Positions 1-64,000 of a DNA stretch of 64,000 nucleotides are shown here, one piece after another. The position numbers and the translations under genes are program-made. The stretch lies in NCBI RefSeq assembly GCF_964204645.1, contig NC_134031.1, positions 13,689,807-13,753,806 of the forward strand. Reading direction: 5' to 3'. Source of the DNA: Tubulanus polymorphus. Taxonomy: Eukaryota > Animalia > Nemertea. How positions within the stretch are numbered: the stretch's first letter is position 1; each line of letters opens with the position of its first letter. The notes under the pieces are model-generated. The model did no database searches. It was given only the letters and a program-made list of their open reading frames with translations, and was not told the DNA's origin.

Positions 1-23
1 TTGTGAAATTTGATAACACAAAC

Positions 24-92
24 CTGTAGACTTTTGAGTTTTCCGATATCATCTGGTAACGTTGCAAACTCATTGTCGTGCAAATCAAGAAC
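24..92 (-). CDS. LRSAM1: LRSAM1-like coding exon 4, one leucine-rich repeat (VLDLHDNEFATLPDDIGKLKSLQ); gene continues beyond the window start
   Basis: ttttcAG acceptor, CAG|GTTTGT donor, 69-bp phase-0 exon. Close to LRSAM1 [23 protein letters not shown]. Confidence 0.9.
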
Positions 93-175
93 CTGAAAAT
101 GGGATATAATGAAATGATTCCTTTATCAAATACCACCACTTATCTAATGTTTCTCGAATAAGATTTTTTACAAAC

Positions 176-298
176 CCTGATACAAGACGATAGATCAACT
201 AGGTTTCCTCCACTGTTTAAACTTGAAAGCCAGTTATTATTAAGAAGTAAGGCTTCTTTATGGAGTACTTTGCATAGAGAAAATGTTCCATGGCCAAC
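176..298 (-). CDS. LRSAM1: LRSAM1-like coding exon 3 (VGHGTFSLCKVLHKEALLLNNNWLSSLNSGGNLVDLSSCIR)
   Basis: tttcAG acceptor, AGG|GTTTGT donor, 123 bp, phase 0. Contains the CKVLxK motif and an LRR-like LLLNNNWL. Confidence 0.88.
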
Positions 299-815
299 CT
301 GAAATGGGAAATCATTAAAAAGGTTATCCGTCATCGTTTCTTTTTATATCTTTACATGAGGTATTGAACTGCACCAGTAGAAATCACTGGCTCATGAAGT
401 CAACCCTCAAATATATGCCCCCCTCAATTATCCATCAAAATAAAATAATGAATTCCCAATGACAAAATTCACTTCATTGTGAATTACTTAAGAACAATAA
501 GGCCCAAAAGGACGGATCTAGGTTTTTGGAGTGGGCACATTATTTGAAATGGACAGATTTGGCCTGATGAGCAATGGAGGCCCAAAGTAGTTTCTGTGTA
601 TAAAAAATGAAAGGATGGCCATCTTGCATCTGATCCCAGAAATTTCATTATGACGATGGTCCCTAGGGGGAAACATATACATACATATGTATGACACTTC
701 AAAAAGATAATTCATACGAGCACACGTACATGTTCAATGACTATTACTTTAAGAAAGGTACGTTGGCCACTGATGGCCTGGGTAGTTGATGTAGCAGGTA
801 AACAATATTTCTTAC

Positions 816-869
816 CTCTGATATTTCACATTCAGAAATATCGTAAGCAGAATCTGGACGCTCTTTAGC
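816..869 (-). CDS. LRSAM1: LRSAM1-like coding exon 2 (AKERPDSAYDISECEISE)
   Basis: Acceptor cctttttttAG, donor GAG|GTAAG, 54 bp, phase 0. Matches the LRSAM1 segment AKEAGADDILDISKCELSE. Confidence 0.85.
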
Positions 870-2760
870 CTAAAAAAAGGAAATTGTTTCTATTATTTAT
901 GTTATCATCACTTCCCACAAAAAAATTACCACCAGCCACATCTAGCCATAGTTCCCTTTTTTAGCTCGGTTAAATGAGTAGCTATTTCGTAATGTCTCAA
1001 GTCGGCTAAAAATGGCATCCATTAGGAAGCTACTGGTCCCAAATAAATTGCCCATGGGCAAAGTGTGGTTTACCTTGAAAGCCAGAGGTTGTTTGGGGTA
1101 AGGGCATTGCTCGAAAAATTTTTTTAATTCGTGACTTCAAAGTTCTACAACTTTAAATATTCTATTTTATCTTTCTTAAAGGATTATTTTGTAGTCAAAA
1201 GACCAAAGATATACATTTGTTTACGGTCCACATTCGTAGGGTACAGGTAGGCGCGGCATGGAAACTATTTTATATTTTCAAAGAAATATTTTTCATAATA
1301 TGAAAAAATATTCAAATAAAATTCAAATGATGTCACATATCAGAGGGTGGCTGAATGTATGGCTGCGGAAGCTAAAATACTGGTGCAGTAAGAAATCGGT
1401 GTATTAGATCGTTTTAAATCCTGGAATTTACCACTACAATATTCAGACCTTGACCTATACCTATAGTTTGCTGCTTAGTATTTTCAGGTCACAAGAAATT
1501 ACAATTTATTACAAATTCTATCAAACAGAAAACACAGCGCTCATCTTCTGCTGATTAAATGTCAAATGCGCCAGCAAGCAGCGTTACAGTATCACTATAG
1601 TGGTGTATTCTGTACGCGCGTGTGTTTGTGTATGCAACAGTCTAATCCATATGAGTCATTCTGCAGATTTTCCAGAACCTGCTCTGAGAGGCCGACTGGC
1701 CAGTGGTTTGAATCAATAGAAAATGAAAACCATTCACCAGATTGAGCTAAAACAGTTGCATGTCAAGATGATAGGGAAACAAAAGTTTCATATGCGGAAT
1801 GTTCATTACATGTATTTTCGCTAAACTATAAGAAAATAAAATTGGAATTGGCATTTTCCAACAAATTAAGAAATACAAATACTTTTCATAGAAATAAAGA
1901 AATTGAATTTTTCTCCATGGGAACATTTTTATCAAAACATATATATATATATTTCATCAAAAATTTCATCTATAACTTAAATGAAAAAGAAAATTCACAA
2001 TCATTCTCAGGAATAGAATTTTGCTGCTATGTTTGGTAATTAATGATAACGATCATACAAGTTTTTGTAACAATTTAATGAAATCATAAAATTCCAAGCG
2101 GCGCTGTTGTTTTTTGTATTTTATAATTTACAATAAAATTCTGTTCAAATTTCTTTGCACTTCACTTTCTTATGTTACCTTTGCATACGTATTTTTAAGT
2201 GTATACCTGTTTGCATCAATAGATAAATGAACGCACTTGTGTTAAATAACAAAGTCCTTATCGCATCATAATTTAACTGGCTATCGGCTTGTTCACACAC
2301 ACTGAATTTCGCAGAATGGGAGGTGATGAAGAGATTAGGAGAGCACGCAATTACTCATTATATCAATAGGCCTTCAAAACATTTGTCGAATTTTCAGCCT
2401 GATTTTGTCAATATGCGTAGGCCTGTAGCCTAGATTGTGAATGTAGGAAAAATGTGTTTTATCAAAATGAAAATAAATTGCCCATGGGCAAAGTGTGGTT
2501 TACCTTGAAAGCTAGAGGTTGTTTGGAGTAAGGGCATTGCTTGAAAAATCTTTTTAATTCGTGACTTCAAAGTTTCACAAGTTTATATTGTATTTTATCT
2601 TTCTTAAAGAATTATTTTGTAGTCAAATAAGACCAAAGATATACATTTGGTTACGGTCCACGTCCAAAAGTTTGTAGGGTACAGGTAGGTGTGGCAGGGA
2701 AATTATTTTATATTTTCAAAAAAAAATATGTTTCACTATATGAAAAAAATATTCAAATAA

Positions 2761-3320
2761 GGCCATCCCAAAATAATTGTCTGTTTGCCGTAACACCGAC
2801 TCAACTTTTCAGGATGAGTCGGTAGGTAAGAAAAATTTTTTTTGCAAAAACAAACAAATTTATCACCTTTTTACATGGAAACAATATCGCAAAAACCATC
2901 TACGTTGTGCACGGGAAATTTGTCTAATAGCGTAGATTTCGAGAATTATTCTAAAATTATAACTTTGTCCAGAGCGTCATCTCTGTGTTAAAAATGAAAC
3001 AGTACATTGAATATGTGCGCGGTTTTACGTTACCAGCTTTAATATAGTCACTATGAGAATGAATGGTAGCTTATTGGAACACTGCCAGTTTCCTGGAAAA
3101 CTTAAATTAGGCCACATTGACAAGGCATGTTTTCACACGATGCACACTTGAATTCAAACATATATAATACGTAGAGCTCATACGTCGGCAGTGGGCGGTC
3201 GGCCGTTTATATCAAAAATAAAATTTATTTCAATGAATCCCAGAAAAAAAGTTTTCACTCGGTACCTTTGAAGTCTGGTCGGTCGGGTTATGGCAAACAG
3301 ACCATTAATATGGGATGGCC
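2761..3320. mobile_element. PIF/Harbinger (Tourist-like) MITE, 560 bp, TAA TSD
   Basis: ~40-bp terminal inverted repeats (TIRs), GGCCATCCCA..TCTGTTTGCC / GGCAAACAGA..TGGGATGGCC. TAA on both sides. The empty site is visible in the paralogous copy at ~1311 (ttcaaa-TAA-aattca). Confidence 0.9.
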
Positions 3321-4224
3321 TAAAATTCATATGATGTCACATATCAGAGGGTGGCTGAATATTGGGTCATGGAAACCTCTTCCAATGTTGGCCGCGGTAC
3401 AGAAGAAATCGTTTATTAGATCGTTTTAAATCCTGGAATTTACGACTACAATCTTCATACCTCGACCTATACTTGTAGTTTGCTGCTTAATATTTTCAGG
3501 TCACAAGAAATTACAATTTATTACAAATTCTTTCAAACAGAAAACACAGCGCTCATCTTCTGCTACGATTATTCAGCCTATTTTCATGTCAAACGCGCAC
3601 GCATTACAGCATCACCTTGAGTAGTTTACTGTACGAGCTTGTGTGCGTGTCGTGTAGCACTCTGCGCGCACAGGTGGAGGCCTCGTGTAAGTGAATGTTC
3701 GCTTACACTTCAATGTCAATCAAAACAATAACCGGGTTAAAATGAAACAATATAACCTATGGCGGATGTGTGAAATAATTACATCCTCACCAGCAATGAG
3801 CATTTGAAATTCGCACGTATATGGCACCTAGTCCAATGAAACGTAAGCCATTCTATGGCTTTCCCATAATTATTTTAGTAGCGCCGGAATTCCCCGTATA
3901 TCCCAAAAACAGCCAATCCCATTCGCTCGTAGAGACGACGCCCCCCAATCGAGGTCATTGCAATTTTATACACGAGAGCTAAGAATTTTCCCGCCAAAAA
4001 CAGTTTTTCGTAGAATTTTAACTCAGTTGACCATGTCATCGACGGAGGTTCGCCATGTCTTCAATCGCATCGATTATACGTCGTTTAAGCCGAGAACCAA
4101 TGAAACAAATAAAACAAACGTACCGCGATTTTACATGAATTGGCTCAATGCCAACCTCATATCGCTGACAAAGGTAAACCAAAAAGAGAAAAGAAATTTA
4201 GGTGATCAATGAAAACGAGGATAT

Positions 4225-4960
4225 ATTGCAGCAGTTGAACTGGCCTCTCAGGGCAGGTTGATATCTGCAGAAGTTTAACTGGCCTCTCAGGGCAGGTTGA
4301 TATCAGAGGTCAAAGGTAACAGGTAAAAATCAGGTAAAAACTTATAGTAGTTTTCACAAATTTCAGATTTTCCGTGTTGTTTTTCACAATATTCACCTTG
4401 GATAATCAATGACTTTGACCAAGCTATGTGCATAAAAATGACATTATTCTGCGACTTTTAGCTAGTAAAATGCATGAAAATGATTTTATCGTATTTCTGA
4501 AAATTTCTATGAAGAAATCTTGTTTAAAAGCAAAATATCTGTGTACCTATCTATGTATTATCTAAGTATTATTGTAAAAAGTATTATCGGTTTTCATTTA
4601 GGTTTTTTACTTAAATTTGATTGTCAAACTGCAGCAGTTGAACTGGCCTCTCAGGGCAGGTTGATATCAGAAGTCAAACTGCAGTAGTTGAACTGGCCTC
4701 TAAGGGCAGGTTGATATCAGAAGTCAAACTGCAGCAATAAAACTGGCCTCTCAGGGCAGGTTGATATTGGAAGTCAAACTGCAGCAGTTGAACTGGCCTC
4801 TCAGGGCAGGTAATTATCACCGCAGCAGTTAAATTGGCCTCTCAGGGCAGCTGATATCTGCAGAAGTTTAACTCATATGAGTCATTCTGCAGATTTTCCA
4901 GAACCTGCCCTGAGAGGCCGACTGGCTTCTCAGGGTAGGAACCTGCCCTGAGAGGCCAGT
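4225..4960. repeat. 50-bp minisatellite (gtcaaactgcagcagttgaactggcctctcagggcaggttgatatcagaa), ~4-5 tandem units at 4623-4870, partial copies at 4225-4310 and inverted copies at ~4901-4960
   Basis: Directly visible; aacctgccctgagaggcc is the reverse complement of the unit core. Confidence 0.85.
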
Positions 4961-6491
4961 GGTTTGAATTAATAGAAAATGAAAACCATTCACCAGATTG
5001 AGCTGAAACGGTGGCAAGTCAAGGTGATCGGGATATTCGGATTCTAACTAAAGTTTTCGAACATAGAAGACTAAGCTGTATTTTATATTCATTTCAGAAA
5101 CTAATTAAAACATACAAATACTTTTAACCTAATTTAGCTAAAACAGTTGCATGTCAAGATGATAGGGAAACAAAAGTTTCATATGCGGAATGCTCATTAC
5201 ATGTATTTTCGCTAAACTATAAGAAAATAAAATTGGAATTGGCATTTTCCAACAAATTAAGAAATACAAATACTTTTCATAGAAATAAAGAAATTGAATT
5301 TTTCTCCGTGGGAACATTTTTATCAAAACATATATATATTTCATCAAAAATTGCATCTATAACTTAAATGAAAAAGAAAATTCACAATCATTCTCAGGAA
5401 TAGAATTTTGCTGCTATGTTTGGTAATTAATGATTAATTAATTCTCGTCTAATCTAATGATTTTCGCGCGCACGTGGAGGCCTTGTGTAAGCGAATGCTC
5501 GCTTAGACTCCAATGTCAATCAAATCAATCACCGGGTATTAAAATGAAACAATACCTTTGGCGGATAATAATTACATTCTCACCAGCAATGAGCATTTGA
5601 AATTCGCACATATACGGCACCTAGCCCAATGAAACGTTCGCCATTCTATGGCTTTCCCATAATTATTTCAGTAGCGCCGGAATTCCCCGTAAATCCCAAA
5701 AACAGCCAATCACATTCGCTCGTAGAGACAACGCCCCCCAATCGAGGTCATTGCAATTTTATACGCGAGAGCTAAAAATTATCCCGCCAAAAACAGTTTT
5801 TCGTAGAATTTTAACAATGTTGACCATGTAATTGACGGAGGTTTCGCCATGTCTTCAATCGCATCGATTATACGTCGTTTAAACTGAGAGCCAATGAAAC
5901 AAATGCTCACATAAAAAACGTACCGCGATTTTACATGAAATGGCTCAATGCCAACTTCATATCGCTGAAAAAGGTAAACCAAAAAGGTCACAGGACGGCT
6001 ATCTTGAGTCCAATTGACCCAATTTATCTTATGCTAATGGGCCCTTCAGGGATACAAATGGGTATGAAAGATCAAGATAATTTATCAAAGCTTTTTCAAA
6101 ATTTCCCTTAAAAACTTCAAAAATGCATAAAAATTGTTGTTTTGAGCGTCTTGATACCGATTGGGCCAGTCTTTGGGCTGAAGATGTGTCTAGGGTAGAT
6201 ACATAAACTGAATATCAAGACAATAGCTGGAAGCATCTTCAAAACTTCCTGAATTAACTGGATTCGAACGGACGAAAAGTGAATGCAATAGCCCACTGTG
6301 ACTACATTCTTGAGTGGACTAAAAAAAATCTGAGTTTTCATATGGTTTTCTAGCCCAAGAGGGTGGGGGAGAATCGAAAATTTAAGAATCTGTCGAAGTA
6401 AAACTTCATTGCAATGCTCTCAACACTTTCATAGCGACTCTCACCCAACCAACATGGCTCGCAGGCAAGTTCCATGGTGATCATACTGTAC

Positions 6492-6557
6492 CAGATATAT
6501 CTTGTGCTCGTATCGCTTTTTGGCTTCCACACTTTGTCTGTTTTTAAATAAAGGCAT
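6492..6557 (-). CDS. LRSAM1: LRSAM1-like E3 ubiquitin ligase, coding exon 1 (MPLFKNRQSVEAKKRYEHKIYL)
   Basis: ATG at 6557 in an aaaATG context, 66 bp, phase-0 GT donor at 6491. The peptide resembles the vertebrate LRSAM1 N-terminus as recalled ([24 protein letters not shown]). An AG acceptor at 6567-6566 implies an upstream non-coding exon. Confidence 0.85.
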
Positions 6558-7314
6558 TTTGGTATCTGGAATAAATGAATTAATAGATGTTTTTTATTAA
6601 CTCGCTAAGCTTAAATAACCATAAGGAAGCAGACCTACATTGCTGACACGATTATTAAGTGCCTGTAGGTAAACGCAATATATCCAACAAAAATAAAGGA
6701 TCACTTGGTTCTGTAGCTTGTACTAACATCAGTATAGTTACAAGAGCCCCAAGGGGCACTATGGCCAGCCTGTCAGCTTTTCATAAAATGGTACAAATGA
6801 TGCATTCTGTGGGTTAAATTTGTCCTACACTTCCAGCTCATAGACTAGTCAATCCCAGGCTAATAACTTACAATTCAATTGTGTTTTCATAAGTCATAAG
6901 TCATAAGTAGCACAGTCACAGACAGCGACTGGAGCTGGCAGGAACAAATACCTCAAATAAATCTTTTCCCTTAGTCTTATTGATTTGAATGCAGAATAGA
7001 ATTGAATTTTCTGAAATTTGCCCGATAAAACAAAATTGAAATGGATTTGCTGTTCTACCTTGTTCAATAAAGTAAAATTGATTTGGATTTTATATTTTTT
7101 TGCAGAATAAAATTTGATTGAATTTGCAGTTTGAGCACATGGCTAATTAGCATATCAAGGTCATCCATCTGATTCGAGAAAAAGCTATTTTTCCCGGACT
7201 TTGCACAATTGTCAATGATATTTTCTGTAGTGCAAATTAAAATATTCCTCCCAAAAACCAAATCAACTAAAGATTTCACAGAAATCGATATTGAAATACA
7301 ATTTTAGATCTTAA

Positions 7315-7430
7315 AATAAAACCCGGAAGTAAAACAGTAGAGGATACCGCAGTTTCACCTGAACACCTGCTGATCTCTGCGGCTAAGCTAATTATAGAGG
7401 AGTCTTTGCTTTCTGATTGGCTTTTTGAAA
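7315..7430. promoter_or_regulatory. Possible LRSAM1 promoter region
   Basis: ETS-type CCGGAAGT at 7323 and a CCAAT box (gattgg) at ~7415, upstream of the first coding exon. Position and motif only. Confidence 0.3.
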
Positions 7431-8372
7431 CAGATATTTTGCAAAAGGATCAATGGTCATGTGGCTCACCAAACAGCGCAAAATAAAAATGTTACCCTGT
7501 ACGCAAAAATTCATTCATTTGAACACAAGAAAAATATTTATCAAAATTGACTCGACTGTCAACTTTTAATGAAATGTCATTTAGGTACAATACAGTACAA
7601 ACTTGCTGATAGCTTGGTCTCTAGGTTTTTCGTTAGTCACACACAGTAATAGAATTAATGTTACTGATGAAATTAAGTTTATCGACTAGCATGGCTTTTA
7701 ATACTTTCATGATAGGATAACTTTGTAGTACCGGTAGGCCTAAAGTGAGCTTAAAAACAATGTCAGTCAAGCTTTCATCATCACTAACAAAACATTGTAA
7801 GATTGTATGTGCGACCTACCCCGGGGGAGAGTTATCTTTTACTGACACATAAATGTGGTGAACGTGGAGTATTGCCGCTGTGACAGTACTTAATGTTTTC
7901 GACATGCACTTATTTCATCATTGTGCCACAATTAACCAACTAAATACAGATAATCAGGCTCCAAAAAGGATCAGTTCTGTTAAAAAGACGAAACTAGTTT
8001 ATTCTGATGTTTTCCATCATGTTCCAGCCAAGATATTTATATCAATCAAGATTTGGATACAAAAACCCATTTTTAAGCATGAACTGTTAGGCCCCACTGA
8101 ATAATGAAAACAAAAACAGAACGATTTTTCTGAATGCAATTGCAAGACCCTCTGATCTTGAGCTCCAAGCTCTGATGCAGGTACGCATGCAAAACGTCGA
8201 AGAGAGCGATGCCGGCGTTGGTGTCACTTAGGCCCGCTGATGATTGTTCGTCTTTTTGTTTGTTTGGCTTCACGTACGTCGTTTGGATCTTGGTTTCCCA
8301 AGACTATTCCTATTGGATTGTTCATTTAACCTCACAACGGTACGGCCTTTGAAGTGTTGCCCGCACACTGTT

Positions 8373-8462
8373 CGCAGCCAGCAGGACTCGAACCCACTTG
8401 TAACTCAGCATTGATAGTGGATTCAACAGCATCACGCCTTATCTCACTGAGCTTCCGAGGCC
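8373..8462 (-). mobile_element. tRNA-derived SINE head or tRNA pseudogene fragment
   Basis: Minus strand has an A-box-like AGCTCAGTGAGATAAGGCG and a B-box GGTTCGAGTCC, but no good acceptor or anticodon stem. Confidence 0.5.
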
Positions 8463-11400
8463 GCTCGATTCAATTCCAAAAAAACTACAGCAGCGGCAAA
8501 TAACCATCGCAATATTGCAATTTACGACAAACAACGCGTAAATTCAATCACTGTTGTTTAAAGCATGGAAAAGATAATAAAAAGTATTTTTTCCCGGTGC
8601 GCATTACAAAGCGAATCTCTGCCGAGTGCGTAAGAGGGTGCTACCCCCTTATGAGTGCGCAGCAGGCGGGTAGGGTGTCCTAAAAAGAAAACTTATATTA
8701 GAATATAGCCGAATCGAATTTTACAATTGATAATACAACATGGTTGTTCTCGGCGTACTTAACAATGATATTTTCCTCCAATAAACAACTGTGGTAAAAT
8801 TGAATAAAATGATCTATCTTTATTGGTGATATCGTATCATGGTGGTAGCCTACCGTTTACCATTCGATGTTTCGTGTCATCATGAAATGGTTTTCACTTT
8901 AGTAAAGGCGTTCCCGCACGATCACATACGGGTTTCAGTCATGAGTAGGCTGCCGTTCCACTGCTCTAGACATACGTATTCTGACGCTGAGCATTAATCC
9001 CAAATAATCCCATGGATACTGATAGTTGGAATAAAGTGATATCCAAACACTGTGATATTTATAAACCGGAGGTACATAATTTTATGTTTTTCTATTCAGA
9101 AGAGGCTGTTCCCCATTCTTTACTGCCAATGTCAATGCGGACATATCGCTACGCGATTGTTTAACCCGCTCTCATCTACCAGATAATGAACATCTAACCT
9201 ACATCTATGTCAGATATCTTGATGCAACGTTACATGATGCATGGGATTTCAAAATCATACATTATTTTAACACATTTCATCAAGTAAATCGTTATATGCT
9301 TTGCGGTTTCTCTCAGTTGCCTCGTAGGAGTCAGTAGTAGTCGGAAGGAGTCACGTCCCTTGTCGAAATAAGCCAGGCATAACGAAATTGCATTTGAATG
9401 TGTTCAAAACAGCTTTGAATGTAGTTTATTAACATGTTGAGCGCCAGCCCAAAATTTGAATTCTGGTCTCTGGTGCTTAAGTTAGTATTTTAGTGCGATC
9501 TTACCGTTAGCCTATTGAGACTACAAATCGATGTGGACAAGAGTCCTATGCCTTCTTTTAGTGTGAATATTAAATGAATATACTCATAGTTGGCACCATA
9601 GCAGCAAGTTTTTCCCATGTGCCAAGCTACGAGACATTGGTTGGCAATGGCGGGGAACCTTCTGAAAGGTGGCCATTCTATTACTCCTAGTCCGGCCACT
9701 TGAAAGGAATAACGCTGACATTGCCAGACTACAATTCGTAGCTGGGCGCAAAAATTCGTAGCTTGGCACATGGGGAAACTGTCTACAGTGAGATCTTGTA
9801 AACTCGAAATCTGCACCATTTCTGCCCATTATGACGTTTGTTCTGACGATACACCACATGCTACATCTATAACTGACCTTGGCCTTTTTACTCAGCAATC
9901 ATGGCAATGATAACTGCTAGTCAAGTTGCTGACCAGCGTATACTGGAGGAATCGGATGTCGATAGGCTTATAGGTGATAAGTAGATTTACTTCAATTTCT
10001 CCAAAAACATGGTATTCGAAGAAAAACACAATTCACTAGGCCTAAATTATTGCTACGGCTTTTACCGCTGCAATTCCAATGCCACAGTAATTGTGAGTGA
10101 TCTTCTGAGCATGTAACGAGGGCAATGACAGCTCATCTGAAGCCTTCAGCCCAGATGGAGGCAGTTGGTAACTGTGATTCCAATGTTATCTTCTGGCGAG
10201 AGCATTGGCAGTCTAGACATTATAGCACCATTGCCTCAACGTCGTTGTGGTCGAGAAAGAACTAAGGGACCACGTCTGAGAGGGGATCGTAACCTACAAA
10301 GGTCAAGCTAAAAGCACTAGTCTGAATACCAGACATTGTTACGGTCCCATGCAACATCTGACGCCAAACTGTCAAACCTTCATCGGCAGTCAAACTAACA
10401 AATAATATGCTTATTGATTATTCATTATGAACTAAATGAAAAAACAAGGTGCCCATGGGCACATTTAGATTCAGCGCAGAAGTTAGTGAATTGAAGGAGT
10501 TAGTCATATCCTCCATACTAGACCATTCATTGGTTTAGTGAGGTGCTCTATCAGCTTGTACTTGACATAAAATGAAATGCATGTTATAAAACTTGTTTAT
10601 GTCATTAGATTTTAAATGACAAACAGTTATTTATATAAGGAAGAGAAGGTAAATACGTAACACATTTAAAGTAGGCCTAATAGATTTTGAAATGAAATAC
10701 ATACATTATAATCACTATAGATTATAAGGCTCCTAATGAATTATAAGGTTTCGTTAAATCAAAAGATTCTGAGATGTCATATTTATGTTTTTGTTGCTGA
10801 AGCTGAAATCAAATCTAGCTGTATCGGGAGATGAGAAAGTATTCTAAGTTCCATACAAATACATTCTGTCCGGATTTTCAGGATTCAAAGCCAAGACCTA
10901 AAAAATTGATACCTTGTCTCTCCACTCATTGCTGAGCTTAAAAGTTCACACAGCCGGCCACCTATCTACCCTGTATATTACTTTTTTAAACCATGATCAA
11001 TGATATTTTAATATATCAGACCCGGCAGTTTTAGAAATGAACTGATAAATATTATAACAATTTACAACTACACAGGGTTCTTTCTGTGTGGTCGGGTTAG
11101 TAACAAGTTCGACATTCTAATGTACTGTCTATCTATTCTCACACCAGTTCCACATGAACATGTGAGCAGTCTCTATTCGCTGGACAGAAGCGACAGTCAA
11201 GGTTCCGTCGTAGTTTCATTCTATCGGCGATGCACCTTAAACAACGCCAGATGAGAGCGCGCGGATCCCGGCTACCCTACAACGTAACCGTTTCATCATG
11301 AACCTCAGCGGCAAGCAGTAGCGCTAAGAAGACGCAGTGGTCAATGAGACGGATCCCACGCATAGGCAGGATCGTAGCGAGTCAGCCGCAGTTCATCAAG

Positions 11401-11727
11401 CGTTCGAATTCAACTATATACTACACAATATTGGTCAACCTGTATGGTGTTTTTAATGCGAATAAAATAGTTTAAAATTCATCTGCATATCGATATAAAG
11501 TTTTTTTCGTCGAGATAATCCCAAGCGTATGCATAATTAATTTTAGTTCAAATATTTTCAAACAAACCTTTTTTTATTAAGAGAATATCCTTTATCTTAA
11601 GATTAATGGCATCGTTGATTGTGGTGAGCTTCACATGCTACTAAAACGAGGGCGCTATCATCACAGCTCCGCAGTAAATACTGCAAACTACGCCACACAT
11701 CGACATGCAATATTCAGCACAGTAAAT

Positions 11728-12843
11728 GAACTAGGAGAACCGACACCATGCCCACTTGGGAAGTGGTTTTAAATGCTCAAAAATCTAACAATTTCAATAT
11801 TCAATGCCCCCTGGTGACCATATACAAAAACCAATCACCTTGAAACCCACCACAATCATAGAAAATGTCAGCAGCAACGATTTTTTAATTGATTGTGATA
11901 ACGCCTCCTTACCAATATGCCTCGTTACCAATTTTATATGGAAATACTAAGTTACTATTCTATTCAACACCCCCAGGTGACCATATGCAAAACCCAATGA
12001 CCTTGAAACTTGAAACTCTCCACAATCATAGAACATGTCATGAACTACAACTTTGCAATTGATCATGGTAACAAAATATGCCTAGGTACCAATCTAATAA
12101 GGAAATACTAAGTTATTCTTCTATACAATGCCCCCTGGTGACCATATAGAATAACTAATGTCCTTGAAACTCACCAAAATCATAGAACACGCTATGGGCT
12201 ACAACTTTCCAATCGATTGTAGTAGGCCTAACACAATATGCTTAGGTATCAATATAATGTGGAAAAACTTTTTTCCACCTACGAACGAGTACTGATGACA
12301 CCAAGATGGCCGCCAATTGCGTCATAATTAGTTGATCAAAAATACCTGTCTCAGGCATAAAACATCCTTTTCCGAAGAATGCCCATTACAAATTGCAATT
12401 AGAAACGGCAAACCAGTAGGAAGCTACAGGACCCAGAATTCCGGTCAAAATTGACATTTTTGGGCACTTAAAGGTCATAGGACAGCCATCTTGAGTCCGA
12501 TTGACCCAATTTTTCTTATGCTGATGGGCCATTGGGTAATTTGAAATATATGAATTATCAAGGTTATTGATCAAAGCGTCTTCAAAATTTCCCTCAAAAA
12601 GTTTAAAAATGTGTAAAAAGTGCTGAGTTTGGCGAACAACAATGGCTGCCAGTCTGCTATCTTGATTCTGACAGGGCCAGTTTTTGGGCTGAAGATGTGT
12701 CTAGGGTAGATACATGTGTAACCCAAATATCAAGACATTACATTGAAGTATCTTCAAAACTTACCAAAATAACTGGATTCCATCTACGGACTGATGAACG
12801 AAAAGTGAACGCATTAGCCTAAAGTCCCAAGCGGGCTAAAAAT
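11728..12843 (+). mobile_element. Helentron-associated (HINE / CvA-like) element with internal ~160-bp tandem repeats; related pieces at ~5986-6328 and ~520-975 (minus)
   Basis: Three units starting (atg)cccc(c)tggtgaccatat at ~11805, ~11968 and ~12128. GCCATCTTG-type motifs. Terminal stem tagcc...ggcta followed by an A-run. The 3' part is shared with 5986-6328. Confidence 0.55.
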
Positions 12844-13155
12844 ACCCTTTTTCAAGAGCAAAATTCGTCAGCTTAGGACCCGGAATAAGTGATGAATCAT
12901 CAGGAATCGGAAGGTTTAGGATCTTAGAATTCAAATACTGAAGACCGCATGATTTTATTTTGTGTCAGGCTGAGCGATCGCTGCCGGAAAAGTCGATGTC
13001 TAAGTTTTGCGTTGAAGCGAGCAATATACAAAATGGCGGACGGCACTTGTATTGAATGACGACGCGCCGCGCTGCTCGCGATGAGGTCAAATATCTAACA
13101 ATTATTCATCGGCCCAGCAGTGAATTATTGTATTTATTTTCCAATTCATAATTAT
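12843..13155 (+). repeat. Interspersed repeat, direct copy at 23610-23920
   Basis: ~310 bp of clear similarity (caagagcaaaattcgtcagcttaggacc ... gtgaattattgtatttatttt). Confidence 0.85.
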
Positions 13156-14637
13156 TAGGGTTTCTGCTGCTTTCGCAGAAACCCTCTTGTAATTCTGTTG
13201 ATTATTATTAGGGTTTTCTGTTATTTCACAGAAAACCCTATTGATATCCGCATGATTATTATTATTATTATTTTCTTCCACACTATTTTTACCAAAAGAA
13301 CATAGGCTTTGTTACCTTACCGCTGTTTCATATACAATCCATATAATATCGTTCAGCTTACTGAGATCTACAAATAGCCCGCGTCATTTTCACGAATCAT
13401 CGTTACAAAAGCGCTGTCGGGCCGTAAACATCGAAAATTTAGCCCCATTCAATGGGGCGACATGTTTTTCGAGTCGTCATCCCGAAATCAACCCGCAGGC
13501 CGACTGTCACTTCGATTATCAATTCAAGTATAAATGAACTAATTCATTGCCGCAGACTTCACATTCAGTCGCGGTCTTCAAACAGTGATTTTAACAATAG
13601 CCCATTTTCCTCATCAGATCATATTACCAATACACTGGAAATTTACTACTTTAGATTTTAAAAGCACTGTCGAGCGGTAAACATCGACGAATCGACGTGT
13701 GTTACTACATCGTCGTTCCGGGGATCAGCTGCGAGTTTCTCCTCATCATGAGAATCAAATCGAGTACAAATTAATTTATTACTACCAGTGATTTGGCTGC
13801 GGGTTTCAAGGAGTTAGTTTAACAATACCTATTTTTCTTTACCGAATTAACCATGTATTTACTAAGATAGATCTTTAGTGTACTGGGGAATCGTAGGCCT
13901 AAACTAAACACGCCGAAGAGATATAGCGGAGAAAAGCTGTTATGTCGACGAGGTATCAAAATAAAAGAATATATTACTTTATTCGGCCGCGGGCTTCAAA
14001 CTCTATATCAATACCATCAATACTCCATATTTCCTGCAGTGCATACCGATCATTGTCAAATGCACAAGGTTTTTACTAAAAACAAGTATATAACACACTC
14101 CTTTCCGTAGGCTGGACTCACACTTGACATTCGGAGTAAGCGTTCGCTGTGGGTGAAAGGAGATCGTTCGCTGTGTCGCTTGAAGTGTTTATCGAGTTTT
14201 ACGCGGCTTTAGGCCTACCGGTACTGAGCTTTACTAAACAAACAAAGTATAATTGTTGCGTTTATTAACGGACTCATTGGATTGAACTTCAAAACAAAAT
14301 TTACGATATTTAGGTGGGTTGTTATTCAATAGGCCTACGACCAATCTGTCCAGATTTTAGGCCTACGCATATACATAGGCCTACATAGGCTAGTAGCCTC
14401 TACTAGGTTAAAGCTAAGTTCACTGTAAAGGAGGAATCAAGATTTATTAAAATGCATGTTAATTAGTGATTAACTGGTTGTGACTTGCAACGATCAATCA
14501 CAATTATCAATTTTATCGCAAAAAATGAAGATTTTTTTGAAAATTTCGTCTGAGCAGACAGCTTTATAAGCCAGACTTTTCATTTGAGTTTTTTCATCAT
14601 AAATGAAACTGGTATTTCATTAATTTCTTATGATTTA

Positions 14638-14965
14638 AGCAGGGCGTAGGTCGACCTTGCGACGGCTTGTGATTCACTGCGACCCCTATCACTGCGACCG
14701 CCAGCGACGATTGTGTTGCAACGACTCATCGACCTACGCTCCCTTGCGACGGGTTGCGACTTTCAGCAACGCCAGTCACAAGGAGTCGCACGTGTTCTAC
14801 TTTCTGCGACGCGACACGACTGTCACAACCAACCGACGCGCTCTTGCGACTGGCAGAAACTAGTCGCACACAGTCGCTGACAATCGTATCGCAACCGACT
14901 TGCGCCGAAACTTGCGATGCAACGCGAGGATCGCATCGCGTCACAAGGCTGACCTACGTCCGGCT
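14638..14965. mobile_element. Harbinger-type MITE, 328 bp, TTA TSD, rich in GCGAC/GTCGC motifs
   Basis: Imperfect ~26-bp TIR (AGCAGGGCGTAGGTC..CCTTGCGACG / CGTCACAAGG..GACCTACGTCCGGCT), with TTA on both sides. Confidence 0.8.
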
Positions 14966-14994
14966 TTAAGTTACTGCGGAGCCCCAGAAATATC

Positions 14995-15480
14995 TTTTTT
15001 TTCGTTCAAAAGACCTTTCGCTTGAAAATTCTTTTGTCGGAACAAAATTTATTTCGTTCCAACCAATAATATTCTGTTCGATTGAACCAATTCGAAAAAA
15101 ACGTTAGAACAAAGTTGAACAAACTTTTTTTTGTCCAAACGAAAGGTTTTTTGTCCGAACAATTGTTCGATTGAACAGAATCGTTTGAATTTGATCAGAA
15201 TTTTCTTTTCAGAACATTAAGTTTTTCGTTCGAACAAGTTTATTGTAAAAAGTTTTTTCTCCGAACCAAAAGTATTAAGTATTTCGTTCAACCGAACAGA
15301 ATTGTTTGCATTCAAACATTCGTTCGAAAAAATTGTTTTCGCTCAACCAAATATTTTTGCCGGGACAAAAAGTTTTTCATTTCAACAATAACAAAGCTTT
15401 CAGAATGAAGAAAAGTTTTGGTTCAAACAAAAAGCGTACAAGATTTTCTTGTCGGATCATTAAGTTTTTTGGTCGAACAG
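14995..15480. repeat. Degenerate low-complexity array of TTCG/TCGAAC/GAACAA motifs
   Basis: Recurrent ttcgttc(g/a)a and cgaacaa words. Confidence 0.55.
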
Positions 15481-18126
15481 CGTGTTAAGGTCGTTTTGGA
15501 AATTTACTCGGTCTGGTATATTTTGGATTACTGTGTATGTCATTTGTCAGGACATTAGAAGACGACTTAGGATACTACCTTGCGTGACTCCACTAGTTAG
15601 ACCGACTTAATCCAAGATGAAGCGTTCCGTTGATTTCGGCTACAAGTTTTCGTTCAGAGATAATGCTGAGCCATTTCGGCAACCTATCATTGATACTGTT
15701 TCCTAATAGCCTTGTTTAGTAATGGCTGATGTTGTACCTTATCAAATGCTTTGTCAAAATCATAAAGAGTAATTATCGCCTTATCGATTTTCCAGAGTCA
15801 AATAGGACATCAAGTCCAGTTGTCCATGGTTTCAAGAAGGTCTCATTGACTGTTTGTCGAGCTTCCTCTTATAAAACTGTGTTAACCATTGAACATAATT
15901 CAAAGACTGTGTAGAAAACCCGTTATCGCTGCTTTGCAGCTATATTTATTATAAATTTTCCACTTTCCAGCCAAAATTTTTTCATAAAATGTAACTCCTC
16001 TCAGATTCAACCACTAACAGCTTATTAACGTAATTTCATTTCTGTCAGAAATATAACTCAGGGCCTGGCCATTTCAAATTTGCTTATAGTAATTTATTAT
16101 GAATTAATCCCGTGTAATTACCGGGTCTAAACAGCGACAAGAATAATGCAAAGCATTTTCATCCATTGATAAAAGTACATTCGAAAAGCCTACAAATTAC
16201 CGGATGACCTCGAGCGTCAAACTCAACCGTAAATCGCGAATTCAGACTTACAATTACCGGTAGTCCGGATCCGTCATTTTCTGCGGACAATATGCAGCCA
16301 AAATGGATGGATGGTTGAAATCATTTTCAGCTTAAATCTATCGCAAATTTATGGCGAGTTTTAGGACTTTAATGAACTATGATCCCTAAAATGAGTCAAT
16401 TGATTAATTTCATTAGTAAATCGATTTACGTTGGCTACATTTCCTGAAGATTTCTGGCTCAAATCAACGTAATATGGACAGGAATGGTAGGGATTTTCCA
16501 ATGGAATTTTTCTTCCGTGTTCACTTGATGACAGCAGAGTTTATGCAATTTAAAGTGAGAATCCACTAACCAGGGAATGTTAGACATGATTTCTTGGTCT
16601 AACTGCAGCTAAGGTTACCTTTCCACTGGGTGGTGCTATGATATGAGTACATATGATAGCAAATGAGTACTCGGCAAAGCAATGATCATTGTTGGCTACC
16701 TACTAGCCTAATGCCTAGCTTTTTGGGGGATACACCTAGAATAGATTTAGGCCCTTAATGTAGTGTGTAGAGCCTTAGTAGTTAGTAAGGGACTGGTTTA
16801 CACTTATATATACGACTATTTATTTCGATTACTTTCGTTCCAGCTATTAATCGTGGAATGAACTGGTCACTACGGTCTTCAATTCCTTTGCCGATTCTTG
16901 CAGCTGGTGGGAATATATTTTAAACAACAGTGTGCAAGTGCACGTTTCAAATCAAGCGTCTCAGATGCTGTAAGTACTTGATGTTTTGTTTAATTGTTTT
17001 TTTCTAATGTCATGTTTAAGATATTTGGATCAGTAATCAGTCGTGCTAGTGTACATTCAGAATTGGATTCATTGTTATTATGGGATGATAATTCACAAGC
17101 ATCAAGAGTCCTACGATATACCCTTGATATGAAGCTTTTAAAAGTTTATCAGAGACTTGTTTTGGAGTAAACCGAATAGCCCTTAAAATACCAATTCTAC
17201 ATGGCTTAACGGTCGATGTCTATGCTCTGCGAGACAGTAGTAATAGATGTTTCACGACAAACACACGATTTAAATATTTATTATACTTTCTTTCACTCCT
17301 CTATTATATTATTACATAATTGAGTAATTCTTACAATAGATTGCTTAATTACAGGTGGAGAGAGGTCAGATGGCATGAAAATCGACTGTGGCTGACTTAT
17401 TGAAGGGCGCAGATAAAGTGTTGAGGTTTCAAAAGATGTCGCCAAAATGCTTGTATCATCAGGGGTAGACAAATTATCCGAAGATAAATGAAAACTCCAC
17501 CTTGTTGATCGTCAGTTGATTTAGCTGTAATTATTTCGTCTGGATCAATCGACACATAATTCATTTCAAAATCTGTGTTCAGTAGATTTTCTTTTAATAA
17601 AATAAGAATCTATTTGACTAATATTTTACTAATGTACTAGTATTCAGGAGTGAAATTTAATTGATCTCAAAACCAGAGAAAGCATTCTTCAAAAATTTAG
17701 AAAATCCTAGACTCATAATCAAATTCTGTGAAGTCATTTAAGGTCTTTTGCTCGAATCAAGCCAAGGGCTCAGGTGGCTAAAATTCAATTCCTCAATGTC
17801 CTATAATGCCGAGTACGATGGAGTTTACACACTGAAAAACGTTGCGCTGTGTAAGTGTAATTTGGATAAGTCAGCAATATAATGACGGCCCTGCCCCATG
17901 CGCTCCATCTGAGACATAAACAAGTTGGACTGTATTGCTTCGATGCTTTGACAAATGGACTCCTATTATCCACATATCCAGCATAATGTTGACCCAGGTT
18001 GCAAATCGATTTAAAGTAAACTAAATTAGCCAAGATATCAAACTGATTTAAGAGATAAACCTTTTTGTGAAACTGGGCCCAATGTAAGTTAACTGGAAAC
18101 ACTAGTTTCACAAAAATCGTCATAGT

Positions 18127-18378
18127 ATTATAGAACGATGACCACACTCAAACGTGGTGAACGGATAATAAGATAAAATCCCACTATTTACAGATTAAAA
18201 GAATTTAAAAACAAGAATTTATTTATTAAATCTAAAATATTTAAAAGACACGACGTTTCGATCTGACGATGATCTCTAGGGTGAGATCGAAACGTCGTGT
18301 CTTTTAAATATTTTAGATTTAATAAATAAATTCTTGTTTTTAAATTCTTTTAATCTGTAAATAGTGGGATTTTATCTT
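18127..18378. mobile_element. Miniature Penelope-like remnant: two inverted pLTR arms (18170-18264 / 18284-18378) around a hammerhead core
   Basis: ~95-bp arms with no mismatch seen by eye. CTGACGA-stem-GAAAC at 18263-18293. Candidate TSD GTCATAGT at 18119 and 18379, with a ~43-nt tail on one arm. Confidence 0.7.
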
Positions 18379-20203
18379 GTCATAGTTTATACCATGTACA
18401 TTAAAAACAATTTTCCTTGGCTCAGATTGTTGCGTTGAGTTCATGTGATCAATGTCGGCCATCTTGGATTTGAAATCACCATGGAAAATTTCTGGAATTG
18501 AGGCCTGGAAAAATAGTAATCCTCAAAATAGAACCAATTTTCAGATGGAAATAAATAACCACACTTGTTTTCATTGTTATGATAGTAAAAAAAATTTATT
18601 TGAACAAAATATTTCATAGAAATATGGTATGGAAACTCCACCGTGACAATATCATATTAGTGGGGTAAAGTTTAATCTGAGTGGCCCCTGGGCACCTCGA
18701 ACTGCACAGATGATGATGAAGAAATCTGCCATTCATGTTTTCTTCTTCAGCAGAATCAGTCTATGAAAAGATTGAGAAACAAAATATTTGCATTATTTAC
18801 TTCAAATAAAATCCTAAATGGTAATCATATATATATGTATCTAGGTCACTAGGTCTATGGTACCCCCTAGACCTACTAAATCAAAAGCTAAAAGAATTAG
18901 AATTATACCATATCAAGTAATCAACAATACCTTCTTCATAAACAGATTATTCCTCTCCTTAATCCATCCATTATCGCCGTTGGAATTCAATTGACTATCA
19001 TCTTTTCACTTCACTGACTGTTGGTCTCCACTTCGGGGCCATTTTGCTTTTTGTTTTACCATAAAAATTTGTTAAAAGTTCATCTAAAGCTTTTAAATAA
19101 ATTCTCTCACAGAATCTACCGGAGCACCACCTGGTAGATGTTTACTACCACCAGGAACCGTTCAAATGCAATAGGGTTCAAGTCCCGACATAAAAATCTA
19201 ACGTAGAATAACAGTTGGGACGCACGAAATTCGAACGATTATTATTGGATCTATAAACATATTTTCAGCCCTTACACTGGTTTTAAGCTAAAAATGGAAA
19301 TGAGTGAACCAAATAAAAATATTTCATGTTTGAAATTGTCGTGAACGTCGAATCAGATATTTTTATGGAAAATGTTCACAATCCGTGGATGAAAAGCCTT
19401 TTACGACTAGACAACGTTTCCTACATGTTATGTGCGGCCGGGATTTGCTGTGCTCCTTATTTCGCCTTGGTAATTGGCTGATACTTCCGATGTAAAATAT
19501 CAGCAATCATCAATAATTTTTGCTTATTGTGTAGAAAGGATGTTTATCTATCACTTTTTGTCGACACAAGTATGATAAACTGAATAAAAATAGTCATTGA
19601 GTAAGATTTTACACAATTGTCTGTATCGCGGCCTAGTGTCACTGGTGGTCGGATTGTTAAGTCGCGCGCATGCACAACAATGCACTACTGTCAAAGTTCG
19701 GCAAGGCCAAGCCTGATTTTCTGCTATTCTTTACTAAAATTCATTTAGCAAATAATAATATTTATAATTGGTATATTTGAATCAATTTACAATAGGAGCC
19801 TATAGACCAGACTGACAGGCCTTGACAATCATGTTTGATTCTACATGTTGTGAAAAAATTAATTTCACCTGAAATCATATCAATATTTCTCAATATTTCA
19901 CAATTTTTGTTGCTGTTACCATGGAAACCAAAAAATAATAATCTATAATAATAATGATTAACTATCAATTTGACTCACGAGTAATTTGCCTGGCATTTCA
20001 TTGTCTCTTAAGATATCCGTCTAATTTTTGTTGTAATCAACGCACAACAGATTTGTAGTTTAAATTAAGAACAGTTTAACACTCATACACTGGATAAACT
20101 TTGATACTCACAAGAGCAAGCTTTCACCTACATTCTGTAGGCATCGTCAGGCTTAATGTGACGTCATCAGATGTTGTTGATGTGACGTCACAGCCGGATC
20201 TCG

Positions 20204-21480
20204 TCATATGGTCTGTGAAGGCTCCCGCGCGCCATCTGCTGCCTTAAGGATGTTATTCCATACAGGGGGTAGAGCAAATCTCCCAAAGTCTTTATTCAGC
20301 GTAGGGTGTCTCAGGTATATGTAAAATGACTCCTGAACACCTCGTTCGAACCACCGGGGTTCCACCGTCAAAATGTCTGTGTTGCCTTTATCAACAGAGT
20401 GATCAGGATTGTCAGTATGGATGTGTTGGGATACCTCTGACGTCATAGAGCTAGGTCGACGGTGTTCACCAAACCGGGCTCTCAAGGAGCGCTCAGTTTC
20501 ACCAACGTAACTCGCATCGCAAGATTCACATTTAACATGGTACACCGGTCCTGTAATGCGTTCTTTAGGTACCGGGTCCTTCGGTCTAACTAATAACTGG
20601 CGTAACGTGTTCACCGGTTTAAAATACACACTAATGTTGTAGTCTTTCATCACCCGTCTGATTTGTTCAGACATGCCCTTCACATATGGTACTACGACCG
20701 ATCTCTTACGCGGAGCCTGGGTGTCTCGCTTATTTCTGACTACAGGTTTGGGCTTCGGAAGCATGGTGACTTTGTTGAAGACCCAATTAGGGTAATCATT
20801 CCATGAGAGAACCTCCTTAATATGTTGTTTCTCCGACTGTCTGTCACTATCATCACTAACTATGGTGTCCGCCCTGTGTAGAAGGGTTTTAACTACACCC
20901 CTTTTGTGTTCTAACGGGTGGTTGCTGTTGAAATTTAGATATTGGTCTGTGTGTGTGGTTTTTCGGAATACTTTAGTACAAATCGACCCATCCTCATTGA
21001 TGACCGCATATGTGTCGAGAAACGCTAGAGCCCTCTCTACACTGCAAATCTCTAGATCGGCTTGTGACGAAGCCTGTAACTCGACCTCACCCTCGGTAGT
21101 CCATTTAATATCATCATCAATGCTGTTTAAATGGTCAGTGAAATACTGAGAAAAACACTTCTTAAGTACTGTGCAAGTATCATCTACATACCTCTTCCAT
21201 ATACGTGGCGGATGGAGGGCAGTGGCGATGGCTTTCTGTTCAGTCTTCCATATATAGATTACACACGATTGGTAAAACTGGGGAGCCCATGGCTGCTCCG
21301 TGGATTTGAAGGTAGTACTGACCTTGGAACATGAAGTATGTACATTTTAAACAGAGGCTCAGTAGTTTAATAATGTCATCTATACCGATGTGTGAACGTT
21401 CAAAAAGAGTATCATCTGCCTCTAATCTTTGGCGAATTATCACTAGAGCTTTGTCTATAGGGACACTAGTAAAGAGGGCC
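20204..21480 (-). pseudogene. Penelope RT plus GIY-YIG endonuclease, disrupted
   Basis: GAAMGSP..V.NLYME and YVDD RT motifs; GPVYHVKC..C...YVGET.R GIY-YIG motif. An in-frame stop follows YMED and the frames are broken. Confidence 0.9.
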
Positions 21481-21571
21481 GAACAGCAGATGGCGCGCGG
21501 GAGCCTTCACAGACCAGCTGACGAGATCCGGCTGTGACGTCACATCAACAACATCTGATGACGTCACATTA

Positions 21572-21612
21572 AGCCTGACGATGCCTACAGAATGTAGGTG
21601 AAAGCTTGCTCT
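21572..21612 (+). ncRNA. Minimal hammerhead ribozyme in the pLTR (inverse copy at ~20114-20153, minus strand)
   Basis: CTGACGA-T-GCCTACA-GAA-TGTAGGT-GAAA-GCTT: conserved core, stem II and a palindromic stem III (AAGCTT). Confidence 0.7.
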
Positions 21613-22322
21613 TGTGAGTATCAAAGTTTATCCAGTGTATGAGTGTTAAACTGTTCCTAATTTGGATATTCCTGGATAGTAAAGAATGTTTAATGGTATC
21701 AGATTTGTAGTTTGTTTGATACCTATAACACCTCACCTGACGATCTTAATCCATGTGCAAATCGGCCGTAAAGTGAGAGTAAATTTCCGTCGATTCAACG
21801 GCGGCCATTTTGAAAATGTGTAGAGGGTGCACCTGTGGCACCTGTGGAATGAGGCCAGGACCACAACACTAACTAATGAAACGAAATGACGAAATTGAAA
21901 AAAAATTAAGAAATCAACACTTATTTACATTTTTCTTCAACCAGAATGTATTTCTTCATTAGTTATAATGGAAAACACGTAGATTTGAAATATAAGTAGG
22001 AAAACCATCAAAAATAAAATTGTCGTTTCGTTTTGAAAGTTTTATATAAATCCTTGTAGGTCACCTAGTGTATCATGCCACATGTATCCAATACAGAGAA
22101 ATGGCGGCCAATAGTGAAATTGGTGGAGAAATTAATTAATTTCTCAAAATAATGTTGATTAATCGCTCGAAACATACATAGAATTGGATTATTTCAAAAG
22201 GTACGTGTGTTAGTTTGTGATTTTAGTCATTAATTGTGGACTGAAGTGAATAGAAAATACATTTTTGAAGTGTTACTTTTTTCAAGCGTGTTTTGGCCCT
22301 TGTCATCCCTAATGTTGGTATA

Positions 22323-23120
22323 AGTGCCTTTGAGATTGTTAAATCGTTCGATTAATCCGAAAAAATCGGCAAAATCCGTTTGTACCGCACCAGCCTGGAA
22401 GTAAATATGACCATGATCTTTTAAAAAAAACGGCGCTTTCGACCAGAAATTCTGAACCAATTTTACAAATGAGGACTTTTTGGGAAGCTTAGACTCGGAT
22501 CTTACCTCTGCATATCGTTATTTCTGATTAAAATGAAAATCCTGTCTGTAGCGAACGCAAAATTTGACCGAGATCAAAAACGGGTTTCAAAATCGCGACA
22601 CGGCGGCCATTAATCATAGCTCCGCGCTTAATACGAAAATCGAGAATTCAAATAGGGCCTAAAAAACTTTTGACGCGGAATTACATCGGAAATTAGACAA
22701 AATATCTTACATTTATGTAATTAATCTAAGAATATTTGTTGCGCGTTGTAGTTATTCTTAAAATGCGCAAAAATGTGATTAGAAAACATCGCGTTATATC
22801 ATTGAGTGTGGTACTCATCAGCTGGCGCCACCATGCCGCGACTGCGGTAATGAGGAGCCGTTTTTCAATCTCGGCCCTGTTTTATATTCCCTATGAACAG
22901 GATTATCAATAAAAACGTAAATAACGATATTCAGAAGTAAGTTCAGGGTCCAATCTTTCCAAAAAGTCCTCGTTTGTAAAAATCGGTTCAGAATTTCTGG
23001 TCGAAAGCGCCATTTGTTTTAAAAAATCATGGTCATATTTACTTCCAGGCTGGTGCGGTACAGACGGATTTGGCCGATTTTTTCGGATTAATCGAACGAT
23101 TTAACAATCTCAAAGGCACT
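22323..23120. mobile_element. MITE with ~200-bp TIRs (AGTGCCTTTGAGATTG... / ...CAATCTCAAAGGCACT)
   Basis: 22323-~22523 is the reverse complement of ~22919-23120. TSD ambiguous (TAA/TCA). Confidence 0.8.
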
Positions 23121-25883
23121 CAAATCTTTCTCAAACCACACAGTCTAATGCAGAAATTCGTTATCGTTAAGAATAATCTATACTTGAAGCGGATTGGATT
23201 ATCAATAACGAAGTTACGAACTGTTGAAGTGACATACCTATTGACCGATCTGACGGAGAGTTGGCTCCCTTGTCTTTTTATATATAGTACCTAGGATACT
23301 GGGGTCAAAATTTTTTTTTGTCAGGTCCCTGTGGTGGGTTGGTGGAGCAGAGCAGGCCAAAGTTAGGTATGTTCATGTCCGCACGGGGCGCCACTATTGA
23401 TTGTGACGACCATTATTGATTAGGAAAAGTGTGATGCGCGTTTTTACTAGGCCTACTCGTTTTGACATCGCGTAGTAAAATCATTCATAAAACCTGTCTA
23501 TAAATGCAAATGAGCTAAAATCTATTGGAATCAACCAATAAGATCGATCTTTATCACTTGGGGGTTGGTTTAGTGTATAAATCCGCATTTTAGTCGAAGA
23601 AATCGAAATATACCCATTTTCAAGAGCAAAATTCGTCAGCTTAGGACCTGGAATAAGCGACGAATCATCAGGAATCAGGTTTAGGATCTTAAAATTCAAA
23701 TACTGAAGACCGCATGATTTTATTTCGTGTCGGGGCTGAGCGATCGCTGCCGGAAAAGTCGATGTCTAAGTTTTGCATTGAAGCGAGCGATACAAAATGG
23801 CCGCCGGCACTTGTTATTGAATGACAACGCGCCGCGCTGCTCGTGATGAGATCAATATTCAACAATTATTCATCGGTCTAGCGGTGAATTATTGTATTTA
23901 TTTTCCGATTCATAATTATTCATCACTATATTTCTGAATATTAGGACAGATTTAGCGAAATGATCGGCAAAAAAAATTTTTTGCGCGCGGATCGCCACTA
24001 AGCTCCCGTCAGTAAAGCGGCTGTTGAAAGAGGGAGGCGTCTAATGGGATGAATTGAGGCTTGTGACGGGCAAAAATAGAGGCGCGTGATGGGACAATGA
24101 GGCTCCCGAAGGGATTTTCCAAAAGCAGAAAATTGAAATATATATAAAATATTGTTGAAATTTAGCTCAAAACAAAACAAATGGATTATCATTTAGTTAT
24201 TATTAGTAGTATTATTACTATTGCTTGGTTTATGTTTCTAAACTGATTGATTTTATTATGATATCATGAATATATTTCAAATTTCAGCGTTTTGAGCTAG
24301 GCCAAGCCTAATTTTCTGCTTTTCTTAACTAAAATTCATTTAGCAAATAATATATAAAATTGGTATATTTAAATCAATTTGCAATAGGAGCCATGGAAAC
24401 CATAGGCATTTGGAATCAGATAAAAATTTTGGGTCTGTCAACTGTCACCTGAAAGTGCTATGAGTGTGTTGCTCTTTAAATTTCTAGTCTATCTCTTTTA
24501 GTTTAAGAGATTTTGAAGTTTGTTTACATGAAATATTGCCTTCTTAGATCACAGTTTTTTTCTATTTATTAGACTATTGAAACATGAAGGCACTTTTCGC
24601 TCAAATTTTCAAACTTCAATTTGCGATATCTATAAAACTACTGAAGATAATTCAAAAATTTAAAAAGCATATTGTTATTTGAGCCCTCCCTATTCCAACA
24701 AGCCTTTTCAGTAAGATTGGAGCTATTTGAATTTTTTATGGATATAGCTACCAAAGTTACCTCTAGTTAGTTACCTAATCGTTGGTGGTAAGCTTTTTAT
24801 AATCGGATGGGCTTATACCAACGTTAGGGATGACAAGGACCAAAACACGGTTGAAAAAAGTAACACTTCAAAAGTATACTTTCTATTCACTTCAGTCCAC
24901 AATTAATGGCTTAATTCACAAACTAACACAGGTACCTTTCGAAATAATCCAATTTTATGTATGTTTCGAGTGGTTAATCAACATTATTTTGAGAAATTAA
25001 TTAATTTCTCCACCAATTTCGCCATTGGCCGCCATTTCTCTGTATTGCACATGTGGCATGATAAGACAAGGGGACCTACAAGGATTTATATAAAACTTCC
25101 GAGACGAAACGACAATTTTTATTTTTGATGGTTTTCCAACTTATATTTCAAATCTTCGTGTTTTCCATAATAAATAATGAAATAATAAATTCTGGTAAAA
25201 GAAAAATGTGAATAAGTGTTGATTTCTTAATTTTTTTCAATTTCGTCGTTTCGCTTCGTTAGATTGTGCTGTTGTCCTCGCCTCAGTCCACAGGTGCCAG
25301 CACCTCCAGTAATTTTCAAAATGGCAGCTGTTGACCCGACGGAAATTTACTCTCACTTTACGGCCGATTTGCACATGAATTAAGATCGTCAGGTGAGGTG
25401 TTATAGGTATCAGACAAACTACGAATCTGTTGTGCGTCGATTACAACAAAAAATAGACGGATATCTTAAGAGACAATGAAATGCCAGGCAAATTACTCGT
25501 CAGTCAAATTGGCTGACGAAGATTTCATACAAAAATGACCTTCCCATTCCTGACTGTGGTTTGTGAAAATATCCGATTGTGAAACTAAACCACAGACAGG
25601 TTACTGACTAAGTTACTCCAGCTCCAATTCACATACCTTTGTCAGCTGATTCACAACTAGGAGATGAACCCATATAGGCTTAGGCCTTTCGCAATTTCTT
25701 CTTATTCGCACAACCTCTATTCGTTCACCTCGTCAGAAAAAAATCAAATTAAAGAACTCCATTTTATGCCCATTTTATGACAGGAAATGTCAGATCCGGG
25801 GAATTCCTGGTTTCCAGTGACGTCATTTTCACGGCCTTCGCAACGGACACGACTTGAATTAATACAAGTCAATATAGTTTATT

Positions 25884-26213
25884 CACAGGGTTTGGCGATG
25901 GGCTTGGATTTTATTTCCGGGTTGTTGATAATCTCGCGAGAATGGCGCTAAATATGAACTGCGAATAAATTCAAAATATCACGGAAATACCTTGTGTTTA
26001 TATTGTTTATTTATCCGCTATAAAGTTTCGATAAACAATTGGTCGGTAAGAATCATTATCAGACGGTCGTCACGCTTTACTATATAAAATCACTTTGACC
26101 GTCTGATAATGATTCTTAACGACCAATTGTTTATCGAAACTTTATAGCGGATATTCTCGCGAGATTATCAACAACCCGGAAATAAAATCCAAGCCCATCG
26201 CCAAACCCCTGTG
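25884..26213. mobile_element. Palindromic MITE, 330 bp, 8-bp TSD AGTTTATT (P- or hAT-type); partial second copy at 42698-42898
   Basis: TIR CACAGGG(G)TTTGGCGATGGGCTTGG..., a second internal inverted repeat, and an exact 8-bp duplication at 25876 and 26214. Confidence 0.88.
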
Positions 26214-26382
26214 AGTTTATTCTGTCGGTGTTTCCGGCGACGTCGGGGTAGCATTCGAGGAACCGCATCAAACAAGGAACCGCTAGAGGGTGTCATTTTC
26301 AACCTTCACGGCACCTAGAGCGGCGCTGGCATCAGACCACAATTAGGTTAATGTCTATTCATTAATGGATGAGACCTGTTTT

Positions 26383-29291
26383 GGCACAGTAACCGACTGG
26401 CTCTCCGGGCCAGATTTTCTCACAACGGCTGCGCCAGACAATATACCGCCGCTCAGTACTGGTCTACAGCTTGGCCTCCCTAACGCACGGGCCGGGCCAA
26501 ATAACTTCGTCGGGGATCCCCTCTACACGTCGTGCCTCCTATCGATTCTAGGTGGGTCTTCGGGTCCAATCGTCCTTAACTTGAAGGCGATCATCAACAA
26601 CTCGGAATCCTTTCGTTTCCATGGTAGCGCGTCCTCATTCCAAGGTTGTTCCCGAAACAGGTCGAACTGACTCAGACTCAGATATCCACTCAAAATAAGA
26701 CATAAGACCGTTATTCGTGAAAAATTAACGATTGCCATGTTTATTCAGCTCAACAACGGATTAAAAGAACAGGGTGTTGCTCGTCACTCAAGATCAAAGC
26801 AATCTCCCAATACTCGTAATAAAATATGTGTACTCTCGGAAATCCCCAGGAACAAGGGACGTTTATAACATTTATAAACTGGTCCTTAGGCATAACGACG
26901 GCTCGTAGAACTAATCATGTTCCACGGATATAATATTGTACGAAGGCGCGATTAGGCTCACACCCAAAAATGAGAGAGAGAGAGAGAAAAAGGGGGGGTT
27001 TGAACTATGAGAGTCAAATAATTAAAAGGCTTGAGTCCGAAGCGGAAATGTCGGTGACGATGAGCAGATCCCAATATCTGAACCCGGCCAAGGACCGACT
27101 CGATAATGCCTCCTCTTGAACTACCACTACAGGGATTCTTCATCTTGGTTGGAATTCGCCTTCACTGGTGGTCCGACGCAGGGACTGATCAGTTCCCTGG
27201 TCCGCCCTTCTTTCTTCGGGACACTCATCTCTGGTCCTCTTAGGCAGTAAGACATCAAGGGGAGACTTGGTTTCGACCTGGACTACCACTGGCAGCATGG
27301 TTGATCGTCACCCGACAAATTCCGAAACTCAAGGGGGGTCAAGTGACCCAACGAAATAAAATACCGTCAAAAATGATATTCCCTCACCCTTCTCTCTCAA
27401 CTCAGTTTTAAGAAAAATACTAAGGACCGCACGCGAAATCGCCCGCGGAAATAAATGCAACGAGGCCTAGGCGACCCCGAATAAAATTCGACTCTACAAC
27501 GATGCATTGCATAAATGGTTGAAACGCGAGGCGGATATAGCCGAAACGGTTAGGTCCCGCCGGCGCATTACTAAAGTCAAACGGCTTAGCTGCCCGATTA
27601 TCATCTAACTCGAATTAGAACTCAAGCGTGAGGTATTTCGAGCGACTGGGAGACAGAGAGGAATAGTCCTCGCTGTGCCCCAGTCCCAGCATCACAATGA
27701 TGTGGAAACTCGTTAGAATAATACCTAATGTCCGTATTTTAATACTAGAGGGATCGATCGTCGATCGATAATACTTCTCGTGGAATAGGACGGGTAATGC
27801 CCCATGATTAAGGCGATTAATGCTTAAGGAGGGGAGGGAAGAAATCGGCGACAGTGCCAGCACCCGACTGGAACTCAGTCTCTGCAGATTCTCGTCTAAC
27901 GGCTGACCGGCAGACCCCATTCTTCGTTCTCTTCGCTTTTCCGTGGACCAATATACCATTCCCGTAGGTGGTCAAACCATCGACATCAGACGTCCTCTCC
28001 GGACCCGGCAAATCCCGTAGGCGGCTGAACCATCCGCACCAATAACCCTCGTCGTCTTCAATAGCCTAGCTATCTGGACCGTCAACGGACTGAGACCAAA
28101 ATAACCTACCCAAACCAGTCACCATCGCCAAAATCCACCCACCCGGGACGGGAATTACCTTAGGTAGAGCTTTAAACAAGGGCTGTCGTTGGAGACAACC
28201 TAATACTATCGCAGTGATGATTGGCGAATACTACAGAAGTTTAGAATAACATGGCGGGCCGGGGACAATCAGGACCTCGCGGCACGGAAACAATAACAAA
28301 TACCAATAATAAAAGCAACGTAATTCAATCACATCCCCCCGAGGAAAGGAAACCCGGTCCCCGTCGGGACGCGGGAGGTAGGCCTACAACTTGCTTACAT
28401 TGTAACTTGGAATATAGTATTCGTTGGTTAGAGAGAGCTAAATTGAACCATGCGAGTGGTCGACGCTCAGGTCAGAATCCCAAACTAACGCGCTGCCCGC
28501 CTTATATAGGGCTCGTTGTCCCCGCGTTGTCCTGATTGGCTACCCGCCTTTGTCCCCGCTACGCTCCAATAGGTTGAAAATCACGTGGTACGGCGTGACG
28601 TCACGATCACGCGTGACTGACCGCCGTCCACGACGTCGCTCGATCGGAACCTACAAGCATAGATTTATTTATACGAACTCCGGTCCGAGTCGAGCATTAA
28701 AAACTCCGAAAAGAAAAAGATTTATTATCAAGAGAATATTTAACTTCCAATTAGTTACAAAAAAATGTAGTTCACCGAAAGAGGGAGCACTCAAGCGGTC
28801 GGCACCGCGGAGTACCAAATTGAACCGGCCCGAATCCGGGCGCTACTCGACTTCACTAGAGCGGAATTCATATATCACAATATAACATCGTTAGGATATA
28901 AATACGAACGTATTGGTAAGAAGATTTAAGACGTACTGATGTGCTTTAAGAGCAGTTTGATTTCTTGAACAACTGGTTCCGCCGAATAGTTATAAAGACG
29001 GTAAGACAACATAGTCTGAGTAAAATCCCCCAACGAACACAACTCGACTGGACGCGAGCTGAGTTCGTCCCGCAACGCAGTAAGAAAGGTAACCAGGTTA
29101 TAAACGGGAATAAAGGATAAGGAAATTGAATAATTGGTGCTATTTTAAGGATCTATAAATATTAGACGCTATCTGTGGCGATACATGAGGGATTCAAAAC
29201 TGGCGCTCTGGCCCGGTTATAAAACTGCTATGCAGGCAAGAAAGTGATTTAAATTTGGCGCCTATAACATCATCACGGAATTTCCGCTACA
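26383..29291 (-). repeat. 3' LTR (starts TGTAGCGG at 29291; last ~17 bp missing)
   Basis: Follows the polypurine tract. 26383-29131 matches 36159-38906, with three substitutions and microsatellite-length differences seen by eye. Confidence 0.9.
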
Positions 29292-29307
29292 CCACCCCCT
29301 CCCAGCC
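29292..29307 (-). other. Polypurine tract
   Basis: GGCTGGGAGGGGGTGG immediately before TGTAGCGG. Confidence 0.8.
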
Positions 29308-29409
29308 TTCACGCGTCCCGCGTGAGAAAGAAAGAAAGTAACATGATATAATGCGATAAAAAGGTTTTTTTTTTTTATATGTAAGAACGACCGACGACCG
29401 GTTCGAAAG

Positions 29410-31084
29410 CTAAGCGTAAGACGTTTCAATCTCGCACGCCACGCAGTCGACGGGCATGTCGTCGAATCCATAGATGATCATATCTCCCAGCGGCAACGGG
29501 TGCACATGCACCTCACCGAAAGGCGCCGAAGAACTACGCGCGGGCGGATCCCAATCGATCTCGGCTGCGACCGCCATCTTTCTACAGAACGGGCACGCGA
29601 AGTGCGCCGAAGGAATTGCTCGGTAGATGGCGGGTCTACCGTGGCACGTCGGGTGCTCGTGCACCACCACTCGCTGCGAGATTCCGGGTGCAGCCTTAAA
29701 TTGTTGCTGCTCCTTTACCGGTCGAGGAGCGTCCTCCGCGGTCACGGGCGGAACGATCGGCCCGGGCTGGGACTCCTGAGTGATATTAATGCGAGTCGGT
29801 TCATACGTGGGGGTCGCGTTGCCCCACCAGTTCTGGAACCCGGTACCAAGTTGTTCCGGCGAATATGGTTCCGGAAGTGTCCTGTTCCGCTCTTCCCGTT
29901 CTCTCTTCCGTTTCTCCTGCAGCCTGGACCTCTCCAACTCCCTCTTGCTCCTCTCTCGCTCGCTTATCTCTCTCCTCCGTCGCTCCTCCTCCACGCGCTG
30001 CTTCCTCGCGGCTTCTTTCGTCGCTGTAGCTTCGGCTGCCCGGCGTTCCCGGCTAGCGTGTGCAAGTCGCACAACGCGTCTTTTAAACTCGCGCGCATGG
30101 TCATGTGACGACTGTTCCACGATGGAACTATGGGCCGCATCCAGGACAGACGGGTCCAGTTTGGATAGAGTCGACGACGGGGAATTAACGGTGTGCGGCT
30201 TCGACGAAGAATTAACGATCTGCGGCTCCGACGAAGAATTAACGGTGTGCGGCTTCGACGAAGAATTAACGATCTGCGGCTCCGACGAAGAATTAACGGT
30301 GTGCGGCTTCGACGAAGAATTAACGATCTGCGGCTCCGACGAAGAATTAACGGTGAGCGGCTTCGACGAAGAATTAACGATCTGCGGCTCCGACGAAGAA
30401 TTAACGGTGTGCGGCTTCGACGAAGAATTAACGATCTGCGGCTCCGACGAAGAATTAACGGTGTGCGGCTTCGACGAAGAATTAACGATCTGCGGCTCCG
30501 ACGAAGAATTAACGGTGTGCGGCTTCGACGAAGAATTAACGATCTGTGGCTCCGACGAAGAATTAACGATCTGCGGCTCCGACGAAGAATTAACGGTGCG
30601 CGGCTTCGACGAAGAATTAACGATCTGCGGCTTCGACGAAGAATTAACGATCTGCGGCTCCGACGAAGAATTAACGGTGTGCGGCTTCGACGAAGAATTA
30701 ACGATCTGCGGCTCCGACGAAGAATTAACGGTGTGCGGCTTCGACGAAGAATTAACGATCTGCGGCTCCGACGAAGAATTAACGATTTGCGGCTCCGACG
30801 AAGAATTATCTCTCGCGCGTTTCGTTGGTGGTTCGCCCTCACCCAGGGAGACACGGGGAGGCTGGTCCCAGAGTTCCTCTATGACTTTTAAGACCTTAGT
30901 CGGGGTTCGGTGATCCCGGCGCGCATGTCTCCGGATGGAATCGGCCCGAGAGCCCGTCTTCCCGCATGCGGTGCATCGATAGGAGACTCCAACGCGTGCG
31001 ATCGAGTCACACGTCTCCTGGTGTCGCTGCAAAGTTGCCGAGTCACGGAAGTGATAATGGCATCCGTGGCACTTCTCTCGCGTC
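29410..31084 (-). CDS. Gypsy ORF3 (~558 aa if spliced): two C2H2/C2HC zinc fingers, 23 x 9-aa Ser-rich repeat, charged coiled coil, Cys/His-rich C-terminus
   Basis: CHGC-x12-HQETC and CTAC-x12-HARRDH. No in-frame ATG near the start (the track start is GTG). Strong acceptor ttcttttcttttctttAG ending at 31085. Confidence 0.8.
30182..30808. repeat. 27-bp coding minisatellite, 23 units, two alternating variants (VNSSSEPQI / VNSSSKPHT)
   Basis: Directly visible; units counted from the translation. Confidence 0.97.
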
Positions 31085-31163
31085 CTAAAGAAAAGAAAAG
31101 AACAGCCGGGTCCCACATAAGTAAAGCGTTGAGTTAGGGTAGGAGTCGGCGAACCGCCTAGGC

Positions 31164-34100
31164 CTAAAGGTACAGAAAGGACTCATCCCGTCGTTGAGTA
31201 GGAACCCGCGAGCTCCTCCGTTGGGAAGTAGGAGTGTCAGTTACAGTCAGCTCGGTTGCGTCGTGATTTAAACCCAGGTATTGGGTTCCCAGATAAGGCT
31301 TTAGTCGGTCGTAATGTACTATTTTGGGGGCGTTGGTCGGCATATCTTGTATTTCGTAGACTGTTTCAGAGCGCTTCTGTAAGACGGTGTATGGTCCTGT
31401 CCAATTCAACTGAAACTTCCGGTTGGGATTTCCGCTCGTGATTTTCGGTTGGTACAGCCACACAAGGTCCCGGGCCTCATATGGTTTCCCATAACGTCGT
31501 TGGTCATGGAGATTCTTCTGACGAAGAGTATTCTTTGCTAACGCTTTCCGGGCATCGCGGTGGGCTGTCTCCATCCGTTTCCGAAGCTGGCTGACGTACT
31601 CAGTGGTCGACGGGAACTTGTCTTTAGGCGGAAGGCCAACTATGAGGTCTACGGGGAGATCTACCTCCCGCAGCAACATCAGATAGTTCGGAGAGGCTTC
31701 AGTCGTATTATGTCTAGCCGCACGATAAGCCATCGCAGCGAACGGCAACTGTAAATCCCAGTCGAAGGGGTCATCGGCAGACATCAGGGACAGCATCGAT
31801 ATCAGACTGCGGTTAAAACGCTCGACCATACCGTCACTCTGGGGCCTGTATGGAGTAGTGCGGGTTTGTTTTATACCGAGGAGGATGCAGACTTCTTTGA
31901 ATAATTTGGATTGAAAATTCGAACCCTGATCAGTATGGAGCTCACGAGGTACGCCAAAACGGCTGAAAAACTCTGTCACTAGTTTGTTGGCTACCGTCTC
32001 GGCCTCCATATTGGGAATAGCGTAACATTCAACCCATTTGGTAAAATAGTCCATAGCAACGACGACATAGACGTTGCCGGCCGTGGTCTCCTGGAGGGGG
32101 CCCATAATATCTACGGCGATACGCTCCATGGGTGCTCCTACGTTGTAAATCTGAAGTTCAGCCTGAAATTTCTTTGCCGGGGGTTTCTTCCGAGGACAGA
32201 GCTCACATTGCTTCACCCATAACTCAATATCTTCTCTCATCCCGGGCCAGTAATACCTCTGTTGTAACTTGGAAAGAGTTTTCTCGATCCCTAGGTGTCC
32301 CCCGGTACGAGCCGAATGGAGTTGGTGGAAAATAGTACGGCGGAAATTCGGCGGAACAATCAGTTGGGAAAATCCATCCTCAGATCTACACTCCCGGAAT
32401 AGAATCTCGTTGTTGAACGATAGAAGCTCCCACTGAGCCCAATATCGTTTGGCGTTGGTACTCTTATCTGAGACGTCTCGCCACGGTGGCTTGGAGATGC
32501 CGGCTATCAACCCGTCGATCGCCCACTCTAAATCTTCGTCGGTTCTCTGAGCTGACTTGAGCTCCTCTAAGTCCCACGGTTCATCTAATTGAGATTCGAC
32601 GACTCCGTCTTCGATCACGTGTATATACCCTATCTTATCACACTGCTTACACGGCATCCTCGATAACCCGTCAGCGTTACCGTGTTTTACTCCGGGACGG
32701 TGCTCAATCCGAAACTGATAAGTCGACAAGGCTTCCAGCCAACGGGCAATTTGACCTTCGGGTTCCTTCAGATTCATCAGCCAACGGAGGGCGCTGTGAT
32801 CAGTGCGGATGAGAAAATCTTGTCCGTAGAGATAGTGCTTAAAATGCTTCACGAAGAACACGACCGCCAATAATTCACGCCGAGTCACGCAGTAGTTCTG
32901 TTCCGCGCGGTTGAGCGTGCGACTTCCAAATGCGATCGGGAGTTCCTCGTTTCCTTGCACCTGACTCAACACGCCTCCGATGGCGAAGGCACTAGCGTCG
33001 CAATCCAATATATACGGGTCCGTGACATTCGGGTATGCTAGGATGGGTGCGTTGGTCAACTTCTCTTTCAGCTCCCGGAAAGCTTGCTCCTGCTCGTCCC
33101 CCCAGATAAAATCTTGGTCTTTAGTCGTGAGTCTGTGGAGGCTGCCCGCGATCTTCGCGAAACCGGCGACGAATCTCCTGTAATAAGTGGCAAGGCCCAA
33201 GAAACTACGAACTTCCTTGACATTTCTGGGCGTTGGCCAATCCCGTATACACTGGATCTTGGACGGGTCTGTCTGTATGCCCTCGTGACTAACCACGTGC
33301 CCGAGAAAAACTACCGACCGCTGGAAAAGCGAGCACTTGCGGGGTTTAAGTTTGAGTCCGGCTTCTTCCAATTTACTGAAGATGAGGTCCAACCGTTCGA
33401 CCATCTCTTTAACGGAGCTACTAAACACCAACACGTCGTCGAGGTATATTAAACAAATCTCCCACTGGAGCCCAGTTAAGACCATTTCCATCAATCTTTC
33501 GAAGGTTCCCGGAGCTCCGGACATACCGAAAGGAAGAACAGTGAACTCCCACAATCCACTCTGCGTAATGAAGGCGGACTTCTGTTTCGCGTCCTCGCTC
33601 AACGTAACTTGCCAATAACCGGAATTCAGATCTAGGGTGCTAAACCAGACGGCGCCTCCCAGACATTCCAGCGAACGATTGATATTCGGGATAGCCATGC
33701 TTTCTATGGTCGTTACTTCGTTTAGTCGGCGATAGTCCACGCAGAAACGTGTGCTTCCGTCTTTCTTGGTCACCAATACAATCGGGGACGACCAGGGGGA
33801 CCGGGACCTCTCTATCAACCCGCGGCGATGCATGTCTTCGATCAAATTCTCTGTTTCCTTGCGTTTGGTCAGGGGAGGAAGTCTCGGCGCCTGTCGTATG
33901 GGTGGGTGATTCCCGGTGTCCACCTCATGGGTGACCAAATCTGTCCTTCCCAGGTCTTCATCGGTTTCCGAAAAAGCTGAAGCATGTTTAATCAGTAGCT
34001 CCGCCACCAAGGGAGCGTCTTCCTGGCTGAGGTTCTTTACGCTGGCTTGATACAGTTCTTCCAGGTGTTCTGGAATGTCGTGGTTCGCACTAGGTTCTTC

Positions 34101-34913
34101 GGATTCTGAGTTCTTTTCTTCCATCTCAACGGTTCGAATCGTGGAAACGGTAATGAGTCTTCCCAGGACTGTAGACTGCGGAAGAAGGATAGGGCTGTAT
34201 CCCAAATTCATCACTCGAACACAAGTGGAACTCCGCTCTCGAGTGTCGACCAGTGTTCGGGCCACAGCCAGATCTCCGCCCTCGTATCGTCCTGTACCCT
34301 CGATGATACCAAACGATGGAATATCGGAATCCCCAGAGATAGAAGTGGGTATGACCATCTGGTGTCGAGCTGGTATTTCTATCGCTTCCAGGGTCCTCGC
34401 TAATAATTCGGTTTCGGGTTCTAATGAATTCTTCGTGTGGCAGACGATCTCTTCGTTACCGCAAAATAGCAACGAATTACCCACATCCAGGTACGAGCCG
34501 GTTCGTTTCAGAAAGTCCATCCCCAAAATCCCGTCGCCAGCGATATCCGCGACGATGACGTCAATCCTTAACGGTTTTTGACCTAACGGGAAGGTCAAAG
34601 TGGTTACCCCACCAACAGTTATTTTGCTGTTACTTGGTCCGAAAAGTTTCAAGTCGGATGGTTTGAGCCGTGGTCGGTGTGACTTGGGTATAGCTTCGTA
34701 TGCGGCTCTTGAGAGTATAGTTCGGCAGGCGCCAGTATCTACCAAGAGGGCCATCTGAACTTGTCCTATCTCGGTAATTATGTAAAGTCCATTATCGGCG
34801 ATTTTATCGGGGTGGCAATTAGCAATCCGGACGATGTTTGTTGGAGGGGGCTGCTCGATTTGATCTACTGTCTCCGGCCCACGCCCCCTGGCACCGGAGA
34901 GGAAGCATTTCCC
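31164..34913 (-). CDS. pol: Gypsy Pol polyprotein (protease, RT, RNase H, integrase with GPY/F), expressed by -1 frameshift
   Basis: LVDTGA, YLDD, DAS...TDH, HHCC, D-D-E and WTGPY motifs. The frame stays open upstream of the track ATG (34754) as far as the slippery site. Confidence 0.95.
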   Translation of the reverse strand, partial: GKCFLSGARGRGPETVDQIEQPPPTNIVRIANCHPDKIADNGLYIITEIGQVQMALLVDTGACRTILSRAAYEAIPKSHRPRLKPSDLKLFGPSNSKITVGGVTTLTFPLGQKPLRIDVIVADIAGDGILGMDFLKRTGSYLDVGNSLLFCGNEEIVCHTKNSLEPETELLARTLEAIEIPARHQMVIPTSISGDSDIPSFGIIEGTGRYEGGDLAVARTLVDTRERSSTCVRVMNLGYSPILLPQSTVLGRLITVSTIRTVEMEEKNSESEEPSANHDIPEHLEELYQASVKNLSQEDAPLVAELLIKHASAFSETDEDLGRTDLVTHEVDTGNHPPIRQAPRLPPLTKRKETENLIEDMHRRGLIERSRSPWSSPIVLVTKKDGSTRFCVDYRRLNEVTTIESMAIPNINRSLECLGGAVWFSTLDLNSGYWQVTLSEDAKQKSAFITQSGLWEFTVLPFGMSGAPGTFERLMEMVLTGLQWEICLIYLDDVLVFSSSVKEMVERLDLIFSKLEEAGLKLKPRKCSLFQRSVVFLGHVVSHEGIQTDPSKIQCIRDWPTPRNVKEVRSFLGLATYYRRFVAGFAKIAGSLHRLTTKDQDFIWGDEQEQAFRELKEKLTNAPILAYPNVTDPYILDCDASAFAIGGVLSQVQGNEELPIAFGSRTLNRAEQNYCVTRRELLAVVFFVKHFKHYLYGQDFLIRTDHSALRWLMNLKEPEGQIARWLEALSTYQFRIEHRPGVKHGNADGLSRMPCKQCDKIGYIHVIEDGVVESQLDEPWDLEELKSAQRTDEDLEWAIDGLIAGISKPPWRDVSDKSTNAKRYWAQWELLSFNNEILFRECRSEDGFSQLIVPPNFRRTIFHQLHSARTGGHLGIEKTLSKLQQRYYWPGMREDIELWVKQCELCPRKKPPAKKFQAELQIYNVGAPMERIAVDIMGPLQETTAGNVYVVVAMDYFTKWVECYAIPNMEAETVANKLVTEFFSRFGVPRELHTDQGSNFQSKLFKEVCILLGIKQTRTTPYRPQSDGMVERFNRSLISMLSLMSADDPFDWDLQLPFAAMAYRAARHNTTEASPNYLMLLREVDLPVDLIVGLPPKDKFPSTTEYVSQLRKRMETAHRDARKALAKNTLRQKNLHDQRRYGKPYEARDLVWLYQPKITSGNPNRKFQLNWTGPYTVLQKRSETVYEIQDMPTNAPKIVHYDRLKPYLGTQYLGLNHDATELTVTDTPTSQRRSSRVPTQRRDESFLYL
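34845..34913 (-). promoter_or_regulatory. -1 ribosomal frameshift signal: G GGA AAT plus H-type pseudoknot
   Basis: The heptamer is in the gag frame (P-G-N). Stem 1 TCTCCGG/CCGGAGA; loop AGGGGGC pairs with downstream GCCCCCT; the -1 frame is pol. Confidence 0.8.
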
Positions 34914-35841
34914 GGGCGATTTTGATTGCAGTTGCGCGAAATGTGACCTGGTTGTCCGCAGCTGTAGCAGGTGATGCGGGACTGGTAATTGGTGGGCGCT
35001 GACTGCCTGGGTGGTGAAGTTTTGTCGGCCTTCGTGTCCAGTTTAGCTGCTAACGCGGTCATCTGTTCGGTTAGCTTCTCCAGCTGGTCTCTGACGTCTT
35101 TCATCGCCGAGTCTTGGTGCTGGGCGGCAATACTCCTGGCTGCAGCAGCCGCTTTCTTACCGGAGACGTGATTCGTATCCCGGCGGGCCTCTATTCGACG
35201 GAACGTTTCCACCTCCAGGGCGGCGGTGATTGCCTCCGACAAGGTCTTCGGGCTCGCTTGGAACAGACGCATACGCATCTCAGACTCTTGTAGGGCATCC
35301 ATAAAGTGGGATCTGGCGAGAGCGTCTTTAGTCTTTCTATCCGAGGCCGGATACGCGCGGGCTACTAGATTCTTTATGCTTTGACCTAACTCCTGTAAAC
35401 TCTCTCCCGGCCGTCGTACTCTGGCTCTCAGTTCCGCGGTATATAATTCCTCTCTGACCTGAGGACCAAATCTAAGTTGTAGTGCCGAAATTAAGCACCG
35501 ATAGTCTCTGCTTCGACGGAGTCAAAGTGGGCCTCAAACTCAGTCCAACTAGTCTTCCCGTCATACCGGTCCGGCGTGGTCGCTGGGCGACGTATACGGT
35601 AACGTTTCTGCCGCTCAGTCTGGGACAAGCGGAATTGAACGCGTCTGTCATCACCCTTCTCGTTCGGGTCACAGTCCTCGTCCTCCTCCTCGGCCGCAGT
35701 CTCCATCGGCTCCTCGTCATCAGAAGATCCAAAGTCAGGGGTTACTTGAGGCCCGTCTCCTCCACTCAAAAGGGTCGTAGTCTCATATTCTACCTCTCCG
35801 TCAGAGACGACGGTTTTGTCCGTATTATTACTATCAGTCAT
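34865..35841 (-). pseudogene. gag: Gypsy gag, frameshifted at ~35512
   Basis: N-part ...PDRYDGKTSWTEFEAHFDSV, then in another frame SRDYRCLISALQLRFGP... through CYSCGQPGHISRNC (CCHC knuckle). Confidence 0.85.
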
Positions 35842-36120
35842 CTTGCTGGCTAGAGGAAGGGGAAAGTCGTTAGGGTGGAATAGGAACGGGTATATAGTCA
35901 TGAGGGTTGCCTACGGGAACGAGCAAGAGAAATTTTAACAGGTTATCAAGAGCAACGAGCAACCATTCAACACGTGTAACATGACACAAAAGAAATATGA
36001 ATTAATGGTTCTTTAACTAAAAAAAGTGAGATATCTGAGTCCGACACAATTGAGGGGGCTGGTATCCCGGTCTCAACGCCGTTTCCATCTGCGTCAGTTC
36101 TTCTCTGTGTTTCTCGAAGT

Positions 36121-36138
36121 ATCCCACCGCTGCCACCA
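36121..36138 (-). other. Primer-binding site complementary to the tRNA-Leu 3' end
   Basis: TGGTGGCAGCGGTGGGAT, three bases after the LTR end ...CGGTTACA (36142). Confidence 0.88.
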
Positions 36139-36141
36139 CTT

Positions 36142-38906
36142 TGTAACCGAATAGGCCAGGCACAGTAACCGACTGGCTCTCCGGGCCAGATTTTCTCACA
36201 ACGGCTGCGCCAGACAATATACCGCCGCTCAGTACTGGTCTACAGCTTGGCCTCCCTAACGCACGGGCCGGGCCAAATAACTTCGTCGGGGATCCCCTCT
36301 ACACGTCGTGCCTCCTATCGATTCTAGGTGGGTCTTCGGGTCCAATCGTCCTTAACTTGAAGGCGATCATCAACAACTCGGAATCCTTTCGTTTCCATGG
36401 TAGCGCGTCCTCATTCCAAGGTTGTTCCCGAAACAGGTCGAACTGACTCAGACTCAGATATCCACTCAAAATAAGACATAAGACCGTTATTCGTGAAAAA
36501 TTAACGATTGCCATGTTTATTCAGCTCAACAACGGATTAAAAGAACAGGGTGTTGCTCGTCACTCAAGATCAAAGCAATCTCCCAATACTCGTAATAAAA
36601 TATGTGTACTCTCGGAAATCCCCAGGAACAAGGGACGTTTATAACATTTATAAACTGGTCCTTAGGCATAACGACGGCTCGTAGAACTAATCATGTTCCA
36701 CGGATATAATATTGTACGAAGGCGCGATTAGGCTCACACCCAAAAATGAGAGAGAGAGAGAAAAAGGGGGGGGTTTGAACTATGAGAGTCAAATAATTAA
36801 AAGGCTTGAGTCCGAAGCGGAAATGTCGGTGACGATGAGCAGATCCCAATATCTGAACCCGGCCAAGGACCGACTCGATAATGCCTCCTCTTGAACTACC
36901 ACTACAGGGATTCTTCATCTTGGTTGGAATTCGCCTTCACTGGTGGTCCGACGCAGGGACTGATCAGTTCCCTGGTCCGCCCTTCTTTCTTCGGGACACT
37001 CATCTCTGGTCCTCTTAGGCAGTAAGACATCAAGGGGAGACTTGGTTTCGACCTGGACTACCACTGGCAGCATGGTTGATCGTCACCCGACAAATTCCGA
37101 AACTCAAGGGGGGTCAAGTGACCCAACGAAATATAATACCGTCAAAAATGATATTCCCTCACCCTTCTCTCTCAACTCAGTTTTAAGAAAAATACTAAGG
37201 ACCGCACGCGAAATCGCCCGCGGAAATAAATGCAACGAGGCCTAGGCGACCCCGAATAAAATTCGACTCTACAACGATGCATTGCATAAATGGTTGAAAC
37301 GCGAGGCGGATATAGCCGAAACGGTTAGGTCCCGCCGGCGCATTACTAAAGTCAAACGGCTTAGCTGCCCGATTATCATCTAACTCGAATTAGAACTCAA
37401 GCGTGAGGTATTTCGAGCGACTGGGAGACAGAGAGGAATAGTCCTCGCTGTGCCCCAGTCCCAGCATCACAATGATGTGGAAACTCGTTAGAATAATACC
37501 TAATGTCCGTATTTTAATACTAGAGGGATCGATCGTCGATCGATAATACTTCTCGTGGAATAGGACGGGTAATGCCCCATGATTAAGGCGATTAATGCTT
37601 AAGGAGGGGAGGGAAGAAATCGGCGACAGTGCCAGCACCCGACTGGAACTCAGTCTCTGCAGATTCTCGTCTAACGGCTGACCGGCAGACCCCATTCTTC
37701 GTTCTCTTCGCTTTTCCGTGGACCAATATACCATTCCCGTAGGTGGTCAAACCATCGACATCAGACGTCCTCTCCGGACCTGGCAAATCCCGTAGGCGGC
37801 TGAACCATCCGCACCAATAACCCTCGTCGTCTTCAATAGCCTAGCTATCTGGACCGTCAACGGACTGAGACCAAAATAACCTACCCAAACCAGTCACCAT
37901 CGCCAAAATCCACCCACCCGGGACGGGAATTACCTTAGGTAGAGCTTTAAACAAGGGCTGTCGTTGGAGACAACCTAATACTATCGCAGTGATGATTGGC
38001 GAATACTACAGAAGTTTAGAATAACATGGCGGGCCGGGGACAATCAGGACCTCGCGGCACGGAAACAATAACAAATACCAATAATAAAAGCAACGTAATT
38101 CAATCACATCCCCCCGAGGAAAGGAAACCCGGTCCCCGTCGGGACGCGGGAGGTAGGCCTACAACTTGCTTACATTGTAACTTGGAATATAGTATTCGTT
38201 GGTTAGAGAGAGCTAAATTGAACCATGCGAGTGGTCGACGCTCAGGTCAGAATCCCAAACTAACGCGCTGCCCGCCTTATATAGGGCTCGTTGTCCCCGC
38301 GTTGTCCTGATTGGCTACCCGCCTTTGTCCCCGCTACGCTCCAATAGGTTGAAAATCACGTGGTACGGCGTGACGTCACGATCACGCGTGACTGACCGCC
38401 GTCCACGACGTCGCTCGATCGGAACCTACAAGCATAGATTTATTTATACGAACTCCGGTCCGAGTCGAGCATTAAAAACTCCGAAAAGAAAAAGATTTAT
38501 TATCAAGAGAATATTTAACTTCCAATTAGTTACAAAAAAATGTAGTTCACCGAAAGAGGGAGCACTCAAGCGGTCGGCACCGCGGAGTACCAAATTGAAC
38601 CGACCCGAATCCGGGCGCTACTCGACTTCACTAGAGCGGAATTCATATATCACAATATAACATCGTTAGGATATAAATACGAACGTATTGGTAAGAAGAT
38701 TTAAGACGTACTGATGTGCTTTAAGAGCAGTTTGATTTCTTGAACAACTGGTTCCGCCGAATAGTTATAAAGACGGTAAGACAACATAGTCTGAGTAAAA
38801 TCCCCCAACGAACACAACTCGACTGGACGCGAGCTGAGTTCGTCCCGCAACGCAGTAAGAAAGGTAACCAGGTTATAAACGGGAATAAAGGATAAGGAAA
38901 TTGAAT
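36142..38906 (-). repeat. 5' LTR (ends ...GGTTACA at 36142; first ~160 bp missing)
   Basis: Direct repeat of the 3' LTR; similarity stops abruptly at 38906. Confidence 0.9.
38250..38400 (-). promoter_or_regulatory. LTR RNA polymerase II promoter (copy at ~28475-28625)
   Basis: TATATAAG (~38283), CCAAT boxes, GGCGGG, E-box CACGTG and CRE TGACGTCA (38371) clustered in the sense orientation. Confidence 0.65.
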
Positions 38907-39320
38907 TAAGACAGATCGATGATGAAATAAGGGATTCCCTGGACTTTTTTTGCTTGGAGTAAGGGTACCAAACACGGTGGGGGATTCCCTTGGATATTTG
39001 GCTCGGATGTACTGGCATACCTGTACTGGGATACCCCTCCTTTCTAAAGGTTTGATTATTTCAAAAGTTAGGTTGGGTATGTGGGGCGAAAACCACTTCA
39101 ATGCGTAGCTAAGATGCTGGCCTATGAGCCATAAGCAGGATTTCCCCTGAATTTACGCGCTTATATATGAACTAAACTCTCGAATTTCTTGTTTTTACTA
39201 TAGGATATAGAAGATTTTGGAATAGTGGTCTGAGCTCCGCTGCGCGCCGCTCTAGGTGCGCTGCGCTACGCTGTCACTTCCTGGTTCCGCTGCGGAATTT
39301 AAACATTTAACTAAAAGATC

Positions 39321-39428
39321 CACAGGGACTTGAAAAAAAGGATTTTGACCCCAGTATCCTAGGTACTATATATAAAAAGACAGTACCTAGGATACTGAGG
39401 TCAAAATCGTTTTGTGTCAAGTCCGTGT
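39321..39428. repeat. ~47-bp inverted repeat pair; the left part has a reverse-complement copy at 23271-23334
   Basis: cacagggacttg...cctaggtact / agtacctagg...caagtccgtgt. Confidence 0.7.
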
Positions 39429-40632
39429 AAAGATCTGCTCTGTCATGTTTTTCACGTCACTTGTCTTATTCAACAAAACTGGCTAATTTTTTGCATGTCC
39501 TAATTTACTGCATGTTTAGGTCCTATCATGATCTCAGCATATGACAAAAGTCTTCAGCTTAGTGGTGTGTCGCGCCTGCCCCACGTGGCACTCGGGCGCG
39601 TTCCCTTGCCAGCGTGAACCCCTTCTTCGGTCTCTGGATCCTCTGTCGGCCCCTGACAACATTAAGGGCCAAATTCGGTTTTCGTATCGAGTCGACTTGC
39701 GGTCGGAACTAATAACCGAATGCGCTTGATTTTCGAACTATTTCCGGAGTTCCGACGACTTGCAATTTTCGTTTAGTTCGACTGATAGGGCCTAGTCGAA
39801 CTCGTTTTCCGATTTGCTCGACTACCAAAGCTGGCGGGGTAGTCTAGATAGGCAAATGGAAACGCCGCTTCATCTCATTACAATAGGAGTCGGGCAAAGT
39901 TTCTGTTTGCAAAAGACAATTAACCACGGCTGCGGTGACTTCACCAGAACATGGGGTTGATGGCACTAGGCAATTACGTGCAAAACGCACAGAAAACTGC
40001 GCGAATTATCATCTGAAAATGAATAACCAAATCGTATGAGCTGGGAAAATTCGTTTTGGATATTACAGAAATCCGCGCGACGCAGAAGGTTACAAGAAAA
40101 TACCATAGAACTCACAAATCAAATTGATTTGAGTTCGATGAAAATACGCAGCTTTTCAGCAGCGTGGCACTCGATCCTTGGTAAAATATCTATATGCTTT
40201 TTCAGTTTTTTTTTCTCGAGCAGCGCAGCGGGCATATCGAGTCGATAACAGCACCGATTCAAAGAAATAACTATGATAATCACAGGAAAATAATCACAGG
40301 ACGTGAAAATTGCCGCCACGTTTGTGTGGACCCGCATATAAATATATTCTATCGATTTAACAATTGCAATTTCACAAGAAGACAAAATTACCGAGTATGC
40401 TGCTCAGAGTTAAGCTGCTGCTGCGGAAATTGACTCCATACCTATGATAGAGCGTCCAATGCAATATGAGTATATATTTGAATTTCAATTCTTTCTTCAC
40501 AGATGAGTTTAGGCCTACAATTTGAACATATGTTCAGTTCATTCCAAATCTCATAACGAATTTTATTCATGAACGTTTAAACCAGTAATTGTGTTAAATG
40601 CAACTCTCCAAAGCTGTGACCCGGATCCAAAC

Positions 40633-40958
40633 CATCCTCGCTTGCCAGGGGTCAGGTATCACTCTCGAACTCGCTTCCACCAGCCCCCTGGCCTCACGAA
40701 GCGTGATTTCATTACTGGCGCTGTCGCGCGTGACGTCATATATCGATTTGCGAAATATTTCCTTGTTCGGTAAAACGTTCGCTGATTGGTCAATTTAACG
40801 GGGAAACCAACAGAAGTCTACTGACGGTTTGTTACAAGCGCTGTGATTGGTACGACCGGATTCTGGTCGGCTAGTAACGACTCCAACGACTCGTGAGGTC
40901 AAGGGGTTCGGGAACAGCTTTAGCGTAGTGGGTTCGAATCCCTTGACGGGTGAAGATG
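40633..40958. mobile_element. Non-autonomous DNA transposon, 9-bp TSD GATCCAAAC, tRNA-like B-box near the end
   Basis: Termini CATCCTC / GAAGATG with long imperfect inverted arms and an exact TSD. Second copy at 47879-48200. Confidence 0.85.
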
Positions 40959-41169
40959 GATCCAAACGTACAGAATCGATTTCTATTTCAATATTTTGTA
41001 TTATCGTCACCATGCCTTATCGCCTATACCAGGTACTATCAAATAAAGAAATTCAATACATCTTATTAATACTCAAACTCATTTTCTTGTACACGTATAA
41101 TGTATAGAATAATCAATATTCATTGCTCTCGCAGCAAGCTAGAGATTGAAGCTCGAATCATGCTGTTGT

Positions 41170-42144
41170 TTATCCACCGCATGAAAGTTTTTGCAGCGTC
41201 TTTACGAATTTCCTGTTAACTGCACAATAAAGAATGAAATTCACACATGAATTTAAATCACTCGTTACGAAGGCAATATCCATTGCTTTCTCCCATATTA
41301 CAGCATTGGGACTAATATACGATCTAAGCTTGGAAAATGTTGCTGGGATTTCCATAATCAGAAAGGTAATGCTCATCGATATCACCATACGTGTTGCCTT
41401 AGATTCACCGATATTCACTTGTTTTTGTGTGGTCGATAATTCTTTCCGTTGTCTGAACTTGATATAAAGGGTCAGAATAAGACATGTATTTACAATAAGA
41501 ATTAGCAAAGAAGGCACAACCAGTCTGATGATAGGATCCAACAGTTTGTTCAGTGTAATATATTCCTTGGGATATCTTCTTACAAGTCGATTGTTCAAAC
41601 CATGACAAAGGTCCATGTAATTATCTACCCTTAAAGTTATAGGATAATATATAGGCCAAATGAATGTATACAAGGAAAATGAGATGATTATATGGTTCAT
41701 ACGGGATTTAGTCCAAAACCTACCCGCTTTTAATGGAATCGAAACGGCAATGAACCGTTCCAACTGTATCAAAACTGTTAACCAGTTTCGAAGGCACATA
41801 AATCCATTGCGAATTTGAACCGTGCCATAGATGTACATTTTGGGATAAATGTGGAAAGGGTCGATGAATACAAAATCGCCATAAAAAACATAAAACAACG
41901 TATATCTTAAGGTTTCCGCGAGGAAATGACCGAATAGATAACCAACATCTGCAAAAGCCAAACATTTTAACAGATGAATCGACGGGTGAGTAGATTTCAG
42001 CTGCATTAAGGTGGCGATTACGAGACAGTTCATCGCCCAACCCGCTGCCATAATCGGTGGCAGGACGAAGACATTGATATAGAACCGAAGAGACCATTCG
42101 TCATATTGTTGCGTACACGCTTCATTGCGGCTTATATTTTTCAT
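41170..42144 (-). CDS. Intronless class A (rhodopsin-like) GPCR, FMRFamide-receptor-like orphan group, 324 aa
   Basis: Seven hydrophobic helices. GxxxN (TM1), LAFAD (TM2), ERF (DRY-like), FLIMEIP (TM6), NSCVNFILY (TM7). N-terminal sequon NIS. TATAAAG at ~42319 on the minus strand. Confidence 0.92.
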   Translation of the reverse strand: MKNISRNEACTQQYDEWSLRFYINVFVLPPIMAAGWAMNCLVIATLMQLKSTHPSIHLLKCLAFADVGYLFGHFLAETLRYTLFYVFYGDFVFIDPFHIYPKMYIYGTVQIRNGFMCLRNWLTVLIQLERFIAVSIPLKAGRFWTKSRMNHIIISFSLYTFIWPIYYPITLRVDNYMDLCHGLNNRLVRRYPKEYITLNKLLDPIIRLVVPSLLILIVNTCLILTLYIKFRQRKELSTTQKQVNIGESKATRMVISMSITFLIMEIPATFSKLRSYISPNAVIWEKAMDIAFVTSDLNSCVNFILYCAVNRKFVKTLQKLSCGG

Positions 42145-42927
42145 TTGCTAAATCTGCCCAATCGTCACCGATTTGACGTTACTGGAAACGTCAATGTGGC
42201 TTCTAAATATCAAAACTCTTCTACAAGAGGTTGACGCCATACATGATCAGTTTGTAATGTTATGGGAGAAAAATTTCATATCGGCCTCCTTCGATTGTAA
42301 TTATAAGAACGCCTTTATAGCATGAGTTTATGCACTATGAATAATGTAAACTGGAAGACGTCCAAAGGCGATCAACCAAGGGCCGGTTAATCAAAAGTTG
42401 GTTAACTCCTAACGTGTCGTTGAATCCTTGATCGTGACGTTATTAATTAATGACACGATAAGTTCGGTTGCTCAAAAGTTATTGTGTCAATAGATATCCA
42501 TAACAAGTCGTTAAATTTAAACAACCTCCTGTAGCCACGTTAAGTGCTTAACGTGGCCGTTAACTTCAATAGAAAATAGCGCGACAACTTTTTTGGGTGA
42601 ATTGACAATTTAGTTTTGAATCGTAGACAGCGGCTACCTATACTCAAGCTTGAGCTGGCAAATGAGGAACTGCGAAAGAATATTGATTCGGCAGACACAC
42701 AGGGGTTTGGCGATGGGCTTGGATATTATTTCCGGGTTGTTGATAATCTCGCGAGAATGGCGCTAAATATGAACTGCGAATAAATTCAAAATATCATGGA
42801 AATACCTTATGTTTATATTGTTTATTTATCCGCTATAAAGTTCCGATAAACGATTGGTCGTTAAGGATCATCATCAGACGGTCGCAATGCTTTACTATTC
42901 TTAGACTGGTTACCGGTCTCCATCTTC

Positions 42928-43265
42928 CATCCTCCCCCGGCAGGGATTCGAACCTGATGGCATCGAGATTGCCACGGCACGAAACCCTGCCACAATCGAC
43001 CGTGTGCGCAGATACATGCGCAGTCAGATGATGTGATTTTTAGCCAATCAGAAAACCCGTTTTATTTTAGCCCGGGTTTTCCCATTTATAGTTCCTCCTT
43101 GAAATTTGCCTCAACGATTATACAACGAGCAATCTGATTGGTGCCGCCAGTTTTCGTTCGGATAGTGCGCATGTAACTGCGCACATAGTCGTCTAATGGC
43201 AGGGGTTCGTGCCGTGGCTGAGTGTAGCGATGCCATCAGGTTCGAGTCCCTGCAGAGGGAGGACG
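42928..43265. mobile_element. Palindromic MITE related to 40633-40958, with B-box motifs in both arms and an 8-bp imperfect TSD
   Basis: CATCCTCCC..CAGGGATTCGAACCTGATGGCATCG / CGATGCCATCAGGTTCGAGTCCCTG..GGGAGGACG. Flanks CCATCTTC / CTATCTTC. Confidence 0.75.
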
Positions 43266-45154
43266 CTATCTTCAATTAGAGACCGGTTGTGCCCATCCTC
43301 CATTTTACATTTTCGATGCATGTCAAATAAGGTCAAACATGTAAAGTAGCAAGTTACTTCCTGGTTAAGATGGCGTCTCTTCGAATTTGCTTAGCTTCGA
43401 GCGATATCAAAATTGCCCTTTTCAATGGACGGAGACATTAATTGCTGTAAGTATCAGATAAATCCGCTGATAATTTACCTGGTACTCGGAATACAAACTC
43501 GATGATTGAAATCTAATGCGAGGTGAGTTCTGCCGCGACCGTCACTGAATACAGAACATTCTGAAGGAACATGGGACATCCTTTCTGAGATGTATTTAGT
43601 GAATTGATGTTTTAATACATTTGACCATATTTAGTATCTGATAATAAAGTTTACAATTGTTGAACTCCTTAGCGCTTTGTGAGATCAGATATTTGGATCC
43701 ACCTCAGCCTACTGATTTCCTGACAGCAAGTTGGGACAGTCAAATTAAGAGACTTGGTCAAGACAAGTTACTCAGATCACACTGAAAATTCGCGATATCC
43801 TCTCTCCTCATGGACCACACAATGTCAATGTTGACTTTGCTAGAAATCGATTATAAAATTCATCACGACCAATTCTTTTTCACTGAATTCAATATTTATT
43901 GTTCACTTCTGGTACAAAATCTTGTTCAGCCCCTGACAAGAGAATAAGCAATTGACAAGTGAATAAGCAATGACACTACGTATTTCATGACATAGAACAG
44001 TAGTTTTGTTTTTTCATCGTCAAATTGGGACGATCCTGATATCCCTGATTTGAATGATAGTGTCTTTAGAATCATAAAGACCATGTCTCGACCAGACAGA
44101 TAATCCAATCACAATTCAGATTGAAGGCTTGCTAGTGCAGTTATTCACAGAATCCAGCTCTTTAAACCTCATCAGTTTATCTGATCATGAGCAGTGGAGA
44201 AATAAAGTACACAACATCTTGGCGCAGCGGCGCTTGCTGATGTTACTGATGCTGATGATGAGTTGATCAGAATCAAGGAGTTTCACCGCATGTTAGTTGG
44301 AATCTCATTTCATGACAGCTAGTGCTGATTCTTTATTCTCTTTGATTACTGCAAGATGTTATCATTGTGAAATTAAAATACATATCGCACTTACAATTAA
44401 ACCTGGATTGACTTTACAATTAATGGTTCAGAATCCATTTTTCAAACTTACCTTGATTCATTGCAATCTATTCGTTTCGTGTTGAGCTAATTTGATATGC
44501 ATTACTTCAATTTCTTAAAACATCCTACGAGTTGTGACTCACAAAATCATCACTAAAACGCTCACAATAATCTACAATAGATAATCAATATAGTGTTTGT
44601 GAAATAGAATATTCAATGTTCACATTTTTACGAAGTCAGTAAGTAGGTGAAGTTACCTTGTTGATGTCATTATTTTCACTGGATCAACTGCTGATGTCCA
44701 ATGTCACATTAAGAACAATCAATCAATCGCCTCGAGTGAACAAACAAGTAGCCTCTGCTGCAAGGTTCAGTATGTCAGTAGTGGTATAGTAGTATTGTGT
44801 GTATTGTTGTTTCCATCCTCCAGTCCAAAATTGCTGATTGACGACCGGTAGGTTTCGACGGCGCTGTCACGCAGCCGTCCTGAATTTAATACCGATATTT
44901 TCGGTACCACACGCTAAACAAGTGCCTGCAGAAGCGTTACCTGGCAGTTTTAACGGAATTTCTTTCTTCATTGGTATAAAAAATGACTTTTAAAGAGGTC
45001 CATGGAACGTAAATCGAAACACAGTGTAGGCGGCCATGTTACATTGTTCACGTGATGAAATACTGAAATCTGAATGGATCCGTAAAATCCGCGGAAGATG
45101 GCGGACGGGCAAAACCTGTCCCATATTGAATGGGACAGGCAACCAGTCTATACT

Positions 45155-46539
45155 ATCTCGAAAATTATCGACCCATTTCACTACTAAATTCACTTTCCAA
45201 AATCTACGAAAAACTTGTACATAAACGACTATCTAAATTCATTGACAAACACCTTTTTCCTAACCAATATGGTTTCCGACACAGCCATTCAACCGAACAT
45301 GCAATACTCGAACTCATAGACAGAATTTCTAACTCACTAAATAACCATGAATGGACAATAGGCATTTTCCTGGACCTTTCGAAGGCTTTTGACACTCTTA
45401 ACCACGATATACTACTGGATAAACTTGAACATTACGGCATCCGAGGAATAGCAAGAGATTGGTTTTCCTCATATCTTGCTAATCGTCAGCAATACGTTTC
45501 GTACAAATCCTACAACTCCTCTACACTATCCTCAAACATCGGTGTACCCCAGGGTTCCATCCTAGGTCCACTTCTCTTTCTAATTTACATCAATGATATC
45601 TATGCCTCCACGGTAAACATGAAGTACATATTATTCGCTGACGATACAAATTGCATTGCTTCTCATACACACCTCAACACACTCATACAGTATATTAATT
45701 ATGACCTAAACATATTGAATGACTGGCTTATCGCTAATAAACTAACCCCTAATCTGAACAAAACTAAATATATCATATTTCATAATTATCAGAGAAGACC
45801 ATTCATAAACCACATACAACAAATCAAAATAGGCAACTTTGAACTTGAAAGAGTAAAACAAATAGATTTCCTCGGCTTGACAATACATGAAAATCTGAAC
45901 TGGAAACCACATATCGACAAAATACACAAGAAAATTTCACAAATTACTGGTATCATAAACAAAACTAAAAACATCCTAGACACACAAAATTTACTTTCTC
46001 TTTACTACACCTTAGTCTATCCTCATTTGAACTATGGCTTGTTGGCTTGGGGCCACTCGCCTTATAATAAAAAATGCCTCCTAATCCAAAAGAAGATTGT
46101 TCGAATAATCACCAACTCTAAGTACACTGCACACACAGACCCACTTTTTAAATATCTTGAAATCCTCAAAATCAATGATGTCCTCATCCTTAAAACTGCA
46201 CTTTTTATTCAAAACACCATCAAATCTTCACCCCATTACTTTTCTTATTACTTCACCGCGGAAAACTTATCTCCTTTAGTCAACATCAGAAAAAGCATAT
46301 ATTTAGACCACGCATATTCTTTATTTTCAAAACAAACTCCACCAACCCCGCATCAAAATTCACCTCAAAACATTCTTTCAAACATCTGGCAAAAACTACC
46401 TTTTTCCAATGACATCCTACAAACAAGCAAACAAAATTTAAAACGTCAACTCAGACCATATCTCACCTCCGCCTACAATGATATCCATCAATGTAATAAC
46501 CCTAATTGTTATAATTGCTCACTCTCCTGTACCCTCTAG
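45155..46539 (+). CDS. LINE ORF2 reverse transcriptase, endonuclease domain missing
   Basis: [32 protein letters not shown] and FADDT motifs, with a C-terminal CxxxxCYxC. The track ATG at 45130 lies in flanking DNA. Confidence 0.9.
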
Positions 46540-46824
46540 CTTACTCATATAAACTCTCCTGTAATTATCAAAAATCATCAACTTTCATTTCCTTCCCCTT
46601 TATTTCTTCATTTCCCTTTCGTTTTTTTTCCCTGGGTGCTTGCGACAGCGGCCTAAAGGCTTTGCTTGGCCCACACTGAAAGCTACTGTTCTCTCTCTCT
46701 CTTTTTATAATTGTGCTTTGTTTAAAAAAATTGTAAATTTTATTGTTTGTTTTCTCTCAACCTGTGTACATAGCCTGTCATGCTTTCTGTGAAATAAATT
46801 TGAACTTGAACTTGAACTTGAACT
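45155..46824 (+). mobile_element. 5'-truncated non-LTR retrotransposon (CR1/L2 group)
   Basis: RT ORF followed by a 3' UTR, AATAAA (46793) and a (TTGAAC)4 tail. Confidence 0.92.
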
Positions 46825-46954
46825 ATTCTCACCATGCGGCGCTGTGAGTATGCGGAAGTTATTCAGTGTGGCTTTTGATTTCAAAGCCGCAGGACGTGTC
46901 CCTTTCACGTTGGCCGAGTGTGTATTGTCTGTGGCAAATTTCTAACTTTTTGAG

Positions 46955-47483
46955 CCTGACGTTCTGGGTATCGTCGCTGAGTTTGCCTGACCAGCAAACC
47001 GAGAGGATCTGGCCTGACGTTTTGGTCAAACGTCGTGAGTTTGCCTGACCAGCAAACCGGAGGCCAAGCCTGTTACGTTTTGGTCAAACGTCGTGAGTTT
47101 ACTCTCGCAGTGGATCCACGTAGGCTTGTGAGATATGTATTTGTAGCCTGACGTTCTGGGTATCGTCGTTGAGTTTGCCTGACCAGCAAACCGAGAGGCT
47201 AAAGCCTGGCGTTTTGGTCAAATGTCGTGAGTTTGCCTGACTAGCAAACCGGGTGCCAAGCCCGTTACGTTTTGGTCAAACGTCGTGAGTTTACTCTTGT
47301 AGTGGATCCACGTATAGGCTTGTGAGATATGTATTTGTAGCCCGACCTTCTGGGTATCGTCGTTGAGTTTGCCTGACCAGCAAACCGAGATGAGGCTAAA
47401 GCCTGGCGTTTTGGTCAAACGCCGTGAGTTTGCCTTACTAGCAAACCGGAGGCTTGAATCTGATGTTTTGGTCAAACGTCGTG
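46955..47483. repeat. Complex minisatellite (~60-bp subunits in a ~180-bp higher-order period)
   Basis: Repeated gagtttgcctgaccagcaaaccg and gttttggtcaaacgtcgtga blocks. Confidence 0.85.
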
Positions 47484-47878
47484 GGTCTATTTGGTAGTAG
47501 ACCGGAGATTGAAATTTAAAGGAGAATGATGATATTCAATGTTGAGTAATAGAAGATAAGAGAACTTGAGAATAGGAGATAAAAAGAGAATAAGCAAAAA
47601 AAGAGAAAAAAAGATATGAGGAAAATGAAATAGAAATACAGTCGAGATTTATTTGTGATTGTTGTTTTGGTCATAGAACTTGTGAGTGGAGAACCAATTC
47701 GGAAGTAGATTTGGGATCTAGTTCTATTTTAGTTCGTCCTAGGTCTGTTGCATGATGGTATATAGGCTGGAGGTTTTGGTTAGCTTTATTTCTCGGCCCT
47801 TTGAATACGCATGTATGCGTAGCCTTTCATGGATTCGTCTATTTACCCTCGGTCGGCTCTATTATGTTAAGTTTGCAA

Positions 47879-48200
47879 TATCCTCGCTTGCCAGGGGTCA
47901 AGTATCGCTCCCGAACTCGCTTCCACCAGCCCCCTGGCCTCACGACGCGCGATTTCATTACTAGCTTGCGCATGACGTTATATATCAACACGCGACAATA
48001 CTTCCGCGTTCGCTACGTGTTCGCTGATTGGTCCATTTACCGGGAAATTCCATAGATGCCTAATGTCGTTTGTAACAAGCGCTGTGATTGGCCCGACCTG
48101 ATTCTGGTCGGCTAGTAACGACTCTAACGACTCGTGAGGTCAAGGGGTTCGGGGAACGGCTTTAGCAGAGTGGGTTCGAATCCCTTGACGGGTGAAGATG
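47879..48200. mobile_element. Second copy of the 40633 element, 9-bp TSD AGTTTG(C/T)AA
   Basis: Colinear similarity over its whole length; TSD has one mismatch. Confidence 0.85.
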
Positions 48201-49069
48201 AGTTTGTAAGAGTTTGTGCGGTTCGGTCGAGAGCATTCAGTCCTGCCTTTTGCTTGTGACCGCTGATATCTGTAAGGATAATCTTCTATTGTGAGAGGAT
48301 ATAGAAAATAAGAGATTAAAAAAGTGGGGAAGAGGAAAGAAATTAATAGTGCAGATTTATTTGGGATTGACGATTGGTTGTTTGAAATCATGATTAGAAT
48401 ATGAGATGGGACGATAGGTTCGTATTTAGAGAGTAAAATCCAATTGTGGTTGATGAATTGTTTTTTGAATATAAAATGGAGCATGGCAGTGAATGACGAG
48501 TTCCAGGAAGCTTGTGTTCTAATCTTGTTTGCCCTATGTTTTGGACATTGCGAGAGGAGTGCTAGAGGTTCTGTTAGAATTTGGTGTTTCGGCTGATTGC
48601 ATACACTTATCGTATTCATACGCATGTTGCGTTATCGTCTTTTCACCCTCTGCCAGAGCTCTATTATGTTGAGTTTGTAAATACTTTGAGCGTTTTATTG
48701 GACAGCAACCGGTCCTTTTATAGCAAAGCTAATTTTGCGGACAAAATTCCGTTAATAGTATGGAAGGATTTTACAAAACAAATGCGTTACCAGGTTATCA
48801 TAAAAACATACTACATACAGTGTTTAAGACAGTCGGGGTGACATTAATTATCTAGTTATTTTTTCAGAAACATTGTCTCTAATCATTCAGACTTACTGGC
48901 AACAAACTCACTGAGCTGAGACTATATAACAATGCCTATTTTGCTTTGTTATCGTTGCTGTTACCAACTGTACAGTGACTTACAGTGACTATAATATTGT
49001 ATATAATATTGGAATCTTTGATGGAGGGAGATTGATTTGAGATCTAGCCTTGGAACCCGGTTCCTGAAC

Positions 49070-49190
49070 TTCGCTGAAAAAGCTGAATCACTGAAACGCT
49101 GAAACGCTGAAATAAAAACGCTGAAATTTCAGGGAATTTCCGAAAAACGCCGAAATTTCAGGGAATTCCCGAAAAACGCTGAAATCGTGC
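49070..49190. repeat. Short tandem repeats (ACGCTGAA; 29-bp aaaaacgcYgaaatttcagggaattYccg)
   Basis: Directly visible. Confidence 0.7.
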
Positions 49191-50514
49191 TAGGTACCAA
49201 CAATACACGTTTTGAAATATTTTCAGGGTCCGCTGCCTAGTCCTGAACCGTGTTTTAGTCTCTACCTTCGGTTACAGAGACACGCATGGACAGTATGTGT
49301 GGAGTATACTTCTAGAGGGCCACTTGTTGGACAAATTAATTCGCTTGAAATCCGGATTTTTAATGCATACAGGCAGCATAATGAGGAAAACCCATTCACA
49401 AACCGTGCAAGCCAACTTAAACACTATGCTCAATATTCCCTGCAAGACGCAAAATATCTTATTTGAACGTTCATGTATAAAACATGGAGCAAATTTTCTT
49501 TTGTCAACACGTTGATGGGCGACGGACTATGTCACTATGGTATTCTCTGAAGGAGGTAAATTAAATTTGACAGCTAGTTATATAAATGATGCAGCTTTTG
49601 GACAAAAGGGATCTAACTAAATTTTTTTAATTCACTGTGGAATGGAATGGAATGGATTGACGCCAATGGCATGCAGTAGGCCCCTACGTATGCGTCATAC
49701 TGATTAGCGTCAACCAATTAATCTAAATCGGGCAAACCATTCAACAACTGTGAATAATTTATTTGCTGTGGCGTGATAATAATTAATTTTTTTGAAGAAT
49801 TGACATACCAACTGTTAGAAAAATGTACCGATTCTTATTTTTAGACTACTACTGAATCTATAAAAGGAGGAGTCATAGACAAAGTTGATTTGCTTAGCTG
49901 GAGACACTTCTTGTCAAGTACATCATCTCAAGTACTGGGTGTTTTGTAAGTTTAATTTCAGTATTTATTTACTAAGTGCTGTTCTCTCGGACCTCAGTGC
50001 TTTCAAACTAGGCCCACCCAATAGGCTATATAGTCCAGCGGTGTTGTCATATCGCGGAAAGACGGAATCGCGGAATTTTCCAAAAACGCGGAATTTCTTC
50101 ATTTTTACTTTGAATAGTTAGTAAACGGGTTTTCCCACGGGGATACCCACTGTCGGACAGGGCACCGGACCGATCGATGCAACGACTTAGGTTCGAATCC
50201 CATTACTTGCAGGCAATTTTATATGGAATCATTATATTACGATACCGTTGACTGGCTGCCACCTGTAGAAGAAGTCAGAATCAAGTGAGGTGAAAGAGAC
50301 CAGGCACCTAATGTCTATTTCTACTAGGCAAACTTCGGTTATCGAAGTTCATCGACTTTTTGAGAATTTCAGAAGCGAATATTATCGGATAAATATTGAG
50401 CACGTTCGCGGTGTCGGACCGTAGTTGTAGATGGTTGCAAACATGAAATCCTACGACCAAACAAGTACCGGTTCAAATTCCTTTGAAATTATTATAATTT
50501 TACGGCCGTCCAGT

Positions 50515-50701
50515 AGTAATAGGGATAATAGGCTTTCATACCAAAGGTCGAAGGGTCGAGCTCGTAAAAAAATGAAAATAATAATTTACAGTTGAATTAG
50601 TCGCGCACACTCCTAATTCAACTGTAAATTATTATTATTTTCATTTTTTTACTCACTCGCCCCTTCAACCTTTGATACGAAAGCCTATTATCCCTATTAC
50701 T
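50515..50701. repeat. Terminal palindrome, ~86-bp imperfect arms with a ~12-nt loop
   Basis: agtaatagggataataggctttc...gttgaattag / ctaattcaac...gaaagcctattatccctattact. Confidence 0.9.
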
Positions 50702-50781
50702 CTTAAAATATTCACATAAATGAATAACATTTAAATCATTGAACTTCTAAAATCAATTTTAATAAAAAATATAGTATTAAA

Positions 50782-51021
50782 ATGGAAGCAAATAAATACT
50801 ACTGCCCAACATGTAATATCGATATAGATAAATCCCAAAAAGCAAGACACAATAAAACTATAACACATTTAGAGAATAAATTGAAACTAGAGTATTCAGA
50901 ACAGTTAACAAAAGGAAAGAAATTTATTGAATTATGGAATAATGATCCAAATAATGAACAATACGTTGAGGAATTTGATATCAAGGAATCGAAACAACTT
51001 ATCAAAAGCAGTGAGGAATGA
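50782..51021 (+). CDS. Small C2H2 zinc-finger protein, 79 aa
   Basis: YYCPTC-x11-HNKTITH. Confidence 0.65.
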   Translation: MEANKYYCPTCNIDIDKSQKARHNKTITHLENKLKLEYSEQLTKGKKFIELWNNDPNNEQYVEEFDIKESKQLIKSSEE

Positions 51022-51098
51022 AAAAGGATGACGTTGGTCGAAGAAATGGAAGAGGATTCTAAAATTATTAACCAATTTAATAAAAATATATATTTTAA

Positions 51099-51899
51099 AT
51101 GGAAAGTACACAAACTATAAATATAAACAATAATGGTGTAATAAATATATGCTATAAGAAATGTAATAAGTGTGAATTGAATAAATCATTAACAGAATTT
51201 CATAATCATAAAAAAACTAAAGATGGTAAAAATTGTTATTGCAAAACTTGTTATAAACTATATAATAAACAATATCGAGCAAATAATCCAGAAAAATATA
51301 AAGAAAAATATAAACAATGGAGAGAAAATAATCCAGAAAAATGGAAAGTTTATAATAAACAATGGCGAGAAAATCACCCAGAATATATGAGAGAATGGAG
51401 AGAAAATCACCCAGAATATATGAGAGAATGGAGGGAAAATAATAGAGAGAATATTAACAATTATCAAAATGAAAAATATCAAACAGATCTAAATTTTAAA
51501 ATAAAAAAATGTTTGATAAATAGATTAACACAATTATTCAGTAAAGACAGTCACTCATACACACTATCTAATTTACTAGGTTGTTCGGATGAATTCTTCA
51601 AATCATGGATAATATTTCAATTCGATGATAAAATGAATATAAATAATTATGGCAATTATTTTCATATTGATCATGTGTTGCCTATTTCTAAATTTGATAT
51701 GAATGATGAATATGATAAAAAGTTAATATGGAATTGGAAGAATCTAAGACCTCTTGAAAAGAAAGAAAATATGATTAAACATGACAAACTAGATTTACAG
51801 TTATATTTGAATCAACTGGATAAAGCAAAGAAATTTATTGATCAATGGAACAATAATCCAAATAATGAACAATACGTTGAGTTTTTAATGAGTGGTTAA
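51099..51899 (+). CDS. HNH-type endonuclease-like protein with a Cys4 zinc module and WRENxPE repeats
   Basis: CNKC...CKTC; HIDHVLP...NWKNLRPL...N..K, the pattern of large-DNA-virus HNH proteins. Confidence 0.75.
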   Translation: MESTQTININNNGVINICYKKCNKCELNKSLTEFHNHKKTKDGKNCYCKTCYKLYNKQYRANNPEKYKEKYKQWRENNPEKWKVYNKQWRENHPEYMREWRENHPEYMREWRENNRENINNYQNEKYQTDLNFKIKKCLINRLTQLFSKDSHSYTLSNLLGCSDEFFKSWIIFQFDDKMNINNYGNYFHIDHVLPISKFDMNDEYDKKLIWNWKNLRPLEKKENMIKHDKLDLQLYLNQLDKAKKFIDQWNNNPNNEQYVEFLMSG

Positions 51900-52146
51900 A
51901 GAATAATATATCTCAAATAAAATATAATAAAAATTACATACCTTCAACTATCTATTATTTCTATTTTAATTTTTAATATTTTCTTTTCAAAAAAGAATAC
52001 TTTATATTTTGAATAGATCCGAATAGAAATTCTTTAAATTCAAATAGCTAGTATCAGTAGTCAATACTAGAATTCTTTAACTTTAACTAGCTAGTATCAT
52101 TTTATAATACTTATAATACTATTCTTATTAAATTTCTCTAATATAA

Positions 52147-52749
52147 ATGTCAAAGAAATCTAATAAGAATAGTATTGATATTGAAAAAACATTAGATGAT
52201 TTAGGTATTAGTGATAATAAAGATACAGTTGTTTCTAATTCTATTCAAGTTAATAACAATATAGATTATGAATACTATTTATATTGTAAGCACCATCTTG
52301 AATTATTAATTGCTGGCGGGAAATCTAAGGAGTTTTTAAATAGAATCATTACTTTTCAAGAACTAGATGCTATGAAACCCGATCAAGTAATAAAATATTT
52401 TAAGATTTATGAAGAGTCAAGATTAGCTAGAATAAATGATTCTATTTCTAATGGTATTGTCAAATGTTATTCAAAATTATGTAACCAGTTAATACCAATT
52501 GATGATGAAAATAAATTATATAATGATTTGAAAAATGACTATTTAGTTATGACTGAATTACAAAAATGGGTCGGTTATGCTTCATTTCAATTAGGATCGG
52601 TTATGACATTGATTTCTACTGGAGTTATAACATTTTCGAATATCAAACCTATGGAATATAAATCAGGTAAGAACGAAACAGATGTACTACAACCAAACGT
52701 CGAAACAGAAAATGAATCAGAACAAAAATTAACTAAAATAAATGAGTGA
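52147..52749 (+). CDS. Polinton hypothetical protein, 200 aa, with a C-terminal hydrophobic segment
   Basis: Long ORF with a TAAATG start that overlaps the next gene. Confidence 0.7.
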   Translation: MSKKSNKNSIDIEKTLDDLGISDNKDTVVSNSIQVNNNIDYEYYLYCKHHLELLIAGGKSKEFLNRIITFQELDAMKPDQVIKYFKIYEESRLARINDSISNGIVKCYSKLCNQLIPIDDENKLYNDLKNDYLVMTELQKWVGYASFQLGSVMTLISTGVITFSNIKPMEYKSGKNETDVLQPNVETENESEQKLTKINE

Positions 52750-53101
52750 TAGCGTTAAGAAAAAGCCTAGATCAGAGAAACAAATTAAATGGGCAAGAGA
52801 ATTAGGTAAAAGATCATCAGAATTAAAAAAAGCTAAGAAAAAGAAATTATCTGATATAAATGAATCTGATGGTATTGATTCAAATAATAATCCATCTGAT
52901 TCTTCTAATGTTGGAAGTAATTATAAATTATATATTACAATTGGATTAGTAACAGTTATTATATTATCCGGTGTAATATATAAATCAAAATTCAAATCTG
53001 ATGATAAAGATGATTCCAATGATGATAAACCTATTATACCAGAAAATAAGTCAAATCATAAATCAAATGAAAATAAATCTAAAATATTATTAATGGATTA
53101 A
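52742..53101 (+). CDS. Basic N-terminus, single-pass membrane protein, 119 aa
   Basis: KKKPRSEKQ... N-terminus; TM segment LYITIGLVTVIILSGVIY. Confidence 0.7.
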   Translation: MSDSVKKKPRSEKQIKWARELGKRSSELKKAKKKKLSDINESDGIDSNNNPSDSSNVGSNYKLYITIGLVTVIILSGVIYKSKFKSDDKDDSNDDKPIIPENKSNHKSNENKSKILLMD

Positions 53102-53104
53102 AAT

Positions 53105-54193
53105 ATGATGAAAAAAGAACAATATTTGAGAGATTTATATTATAACCCAGAAAGTGAAGTATCATATTCAAGTGTTTCGGAATTATGGGATAAAATTAAA
53201 TCTGATAAAGAAAAAATAAAATATAGTGAATTAAAATCATGGTTACAAAATCAACCCACATATCAAATTCATAAAAAGATGGATAAAAAATATTTAACAA
53301 GAAAAGTAATGGTTTCATATATCGATCAACAATGGCAAGCTGATTTAATTGATATGAAGAACTTAGAAGAATACAACAAAGGATATTTCTGGATACTGAA
53401 TGTTATAGATATATTCAGTAGATACGCATGGAGTATCCCGATTAAAAATAAAACTGGTATAGAAGTTACAAATTCTTTCAAATTAATATTTAAAGAAGCT
53501 ATTCCAGATAAGATACAATTTGATGAAGGTAAGGAATTTTATAACAAACATTTTAAAAAACTATTAATTGATAACGATGTAGAATATTTTTCAACACATT
53601 CAGATAAAAAAGCATCTGTTATAGAAAGATTTAATAAAACATTGAAAACTAGAATGTGGAAATATTTCACCGCTAATGAAACATATAAATATATCGATGT
53701 GTTAGATGATTTAGTGAAAGGTTATAATAATTCTAAACATAGTTCTATAAATATGAAACCTATACAAGCTAGAAAAGAAGATAATTCGGAAATAGTTTGG
53801 AATAATTTATATGGCGCATTTGTTACACATGATTTTGGAGAACCTAAATTTAAAATAGGACAACATGTTAGAATTTCTAAATATCGAAAAACATTTTATA
53901 AAGGTTATACCCCTAATTTTACTGAAGAAATATTCAAGATTAAAAAGATAATATTAACTAAACCATTTGTTTATAAACTAGAAGATTTAAAAGATGAAGA
54001 AATATTAGGTTATTTTTATGAACAAGAATTATCATTAGTACCAAATCCAGATGAAATAGAATACAAAATAGAAAAGGTATTGAAAACAAAAACTCTTAAA
54101 GGAAAAAAGTATTCTTTGGTGAAATATAAAGGATATGATGATAAATTTAATGAATGGATTTTATCTAGTAAAATTAAAAGAATAAATGAATAA
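53105..54193 (+). CDS. Retroviral-like (rve) integrase with a C-terminal chromodomain
   Basis: WQADLID / QFDEGKEF / IERFNKTLK form an intact DDE triad; YKIEKVL...LVKYKGYD...NEW is chromodomain-like. Confidence 0.95.
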   Translation: MMKKEQYLRDLYYNPESEVSYSSVSELWDKIKSDKEKIKYSELKSWLQNQPTYQIHKKMDKKYLTRKVMVSYIDQQWQADLIDMKNLEEYNKGYFWILNVIDIFSRYAWSIPIKNKTGIEVTNSFKLIFKEAIPDKIQFDEGKEFYNKHFKKLLIDNDVEYFSTHSDKKASVIERFNKTLKTRMWKYFTANETYKYIDVLDDLVKGYNNSKHSSINMKPIQARKEDNSEIVWNNLYGAFVTHDFGEPKFKIGQHVRISKYRKTFYKGYTPNFTEEIFKIKKIILTKPFVYKLEDLKDEEILGYFYEQELSLVPNPDEIEYKIEKVLKTKTLKGKKYSLVKYKGYDDKFNEWILSSKIKRINE

Positions 54194-54800
54194 AGATTTA
54201 TTTATATTTGAACCACATAATATGTTAGTTACTGGAGTTACAAATTGTGGTAAAACACACTTCATATTAGATTTGTTAGAAACTATTTATAAGAATCATT
54301 TTGATAATATAATATTATTCTGTCCTACATATGAAATGAATGAAACGTATAATAGAGATATAGTTTTTAAAGATAAAAAGTTTATTATATTAAATTCTAA
54401 AACAGTGAAAGAAAATTTAGATAATTGTATAAAAATTGCATTAGATATTTTTAAAGGATCAAATACATTATTTATTATTGATGATTGCGCAAATTTACAT
54501 GATTCTAAAATTAGAGAAAGTGAGTTATGTTATTTAGCTTTCTCTGGTAGACATTTTGGGATAACAACATGGGTTTTAAATCAAAAATATAATTCAATTG
54601 TTAAAGACTTTAGGGAGAATATAAGATTTCTAGTTTTATTCTACAACAAAGATAGAAAATCTATGCAACAATCATTGGAAGAAAATCAAATTATACCTCC
54701 TGAATTACATGATGAATATATGAATAAATTAAAGAATAATAAAGGTTCAAAATTATTACTGAGATTACAATTTCCATATGAATACAAATTTATAAAATAA
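54186..54800 (+). CDS. A32/FtsK-like genome packaging ATPase
   Basis: Walker A GVTNCGKT, Walker B FIIDD, and SGRH...Q motif. Confidence 0.92.
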   Translation: MNKDLFIFEPHNMLVTGVTNCGKTHFILDLLETIYKNHFDNIILFCPTYEMNETYNRDIVFKDKKFIILNSKTVKENLDNCIKIALDIFKGSNTLFIIDDCANLHDSKIRESELCYLAFSGRHFGITTWVLNQKYNSIVKDFRENIRFLVLFYNKDRKSMQQSLEENQIIPPELHDEYMNKLKNNKGSKLLLRLQFPYEYKFIK

Positions 54801-54822
54801 CTATTTGTATACCTATGTATTA

Positions 54823-54885
54823 GATACCCTAATACCTGATACCCTAATACCTGATACCCTAATACCTGTTACCCTATTAGATACC
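54823..54885. repeat. 15-bp tandem repeat (GATACCCTAATACCT) between the convergent gene blocks
   Basis: Three exact units and one degenerate unit. Confidence 0.85.
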
Positions 54886-54935
54886 TTAAATAATTTAAAC
54901 CCCCTTTTTTTATTTACTATTATTTTATACAATTT

Positions 54936-55880
54936 TCAACCTTTATTATTTTTGAGTGTTAGATAATCAATTTCTGAATCACTTTCACTATCAGATGACT
55001 CTAACAACATATTTAAATGCTCTACCGAATCTACATTAACATCTTTATAATTTTTTTTCACCTTTTTCACCTTTTTCACCTTTTTTTCCTTTTTTATCTT
55101 TTTTACCTCATCATCAATAGTTGTTTCATTTTTTAACTTATTCTTCCAATCAAATTTATTATTATTTTCTACTTTAAGTTTTATAGAATCTTTATTATCA
55201 ATATGTTTAACTGTAACTATATCATCATGTGGGTCATGTGGGTGTATGGCATCATTTTCATTATCATCTTTATTAGTGTTTGCTCCTAATATTTCATTTA
55301 CAGTGTTTGATCCTAATATTTCATTAGCATCGGTTAAATCTAATTCATCTTTATTAGGTGTTGCTGATAATAAATCTTCATACATTTTTTCACCATTTAC
55401 TTTTTTATTTGAAACAAACTTTGTAACATATCTAAATGGGTGTTCTATAAATTCTTTTTTACCAACACGTTCTATAACATTAGTAATATGTGAATTTGTA
55501 TTCATATGTTTATTCCAATTTGATGGAGCGTTTGAAAATTCACCATTACAATAACCACAATAATTTCTATTTTCACTAACATCTAATATTATTGCATTAT
55601 TTGATGTAGAAGGTATTATATTATTTGATGTAGAAGGTATTACAGATGTAGAAGGTATTATATTATTTGATGTAGAAGGTATTACATTATTATCAATTAC
55701 ATTACTTAAATTATCAACAACACCACTTTTATTATTATCGATTTCTATCAGTTTAGTTTTATAATTTTTAAAAATAGGATCAAATATCAAAGCTATATTA
55801 CAAGGTATTACATAATATAAACCATCATTATTTTCATGTGTATCGATGTAAGGAATATGTTTATATACTTTACCTTCCAT
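54936..55880 (-). CDS. Hypothetical protein with a U1-like zinc finger, IPSTS repeats and a Lys-rich tail, 314 aa
   Basis: YCGYC...WNKHMNTNSH; TAAATG start. Confidence 0.7.
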   Translation of the reverse strand: MEGKVYKHIPYIDTHENNDGLYYVIPCNIALIFDPIFKNYKTKLIEIDNNKSGVVDNLSNVIDNNVIPSTSNNIIPSTSVIPSTSNNIIPSTSNNAIILDVSENRNYCGYCNGEFSNAPSNWNKHMNTNSHITNVIERVGKKEFIEHPFRYVTKFVSNKKVNGEKMYEDLLSATPNKDELDLTDANEILGSNTVNEILGANTNKDDNENDAIHPHDPHDDIVTVKHIDNKDSIKLKVENNNKFDWKNKLKNETTIDDEVKKIKKEKKVKKVKKVKKNYKDVNVDSVEHLNMLLESSDSESDSEIDYLTLKNNKG

Positions 55881-55912
55881 TTATTATATATATTTTTATT
55901 AAAGTTAAAATT

Positions 55913-57160
55913 TTAATACATAACACTATCTAATTGTGAATTTATAATATTTAATTGTGCGTCAGATATAATATAAATATGCATTTTAAAATTTTTGATT
56001 CCCTTTTTCTTTGTCATGAATAATTGTATTCCATCTTTTGTATTTTGTAATTTTTTCCCAGAACCATGTAATGAATTATCCTCTGTTGTTCTAAAATCTA
56101 ACCATAATGCAAATTTATTACCGGTATAATAATCAATTTGATTAATGTTACAATTTTCAGATGATTTTACTTTTTCATTCATAAAATGTTTTTTAATTTC
56201 TACCCATTGATCTATCATTCTCATTCCTTGACAAAATATTTTATTTGCTATTCCTTCGATAGTTATTTCTACTTTTGTTATTTCAGGATTATAATAATTA
56301 TCAACATTTATTGCACCATTAGTATACGTTCCAATGGTAAAAAATATTAATATACCTTTAATAGATCTTCTAGGAAAGTTAATATTCTCATTAATTATTT
56401 CATCATTTGCATTAATAGTTACAGTTTTAAATTTATCAATATAATCATATAATAATGAAAATCCTTGATTGTATTGAGTTTGAATTATACTTGAAATATT
56501 TTCATCAGTTACTGTATCATATTCTAAACATATATTCGATAATTTATAACTCATATCTTTATTAACGCTAGATAATACAATTTCATTTACAGGAGCAAAT
56601 GTTATCTCAAATATAATATCTTCTTGAATTGCGTATTTATATAAAGGTGCATTATTATTTATCAATTCAAAGTCTAATGGAATTTTATATTTGCTTCCAT
56701 ATATACTTTTTATCAATTTATCTACATCATTTGTTAATATTGCGCTATTAGCTTCTGATCTTAATTTATTTTGGTTTTCTGATTGGATGCCTTGAAATAT
56801 CATATTATTTCTATTTTCTTTAGTTAACCATAAATCTTTATAATGCATAAATAAATTATAATCATCTAATGAGAAAACTGTTTCTGGACCAATCTTTATT
56901 GTTAACTTTTTAATCAAATATCTTCCAACATTATCAACGACATAATTATTATTATTACCGATTACTTTTATATCGGCTGATAAATAAATACTGTTTGGAA
57001 CATAAAAAGTATTTTGTGTTAATCTAGGAATTCTAACATATAAAGTTTCATCGGGATTAATATTTGAAGGGTTATGAGTAATTATATGATGTGATCTTTC
57101 TGCTTTAATAGCATTAGATATTCTAGAAATCTTAGAGGGACTTATATAACTCCCACTCAT
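55913..57160 (-). CDS. Probable double jelly-roll major capsid protein, 415 aa
   Basis: Size, beta-rich pattern, HNPS.I.P...LYVRIP.L N-terminus typical of invertebrate Polinton MCPs, and genomic context. Confidence 0.75.
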   Translation of the reverse strand: MSGSYISPSKISRISNAIKAERSHHIITHNPSNINPDETLYVRIPRLTQNTFYVPNSIYLSADIKVIGNNNNYVVDNVGRYLIKKLTIKIGPETVFSLDDYNLFMHYKDLWLTKENRNNMIFQGIQSENQNKLRSEANSAILTNDVDKLIKSIYGSKYKIPLDFELINNNAPLYKYAIQEDIIFEITFAPVNEIVLSSVNKDMSYKLSNICLEYDTVTDENISSIIQTQYNQGFSLLYDYIDKFKTVTINANDEIINENINFPRRSIKGILIFFTIGTYTNGAINVDNYYNPEITKVEITIEGIANKIFCQGMRMIDQWVEIKKHFMNEKVKSSENCNINQIDYYTGNKFALWLDFRTTEDNSLHGSGKKLQNTKDGIQLFMTKKKGIKNFKMHIYIISDAQLNIINSQLDSVMY

Positions 57161-57205
57161 TTATTTAACAAAAAAAATTAATTATTTATTTTTTGATATC
57201 ATAGT

Positions 57206-58900
57206 TTACTTGATATTTTTTGATATCATATTTACTAAACCAAAAATAATAGCACTTACAACTGTAATTAAAAATAAAATAATATGTTCAGCAGCAAAGT
57301 TAATAATGTTTCCTGCAGATTTCAATATAAAACCAACAATTGAAGCAATAATTCCTGGTAAAGCTGCAGCAGATTTCTTTGATAGTTCCCATAAATATTT
57401 TGCTAATTTCTTTAAACCATCCTTAACTTTATCTTGTATAGAATTATTACCTGGAGGTTTATCTGGTTTATTGGGAGTGGGAGTAGGAGTAGATTTCAAA
57501 GCATTTGATATAGCTAAACCAATTGTTGTAAATAACATAGTTACAGCTGTTAGAATTGAAAGAATTGTTATTCCTTCTAATTTAAATAATAACTTTATTC
57601 TGTCTTTTAATGATATTTCAGAATTTGGTTTAATCAATAAATCTTTAAAAATAACTTTTAATCTATTTATATTATAATCATATGATTTTAACAATAATTT
57701 AATTTCTTCTTTTTGTAATTCTATGTTATATTCTAAATCATCTTTTTCTTTTTCTAAATATGCATTTCTTTTTTTAAATTCAATTTCTTCAATAACTTTA
57801 TTATCTCTATCTAATTTTAGTTGTTCTATTTCTTTATTTTTATCAGTTAATTCTTTTTTTAAAGTTCTAATTTTAAAATCTCTTATACTTTTATCATGCG
57901 CAATTTTATCAGCTGATTCTTGCGTACCTTTAATTTCTCTACGTGTTTGTTCAGGAAATGCTTCTAATTCATCATCAGTTAAATCAAATAATCCTTTTTC
58001 TAGTAAATATTGCAGTCGATTTATTCCAGTACTATTCATTTCTTCTTCTGAATCTCTTAATCTATCAATTTGTTTTTCTAATTGTAATTTACTTGAATCA
58101 TTATCAATTTGTTGAGTGTCTCTTCTCGATGTTTCGGGTGTTGAAGATCTTAATCTATCTAATCGATTTCTATTCTCTTCCATTTCTGGATCAAAATCAG
58201 TAGGATTTGGATTTGGATTTTTAAATGGTGAATATTTGTTTATATCAATATTAGGAATTGGTTCTTCTTCATTTATTCTATCGATTGCATTCCATATAAT
58301 TCTGAGAAATTCTCTACCACCTTTTGAACCTTCAATTGTAGATAATGCTCGCATTCCGGGTTCAAAAATATTTTCTTGACCCATTCTAGATAATTGAATT
58401 GATACAGTATTCCTATTTAATTCAAGATTATAATACCATGAATCATTTTTAAATTCTAAATTATTCGTGAAATATGGGTCATCTTTAAAAATTTGTTCTA
58501 CAATATCTTCAGTATCAATTTCATCTATTACAACTTTTGGTAATAGTTCGTTAACAATTGTATCTGTTACTCTAGATTTCATTTTATATAATTCCATAGG
58601 TTTATCAGGATATTTTTCTTGTTGTTCTACTAATAGTTTCATAAATTCTTTTCTTTCTGTTCTAGTTGAAATTCTGCCCCTTTCAGGAGCTTCTAAATAT
58701 TTATTTAATTTTTCACGTAATTCGGGATCATCATCATAATCATCATCATAATCATCATCTTCGCCTAAATTAGTATTATATGCTGATTCATCATCATTAT
58801 CAATATTAGTTTCTGCATCATTATAATCATCATCAATATATCCTTCATTATTATTTCCCATTTCTCCCATTTCATAATCTTCTCCACCTTCTACATCCAT
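57206..58900 (-). CDS. 564-aa protein: acidic N-terminus, long coiled coil, several C-terminal hydrophobic or amphipathic helices
   Basis: GITILSILTAVTMLFTTIGLAI; LPGIIASIVGFIL; IILFLITVVSAIIFGLV. Confidence 0.8.
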   Translation of the reverse strand: MDVEGGEDYEMGEMGNNNEGYIDDDYNDAETNIDNDDESAYNTNLGEDDDYDDDYDDDPELREKLNKYLEAPERGRISTRTERKEFMKLLVEQQEKYPDKPMELYKMKSRVTDTIVNELLPKVVIDEIDTEDIVEQIFKDDPYFTNNLEFKNDSWYYNLELNRNTVSIQLSRMGQENIFEPGMRALSTIEGSKGGREFLRIIWNAIDRINEEEPIPNIDINKYSPFKNPNPNPTDFDPEMEENRNRLDRLRSSTPETSRRDTQQIDNDSSKLQLEKQIDRLRDSEEEMNSTGINRLQYLLEKGLFDLTDDELEAFPEQTRREIKGTQESADKIAHDKSIRDFKIRTLKKELTDKNKEIEQLKLDRDNKVIEEIEFKKRNAYLEKEKDDLEYNIELQKEEIKLLLKSYDYNINRLKVIFKDLLIKPNSEISLKDRIKLLFKLEGITILSILTAVTMLFTTIGLAISNALKSTPTPTPNKPDKPPGNNSIQDKVKDGLKKLAKYLWELSKKSAAALPGIIASIVGFILKSAGNIINFAAEHIILFLITVVSAIIFGLVNMISKNIK

Positions 58901-58916
58901 TTACATAATAAAAAAA

Positions 58917-60305
58917 TTAAAATTTAAAATATAATATTCCTCCGATTACAATTCCTATACAAGTTATAGCTAATTTAGTATTTTCATGTGATTTATTATC
59001 ATCATTTAGTTTAATTATATCATGTTGAATTTTATCGGTTCTATTATTTTCTGATGTATTGTAATCTTTTATTTTAGAATCATTATTTAATTTAATATTC
59101 TTAGTTTTAGTTTCAGTTGATTGAATATGTTTTTTATTTTTTTCACCTTCCATTAATTTTGGAGCAGTAATAATCTTTTTATTTATATCATTTAATCCAA
59201 ATGAATTATTTATTGTTGCAGTTTTAATTAGATTATTATAACCAATTATGTTTCCCATCTTTAATACTAAATCATTAGAAATAATTAATAGATTAGGGCC
59301 TATACAATAATTAAGTCTTACATGAGATTTATCTAAATAATTTTGATATCTTATAATGTTTTCTGGAATCGATCTATTTTTATCATTATGAATTGAATCT
59401 TCAAATAAAACTTTAAATTGTTTTTGTGTATCAAATGATGTATTCAAATTTCCAATTATCGGTGATCTTGTTTCAACTTGTGATCCTAGAATACAAATCA
59501 AATAAGTTCTAATAGATTGATTTATTCTTTCTATACCTGATTTTGTAAAACCTTCACTATTCTCTAAAATAAAATATACCCAACCATTATTGTTTTCTTG
59601 TTTTAAATTATCATAAAATTTCGGTAATTTATTGAAATTTAATGTTTCTAAATCCTTTGTTTCTATTTTACCATAACCTAATTTTTTATTATAGATATTA
59701 TAAAAACTATTAGATGGTATAGGAAGTGCGCAATATTCTGCAATCTTTCTAGGGCAAGGAAGTGATCTTATTGTTCCAATTTTTGTTCTAAAATCAGAAT
59801 TATTTATATCTATATTAAATTCATTACAAATCTTATAAAACTTAGATAAATTAATATTATTATCTAATTCTTTAAAATATCTAGATCCTGGTAAAGCGCA
59901 CTCTAATTCATTTAATATTATTCTGATTTGAAAGTATGTATGAAATCTAAATAAACTTTGAATTAGTTTATATTTAGAATTATTCAAATGATCATTCCAA
60001 CTAATTCCACAACCTGTTGTTGCACAATAAACAGCAAAATTTAATTGATTCTGCCAATACTTCATATTAGATTTTAATAACCATTGTTTTTCATCTTTCA
60101 ATTTTTTAAAATTAATTGAATATACATGAAATATATTTTCCATCTTTGCATTAAAATTATTAGTTTCAGTAACATAAATATATAAATTAGTTAATGAATC
60201 TAAAACTTCATTTCTATATGTAATATCTTTATTAAAATCTATTGCTGGAATATTATATTTAATTGATTTATTATATTGGAACGCTTTTGGAAAACTATCT
60301 ACCAT
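58917..60305 (-). CDS. 462-aa protein with a C-terminal membrane anchor
   Basis: Long ORF; WQNQLNFAVYCATTGCG motif; C-terminal LAITCIGIVIGGILYF. Confidence 0.8.
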   Translation of the reverse strand: MVDSFPKAFQYNKSIKYNIPAIDFNKDITYRNEVLDSLTNLYIYVTETNNFNAKMENIFHVYSINFKKLKDEKQWLLKSNMKYWQNQLNFAVYCATTGCGISWNDHLNNSKYKLIQSLFRFHTYFQIRIILNELECALPGSRYFKELDNNINLSKFYKICNEFNIDINNSDFRTKIGTIRSLPCPRKIAEYCALPIPSNSFYNIYNKKLGYGKIETKDLETLNFNKLPKFYDNLKQENNNGWVYFILENSEGFTKSGIERINQSIRTYLICILGSQVETRSPIIGNLNTSFDTQKQFKVLFEDSIHNDKNRSIPENIIRYQNYLDKSHVRLNYCIGPNLLIISNDLVLKMGNIIGYNNLIKTATINNSFGLNDINKKIITAPKLMEGEKNKKHIQSTETKTKNIKLNNDSKIKDYNTSENNRTDKIQHDIIKLNDDNKSHENTKLAITCIGIVIGGILYFKF

Positions 60306-60321
60306 TTATATAATTAAAAAA

Positions 60322-60756
60322 TTAATAATTTATTAATTCTTTAAATAATTTATCTTGTTCTTCAACTGTTATATGACCATTTAAACTTATTATATAATCT
60401 AGTGTATTCTTTAATTTATTAATTTCTTTTATATTAGTTTTGATTTTTTCTTTATTACTTTTTATATTTAATTTTGAACTTATACCAGTTAAAACACTTG
60501 AACTTAATCCTAACACACCAATTGATATAGCTAAAGGTGTTAATGGACTGAATATTGCTAGAAATGTTATTACAGAACTAATTGTAACCGAACCACTTAT
60601 AATCAAATAATATATAATTTTACTTTTTAAATATTTTTTCTTTTTTATCTTTAAGTCACTTTCAAATTCTAATATTTGTTTTTCTAAATATGTTTTTAAT
60701 TTAGTTTTATTTATATCATGAGGAATAATATCAATACTATCAACTTTATCTTCCAT
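60322..60756 (-). CDS. Two-TM coiled-coil protein, 144 aa
   Basis: Hydrophobic hairpin IIYYLIISG...ISIGVLGLSSSVLTGI flanked by Lys-rich helices. Confidence 0.75.
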   Translation of the reverse strand: MEDKVDSIDIIPHDINKTKLKTYLEKQILEFESDLKIKKKKYLKSKIIYYLIISGSVTISSVITFLAIFSPLTPLAISIGVLGLSSSVLTGISSKLNIKSNKEKIKTNIKEINKLKNTLDYIISLNGHITVEEQDKLFKELINY

Positions 60757-60775
60757 TTATTTAGAATAAAATTTA

Positions 60776-61198
60776 CTAATTAGTAAATTCATAAGCAACA
60801 AATATAACAATAACTGTTCCACCTAAAATCCAAATTATTTCATATTTCTGTTGTTCTTTACTTGGGGTATAATAATCTGATAATATGGGTTTGTATAGAT
60901 GTAATTTTTCTTTATTTGTTACTGCGTTATATAAACTCATTGCATCATCAACTGATTGAAAATCTCTATGTGAAATCTTCTGATCATATAATTCCTTGTT
61001 AATATAATCCATATAGTTTTGTCTCTTTTCTCTATATTCTTCTGCATCTTTATTATATTTCTCTAACGCTAAATTATGTCTTTTTTGTTCTCCTAATGAA
61101 CCATTTTTATCAATATGTTTAAATAAATAACCACCACCAGTAAATGCTAAAGCGTTAACGATTGCCGATCCTATAATAGTTATAATTGCAGAAGCCAT
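60776..61198 (-). CDS. Membrane protein with N- and C-terminal hydrophobic segments, 140 aa
   Basis: MASAIITIIGSAIVNALAF...; IIWILGGTVIVIFVAY. Confidence 0.75.
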   Translation of the reverse strand: MASAIITIIGSAIVNALAFTGGGYLFKHIDKNGSLGEQKRHNLALEKYNKDAEEYREKRQNYMDYINKELYDQKISHRDFQSVDDAMSLYNAVTNKEKLHLYKPILSDYYTPSKEQQKYEIIWILGGTVIVIFVAYEFTN

Positions 61199-61222
61199 TT
61201 ATTTAGCAAAAAAATTATGCAT

Positions 61223-61444
61223 TTATATGGGAGGAATATATTTTTGTTTTTCTAAATAATCAATAGTTAAATTAGATAAAGTAACTGCTAATGTTAACTT
61301 TAGAATATCATTTATATCAAATCTATCAACATTAACACTTCCCATTTTGAATACTTTTTTTAATACCATTGAATAACCAACAGTTCCAACTGATAGTAAT
61401 GCGCCATTATATAATCCAGTTATTATCCACTTATTATCACTCAT
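61223..61444 (-). CDS. Small hydrophobic protein, 73 aa
   Basis: TAAATG start, tight packing, two hydrophobic helices. Confidence 0.65.
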   Translation of the reverse strand: MSDNKWIITGLYNGALLSVGTVGYSMVLKKVFKMGSVNVDRFDINDILKLTLAVTLSNLTIDYLEKQKYIPPI

Positions 61445-61447
61445 TTA

Positions 61448-61801
61448 TTAATCAAAAAAATTACTATCTTCAAAATATTTAGTTAACTTATTTATGATTA
61501 ATTCAACATTTATTTTATTACTAGTTTCATTTGTATATATTTCAATTATTATTTTTTTAATATCATCGATTATAAAATCTTCATCTAATTCATAAAATCT
61601 TAAAGATTCTCTAATTAAATTAGTAATCTTTTCTACATTTAAAGTTTCTTTATCTATTGTTGTTTCATACTCAAATGTTGTTTCATTAGAAAATGCAATA
61701 TTTTTGATATGTGTTATTACATCATTAATGTTAAATTTCATTTCTTTCTCACGTTTAAAATCAAACCCAAAACATATACTCGGTCCAACAGTTATATTCA
61801 T
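61448..61801 (-). CDS. Hypothetical protein, 117 aa
   Basis: TAAATG start; fills the gap between neighbouring genes. Confidence 0.65.
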   Translation of the reverse strand: MNITVGPSICFGFDFKREKEMKFNINDVITHIKNIAFSNETTFEYETTIDKETLNVEKITNLIRESLRFYELDEDFIIDDIKKIIIEIYTNETSNKINVELIINKLTKYFEDSNFFD

Positions 61802-61817
61802 TTATATAGTGAAAAAA

Positions 61818-62576
61818 TTACTCTTTACATCTTATAACTAATTCATAAATTACGGGGAAATTATTTAAATCAATTAAGTATCCATTATGATTTCTAATTT
61901 CTAATCTAAAATTATTAAAATGAGGAATGCAAGGTTTAAAATCACATTCAGCTAAATTATAATTTAATTGCGTTCCAAATTGTTTAACATTTTTTAATGG
62001 TAAAATATTTAATATACTAGAATTACATGTTGTATCTTTAGTTGCTTCGAATGTTTTTGTTGGGTCAATAAAATTGCAATAAATATAAAAATGTGTAAAA
62101 GGTATTATATTTGAATTACCGTCTACGTTTCCTGTAACAGTTTGTGGTTTAATTCCTAACAGTTTAGCTAAAGGTTTCCTTACCATAAATGCATGTTTGT
62201 TTTCATCATCTAACTTTATTTTAATTTTATTAGAACTATCACTTTTTATAAATCTAATTGAAAATTTATCTTCACTTTTAAGTTTTAATCGTGCTCTCCG
62301 ATTAATTTCTTGTGCTAATGTATCTAAATTATATAATCCTGGTTTTAAAATTAGTTGAAACCATTTATTTATATTTCTAATATGAATTAAAAAGTCTCTA
62401 TGATCAAAACTTTTATCCGATATATTATGAAAAGAATTACATAAACTTATATTAACTAATTTTAAATCTACACAATTCTTAAATTCTCTATCTAATTGTA
62501 CTAATAAATTATGAGATTTATAATTTGTAAGTTTTCTAGAATCAACAAATATTCTGTATTCTTTTAATTCCGCCAT
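61818..62576 (-). CDS. Probable minor capsid (penton-like, single jelly-roll) protein, 252 aa
   Basis: IFVDS, PGLYN...L...IN, KLLG, YIYCNFI and IRNHNGYLIDLN pattern, as in Polinton minor capsid proteins. Confidence 0.65.
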   Translation of the reverse strand: MAELKEYRIFVDSRKLTNYKSHNLLVQLDREFKNCVDLKLVNISLCNSFHNISDKSFDHRDFLIHIRNINKWFQLILKPGLYNLDTLAQEINRRARLKLKSEDKFSIRFIKSDSSNKIKIKLDDENKHAFMVRKPLAKLLGIKPQTVTGNVDGNSNIIPFTHFYIYCNFIDPTKTFEATKDTTCNSSILNILPLKNVKQFGTQLNYNLAECDFKPCIPHFNNFRLEIRNHNGYLIDLNNFPVIYELVIRCKE

Positions 62577-62593
62577 TTATTTTACATATTTTC

Positions 62594-62935
62594 TCATTCG
62601 AAATCTATTTCATGGTGCCCTTTTTCATTCTTACCTTTGTATACGAAATAGAAATCTCCAGAACATAATTCTTCTAGATCTTCACTTGATAATCTATGAA
62701 ATCTATCTGGTAAATAAGTTCTGAATTTATGTATATTTCCTTTTAATCCTTCATATTCTAAATGAATTACTAATTTATCTCCATATTTGTTAGTAACTGT
62801 AACAATGTTAGTAATTAAATATTTCTTGTGAATTGTTAACTCAGTTAGTTTTTTGAATTTATGATCTACAGATTTTACATTTGTGGTATCTTTAATTCTA
62901 TCTAAGAATTCATTGTGTACTTGTTTACTCTCCAT
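62594..62935 (-). CDS. Hypothetical protein, possibly OB-fold ssDNA-binding, 113 aa
   Basis: Adjacent to PolB, with beta-strand pattern KYLIT...TNKYG.KLVI...YLP.RF. Function is inferred only. Confidence 0.55.
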   Translation of the reverse strand: MESKQVHNEFLDRIKDTTNVKSVDHKFKKLTELTIHKKYLITNIVTVTNKYGDKLVIHLEYEGLKGNIHKFRTYLPDRFHRLSSEDLEELCSGDFYFVYKGKNEKGHHEIDFE

Positions 62936-62963
62936 TTATTATACAAATTTTTATTGAAATTGA

Positions 62964-64000
62964 TTAACACGCTAGAATCCTTTTCATAATCTCATTTTCT
63001 TTTGTTTCTTCTCTTTTGAATTTTATATATTCATCTAAATTGCAACCATAGGCGACTGTGTGGATTCCATCATCTAAAATATATCTTTTATCATCAAATG
63101 GGTTTAGACTTATCTTCTCTATCTCTTCAATATACATTTCATGATCTTCAGATCTTAAACATTTCATCTTATGTTTTCTAACTTCTTCATTAAATATACA
63201 ATTGATGTAATCTTTGAAATGAATATTCTTTTCAACAACGCTTTTGGTAATTCCTTTTAACTTTTTAGCTTCATGTTCTTTAGTTTTATATGAATACATT
63301 TTAGATCTAATACCAATGAACTCTATCATTTCTTCACCACCTAATTCATCCTTAAACTTCCCAGGAACTTTTTTATTATCATTGCTAAACAATTCATGAT
63401 TTTTAGGATAATTACTAAAATCAAAATGGTGTTTTAATGTTTTTAAATCATCTGTTATGTTATCAGTTTTTATCTTTAATATGTAATTGTTGGTATCAAA
63501 GTATAGAATTTCTATGTGTTTTTCTCCAAAATGAGGTTGTAATATGTTATAATAAAATTGATACATTAATAACTTTGAAATTTCTAGAACTGATGCACCA
63601 ACATAAATAGGTTTATTGAACTTCATTGAAGTTCTTTTCATTTTAACTGCTGCTAAATTTTCATCAAATATTCTGTTACCTATAAACTTAGGATATGATT
63701 GTAAATGTCTAATTCTTTTACCATTACTAACTAACTCAATATCATTTCTATTTCTAATATTTTCACAAGTCTTACCATAGAATGCATTATTCATTAACTT
63801 GAAGAAATCTTTTTCAAAATCAGTTTTAGATTTAGTTCTCTGTGTAGTATTAAAATCTATATATTTTTCTAACCATTTAGATTGATTAAATGAAATATAT
63901 CTATGTACTTTTTTTATAATCATTCCTTGATTCAAATAAAACTTCAACATTCTATAATGCACAACGTAATTATATTTATCTTCTTGAGTTACCATTAACT
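62964..64000 (-). CDS. Protein-primed family B DNA polymerase, C-terminal part (5' end outside the window)
   Basis: KLMNNAFYGK (motif B), YFDTNN (altered motif C), KDE, SKMY and KLKGI motifs. The frame is open to the window edge. Confidence 0.95.
   Translation of the reverse strand, partial: LMVTQEDKYNYVVHYRMLKFYLNQGMIIKKVHRYISFNQSKWLEKYIDFNTTQRTKSKTDFEKDFFKLMNNAFYGKTCENIRNRNDIELVSNGKRIRHLQSYPKFIGNRIFDENLAAVKMKRTSMKFNKPIYVGASVLEISKLLMYQFYYNILQPHFGEKHIEILYFDTNNYILKIKTDNITDDLKTLKHHFDFSNYPKNHELFSNDNKKVPGKFKDELGGEEMIEFIGIRSKMYSYKTKEHEAKKLKGITKSVVEKNIHFKDYINCIFNEEVRKHKMKCLRSEDHEMYIEEIEKISLNPFDDKRYILDDGIHTVAYGCNLDEYIKFKREETKENEIMKRILAC

Follow-up and report, generated by a model that had tools for sequence, protein, structure and literature searches.

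A minus-strand Ty3/Gypsy LTR retrotransposon from the nemertean Tubulanus polymorphus carries in the env position, after pol, a third open reading frame (ORF3) that, judged by its deduced product, is not Env and is very likely a real gene for a zinc-finger protein. This assessment is based on the fold of the fingers, on related ORFs elsewhere and on an excess of synonymous change in sister copies, and we consider it highly probable that ORF3 functions as a gene. ORF3 is probably spliced from a donor in the LTR and, with rather less assurance, we infer from the geometry of the sites that the 38174/31084 junction supplies its AUG. The role that we favor for the product, regulation of the element's own LTR, is tentative.

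A Young Gypsy Element with a Non-Env ORF3

Coordinates (Table 1) refer to the window, i.e., the whole stretch of 64,000 nt that was analyzed (contig NC_134031.1, positions 13,689,807–13,753,806). The element is young, with 2.9-kb LTRs that are 99.8% identical over a 2,749-nt match, and its pol shows the order protease, RT, RNase H and integrase. The inner ends of the LTRs, the primer-binding site (PBS) and the polypurine tract (PPT) were all found, and the outer end of each LTR, where a target-site duplication would be sought, is gone; sister copies in runs X2 and X3 depart from the element sequence at 36142, the inner edge of the 5′ LTR. The 18-mer of the PBS, which we take to be tRNA-Leu-like, is identical in the related loci L008 and L086. 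The second gag piece contains a zf-CCHC match (E 2e-7), the unspliced leader is 2,353 nt long and holds 31 ATGs, and the predicted gag-side acceptors occupy ranks 2, 4, and 5 in pyrimidine richness among the 250 YAG sites of the element.

Table 1. Features of the Tubulanus Gypsy element, in window coordinates.
Feature	Position	Strand	Remarks
5′ LTR	36142..38906	-	Match to 3′ LTR; outer ~160 nt absent; full length would be 2,926 nt
Promoter	38277..38378	-	CRE 38378, CCAAT 38345 and 38314, GC box 38323, TATA 38283; motif scan, putative function
Predicted exon 1	38174..38255	-	Ends in AT; start site placed from the TATA box
Predicted donor GTAAGC	38168..38173	-	Unspliced RNA reads the same bases as start-stop (ATG TAA)
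Primer-binding site	36121..36138	-	Presumably tRNA-Leu-like; inside predicted intron
Predicted gag-side acceptors	35846..35911	-	35911 and 35850/35846, directly 5′ of gag-frame ATGs
gag	34865..35910	-	Two ORFs; frame change near 35,500 breaks the gene; CCHC knuckle in second piece
pol	31164..35042	-	Open: protease, RT, RNase H, integrase; frame differs from ORF3
Branch-like CTAAC, pyrimidine tract and acceptor AG	31085..31137	-	Intron end 31085
ORF3 exon 2	29410..31084	-	557 codons and a stop codon; first Met at residue 503
Finger pair	30910..31071	-	C2HC then C2H2, 11-residue linker
Motif W-D-x-x-P-x-x-x-L-G-E-G	30832..30870	-	Common to L009; partly in P0092 and P0109
27-bp tandem repeat	30175..30808	-	23.5 copies; 9-aa Ser-rich spacer
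Arg/Lys/Glu-rich predicted helix	29878..30099	-	Composition; NLS-like KRKR
Cys/His-rich C-terminal region	29434..29661	-	Credible relatives not found in searches
Polypurine tract	29292..29303	-	Sequence scan
3′ LTR	26383..29291	-	Begins TGTAG; final 17 nt absent; second donor copy at 28398

ORF3 is open from stop to stop between 31182 and 29410, and the codons that follow the predicted acceptor include Met only at residues 503, 535, and 543. The first-pass annotation had described a gene in the env slot lacking an early ATG, a signal peptide or a TM segment, and containing a repeat spacer and a Cys/His-rich C-terminus. All these points were borne out: the first Met is at residue 503, the lack of a signal peptide or TM segment is based on hydropathy (the best 19-residue Kyte-Doolittle window reaches 0.89, with no hydrophobic segment), none of the Env families in Pfam was matched at E 1, and both the repeat and the Cys/His region were located in ORF3. 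The basic coiled coil that it had also described held as to its charged composition (29 R/K and 16 D/E in 74 aa), the term coiled coil being a reading of that composition. Two further readings of the repeat were dropped, one as a mucin-like or Env product (26 N-x-S/T sites), since a signal or TM segment is absent, and another as an RS-rich product in the neighboring frame, since there are stops between that frame and the fingers.

The tandem repeat is open in four of the six frames, so its openness is no evidence for coding by ORF3; in the unique C-terminal half the minus-strand frames contain 0, 4, and 12 stops, and only that of ORF3 is open. Among the ORF3 differences listed in sister copies (in one comparison, 37 of about 112 were covered), 19 of 46 are synonymous vs. 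27% expected (p = 0.025) and none creates a stop; for the C-terminal half alone, p is 0.051 for the synonymous excess. A net deletion of 17 nt, near 29800–29818, is carried by one sister contig that appears in each of the three runs, and an X1 contig has a 1-nt deletion at 30902.

Predicted Splice Sites and a Putative Split Start Codon

The branch-like CTAAC at 31137–31133 is followed, with no AG in between, by the acceptor AG ending at 31085, the richest in pyrimidines (17 of 20 positions, 13 of them T) among all YAG sites of the element; the spacing of ~50 nt between both exceeds the usual norm. At the other end, the donor at 38173 is the first GTRAG past the TATA box, ~110 nt downstream, and ranks 4 among 400 GT sites using a rough weight matrix, in which it scores 3.7 vs. 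5.2 and 3.0 for two other donors near the promoter. As the donor lies inside the LTR, there is a second copy at 28398. The predicted intron would span 7,089 nt, and exon 2 would open with a G that is the third position of an ORF3 codon, giving an in-frame AT|G join with A at −3. The first-pass annotation had proposed these sites and this join; the coordinates check on the minus strand and the geometry is as it had been described. GTRAG is present in 42 of 263 130-nt LTR windows and, with ~1 in 16 for the preceding AT, the chance of an AT|G donor is ~1%, the acceptor left uncounted.

A split start codon is a device already known from Drosophila gypsy, whose env, as the first-pass annotation had stated, gets its AUG by splicing: the AUG of env is split across a splice junction in gypsy and in the springer subclade (PMC2585583; PMC12992720). 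There, the product is the env glycoprotein, whereas Tubulanus ORF3 has zinc fingers and lacks a signal peptide, a fusion peptide and a TM segment; likewise, the gypsy donor is described as lying in the gag region, whereas that of Tubulanus is predicted inside the LTR.

Donors were also sought in related Gypsy loci. A TATA-like site followed by GTRAG occurs in L008, L017, L091, L093, and L106, with LTR limits that are clear for L091 only; the candidate from L106 was dropped because it precedes the PPT of that element. No donor was found within 400 nt of a TATA-like site in L068, L010, L041, L015, L086, L108, and L119, and L020, L080, L099, and L104 showed no TATA-like site; among nine short LTRs from elements lacking ORF3, a TATA-like site was present in three, each time with no GTRAG. 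The exons of the remaining candidates would end in TG (L008), GT (L017), AG (L091), and CT (L093); with AT in none of these four, the split start looks specific to the lineage of the Tubulanus element. Most relatives carry their own ATG after the acceptor, and this is so wherever a donor could be checked. Splicing from the LTR donor fits the anatomy of the element and that of L091: in the PPT-defined LTR of this relative a consensus donor follows the TATA box at a distance of 76 nt, and the ATG of its ORF3 comes 8 nt after an acceptor.

Alternatively, the acceptor could be used and the AT|G join be incidental, with ORF3 starting at a near-cognate ACG or from another upstream exon, or having lost its start and entered decay. 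We give this possibility a minor share of the probability. It agrees with L068 and L051, where AG|G is followed by an ATG belonging to the gene itself, at the place of ACG in the Tubulanus element, and with the other endings of the relatives' donors, the competing donors near the promoter and the frame-breaking indels of the sister contigs. Conversely, it would leave as a ~1% coincidence that the first GTRAG past the TATA box yields an in-frame AT|G, and sits poorly with an intact 557-codon ORF showing a synonymous excess and with an X1 contig spanning 30940–31536, where the acceptor and the first codons are unchanged among the differences listed (4 of 5). Runs X1–X3 resemble DNA, as U3 and internal parts are equally covered, and have no bearing on expression; the 38174/31084 joint is absent from them.

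Zinc Fingers and Possible Mode of Action of ORF3

The two fingers had initially been taken as C2H2, which applies to finger 2, whereas finger 1 is C2HC (ligands C5, C8, H21, and C25). Pfam zf-C2H2 matched the finger region with E 4.6e-6. Of the two ends of ORF3 for which the first-pass annotation suggested structure models, the first 60 residues gave a beta-beta-alpha structure for each finger (pLDDT 76–92) and the C-terminal Cys/His region an unusable model (pLDDT 43). A fold search with the finger model had as best matches DNA-binding C2H2 proteins (CTCF, BCL11A, and Zif268-type fingers; best E 0.019), with none at E 0.001. By their ligands and modeled fold, the fingers are of the classical C2H2 type, finger 1 being a C2HC variant, with an 11-residue linker vs. 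the canonical five. Their helices show D-1/R+6 and R-1/D+2/R+6, presumably classic base-contacting residues, and these positions vary widely between relatives. The site predicted by the finger code occurs 10 times in U3, compared to a shuffle mean of 4.6 (18 of 1000 shuffles equal or exceed it), in one post hoc test with a site that overlaps host GC boxes.

Our best explanation, which we put forward tentatively, is that ORF3 is a spliced gene whose product binds DNA and regulates the LTR of the very element that encodes it. The LTR donor would be spliced to the acceptor after pol, producing a subgenomic ORF3 mRNA in which AT and G meet to form the start codon, and the two-finger product would bind DNA and regulate the LTR promoter; the same donor might also be used with the acceptors preceding gag, resulting in three RNAs, i.e., unspliced genome, gag-pol mRNA and ORF3 mRNA. 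With similar reservation, the protein may be nuclear and act via DNA binding as an activator or as an anti-silencing factor. Against this explanation, the 7-codon upstream ORF that exon 1 would carry (starting at 38226) would lower initiation, and the Tubulanus copy has a broken gag and lacks the outer end of each LTR.

The same spliced gene could instead produce a protein acting on RNA, like CERV from Cer1 or HIV Rev, that binds the genomic RNA while this still contains the intron, and either permits the export of that RNA or restrains its splicing; we deem this unlikely, about on a par with the incidental join discussed above. The PBS falls within the predicted intron, which makes unspliced RNA the one form that can be copied, and the leader rich in ATGs, the strong gag-side acceptors and the Arg-rich helix also agree with a role in RNA export. 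A precedent exists in CERV, from the Caenorhabditis elegans Ty3/Gypsy element Cer1, a 517-aa nuclear protein with a Cys-rich finger, translated from a spliced mRNA and needed for export of genomic RNA (PMC10309623). CERV and ORF3 are alike in being non-Env 3′ ORFs of ~500 aa with nuclear signals and a Cys-rich finger, splicing being predicted for ORF3. However, ORF3 has helices of the DNA-contact type and folds matching DNA-binding C2H2 proteins, together with one predicted intron, a predicted exon 1 in non-coding LTR and no gag part, whereas CERV is described as having five exons, with exons shared with gag, ring-forming domains and what may be a C4 finger.

Finger ORFs in Related Gypsy Elements

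A finger ORF in sense orientation within 2.2 kb after integrase was found in 15 of 73 related Gypsy loci, and in antisense in two (Fisher p = 0.001), although the 73 loci are not independent of one another; among the 15, L119 is probably spurious and L104, L106, and L108 carry the fingers mid-ORF, whereas L008 and L080, with finger ORFs recognized by eye, fail the counting rule and are outside the 15. In eight of these 15 loci, vs. 3.6 expected (p = 0.007), an upstream Met has an acceptor-like YAG no more than 12 nt away. Of the features whose conservation the first-pass annotation had proposed to survey, finger ORF3s and acceptors do recur in relatives, and a donor preceded by AT was seen in none of the four that could be checked. 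The finger ORF3s from L009, P0092, P0109, L099, L091, L068, L020, L017, L086, and L093 occupy the same slot, with N-terminal C2HC and/or C2H2 fingers and often an acceptor just upstream, as in Tubulanus; the C2HC-C2H2-WD layout is recurrent, the post-finger motif being shared with L009, P0092, and P0109. They differ in having mostly their own ATG, in being in frame with integrase in three cases and in their diverse C-termini, and none of these ten possesses the repeat, the helix or the Cys/His tail of Tubulanus ORF3.

Homology searches with full ORF3 yielded no match among 7,989 candidates. The C-terminal 116 aa retrieved one match in 1.84 billion, which was dismissed, being a repeat protein of bacterial type and low complexity, and Atlas searches produced none above 0.80 for the C-terminal region and generic C2H2 clusters only for P0140; a two-sequence profile found, among 494 candidates, only the protein from L009 itself. 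Against a profile built from L009, P0092, and P0109, the N-terminal 95 aa of ORF3 scored 17.3 bits, which none of 500 shuffles keeping the eight ligands reached; with default correction this profile did not find full-length ORF3 at E 5, and the WD motif alone had an E of 0.29. Viral contigs contributed 0 and 4 loci, and these lacked a finger ORF3.

In P0092 and P0109 the two fingers continue the integrase tail in one frame, the tail motif plus both fingers being present in 7/15 and 8/15 of the listed members of their respective clusters, and the finger tail of L009 is also in frame with integrase. This would be in agreement with a finger module that serves as a tether for integration or to chromatin and that descends from an integrase extension comparable to the chromovirus chromodomain, being now a separate protein, an option that we judge improbable. 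In chromoviruses the C-terminus of integrase continues in frame into the targeting domain, whereas pol of the Tubulanus element stops at 31164, in another frame than ORF3; additionally, the fused relatives show an acceptor at the fusion point, and also a Met in two of the three groups, which suggests separate expression. Of the seven members listed for the P0092 cluster, five lack any Met from the acceptor-like peptide to the fingers.

In a quick integrase tree, finger ORFs are patchy and do not form one clade (112 of 500 shuffles were as low), with the Tubulanus element in an unresolved 75-row group; named errantiviruses were not among the rows. The complex Gypsy lineage postulated by the first-pass annotation has a precedent in CERV. 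That ORF3 is a passenger host zinc-finger fragment, or a chance frame lengthened by the repeat, with no role in the element, is very improbable: the repeat open in several frames, the many related elements without any ORF3, the unclustered finger ORFs and the lack of full-length homologs among the candidates searched would suit it, and it is opposed by the enrichment of finger ORFs at the same position and in the same orientation in many elements, by the recurrent finger layout and by unique parts open in the ORF3 frame only.

The usual view of animal Gypsy elements is that they consist of gag-pol, with or without env, CERV being one nematode case of a regulator in the third slot. Our literature search, mostly without subscription papers and Repbase, found no description of C2H2-finger third ORFs in them. 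LTR elements from bdelloid rotifers contain in the env slot non-Env ORF3s that are family-specific and swappable, typically expressed from spliced messages, and that encode GDSL esterases, DEDDy exonucleases, and coiled-coil or TM proteins; unlike for Tubulanus ORF3, zinc fingers are not mentioned in the text of that description (PMC5408684).

Provided that finger ORF3s are functional, numerous elements of invertebrates would encode sequence-specific regulators of their own, as complex retroviruses do, and those with a split start codon would be overlooked by gene finders. More speculatively, and we think this unlikely as a whole, there could be a widespread, undescribed complex group of animal Gypsy elements whose env slot is a spliced regulatory cassette, with an LTR-reading finger module plus swappable effector tails, in Tubulanus the charged helix and the Cys/His domain, and which alternates between fusion to integrase, an ATG of its own and an ATG created by splicing, the gypsy-type split start having evolved independently in the Tubulanus element. 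In such a case, synthesis of the Tubulanus regulator would be strictly splicing-dependent, and the split AUG would tie it to a step that hosts can repress, making a clean switch; the pairing of fingers with their own LTR could be compared family by family. The candidate effector tails in other elements are a BTB domain in L093 and a TatD nuclease in four others.

Structure and age of the element

The element lies on the minus strand, is a member of the Ty3/Gypsy LTR retrotransposons and, judged by its third gene, is not an errantivirus. Its two LTRs are 99.8% identical across 2,749 nt, indicating a young insertion. A full-length LTR would measure 2,926 nt; with ca. 160 nt missing from the start of the 5′ copy and 17 nt from the end of the 3′ copy, no target-site duplication is readable. 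The internal region opens with a primer-binding site behind the 5′ LTR and closes with a polypurine tract (PPT) ahead of the 3′ LTR; pol is open (protease, RT, RNase H, and integrase) and gag is split over two frames. Relatives of pol, with named examples from Cordylochernes, Branchiostoma, Pinctada, Diaphorina, and Stegodyphus, reach at most about 50% identity over the full region. Palindromic MITE-like repeats flank the element, which lacks the outer end of each LTR. Sister copies lacking 650 nt of gag, possibly a non-autonomous subfamily, are present in all three DNA-like sequencing runs (X1–X3).

A predicted split start codon for ORF3

ORF3, the third gene, spans 557 codons from the acceptor at 31085 to position 29410 and has its first Met only at residue 503, in agreement with the first-pass annotation, which had proposed that splicing from the LTR creates its start codon. 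This acceptor is the top of the 250 YAG sites in the element for pyrimidine richness, and a branch-like CTAAC lies ca. 50 nt 5′ of it with no intervening AG. The TATA box at 38283 is preceded by a CRE, a GC box and two CCAAT boxes, and the first GTRAG past it is the donor GTAAGC at 38173; on a rough weight matrix, this donor ranks fourth among 400 GT sites and scores 3.7, vs. 5.2 and 3.0 for two other donors within 400 nt. In the predicted join, exon 1 would contribute AT and exon 2 the G of an in-frame ATG, with an intron of 7,089 nt. GTRAG is present in 42 of 263 LTR windows of 130 nt, so that AT at the donor is a coincidence of about 1%. We could confirm the geometry of the split start, the junction itself being a prediction from sequence. 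This predicted mode of expression resembles that of Drosophila gypsy env, for which a spliced AUG is indeed in print (PMC2585583), as it is for the springer subclade (PMC12992720).

Two features had been overlooked: the predicted exon 1 holds a 7-codon upstream ORF, and strong acceptors (ranks 2, 4, and 5 among YAG sites) occur 5′ of gag, behind an unspliced leader of 2,353 nt that contains 31 ATGs. The presence of these acceptors suggests that a single LTR donor may serve gag-pol as well as ORF3. Among these acceptors (window 35846-35911), 35911 joined to the 38173 donor would give a 4-codon ORF with a stop overlapping a gag-frame ATG, and 35850 and 35846 would create no start.

The ORF3 product and its putative role

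ORF3 has a Pfam match to zf-C2H2 (E 4.6e-6); of the two C2H2-type fingers originally described, finger 2 is C2H2, whereas finger 1 is C2HC. Both model as beta-beta-alpha (seven-row model, mean pLDDT 76.5), and all fold matches listed for the model are C2H2 proteins, the best at E 0.019 and none below E 0.001. The fingers are followed by a W-D-x-x-P motif, a KRAR signal, a repeat (23.5 copies of a 27-bp unit), an R/K/E-rich stretch of 74 residues and a Cys/His tail, for which homology searches gave no credible relative and whose structure model did not fold. The best 19-residue hydropathy window, 0.89, is too low for a membrane segment and therefore ORF3 is not Env, as first proposed. Read in the neighboring frame, the repeat gives an Arg/Ser-rich ORF, separated from the fingers by stops.

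The finger helices carry D-1/R+6 and R-1/D+2/R+6, residues that contact bases in fingers of the Zif268 type. The corresponding site predicted by the finger code occurs 10 times in U3, vs. a shuffle mean of 4.6 (18 of 1000 shuffles as high), a weak enrichment that is post hoc and confounded by host GC boxes. We tentatively propose that ORF3 is a DNA-binding regulator: the LTR donor would join the post-pol acceptor, the junction AUG would start ORF3, and the finger product would bind DNA and regulate the element's own promoter. The first-pass interpretation is partly supported.

The main alternative, which we consider possible but unlikely, is a role like that of Rev or of CERV, the non-Env regulator encoded by C. 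elegans Cer1; the primer-binding site lies in the predicted intron and, therefore, unspliced RNA must be protected and exported. ORF3 is similar to CERV in concept; a spliced non-Env regulator has been described for Cer1 (PMC10309623), and diverse non-Env ORF3s for bdelloids (PMC5408684). In passages of PMC13524379, PMC3383448, PMC4131045, PMC8672886, PMC12440569, and PMC9341512, no Gypsy element with a finger ORF downstream of pol was found; likewise, a search of mostly open-access literature gave no paper on third ORFs with C2H2 fingers in Gypsy elements of animals.

Finger ORFs in related Gypsy elements

We collected 126 pol-related loci, and in 73 of them the integrase core is present and followed by 900 nt or more. 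Under a fixed rule, a sense finger ORF occurs within 2.2 kb after integrase in 15 of the 73, vs. 2 of 73 antisense (p 0.001). In eight of these 15, a Met ahead of the finger lies no more than 12 nt from an acceptor-like YAG (3.6 expected; p 0.007). Both p values are optimistic because the loci have hosts and ancestry in common; of the finger hits, the one in L119 is probably spurious. In a quick integrase tree made without L085–L126, finger ORFs showed no clustering (112 of 500 shuffles as low) and were scattered in a 75-row group.

Locus L009 and the related proteins P0092 and P0109 show the order C2HC, C2H2, WD-P-like motif. The first 95 residues of ORF3 outscored 500 of 500 ligand-preserving shuffles on a profile of these three, but whole ORF3 was absent at E 5 from the profile search with default scoring; homology is likely. 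In all three, as in cluster members of P0092 and P0109, the fingers share a frame with the integrase tail; in L009 an acceptor overlaps the coding sequence.

The split start was seen in no relative checked (none of four candidate LTR donors ends in AT). Locus L091 shares the layout of PPT, LTR, TATA, and consensus donor (+76), with an acceptor 8 nt 5′ of its ORF3's own ATG, and in L068 and L051 an ATG of their own comes immediately after AG|G, where the element has ACG. L093 has no Met ahead of its finger, and five of seven listed members of the P0092 cluster lack one from the acceptor-like peptide up to the fingers; these may be further start-less cases. That ORF3 starts elsewhere than at the junction, or has lost its start, appears improbable, and that it serves as an integration tether still more so.

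A TatD DNase domain ends a long post-pol ORF in four related elements (E 1e-32 to 1e-41), and a literature search on TatD for such elements found no paper with the term. Other third ORFs combine an N-terminal finger with a C-terminal BTB/POZ domain (L093) or, with two fingers, have CCAAT and TATA-like boxes directly 5′ of the ORF (L086), which suggests an internal promoter instead of splicing. L085–L126 are prokaryote genome records, many from animal symbionts, containing complete Gypsy elements of animal type, which most likely stem from contamination by host DNA.

Variation among sister copies

The differences analyzed were the best-supported 40 of 115 in one set and 40 of 214 in the other, and none listed creates a stop. 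Synonymous changes make up 15 of 37 in the C-terminal half of ORF3 vs. 27% expected (p 0.051), four of nine in the N-terminal part (p 0.025 when pooled) and 10 of 17 in pol. Against selection count a net 17-nt deletion near 29800-29818, in one contig but found in all three runs, and a 1-nt deletion at 30902 listed for one X1 contig. The X1 contig spanning the acceptor shows no change there among the four of five differences visible. That ORF3 is a mere passenger seems very unlikely.

Other features of the window

Coordinates of features in the window and in related loci
Feature	Location	Strand	Details
ORF3 exon 2	window 29410-31084	(-)	
Arg/Ser-rich ORF	window 29964-30878	(-)	304 codons
gag deletion in sister copies	window 35023-35674		
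MITE-like repeats	window 25888-26216, 42695-42898		
Rhodopsin-family GPCR	window 41170-42147	(-)	single exon; 7tm_1, Srw
Nested inverted repeat	window 19966-25511, 45130-46539		5.5 kb
AT-rich block	window 51099-62576		21-27% GC
Integrase with chromodomain	window 53102-54193		in AT-rich block
A32-type ATPase	window 54186-54800		in AT-rich block
Weak capsid match	window 55913-57160		E 0.012; in AT-rich block
Finger/integrase-tail frame	L009:1194-1997		
TatD-ended ORF	L104:9097-11439		
TatD-ended ORF	L106:2827-5985		
TatD-ended ORF	L108:10551-13166		
TatD-ended ORF	L119:9115-11262		
Finger-BTB/POZ ORF	L093:7326-9089		E 7e-13 (BTB/POZ)
CCAAT and TATA-like boxes	L086:2120-2180		

Within the nested inverted repeat are an RT ORF of LINE type (RVT_1, E 8e-37) and an ORF piece judged Penelope-like by eye, for which Pfam gave no match at E 0.05. 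The AT-rich block, which we infer to be Polinton/adintovirus-like, also holds several orphan ORFs.

Follow-up and report, generated by a model that had tools for sequence, protein, structure and literature searches.

The 64,000-nt stretch of Tubulanus polymorphus DNA analyzed here (the window) carries a Polinton provirus in which 14 of 16 genes start at TAAATG, a motif that is confined to one capsid clade and that resembles the late promoters of poxviruses. Transcription probably depends not on the host but on a co-infecting large DNA virus of the cytoplasm, whose late-stage RNA polymerase would read the genes in a virophage-like manner.

The element lies within animal DNA, has a GC content of ~23% and contains the features that define Mavericks/Polintons: an rve integrase (profile match over the cut-off), a protein-primed family B polymerase recognized by homology, the C-terminal part of which is inside the window, and a double-jelly-roll major capsid protein accompanied by a penton and an A32 ATPase. 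An adenovirus-type cysteine protease was not matched among the window or clade proteins, the window ending before the right part of the element. The virophage-type capsid families PF21915/PF22031 had no match in 46 capsid sequences; they are strongly matched by the virophage L258. Integration into an animal genome is evidenced by this window alone; the capsid relatives with at least 50% identity are all on contigs no longer than 17 kb, and the capsid gene retrieved no relatives from the viral contigs searched. Polinton termini are of the AG/short-repeat type. The left terminus of the element is likely the segment 50512..50701 (no strand assigned), which begins with AGTAGT and was delimited by folding and by the GC boundary. 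An imperfect palindrome of 187 nt (50515-50701) sits where GC shifts from host to element and forms a hairpin with a predicted stability of -68.2 kcal/mol (z -16.5; 0/200 shuffles equally stable). No second copy of this hairpin was present in the window or in loci L001-L083, nothing longer than 17-nt matches was found in viral contigs, and Rfam gave no match.

Six genes are read from the forward strand. The leftmost one (50782..51021) encodes a 79-aa zinc-finger-like protein (zf-U1 E 0.004, below cut-off), starts at TAAAATG with an A-rich upstream sequence, and has a 60-nt repeat in common with the 3' end of the next gene (51099..51899; TAAATG, A-rich class). The latter encodes a 266-aa HNH/endonuclease-VII-like protein (phrog_1035 E 8e-18), for which homologs were found in 4 loci of the clade but not in sister Polintons. 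It is followed by a 200-aa conserved core gene with no assigned function (52147..52749; TAAATG) and by a 119-aa gene with a hydrophobic stretch, found in the clade only (52742..53101), the TAAATG of which lies inside the preceding gene. The retroviral-type integrase (53105..54193; rve E 9e-9, over the cut-off) carries a putative chromodomain (Chromo E 8e-5, under it) and starts at TAAAAT.ATG, the TAA of which doubles as the stop codon of the 119-aa gene. The A32-type packaging ATPase (54186..54800; Pox_A32 E 1.5e-12) has its TAAATG nested in the integrase gene, a configuration also seen in relatives.

The remaining genes are on the reverse strand. A 314-aa low-complexity protein found in the clade only (54936..55880; TAAATG, A-rich class) precedes the major capsid protein of 415 aa (55913..57160), assigned to the double-jelly-roll fold by its predicted structure (pLDDT 89) and by structure matches; a BFVD search returned PBCV-1 and iridovirus capsids (E 1e-17, 10-14% identity), all matches being distant (at most 15%). 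The capsid promoter (57158..57178) exemplifies the T-tract class, with A at -18, a T8 tract covering -12, and TAAATG. T-tract TAAATG starts were also found for a 564-aa conserved core protein with a coiled coil and a hydrophobic C-terminus (57206..58900), a 462-aa conserved core protein with no assigned function and no family or Atlas match (58917..60305), a 140-aa conserved core protein (60776..61198), a 73-aa conserved hydrophobic core protein (61223..61444) and a 117-aa gene with its sole homolog in L003 (61448..61801). TAAATG likewise precedes a 144-aa protein with weak similarity to SLATT-like two-helix membrane proteins (60322..60756; SLATT_fungal E 0.004 and 0.001, both below the cut-off), the 252-aa penton or minor capsid protein (61818..62576; pLDDT 92, mavirus penton E 3e-12) and a 113-aa gene of the A-rich class, also with its sole homolog in L003 (62594..62935). 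The Polinton-type family B DNA polymerase, recognized by homology, is interrupted by the window edge (62964..64000, C-terminal part). Its relatives are 83-86% identical and ~1360 aa long; one of them, P0277, matches DNA_pol_B_2, and the named ones are in arthropods. PolB in the window departs from the usual catalytic motif pattern and, judging from its sequence, this copy may be inactive.

The original prediction located TAAATG at 14 starts, with the 79-aa gene and the integrase as exceptions, and both statements were confirmed: TAA abuts ATG at all 14, and TAAA is present within 8 nt of ATG at 16/16 starts. By comparison, TAA precedes 29 of the 518 non-start ATGs in the element (5.6%; binomial P ~3e-16). 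As had also been claimed, the TAA is not the stop codon of the preceding gene in any of the 14 cases. Upstream T-runs had been reported for several starts; a run of at least five T between -20 and -5 is found at 6/14. Two features had been missed: T occupies position -12 at 14/14 window starts, compared to 36/106 non-start TAAATG sites (p 1.4e-6), and an A-rich class has AATAAAA ~9-12 nt upstream, at 50782, 51099, 55880 and 62935. When a matrix was built from the relatives alone, real window starts took the top 10 places among 536 ATGs. Gaps between genes are short, as predicted (3-45 bp in 11/16 cases, two 8-bp overlaps and three longer gaps). The argument that such spacers exclude host promoters nevertheless fails and they carry no evidential value: sister Polintons that lack the motif are equally compact (median spacer 18 bp in 117 tandem pairs).

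The clade forms one branch of 15 capsid rows (SH-aLRT 99) in a quick tree whose sequences do not include named reference capsids. TAA directly precedes ATG at 35/40 homology-anchored starts in the clade, where it is the most frequent codon in this position and TGA occurs once, compared to 0/116 in sister Polintons. The prediction required the motif to be rarer in AT-rich Polintons, and it is missing from all 22 starts of the AT-rich sisters, which have a purine at -3. Sister Polintons as a whole retain this purine, whereas the clade has a pyrimidine there. Clade members with the motif include some at 36-44% GC. The upstream positions are fixed as well: T at -12 in 62/68 clade starts (91%) versus 36/106 non-start TAAATG, A at -18 in 50/68 versus 31/106, and T at -13 in 75%. 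In 4 loci, divergent gene pairs have two TAAATG initiators back-to-back, 18-24 nt apart. The clade also has dNK and HNH accessory genes, none of which was found by tblastn of sister loci.

A further contrast concerns the sequence TTTTTNT, which is under-represented in the genes of the clade (22 occurrences vs 51.7 expected, with 15/15 loci under expectation) and not in AT-rich sisters (46 seen vs 49.8 expected; clade contrast p 0.002). Depletion is slight in iridovirus-like loci (281 vs 316 expected) and not significant in the window alone (5 seen vs ~7 expected). TTTTTNT is not a constraint expected of vaccinia late genes. As a terminator behind stop codons the sequence showed no enrichment (2/14 convergent ends). 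Depletion of AATAAA was also considered and does not discriminate, because this sequence is undepleted in clade and sisters alike.

Vaccinia intermediate and late promoters are described as ~20-30 bp long in total, with a TAAAT(G) initiator that runs into the start codon and an A-rich variant (PMC11980589, PMC12917281, PMC6211774), and late promoters have a conserved T 10 nt upstream (PMC11980589). The clade has each of these properties: TAAAT(G) over the start codon, a conserved upstream T, an A-rich variant corresponding to the intermediate core, and a similar length. The predicted likeness to poxvirus late promoters is strengthened by the fixed T at -12, which agrees with the vaccinia T within one base (PMC11980589). 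The clade motif differs in being borne by an integrated, capsid-encoding Polinton, and its T at -12 and its A at -18 vary less than they do in the orthopox sample (7 genes). A scan with the motif retrieved orthopoxviruses, giant viruses and a Sputnik-type virophage. TAAATG is found at 117/595 starts (20%) of iridovirus-like giant viruses (IMG/VR L279-L358; at least half of the starts in 7 loci) and at 6/10 starts of the Sputnik-type virophage L258 (IMG/VR), both of which combine a T-rich tract with a TAAA initiator as the clade does. In the iridovirus-like viruses, however, the initiator is often 1-5 nt ahead of ATG and T is at -12 in just 61/117. Scored with the clade upstream matrix, the 7 orthopox promoters had a median of -3.2 and the 117 iridovirus-like ones of -4.2 (p 0.23), compared to 3.4 for clade members; by this measure the clade profile is no closer to the few orthopox promoters sampled than to the iridovirus-like ones. 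We rejected the motif as diagnostic of poxviruses alone. A pox-type helper had been proposed; the promoter is indeed vaccinia-like, but a poxvirus is not the only candidate, because iridovirus-like viruses and the virophage also start many genes in this way. An ASFV-like helper, with poly(T) termination, fits the initiator poorly because the ASFV late initiator is TATA (PMC7163114).

How far can other readings account for these observations? A chance or AT-richness by-product might be thought of in an element so poor in GC, but it is refuted by the enrichment within the element, by the clade and sister counts and by the fixed -12 and -18 positions, the motif being kept in the more GC-rich members; we give it virtually no credence. 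The TAA could instead be a translation signal, that is an in-frame stop against read-through or a means of re-initiation on polycistronic mRNA. Gene packing is tight, and at 5/14 starts the TAA closes a short upstream frame of 1-16 codons opened by an in-frame ATG; the other 9 close none, the near-absence of TGA in the clade is not accounted for, the fixed upstream positions and back-to-back pairs require no ribosome, and equally packed sisters are devoid of the motif, so that we consider this reading very improbable.

Transcription by the host is harder to dismiss, although unlikely: in the nucleus, RNA polymerase II would recognize a core promoter specific to the element, perhaps helped by an element-encoded factor, and the likeness to poxviruses would be a convergence of AT-rich initiators. 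The equal compactness of sister Polintons is compatible with this, the roles of several genes in the window are unassigned, and VLTF3 is named among the genes of such elements in the figure key of a preprint. Yet TBP and VLTF3 families were unmatched in 17 element proteins and 16 clade proteins, although the part of the element past 64000 could hold a transcription factor of its own. As an initiator, TAAA would give a templated leader of 2 nt; as a TATA box, it would place the start within the conserved reading frame; trans-splicing lacks an AG acceptor; and T stands at -3 in place of the purine of the sisters. The element could also be a cytoplasmic replicon made autonomous by an RNA polymerase of its own, comparable to the yeast linear plasmids pGKL with their initiator and slippage; this reading has a very low probability, on a par with that of a translation signal. 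The pGKL elements have a protein-primed PolB, and the AT-richness of the Polinton would suit such a replicon. These plasmids combine a TAAAN initiator with an RNA polymerase of poxviral affinity (PMC6211774). RNA polymerase and capping genes are, however, absent from 13.5 kb of the window and from 16 clade loci, little room is left for them (PolB relatives of ~1360 aa, longest clade contig 16.9 kb), and the element encodes an integrase and is located in host DNA.

Combined, motif enrichment, clade restriction and the T at -12 argue for the predicted transcription by a co-infecting virus, once pox specificity and the spacer argument are set aside. For such a helper, the odds are about even between a pox- or egovirus-like virus and a large DNA virus of another kind, iridovirus-like or otherwise. 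The late-stage polymerase of the helper would read a signal in two parts, an A-rich one at -18 and a T at -12, followed by TAAATG. By analogy with vaccinia, transcription would begin in the A run, the polymerase would slip and prepend a poly(A) leader, and the mRNA would not contain the T at -3, which would explain the pyrimidine at a position where sisters keep a purine. The A-rich starts may be active earlier than the T-tract starts. The provirus would be silent until infection by the helper and would make capsid, penton, ATPase and integrase afterwards; with its genes read by the polymerase of a co-infecting virus, it would behave like a virophage. A search through shared genes did not lead to a helper: dNK matched one viral contig (37%, TAA at 1/12 starts), and the HNH gene gave one weak viral match and none in two records searched. 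A more specific scenario, which we put forward tentatively and consider doubtful as a whole, is that a branch of animal Polintons traded host promoters for those of a cytoplasmic pox-like virus, with two timing classes and terminator avoidance, and became an integrated virophage serving as an inducible antiviral provirus.

Animal Polintons could be autonomous viruses of the nucleus, simple transposons or parasites of larger viruses; the literature surveyed contains no report of their virions, and in the open-access literature we found no published report of such a promoter in Polintons. One clade departs sharply from its sisters in a trait from which helper dependence can be predicted among protist virophages, and the helper question thereby becomes testable. 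The clade promoter may point to a large DNA virus of invertebrates not yet described. If a pox-like virus is involved, the 20-base promoter could serve to look for the missing helper, an undiscovered invertebrate relative of poxviruses.

The entomopoxvirus-associated PLVs are small double-jelly-roll elements of animals proposed to be poxvirus parasites, and the main text of their description makes no mention of promoters (Barth et al. 2024, PMC11296320). They had been cited in the original prediction; their gene content differs from that of the present element: their protease, phospholipase and mu-like protein were not found here, and the rve integrase of the present element is not part of their described gene set (PMC11296320). 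Core genes are shared with 67 sister loci of animal Mavericks/Polintons (capsid, ATPase, integrase, PolB and five core genes without an assigned function), which differ in their purine at -3 and their complete lack of TAA before ATG; the protease was not found here. The other counterpart is mavirus/EMALE04 with CroV. Helper dependence and protection have been demonstrated in that system (PMC10945749), whereas for this Polinton they are proposed. The host is a flagellate there and an animal here, the motifs differ, and the capsid described here is outside the Sputnik/mavirus sequence family. Both elements are integrated, encode a capsid, and combine an rve integrase with PolB. EMALE04, the carrier of the CroV late motif, is described as the only one to reactivate (PMC10945749), and in both systems a single type-specific motif, absent from sister types, resembles the late promoter of a large virus.

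All 16 genes first listed between 50782 and 62935 were recovered. As in the original prediction, TAA lies immediately 5' of the ATG at 14 of these gene starts, compared with 29 of the 518 other ATGs of this AT-rich element (P ~3e-16), and the two exceptional starts still have TAAA at most 8 nt from the ATG. The TAA had been said not to be the stop codon of the preceding gene, and this held at all 14 starts. Several starts had also been expected to carry an upstream T-run; a run of at least 5 was found at 6 of the 14, while AATAAAA stands upstream instead at four starts (50782, 51099, 55880 and 62935).

To place the motif among relatives, loci were collected with a capsid alignment of 46 sequences; of 157 metagenome hits the best 80 were taken, and 3 other loci brought the set to 83. 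The clade was defined as the 16 loci with capsids 50-77% identical to that of the window, a cut chosen after seeing the data; in a quick, midpoint-rooted capsid tree, the window and the 14 clade loci with sufficiently long capsids formed one branch (15 of 59 rows, SH-aLRT 99). At homology-anchored starts, TAA precedes ATG in 35 of 40 cases in the clade (14 loci) and in none of 116 in the sisters, the other capsid-matched Polinton loci (59 loci). TAAATG was not equally frequent in AT-rich Polintons, as sisters below 37% GC gave 0/22 starts (15 loci; p 2e-12 versus the clade). Position -3 is T in 90% of clade starts and a purine in 89% of sister starts. Over all non-nested ORFs of at least 100 aa, counted after removal of the near-duplicates L002 and L011, the figures were 49/58 and 6/332. 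The argument that gaps between genes are too short for Pol II fails, however, as sister spacers are equally short. The gene-start motif is real and clade-specific; because the clade has a single origin, the counts show confinement and not repeated evolution. Some Polinton capsid contigs (L081, CAZXYA010000753.1; L082; L083; P0046) sit in genome records labelled as bacteria or archaea, probably through binning contamination.

The shape of the promoter was analyzed on 68 TAAATG starts from the window and 13 loci (L002, L011 and L015 omitted). T at -12 was present at 62/68 starts versus 36/106 non-start TAAATG sites, and A at -18 at 50/68 versus 31/106. With a matrix built from the relatives only, the top 10 of 536 ATGs were real window starts and 14 of the 16 starts ranked within the top 24; the top real start scored 15.2, compared with 1.2 for the best of 1666 host ATGs. 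In four loci (L009, L010, L012, L013), the initiators of two divergent genes stand back to back, with a shared stretch of 18-24 nt between them. T-runs of at least 5 were concentrated in an eight-gene block including the capsid (21/35 starts versus 4/24 elsewhere; p 0.001, the grouping being post hoc), hinting at two timing classes of gene starts.

The sequence TTTTTNT is the poxvirus early terminator. Against synonymous-codon shuffles, it was depleted on the coding strand of clade and window genes (22 seen, 51.7 expected; 15/15 loci under expectation) compared with AT-rich sisters (46 versus 49.8; 10/15 loci under; p 0.002); iridovirus-like loci gave 281 versus 316, and sisters of middling GC were also somewhat low (12 versus 18.8). 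The depletion was not significant in window genes alone, TTTTTNT was not enriched after stop codons, and AATAAA was depleted neither in the clade nor in the sisters. A T-rich terminator may lie behind the depletion of TTTTTNT, or the genes may be avoiding cryptic promoters of the T-tract type.

According to the accessible text of the sources, vaccinia late promoters carry TAAAT, as a rule with G as the next base, and the T 10 nt upstream is conserved, whereas intermediate promoters have TAAA with an AT-rich stretch farther upstream (PMC11980589); TAAA is read by the polymerase itself (PMC12917281), and poly(A) leaders arise by slippage at this site (PMC6211774). Two IMG/VR motif scans (11/64 parts, 121 loci with flanks for 80; then 59 loci) gave mostly chance hits. 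The loci rich in TAAATG comprised orthopoxvirus-like records, a virophage of the Sputnik type and non-pox giant viruses. Three of these giant viruses share one capsid type, the tested member of which best matched grouper iridovirus. In samples picked independently of the motif, TAAATG occurred at 35/104 starts of 10 orthopox loci, representing 7 distinct promoters, and at 117/595 starts of 80 iridovirus-like loci, the best among 521. The clade has a sharper T at -12 (43/49) than iridovirus-like starts do (61/117; p 8e-6), but the full upstream matrix did not prefer pox, with its 7 distinct promoters, over iridovirus-like loci (p 0.23). The poxvirus-type label thus stands for the vaccinia-like TAAAT and upstream T and falls as a mark of poxviruses, the motif also occurring in iridovirus-like viruses and the virophage. 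This type of motif belongs to cytoplasmic large DNA viruses and does not name the helper, the putative co-infecting virus. The virophage (L258 / L257 / L157) has T-tract TAAATG at 6/10 starts, including capsid and ATPase, and its candidate host is a giant virus of the iridovirus-like kind. The uncultured iridovirus-like giant viruses (L279-L358) have a T-tract and TAAA initiator ahead of the capsid gene, which a literature search did not find in print; some, e.g. L317-L320 and L293, have TAAATG at at least half of their starts.

We favour, as the probable reading, transcription of clade genes by the helper's post-replicative polymerase, which would read the element's gene starts. Such a polymerase would explain together why the initiator is fused to the start codon, why a T stands at -3 against the Kozak preference, why the spacing is fixed over 20 bases, why promoters occur in back-to-back pairs and why the switch is limited to one clade; a search for the helper through shared genes found none. 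Reading of the motif by host polymerase II with an element-encoded factor is unlikely, and a polymerase of the element's own is improbable to a greater degree. Equally improbable is a translation signal, since at 9 of the 14 TAAATG starts the TAA closes no upstream frame. Defence of the host against virus could be proposed by analogy only.

GC content drops from ~38% to ~23% near 50600. At this edge, on the element's left side and directly 3' of AGTAGT, lies an imperfect but near-perfect hairpin of 187 nt with few bulges (50515-50701), a second copy of which was found neither in the window nor in loci L001-L083; it is likely the left terminus and, less probably, an unrelated foldback insertion. 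Among the element's products are an rve integrase and an A32 ATPase (family profile matches), a double-jelly-roll capsid, a penton nearest in fold to that of mavirus and an HNH nuclease; only the end of its Polinton-type PolB lies within the window. Because this copy departs from the usual catalytic motif pattern, matched by 13/17 closest relatives and 103/120 hits, it may, judged from sequence, be inactive. The flank carries retrotransposons and a single-exon rhodopsin-family GPCR (41170-42144, ~8 kb from the element), which suggests that the host is an animal. A Gypsy-type LTR retrotransposon (28400-39000) is bounded on either side by long repeats and contains a pol frame of 1292 aa as well as an additional antisense frame bearing a tandem peptide repeat. 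The zinc-finger gene and the HNH gene have a 60-nt repeat, 90% identical, in their tails (50911-50970 and 51822-51881), which suggests partial duplication. At convergent junctions (window 54800-54936, with a 15-mer in three to four copies; L001, L005, L007, L008), the genes are separated by short repeats, tandem or palindromic, that may mark 3' ends. Deoxynucleoside kinase genes occur in clade members (L003 10340-10981; L007 2895-3377), and the domain is fused to a PolB-like protein in P0271 and an HNH-like protein in P0209; the PolB relative P0277 contains an intein with a LAGLIDADG domain.

Promoter mimicry is known in protist virophages, and there are already proposals of Polinton-like viruses (PLVs) of poxviruses. 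No report of a TAAATG promoter motif in Polintons was found in the literature, on which subscription papers and preprint supplements could bear. The word "promoter" does not occur in the accessible main texts of PMC11296320, PMC11131425, PMC10748475, 10.64898/2026.10.13.758929, 10.64898/2026.06.19.733378 and the egovirus preprint 10.1101/2024.03.23.586382. The comparison with entomopoxvirus-associated PLVs counted against the initial interpretation, since these, as far as the accessible text describes them, carry a gene set different from that of the window element (PMC11296320). The hairpin at 50515-50701 recalls the hairpin ends of large viruses. For a helper-read promoter, the accessible text of PMC10945749 provides a precedent in EMALE04, a mavirus-like element carrying the CroV late motif (see also the accessible parts of 10.1101/2025.10.09.676808 and 10.64898/2026.07.28.741278).
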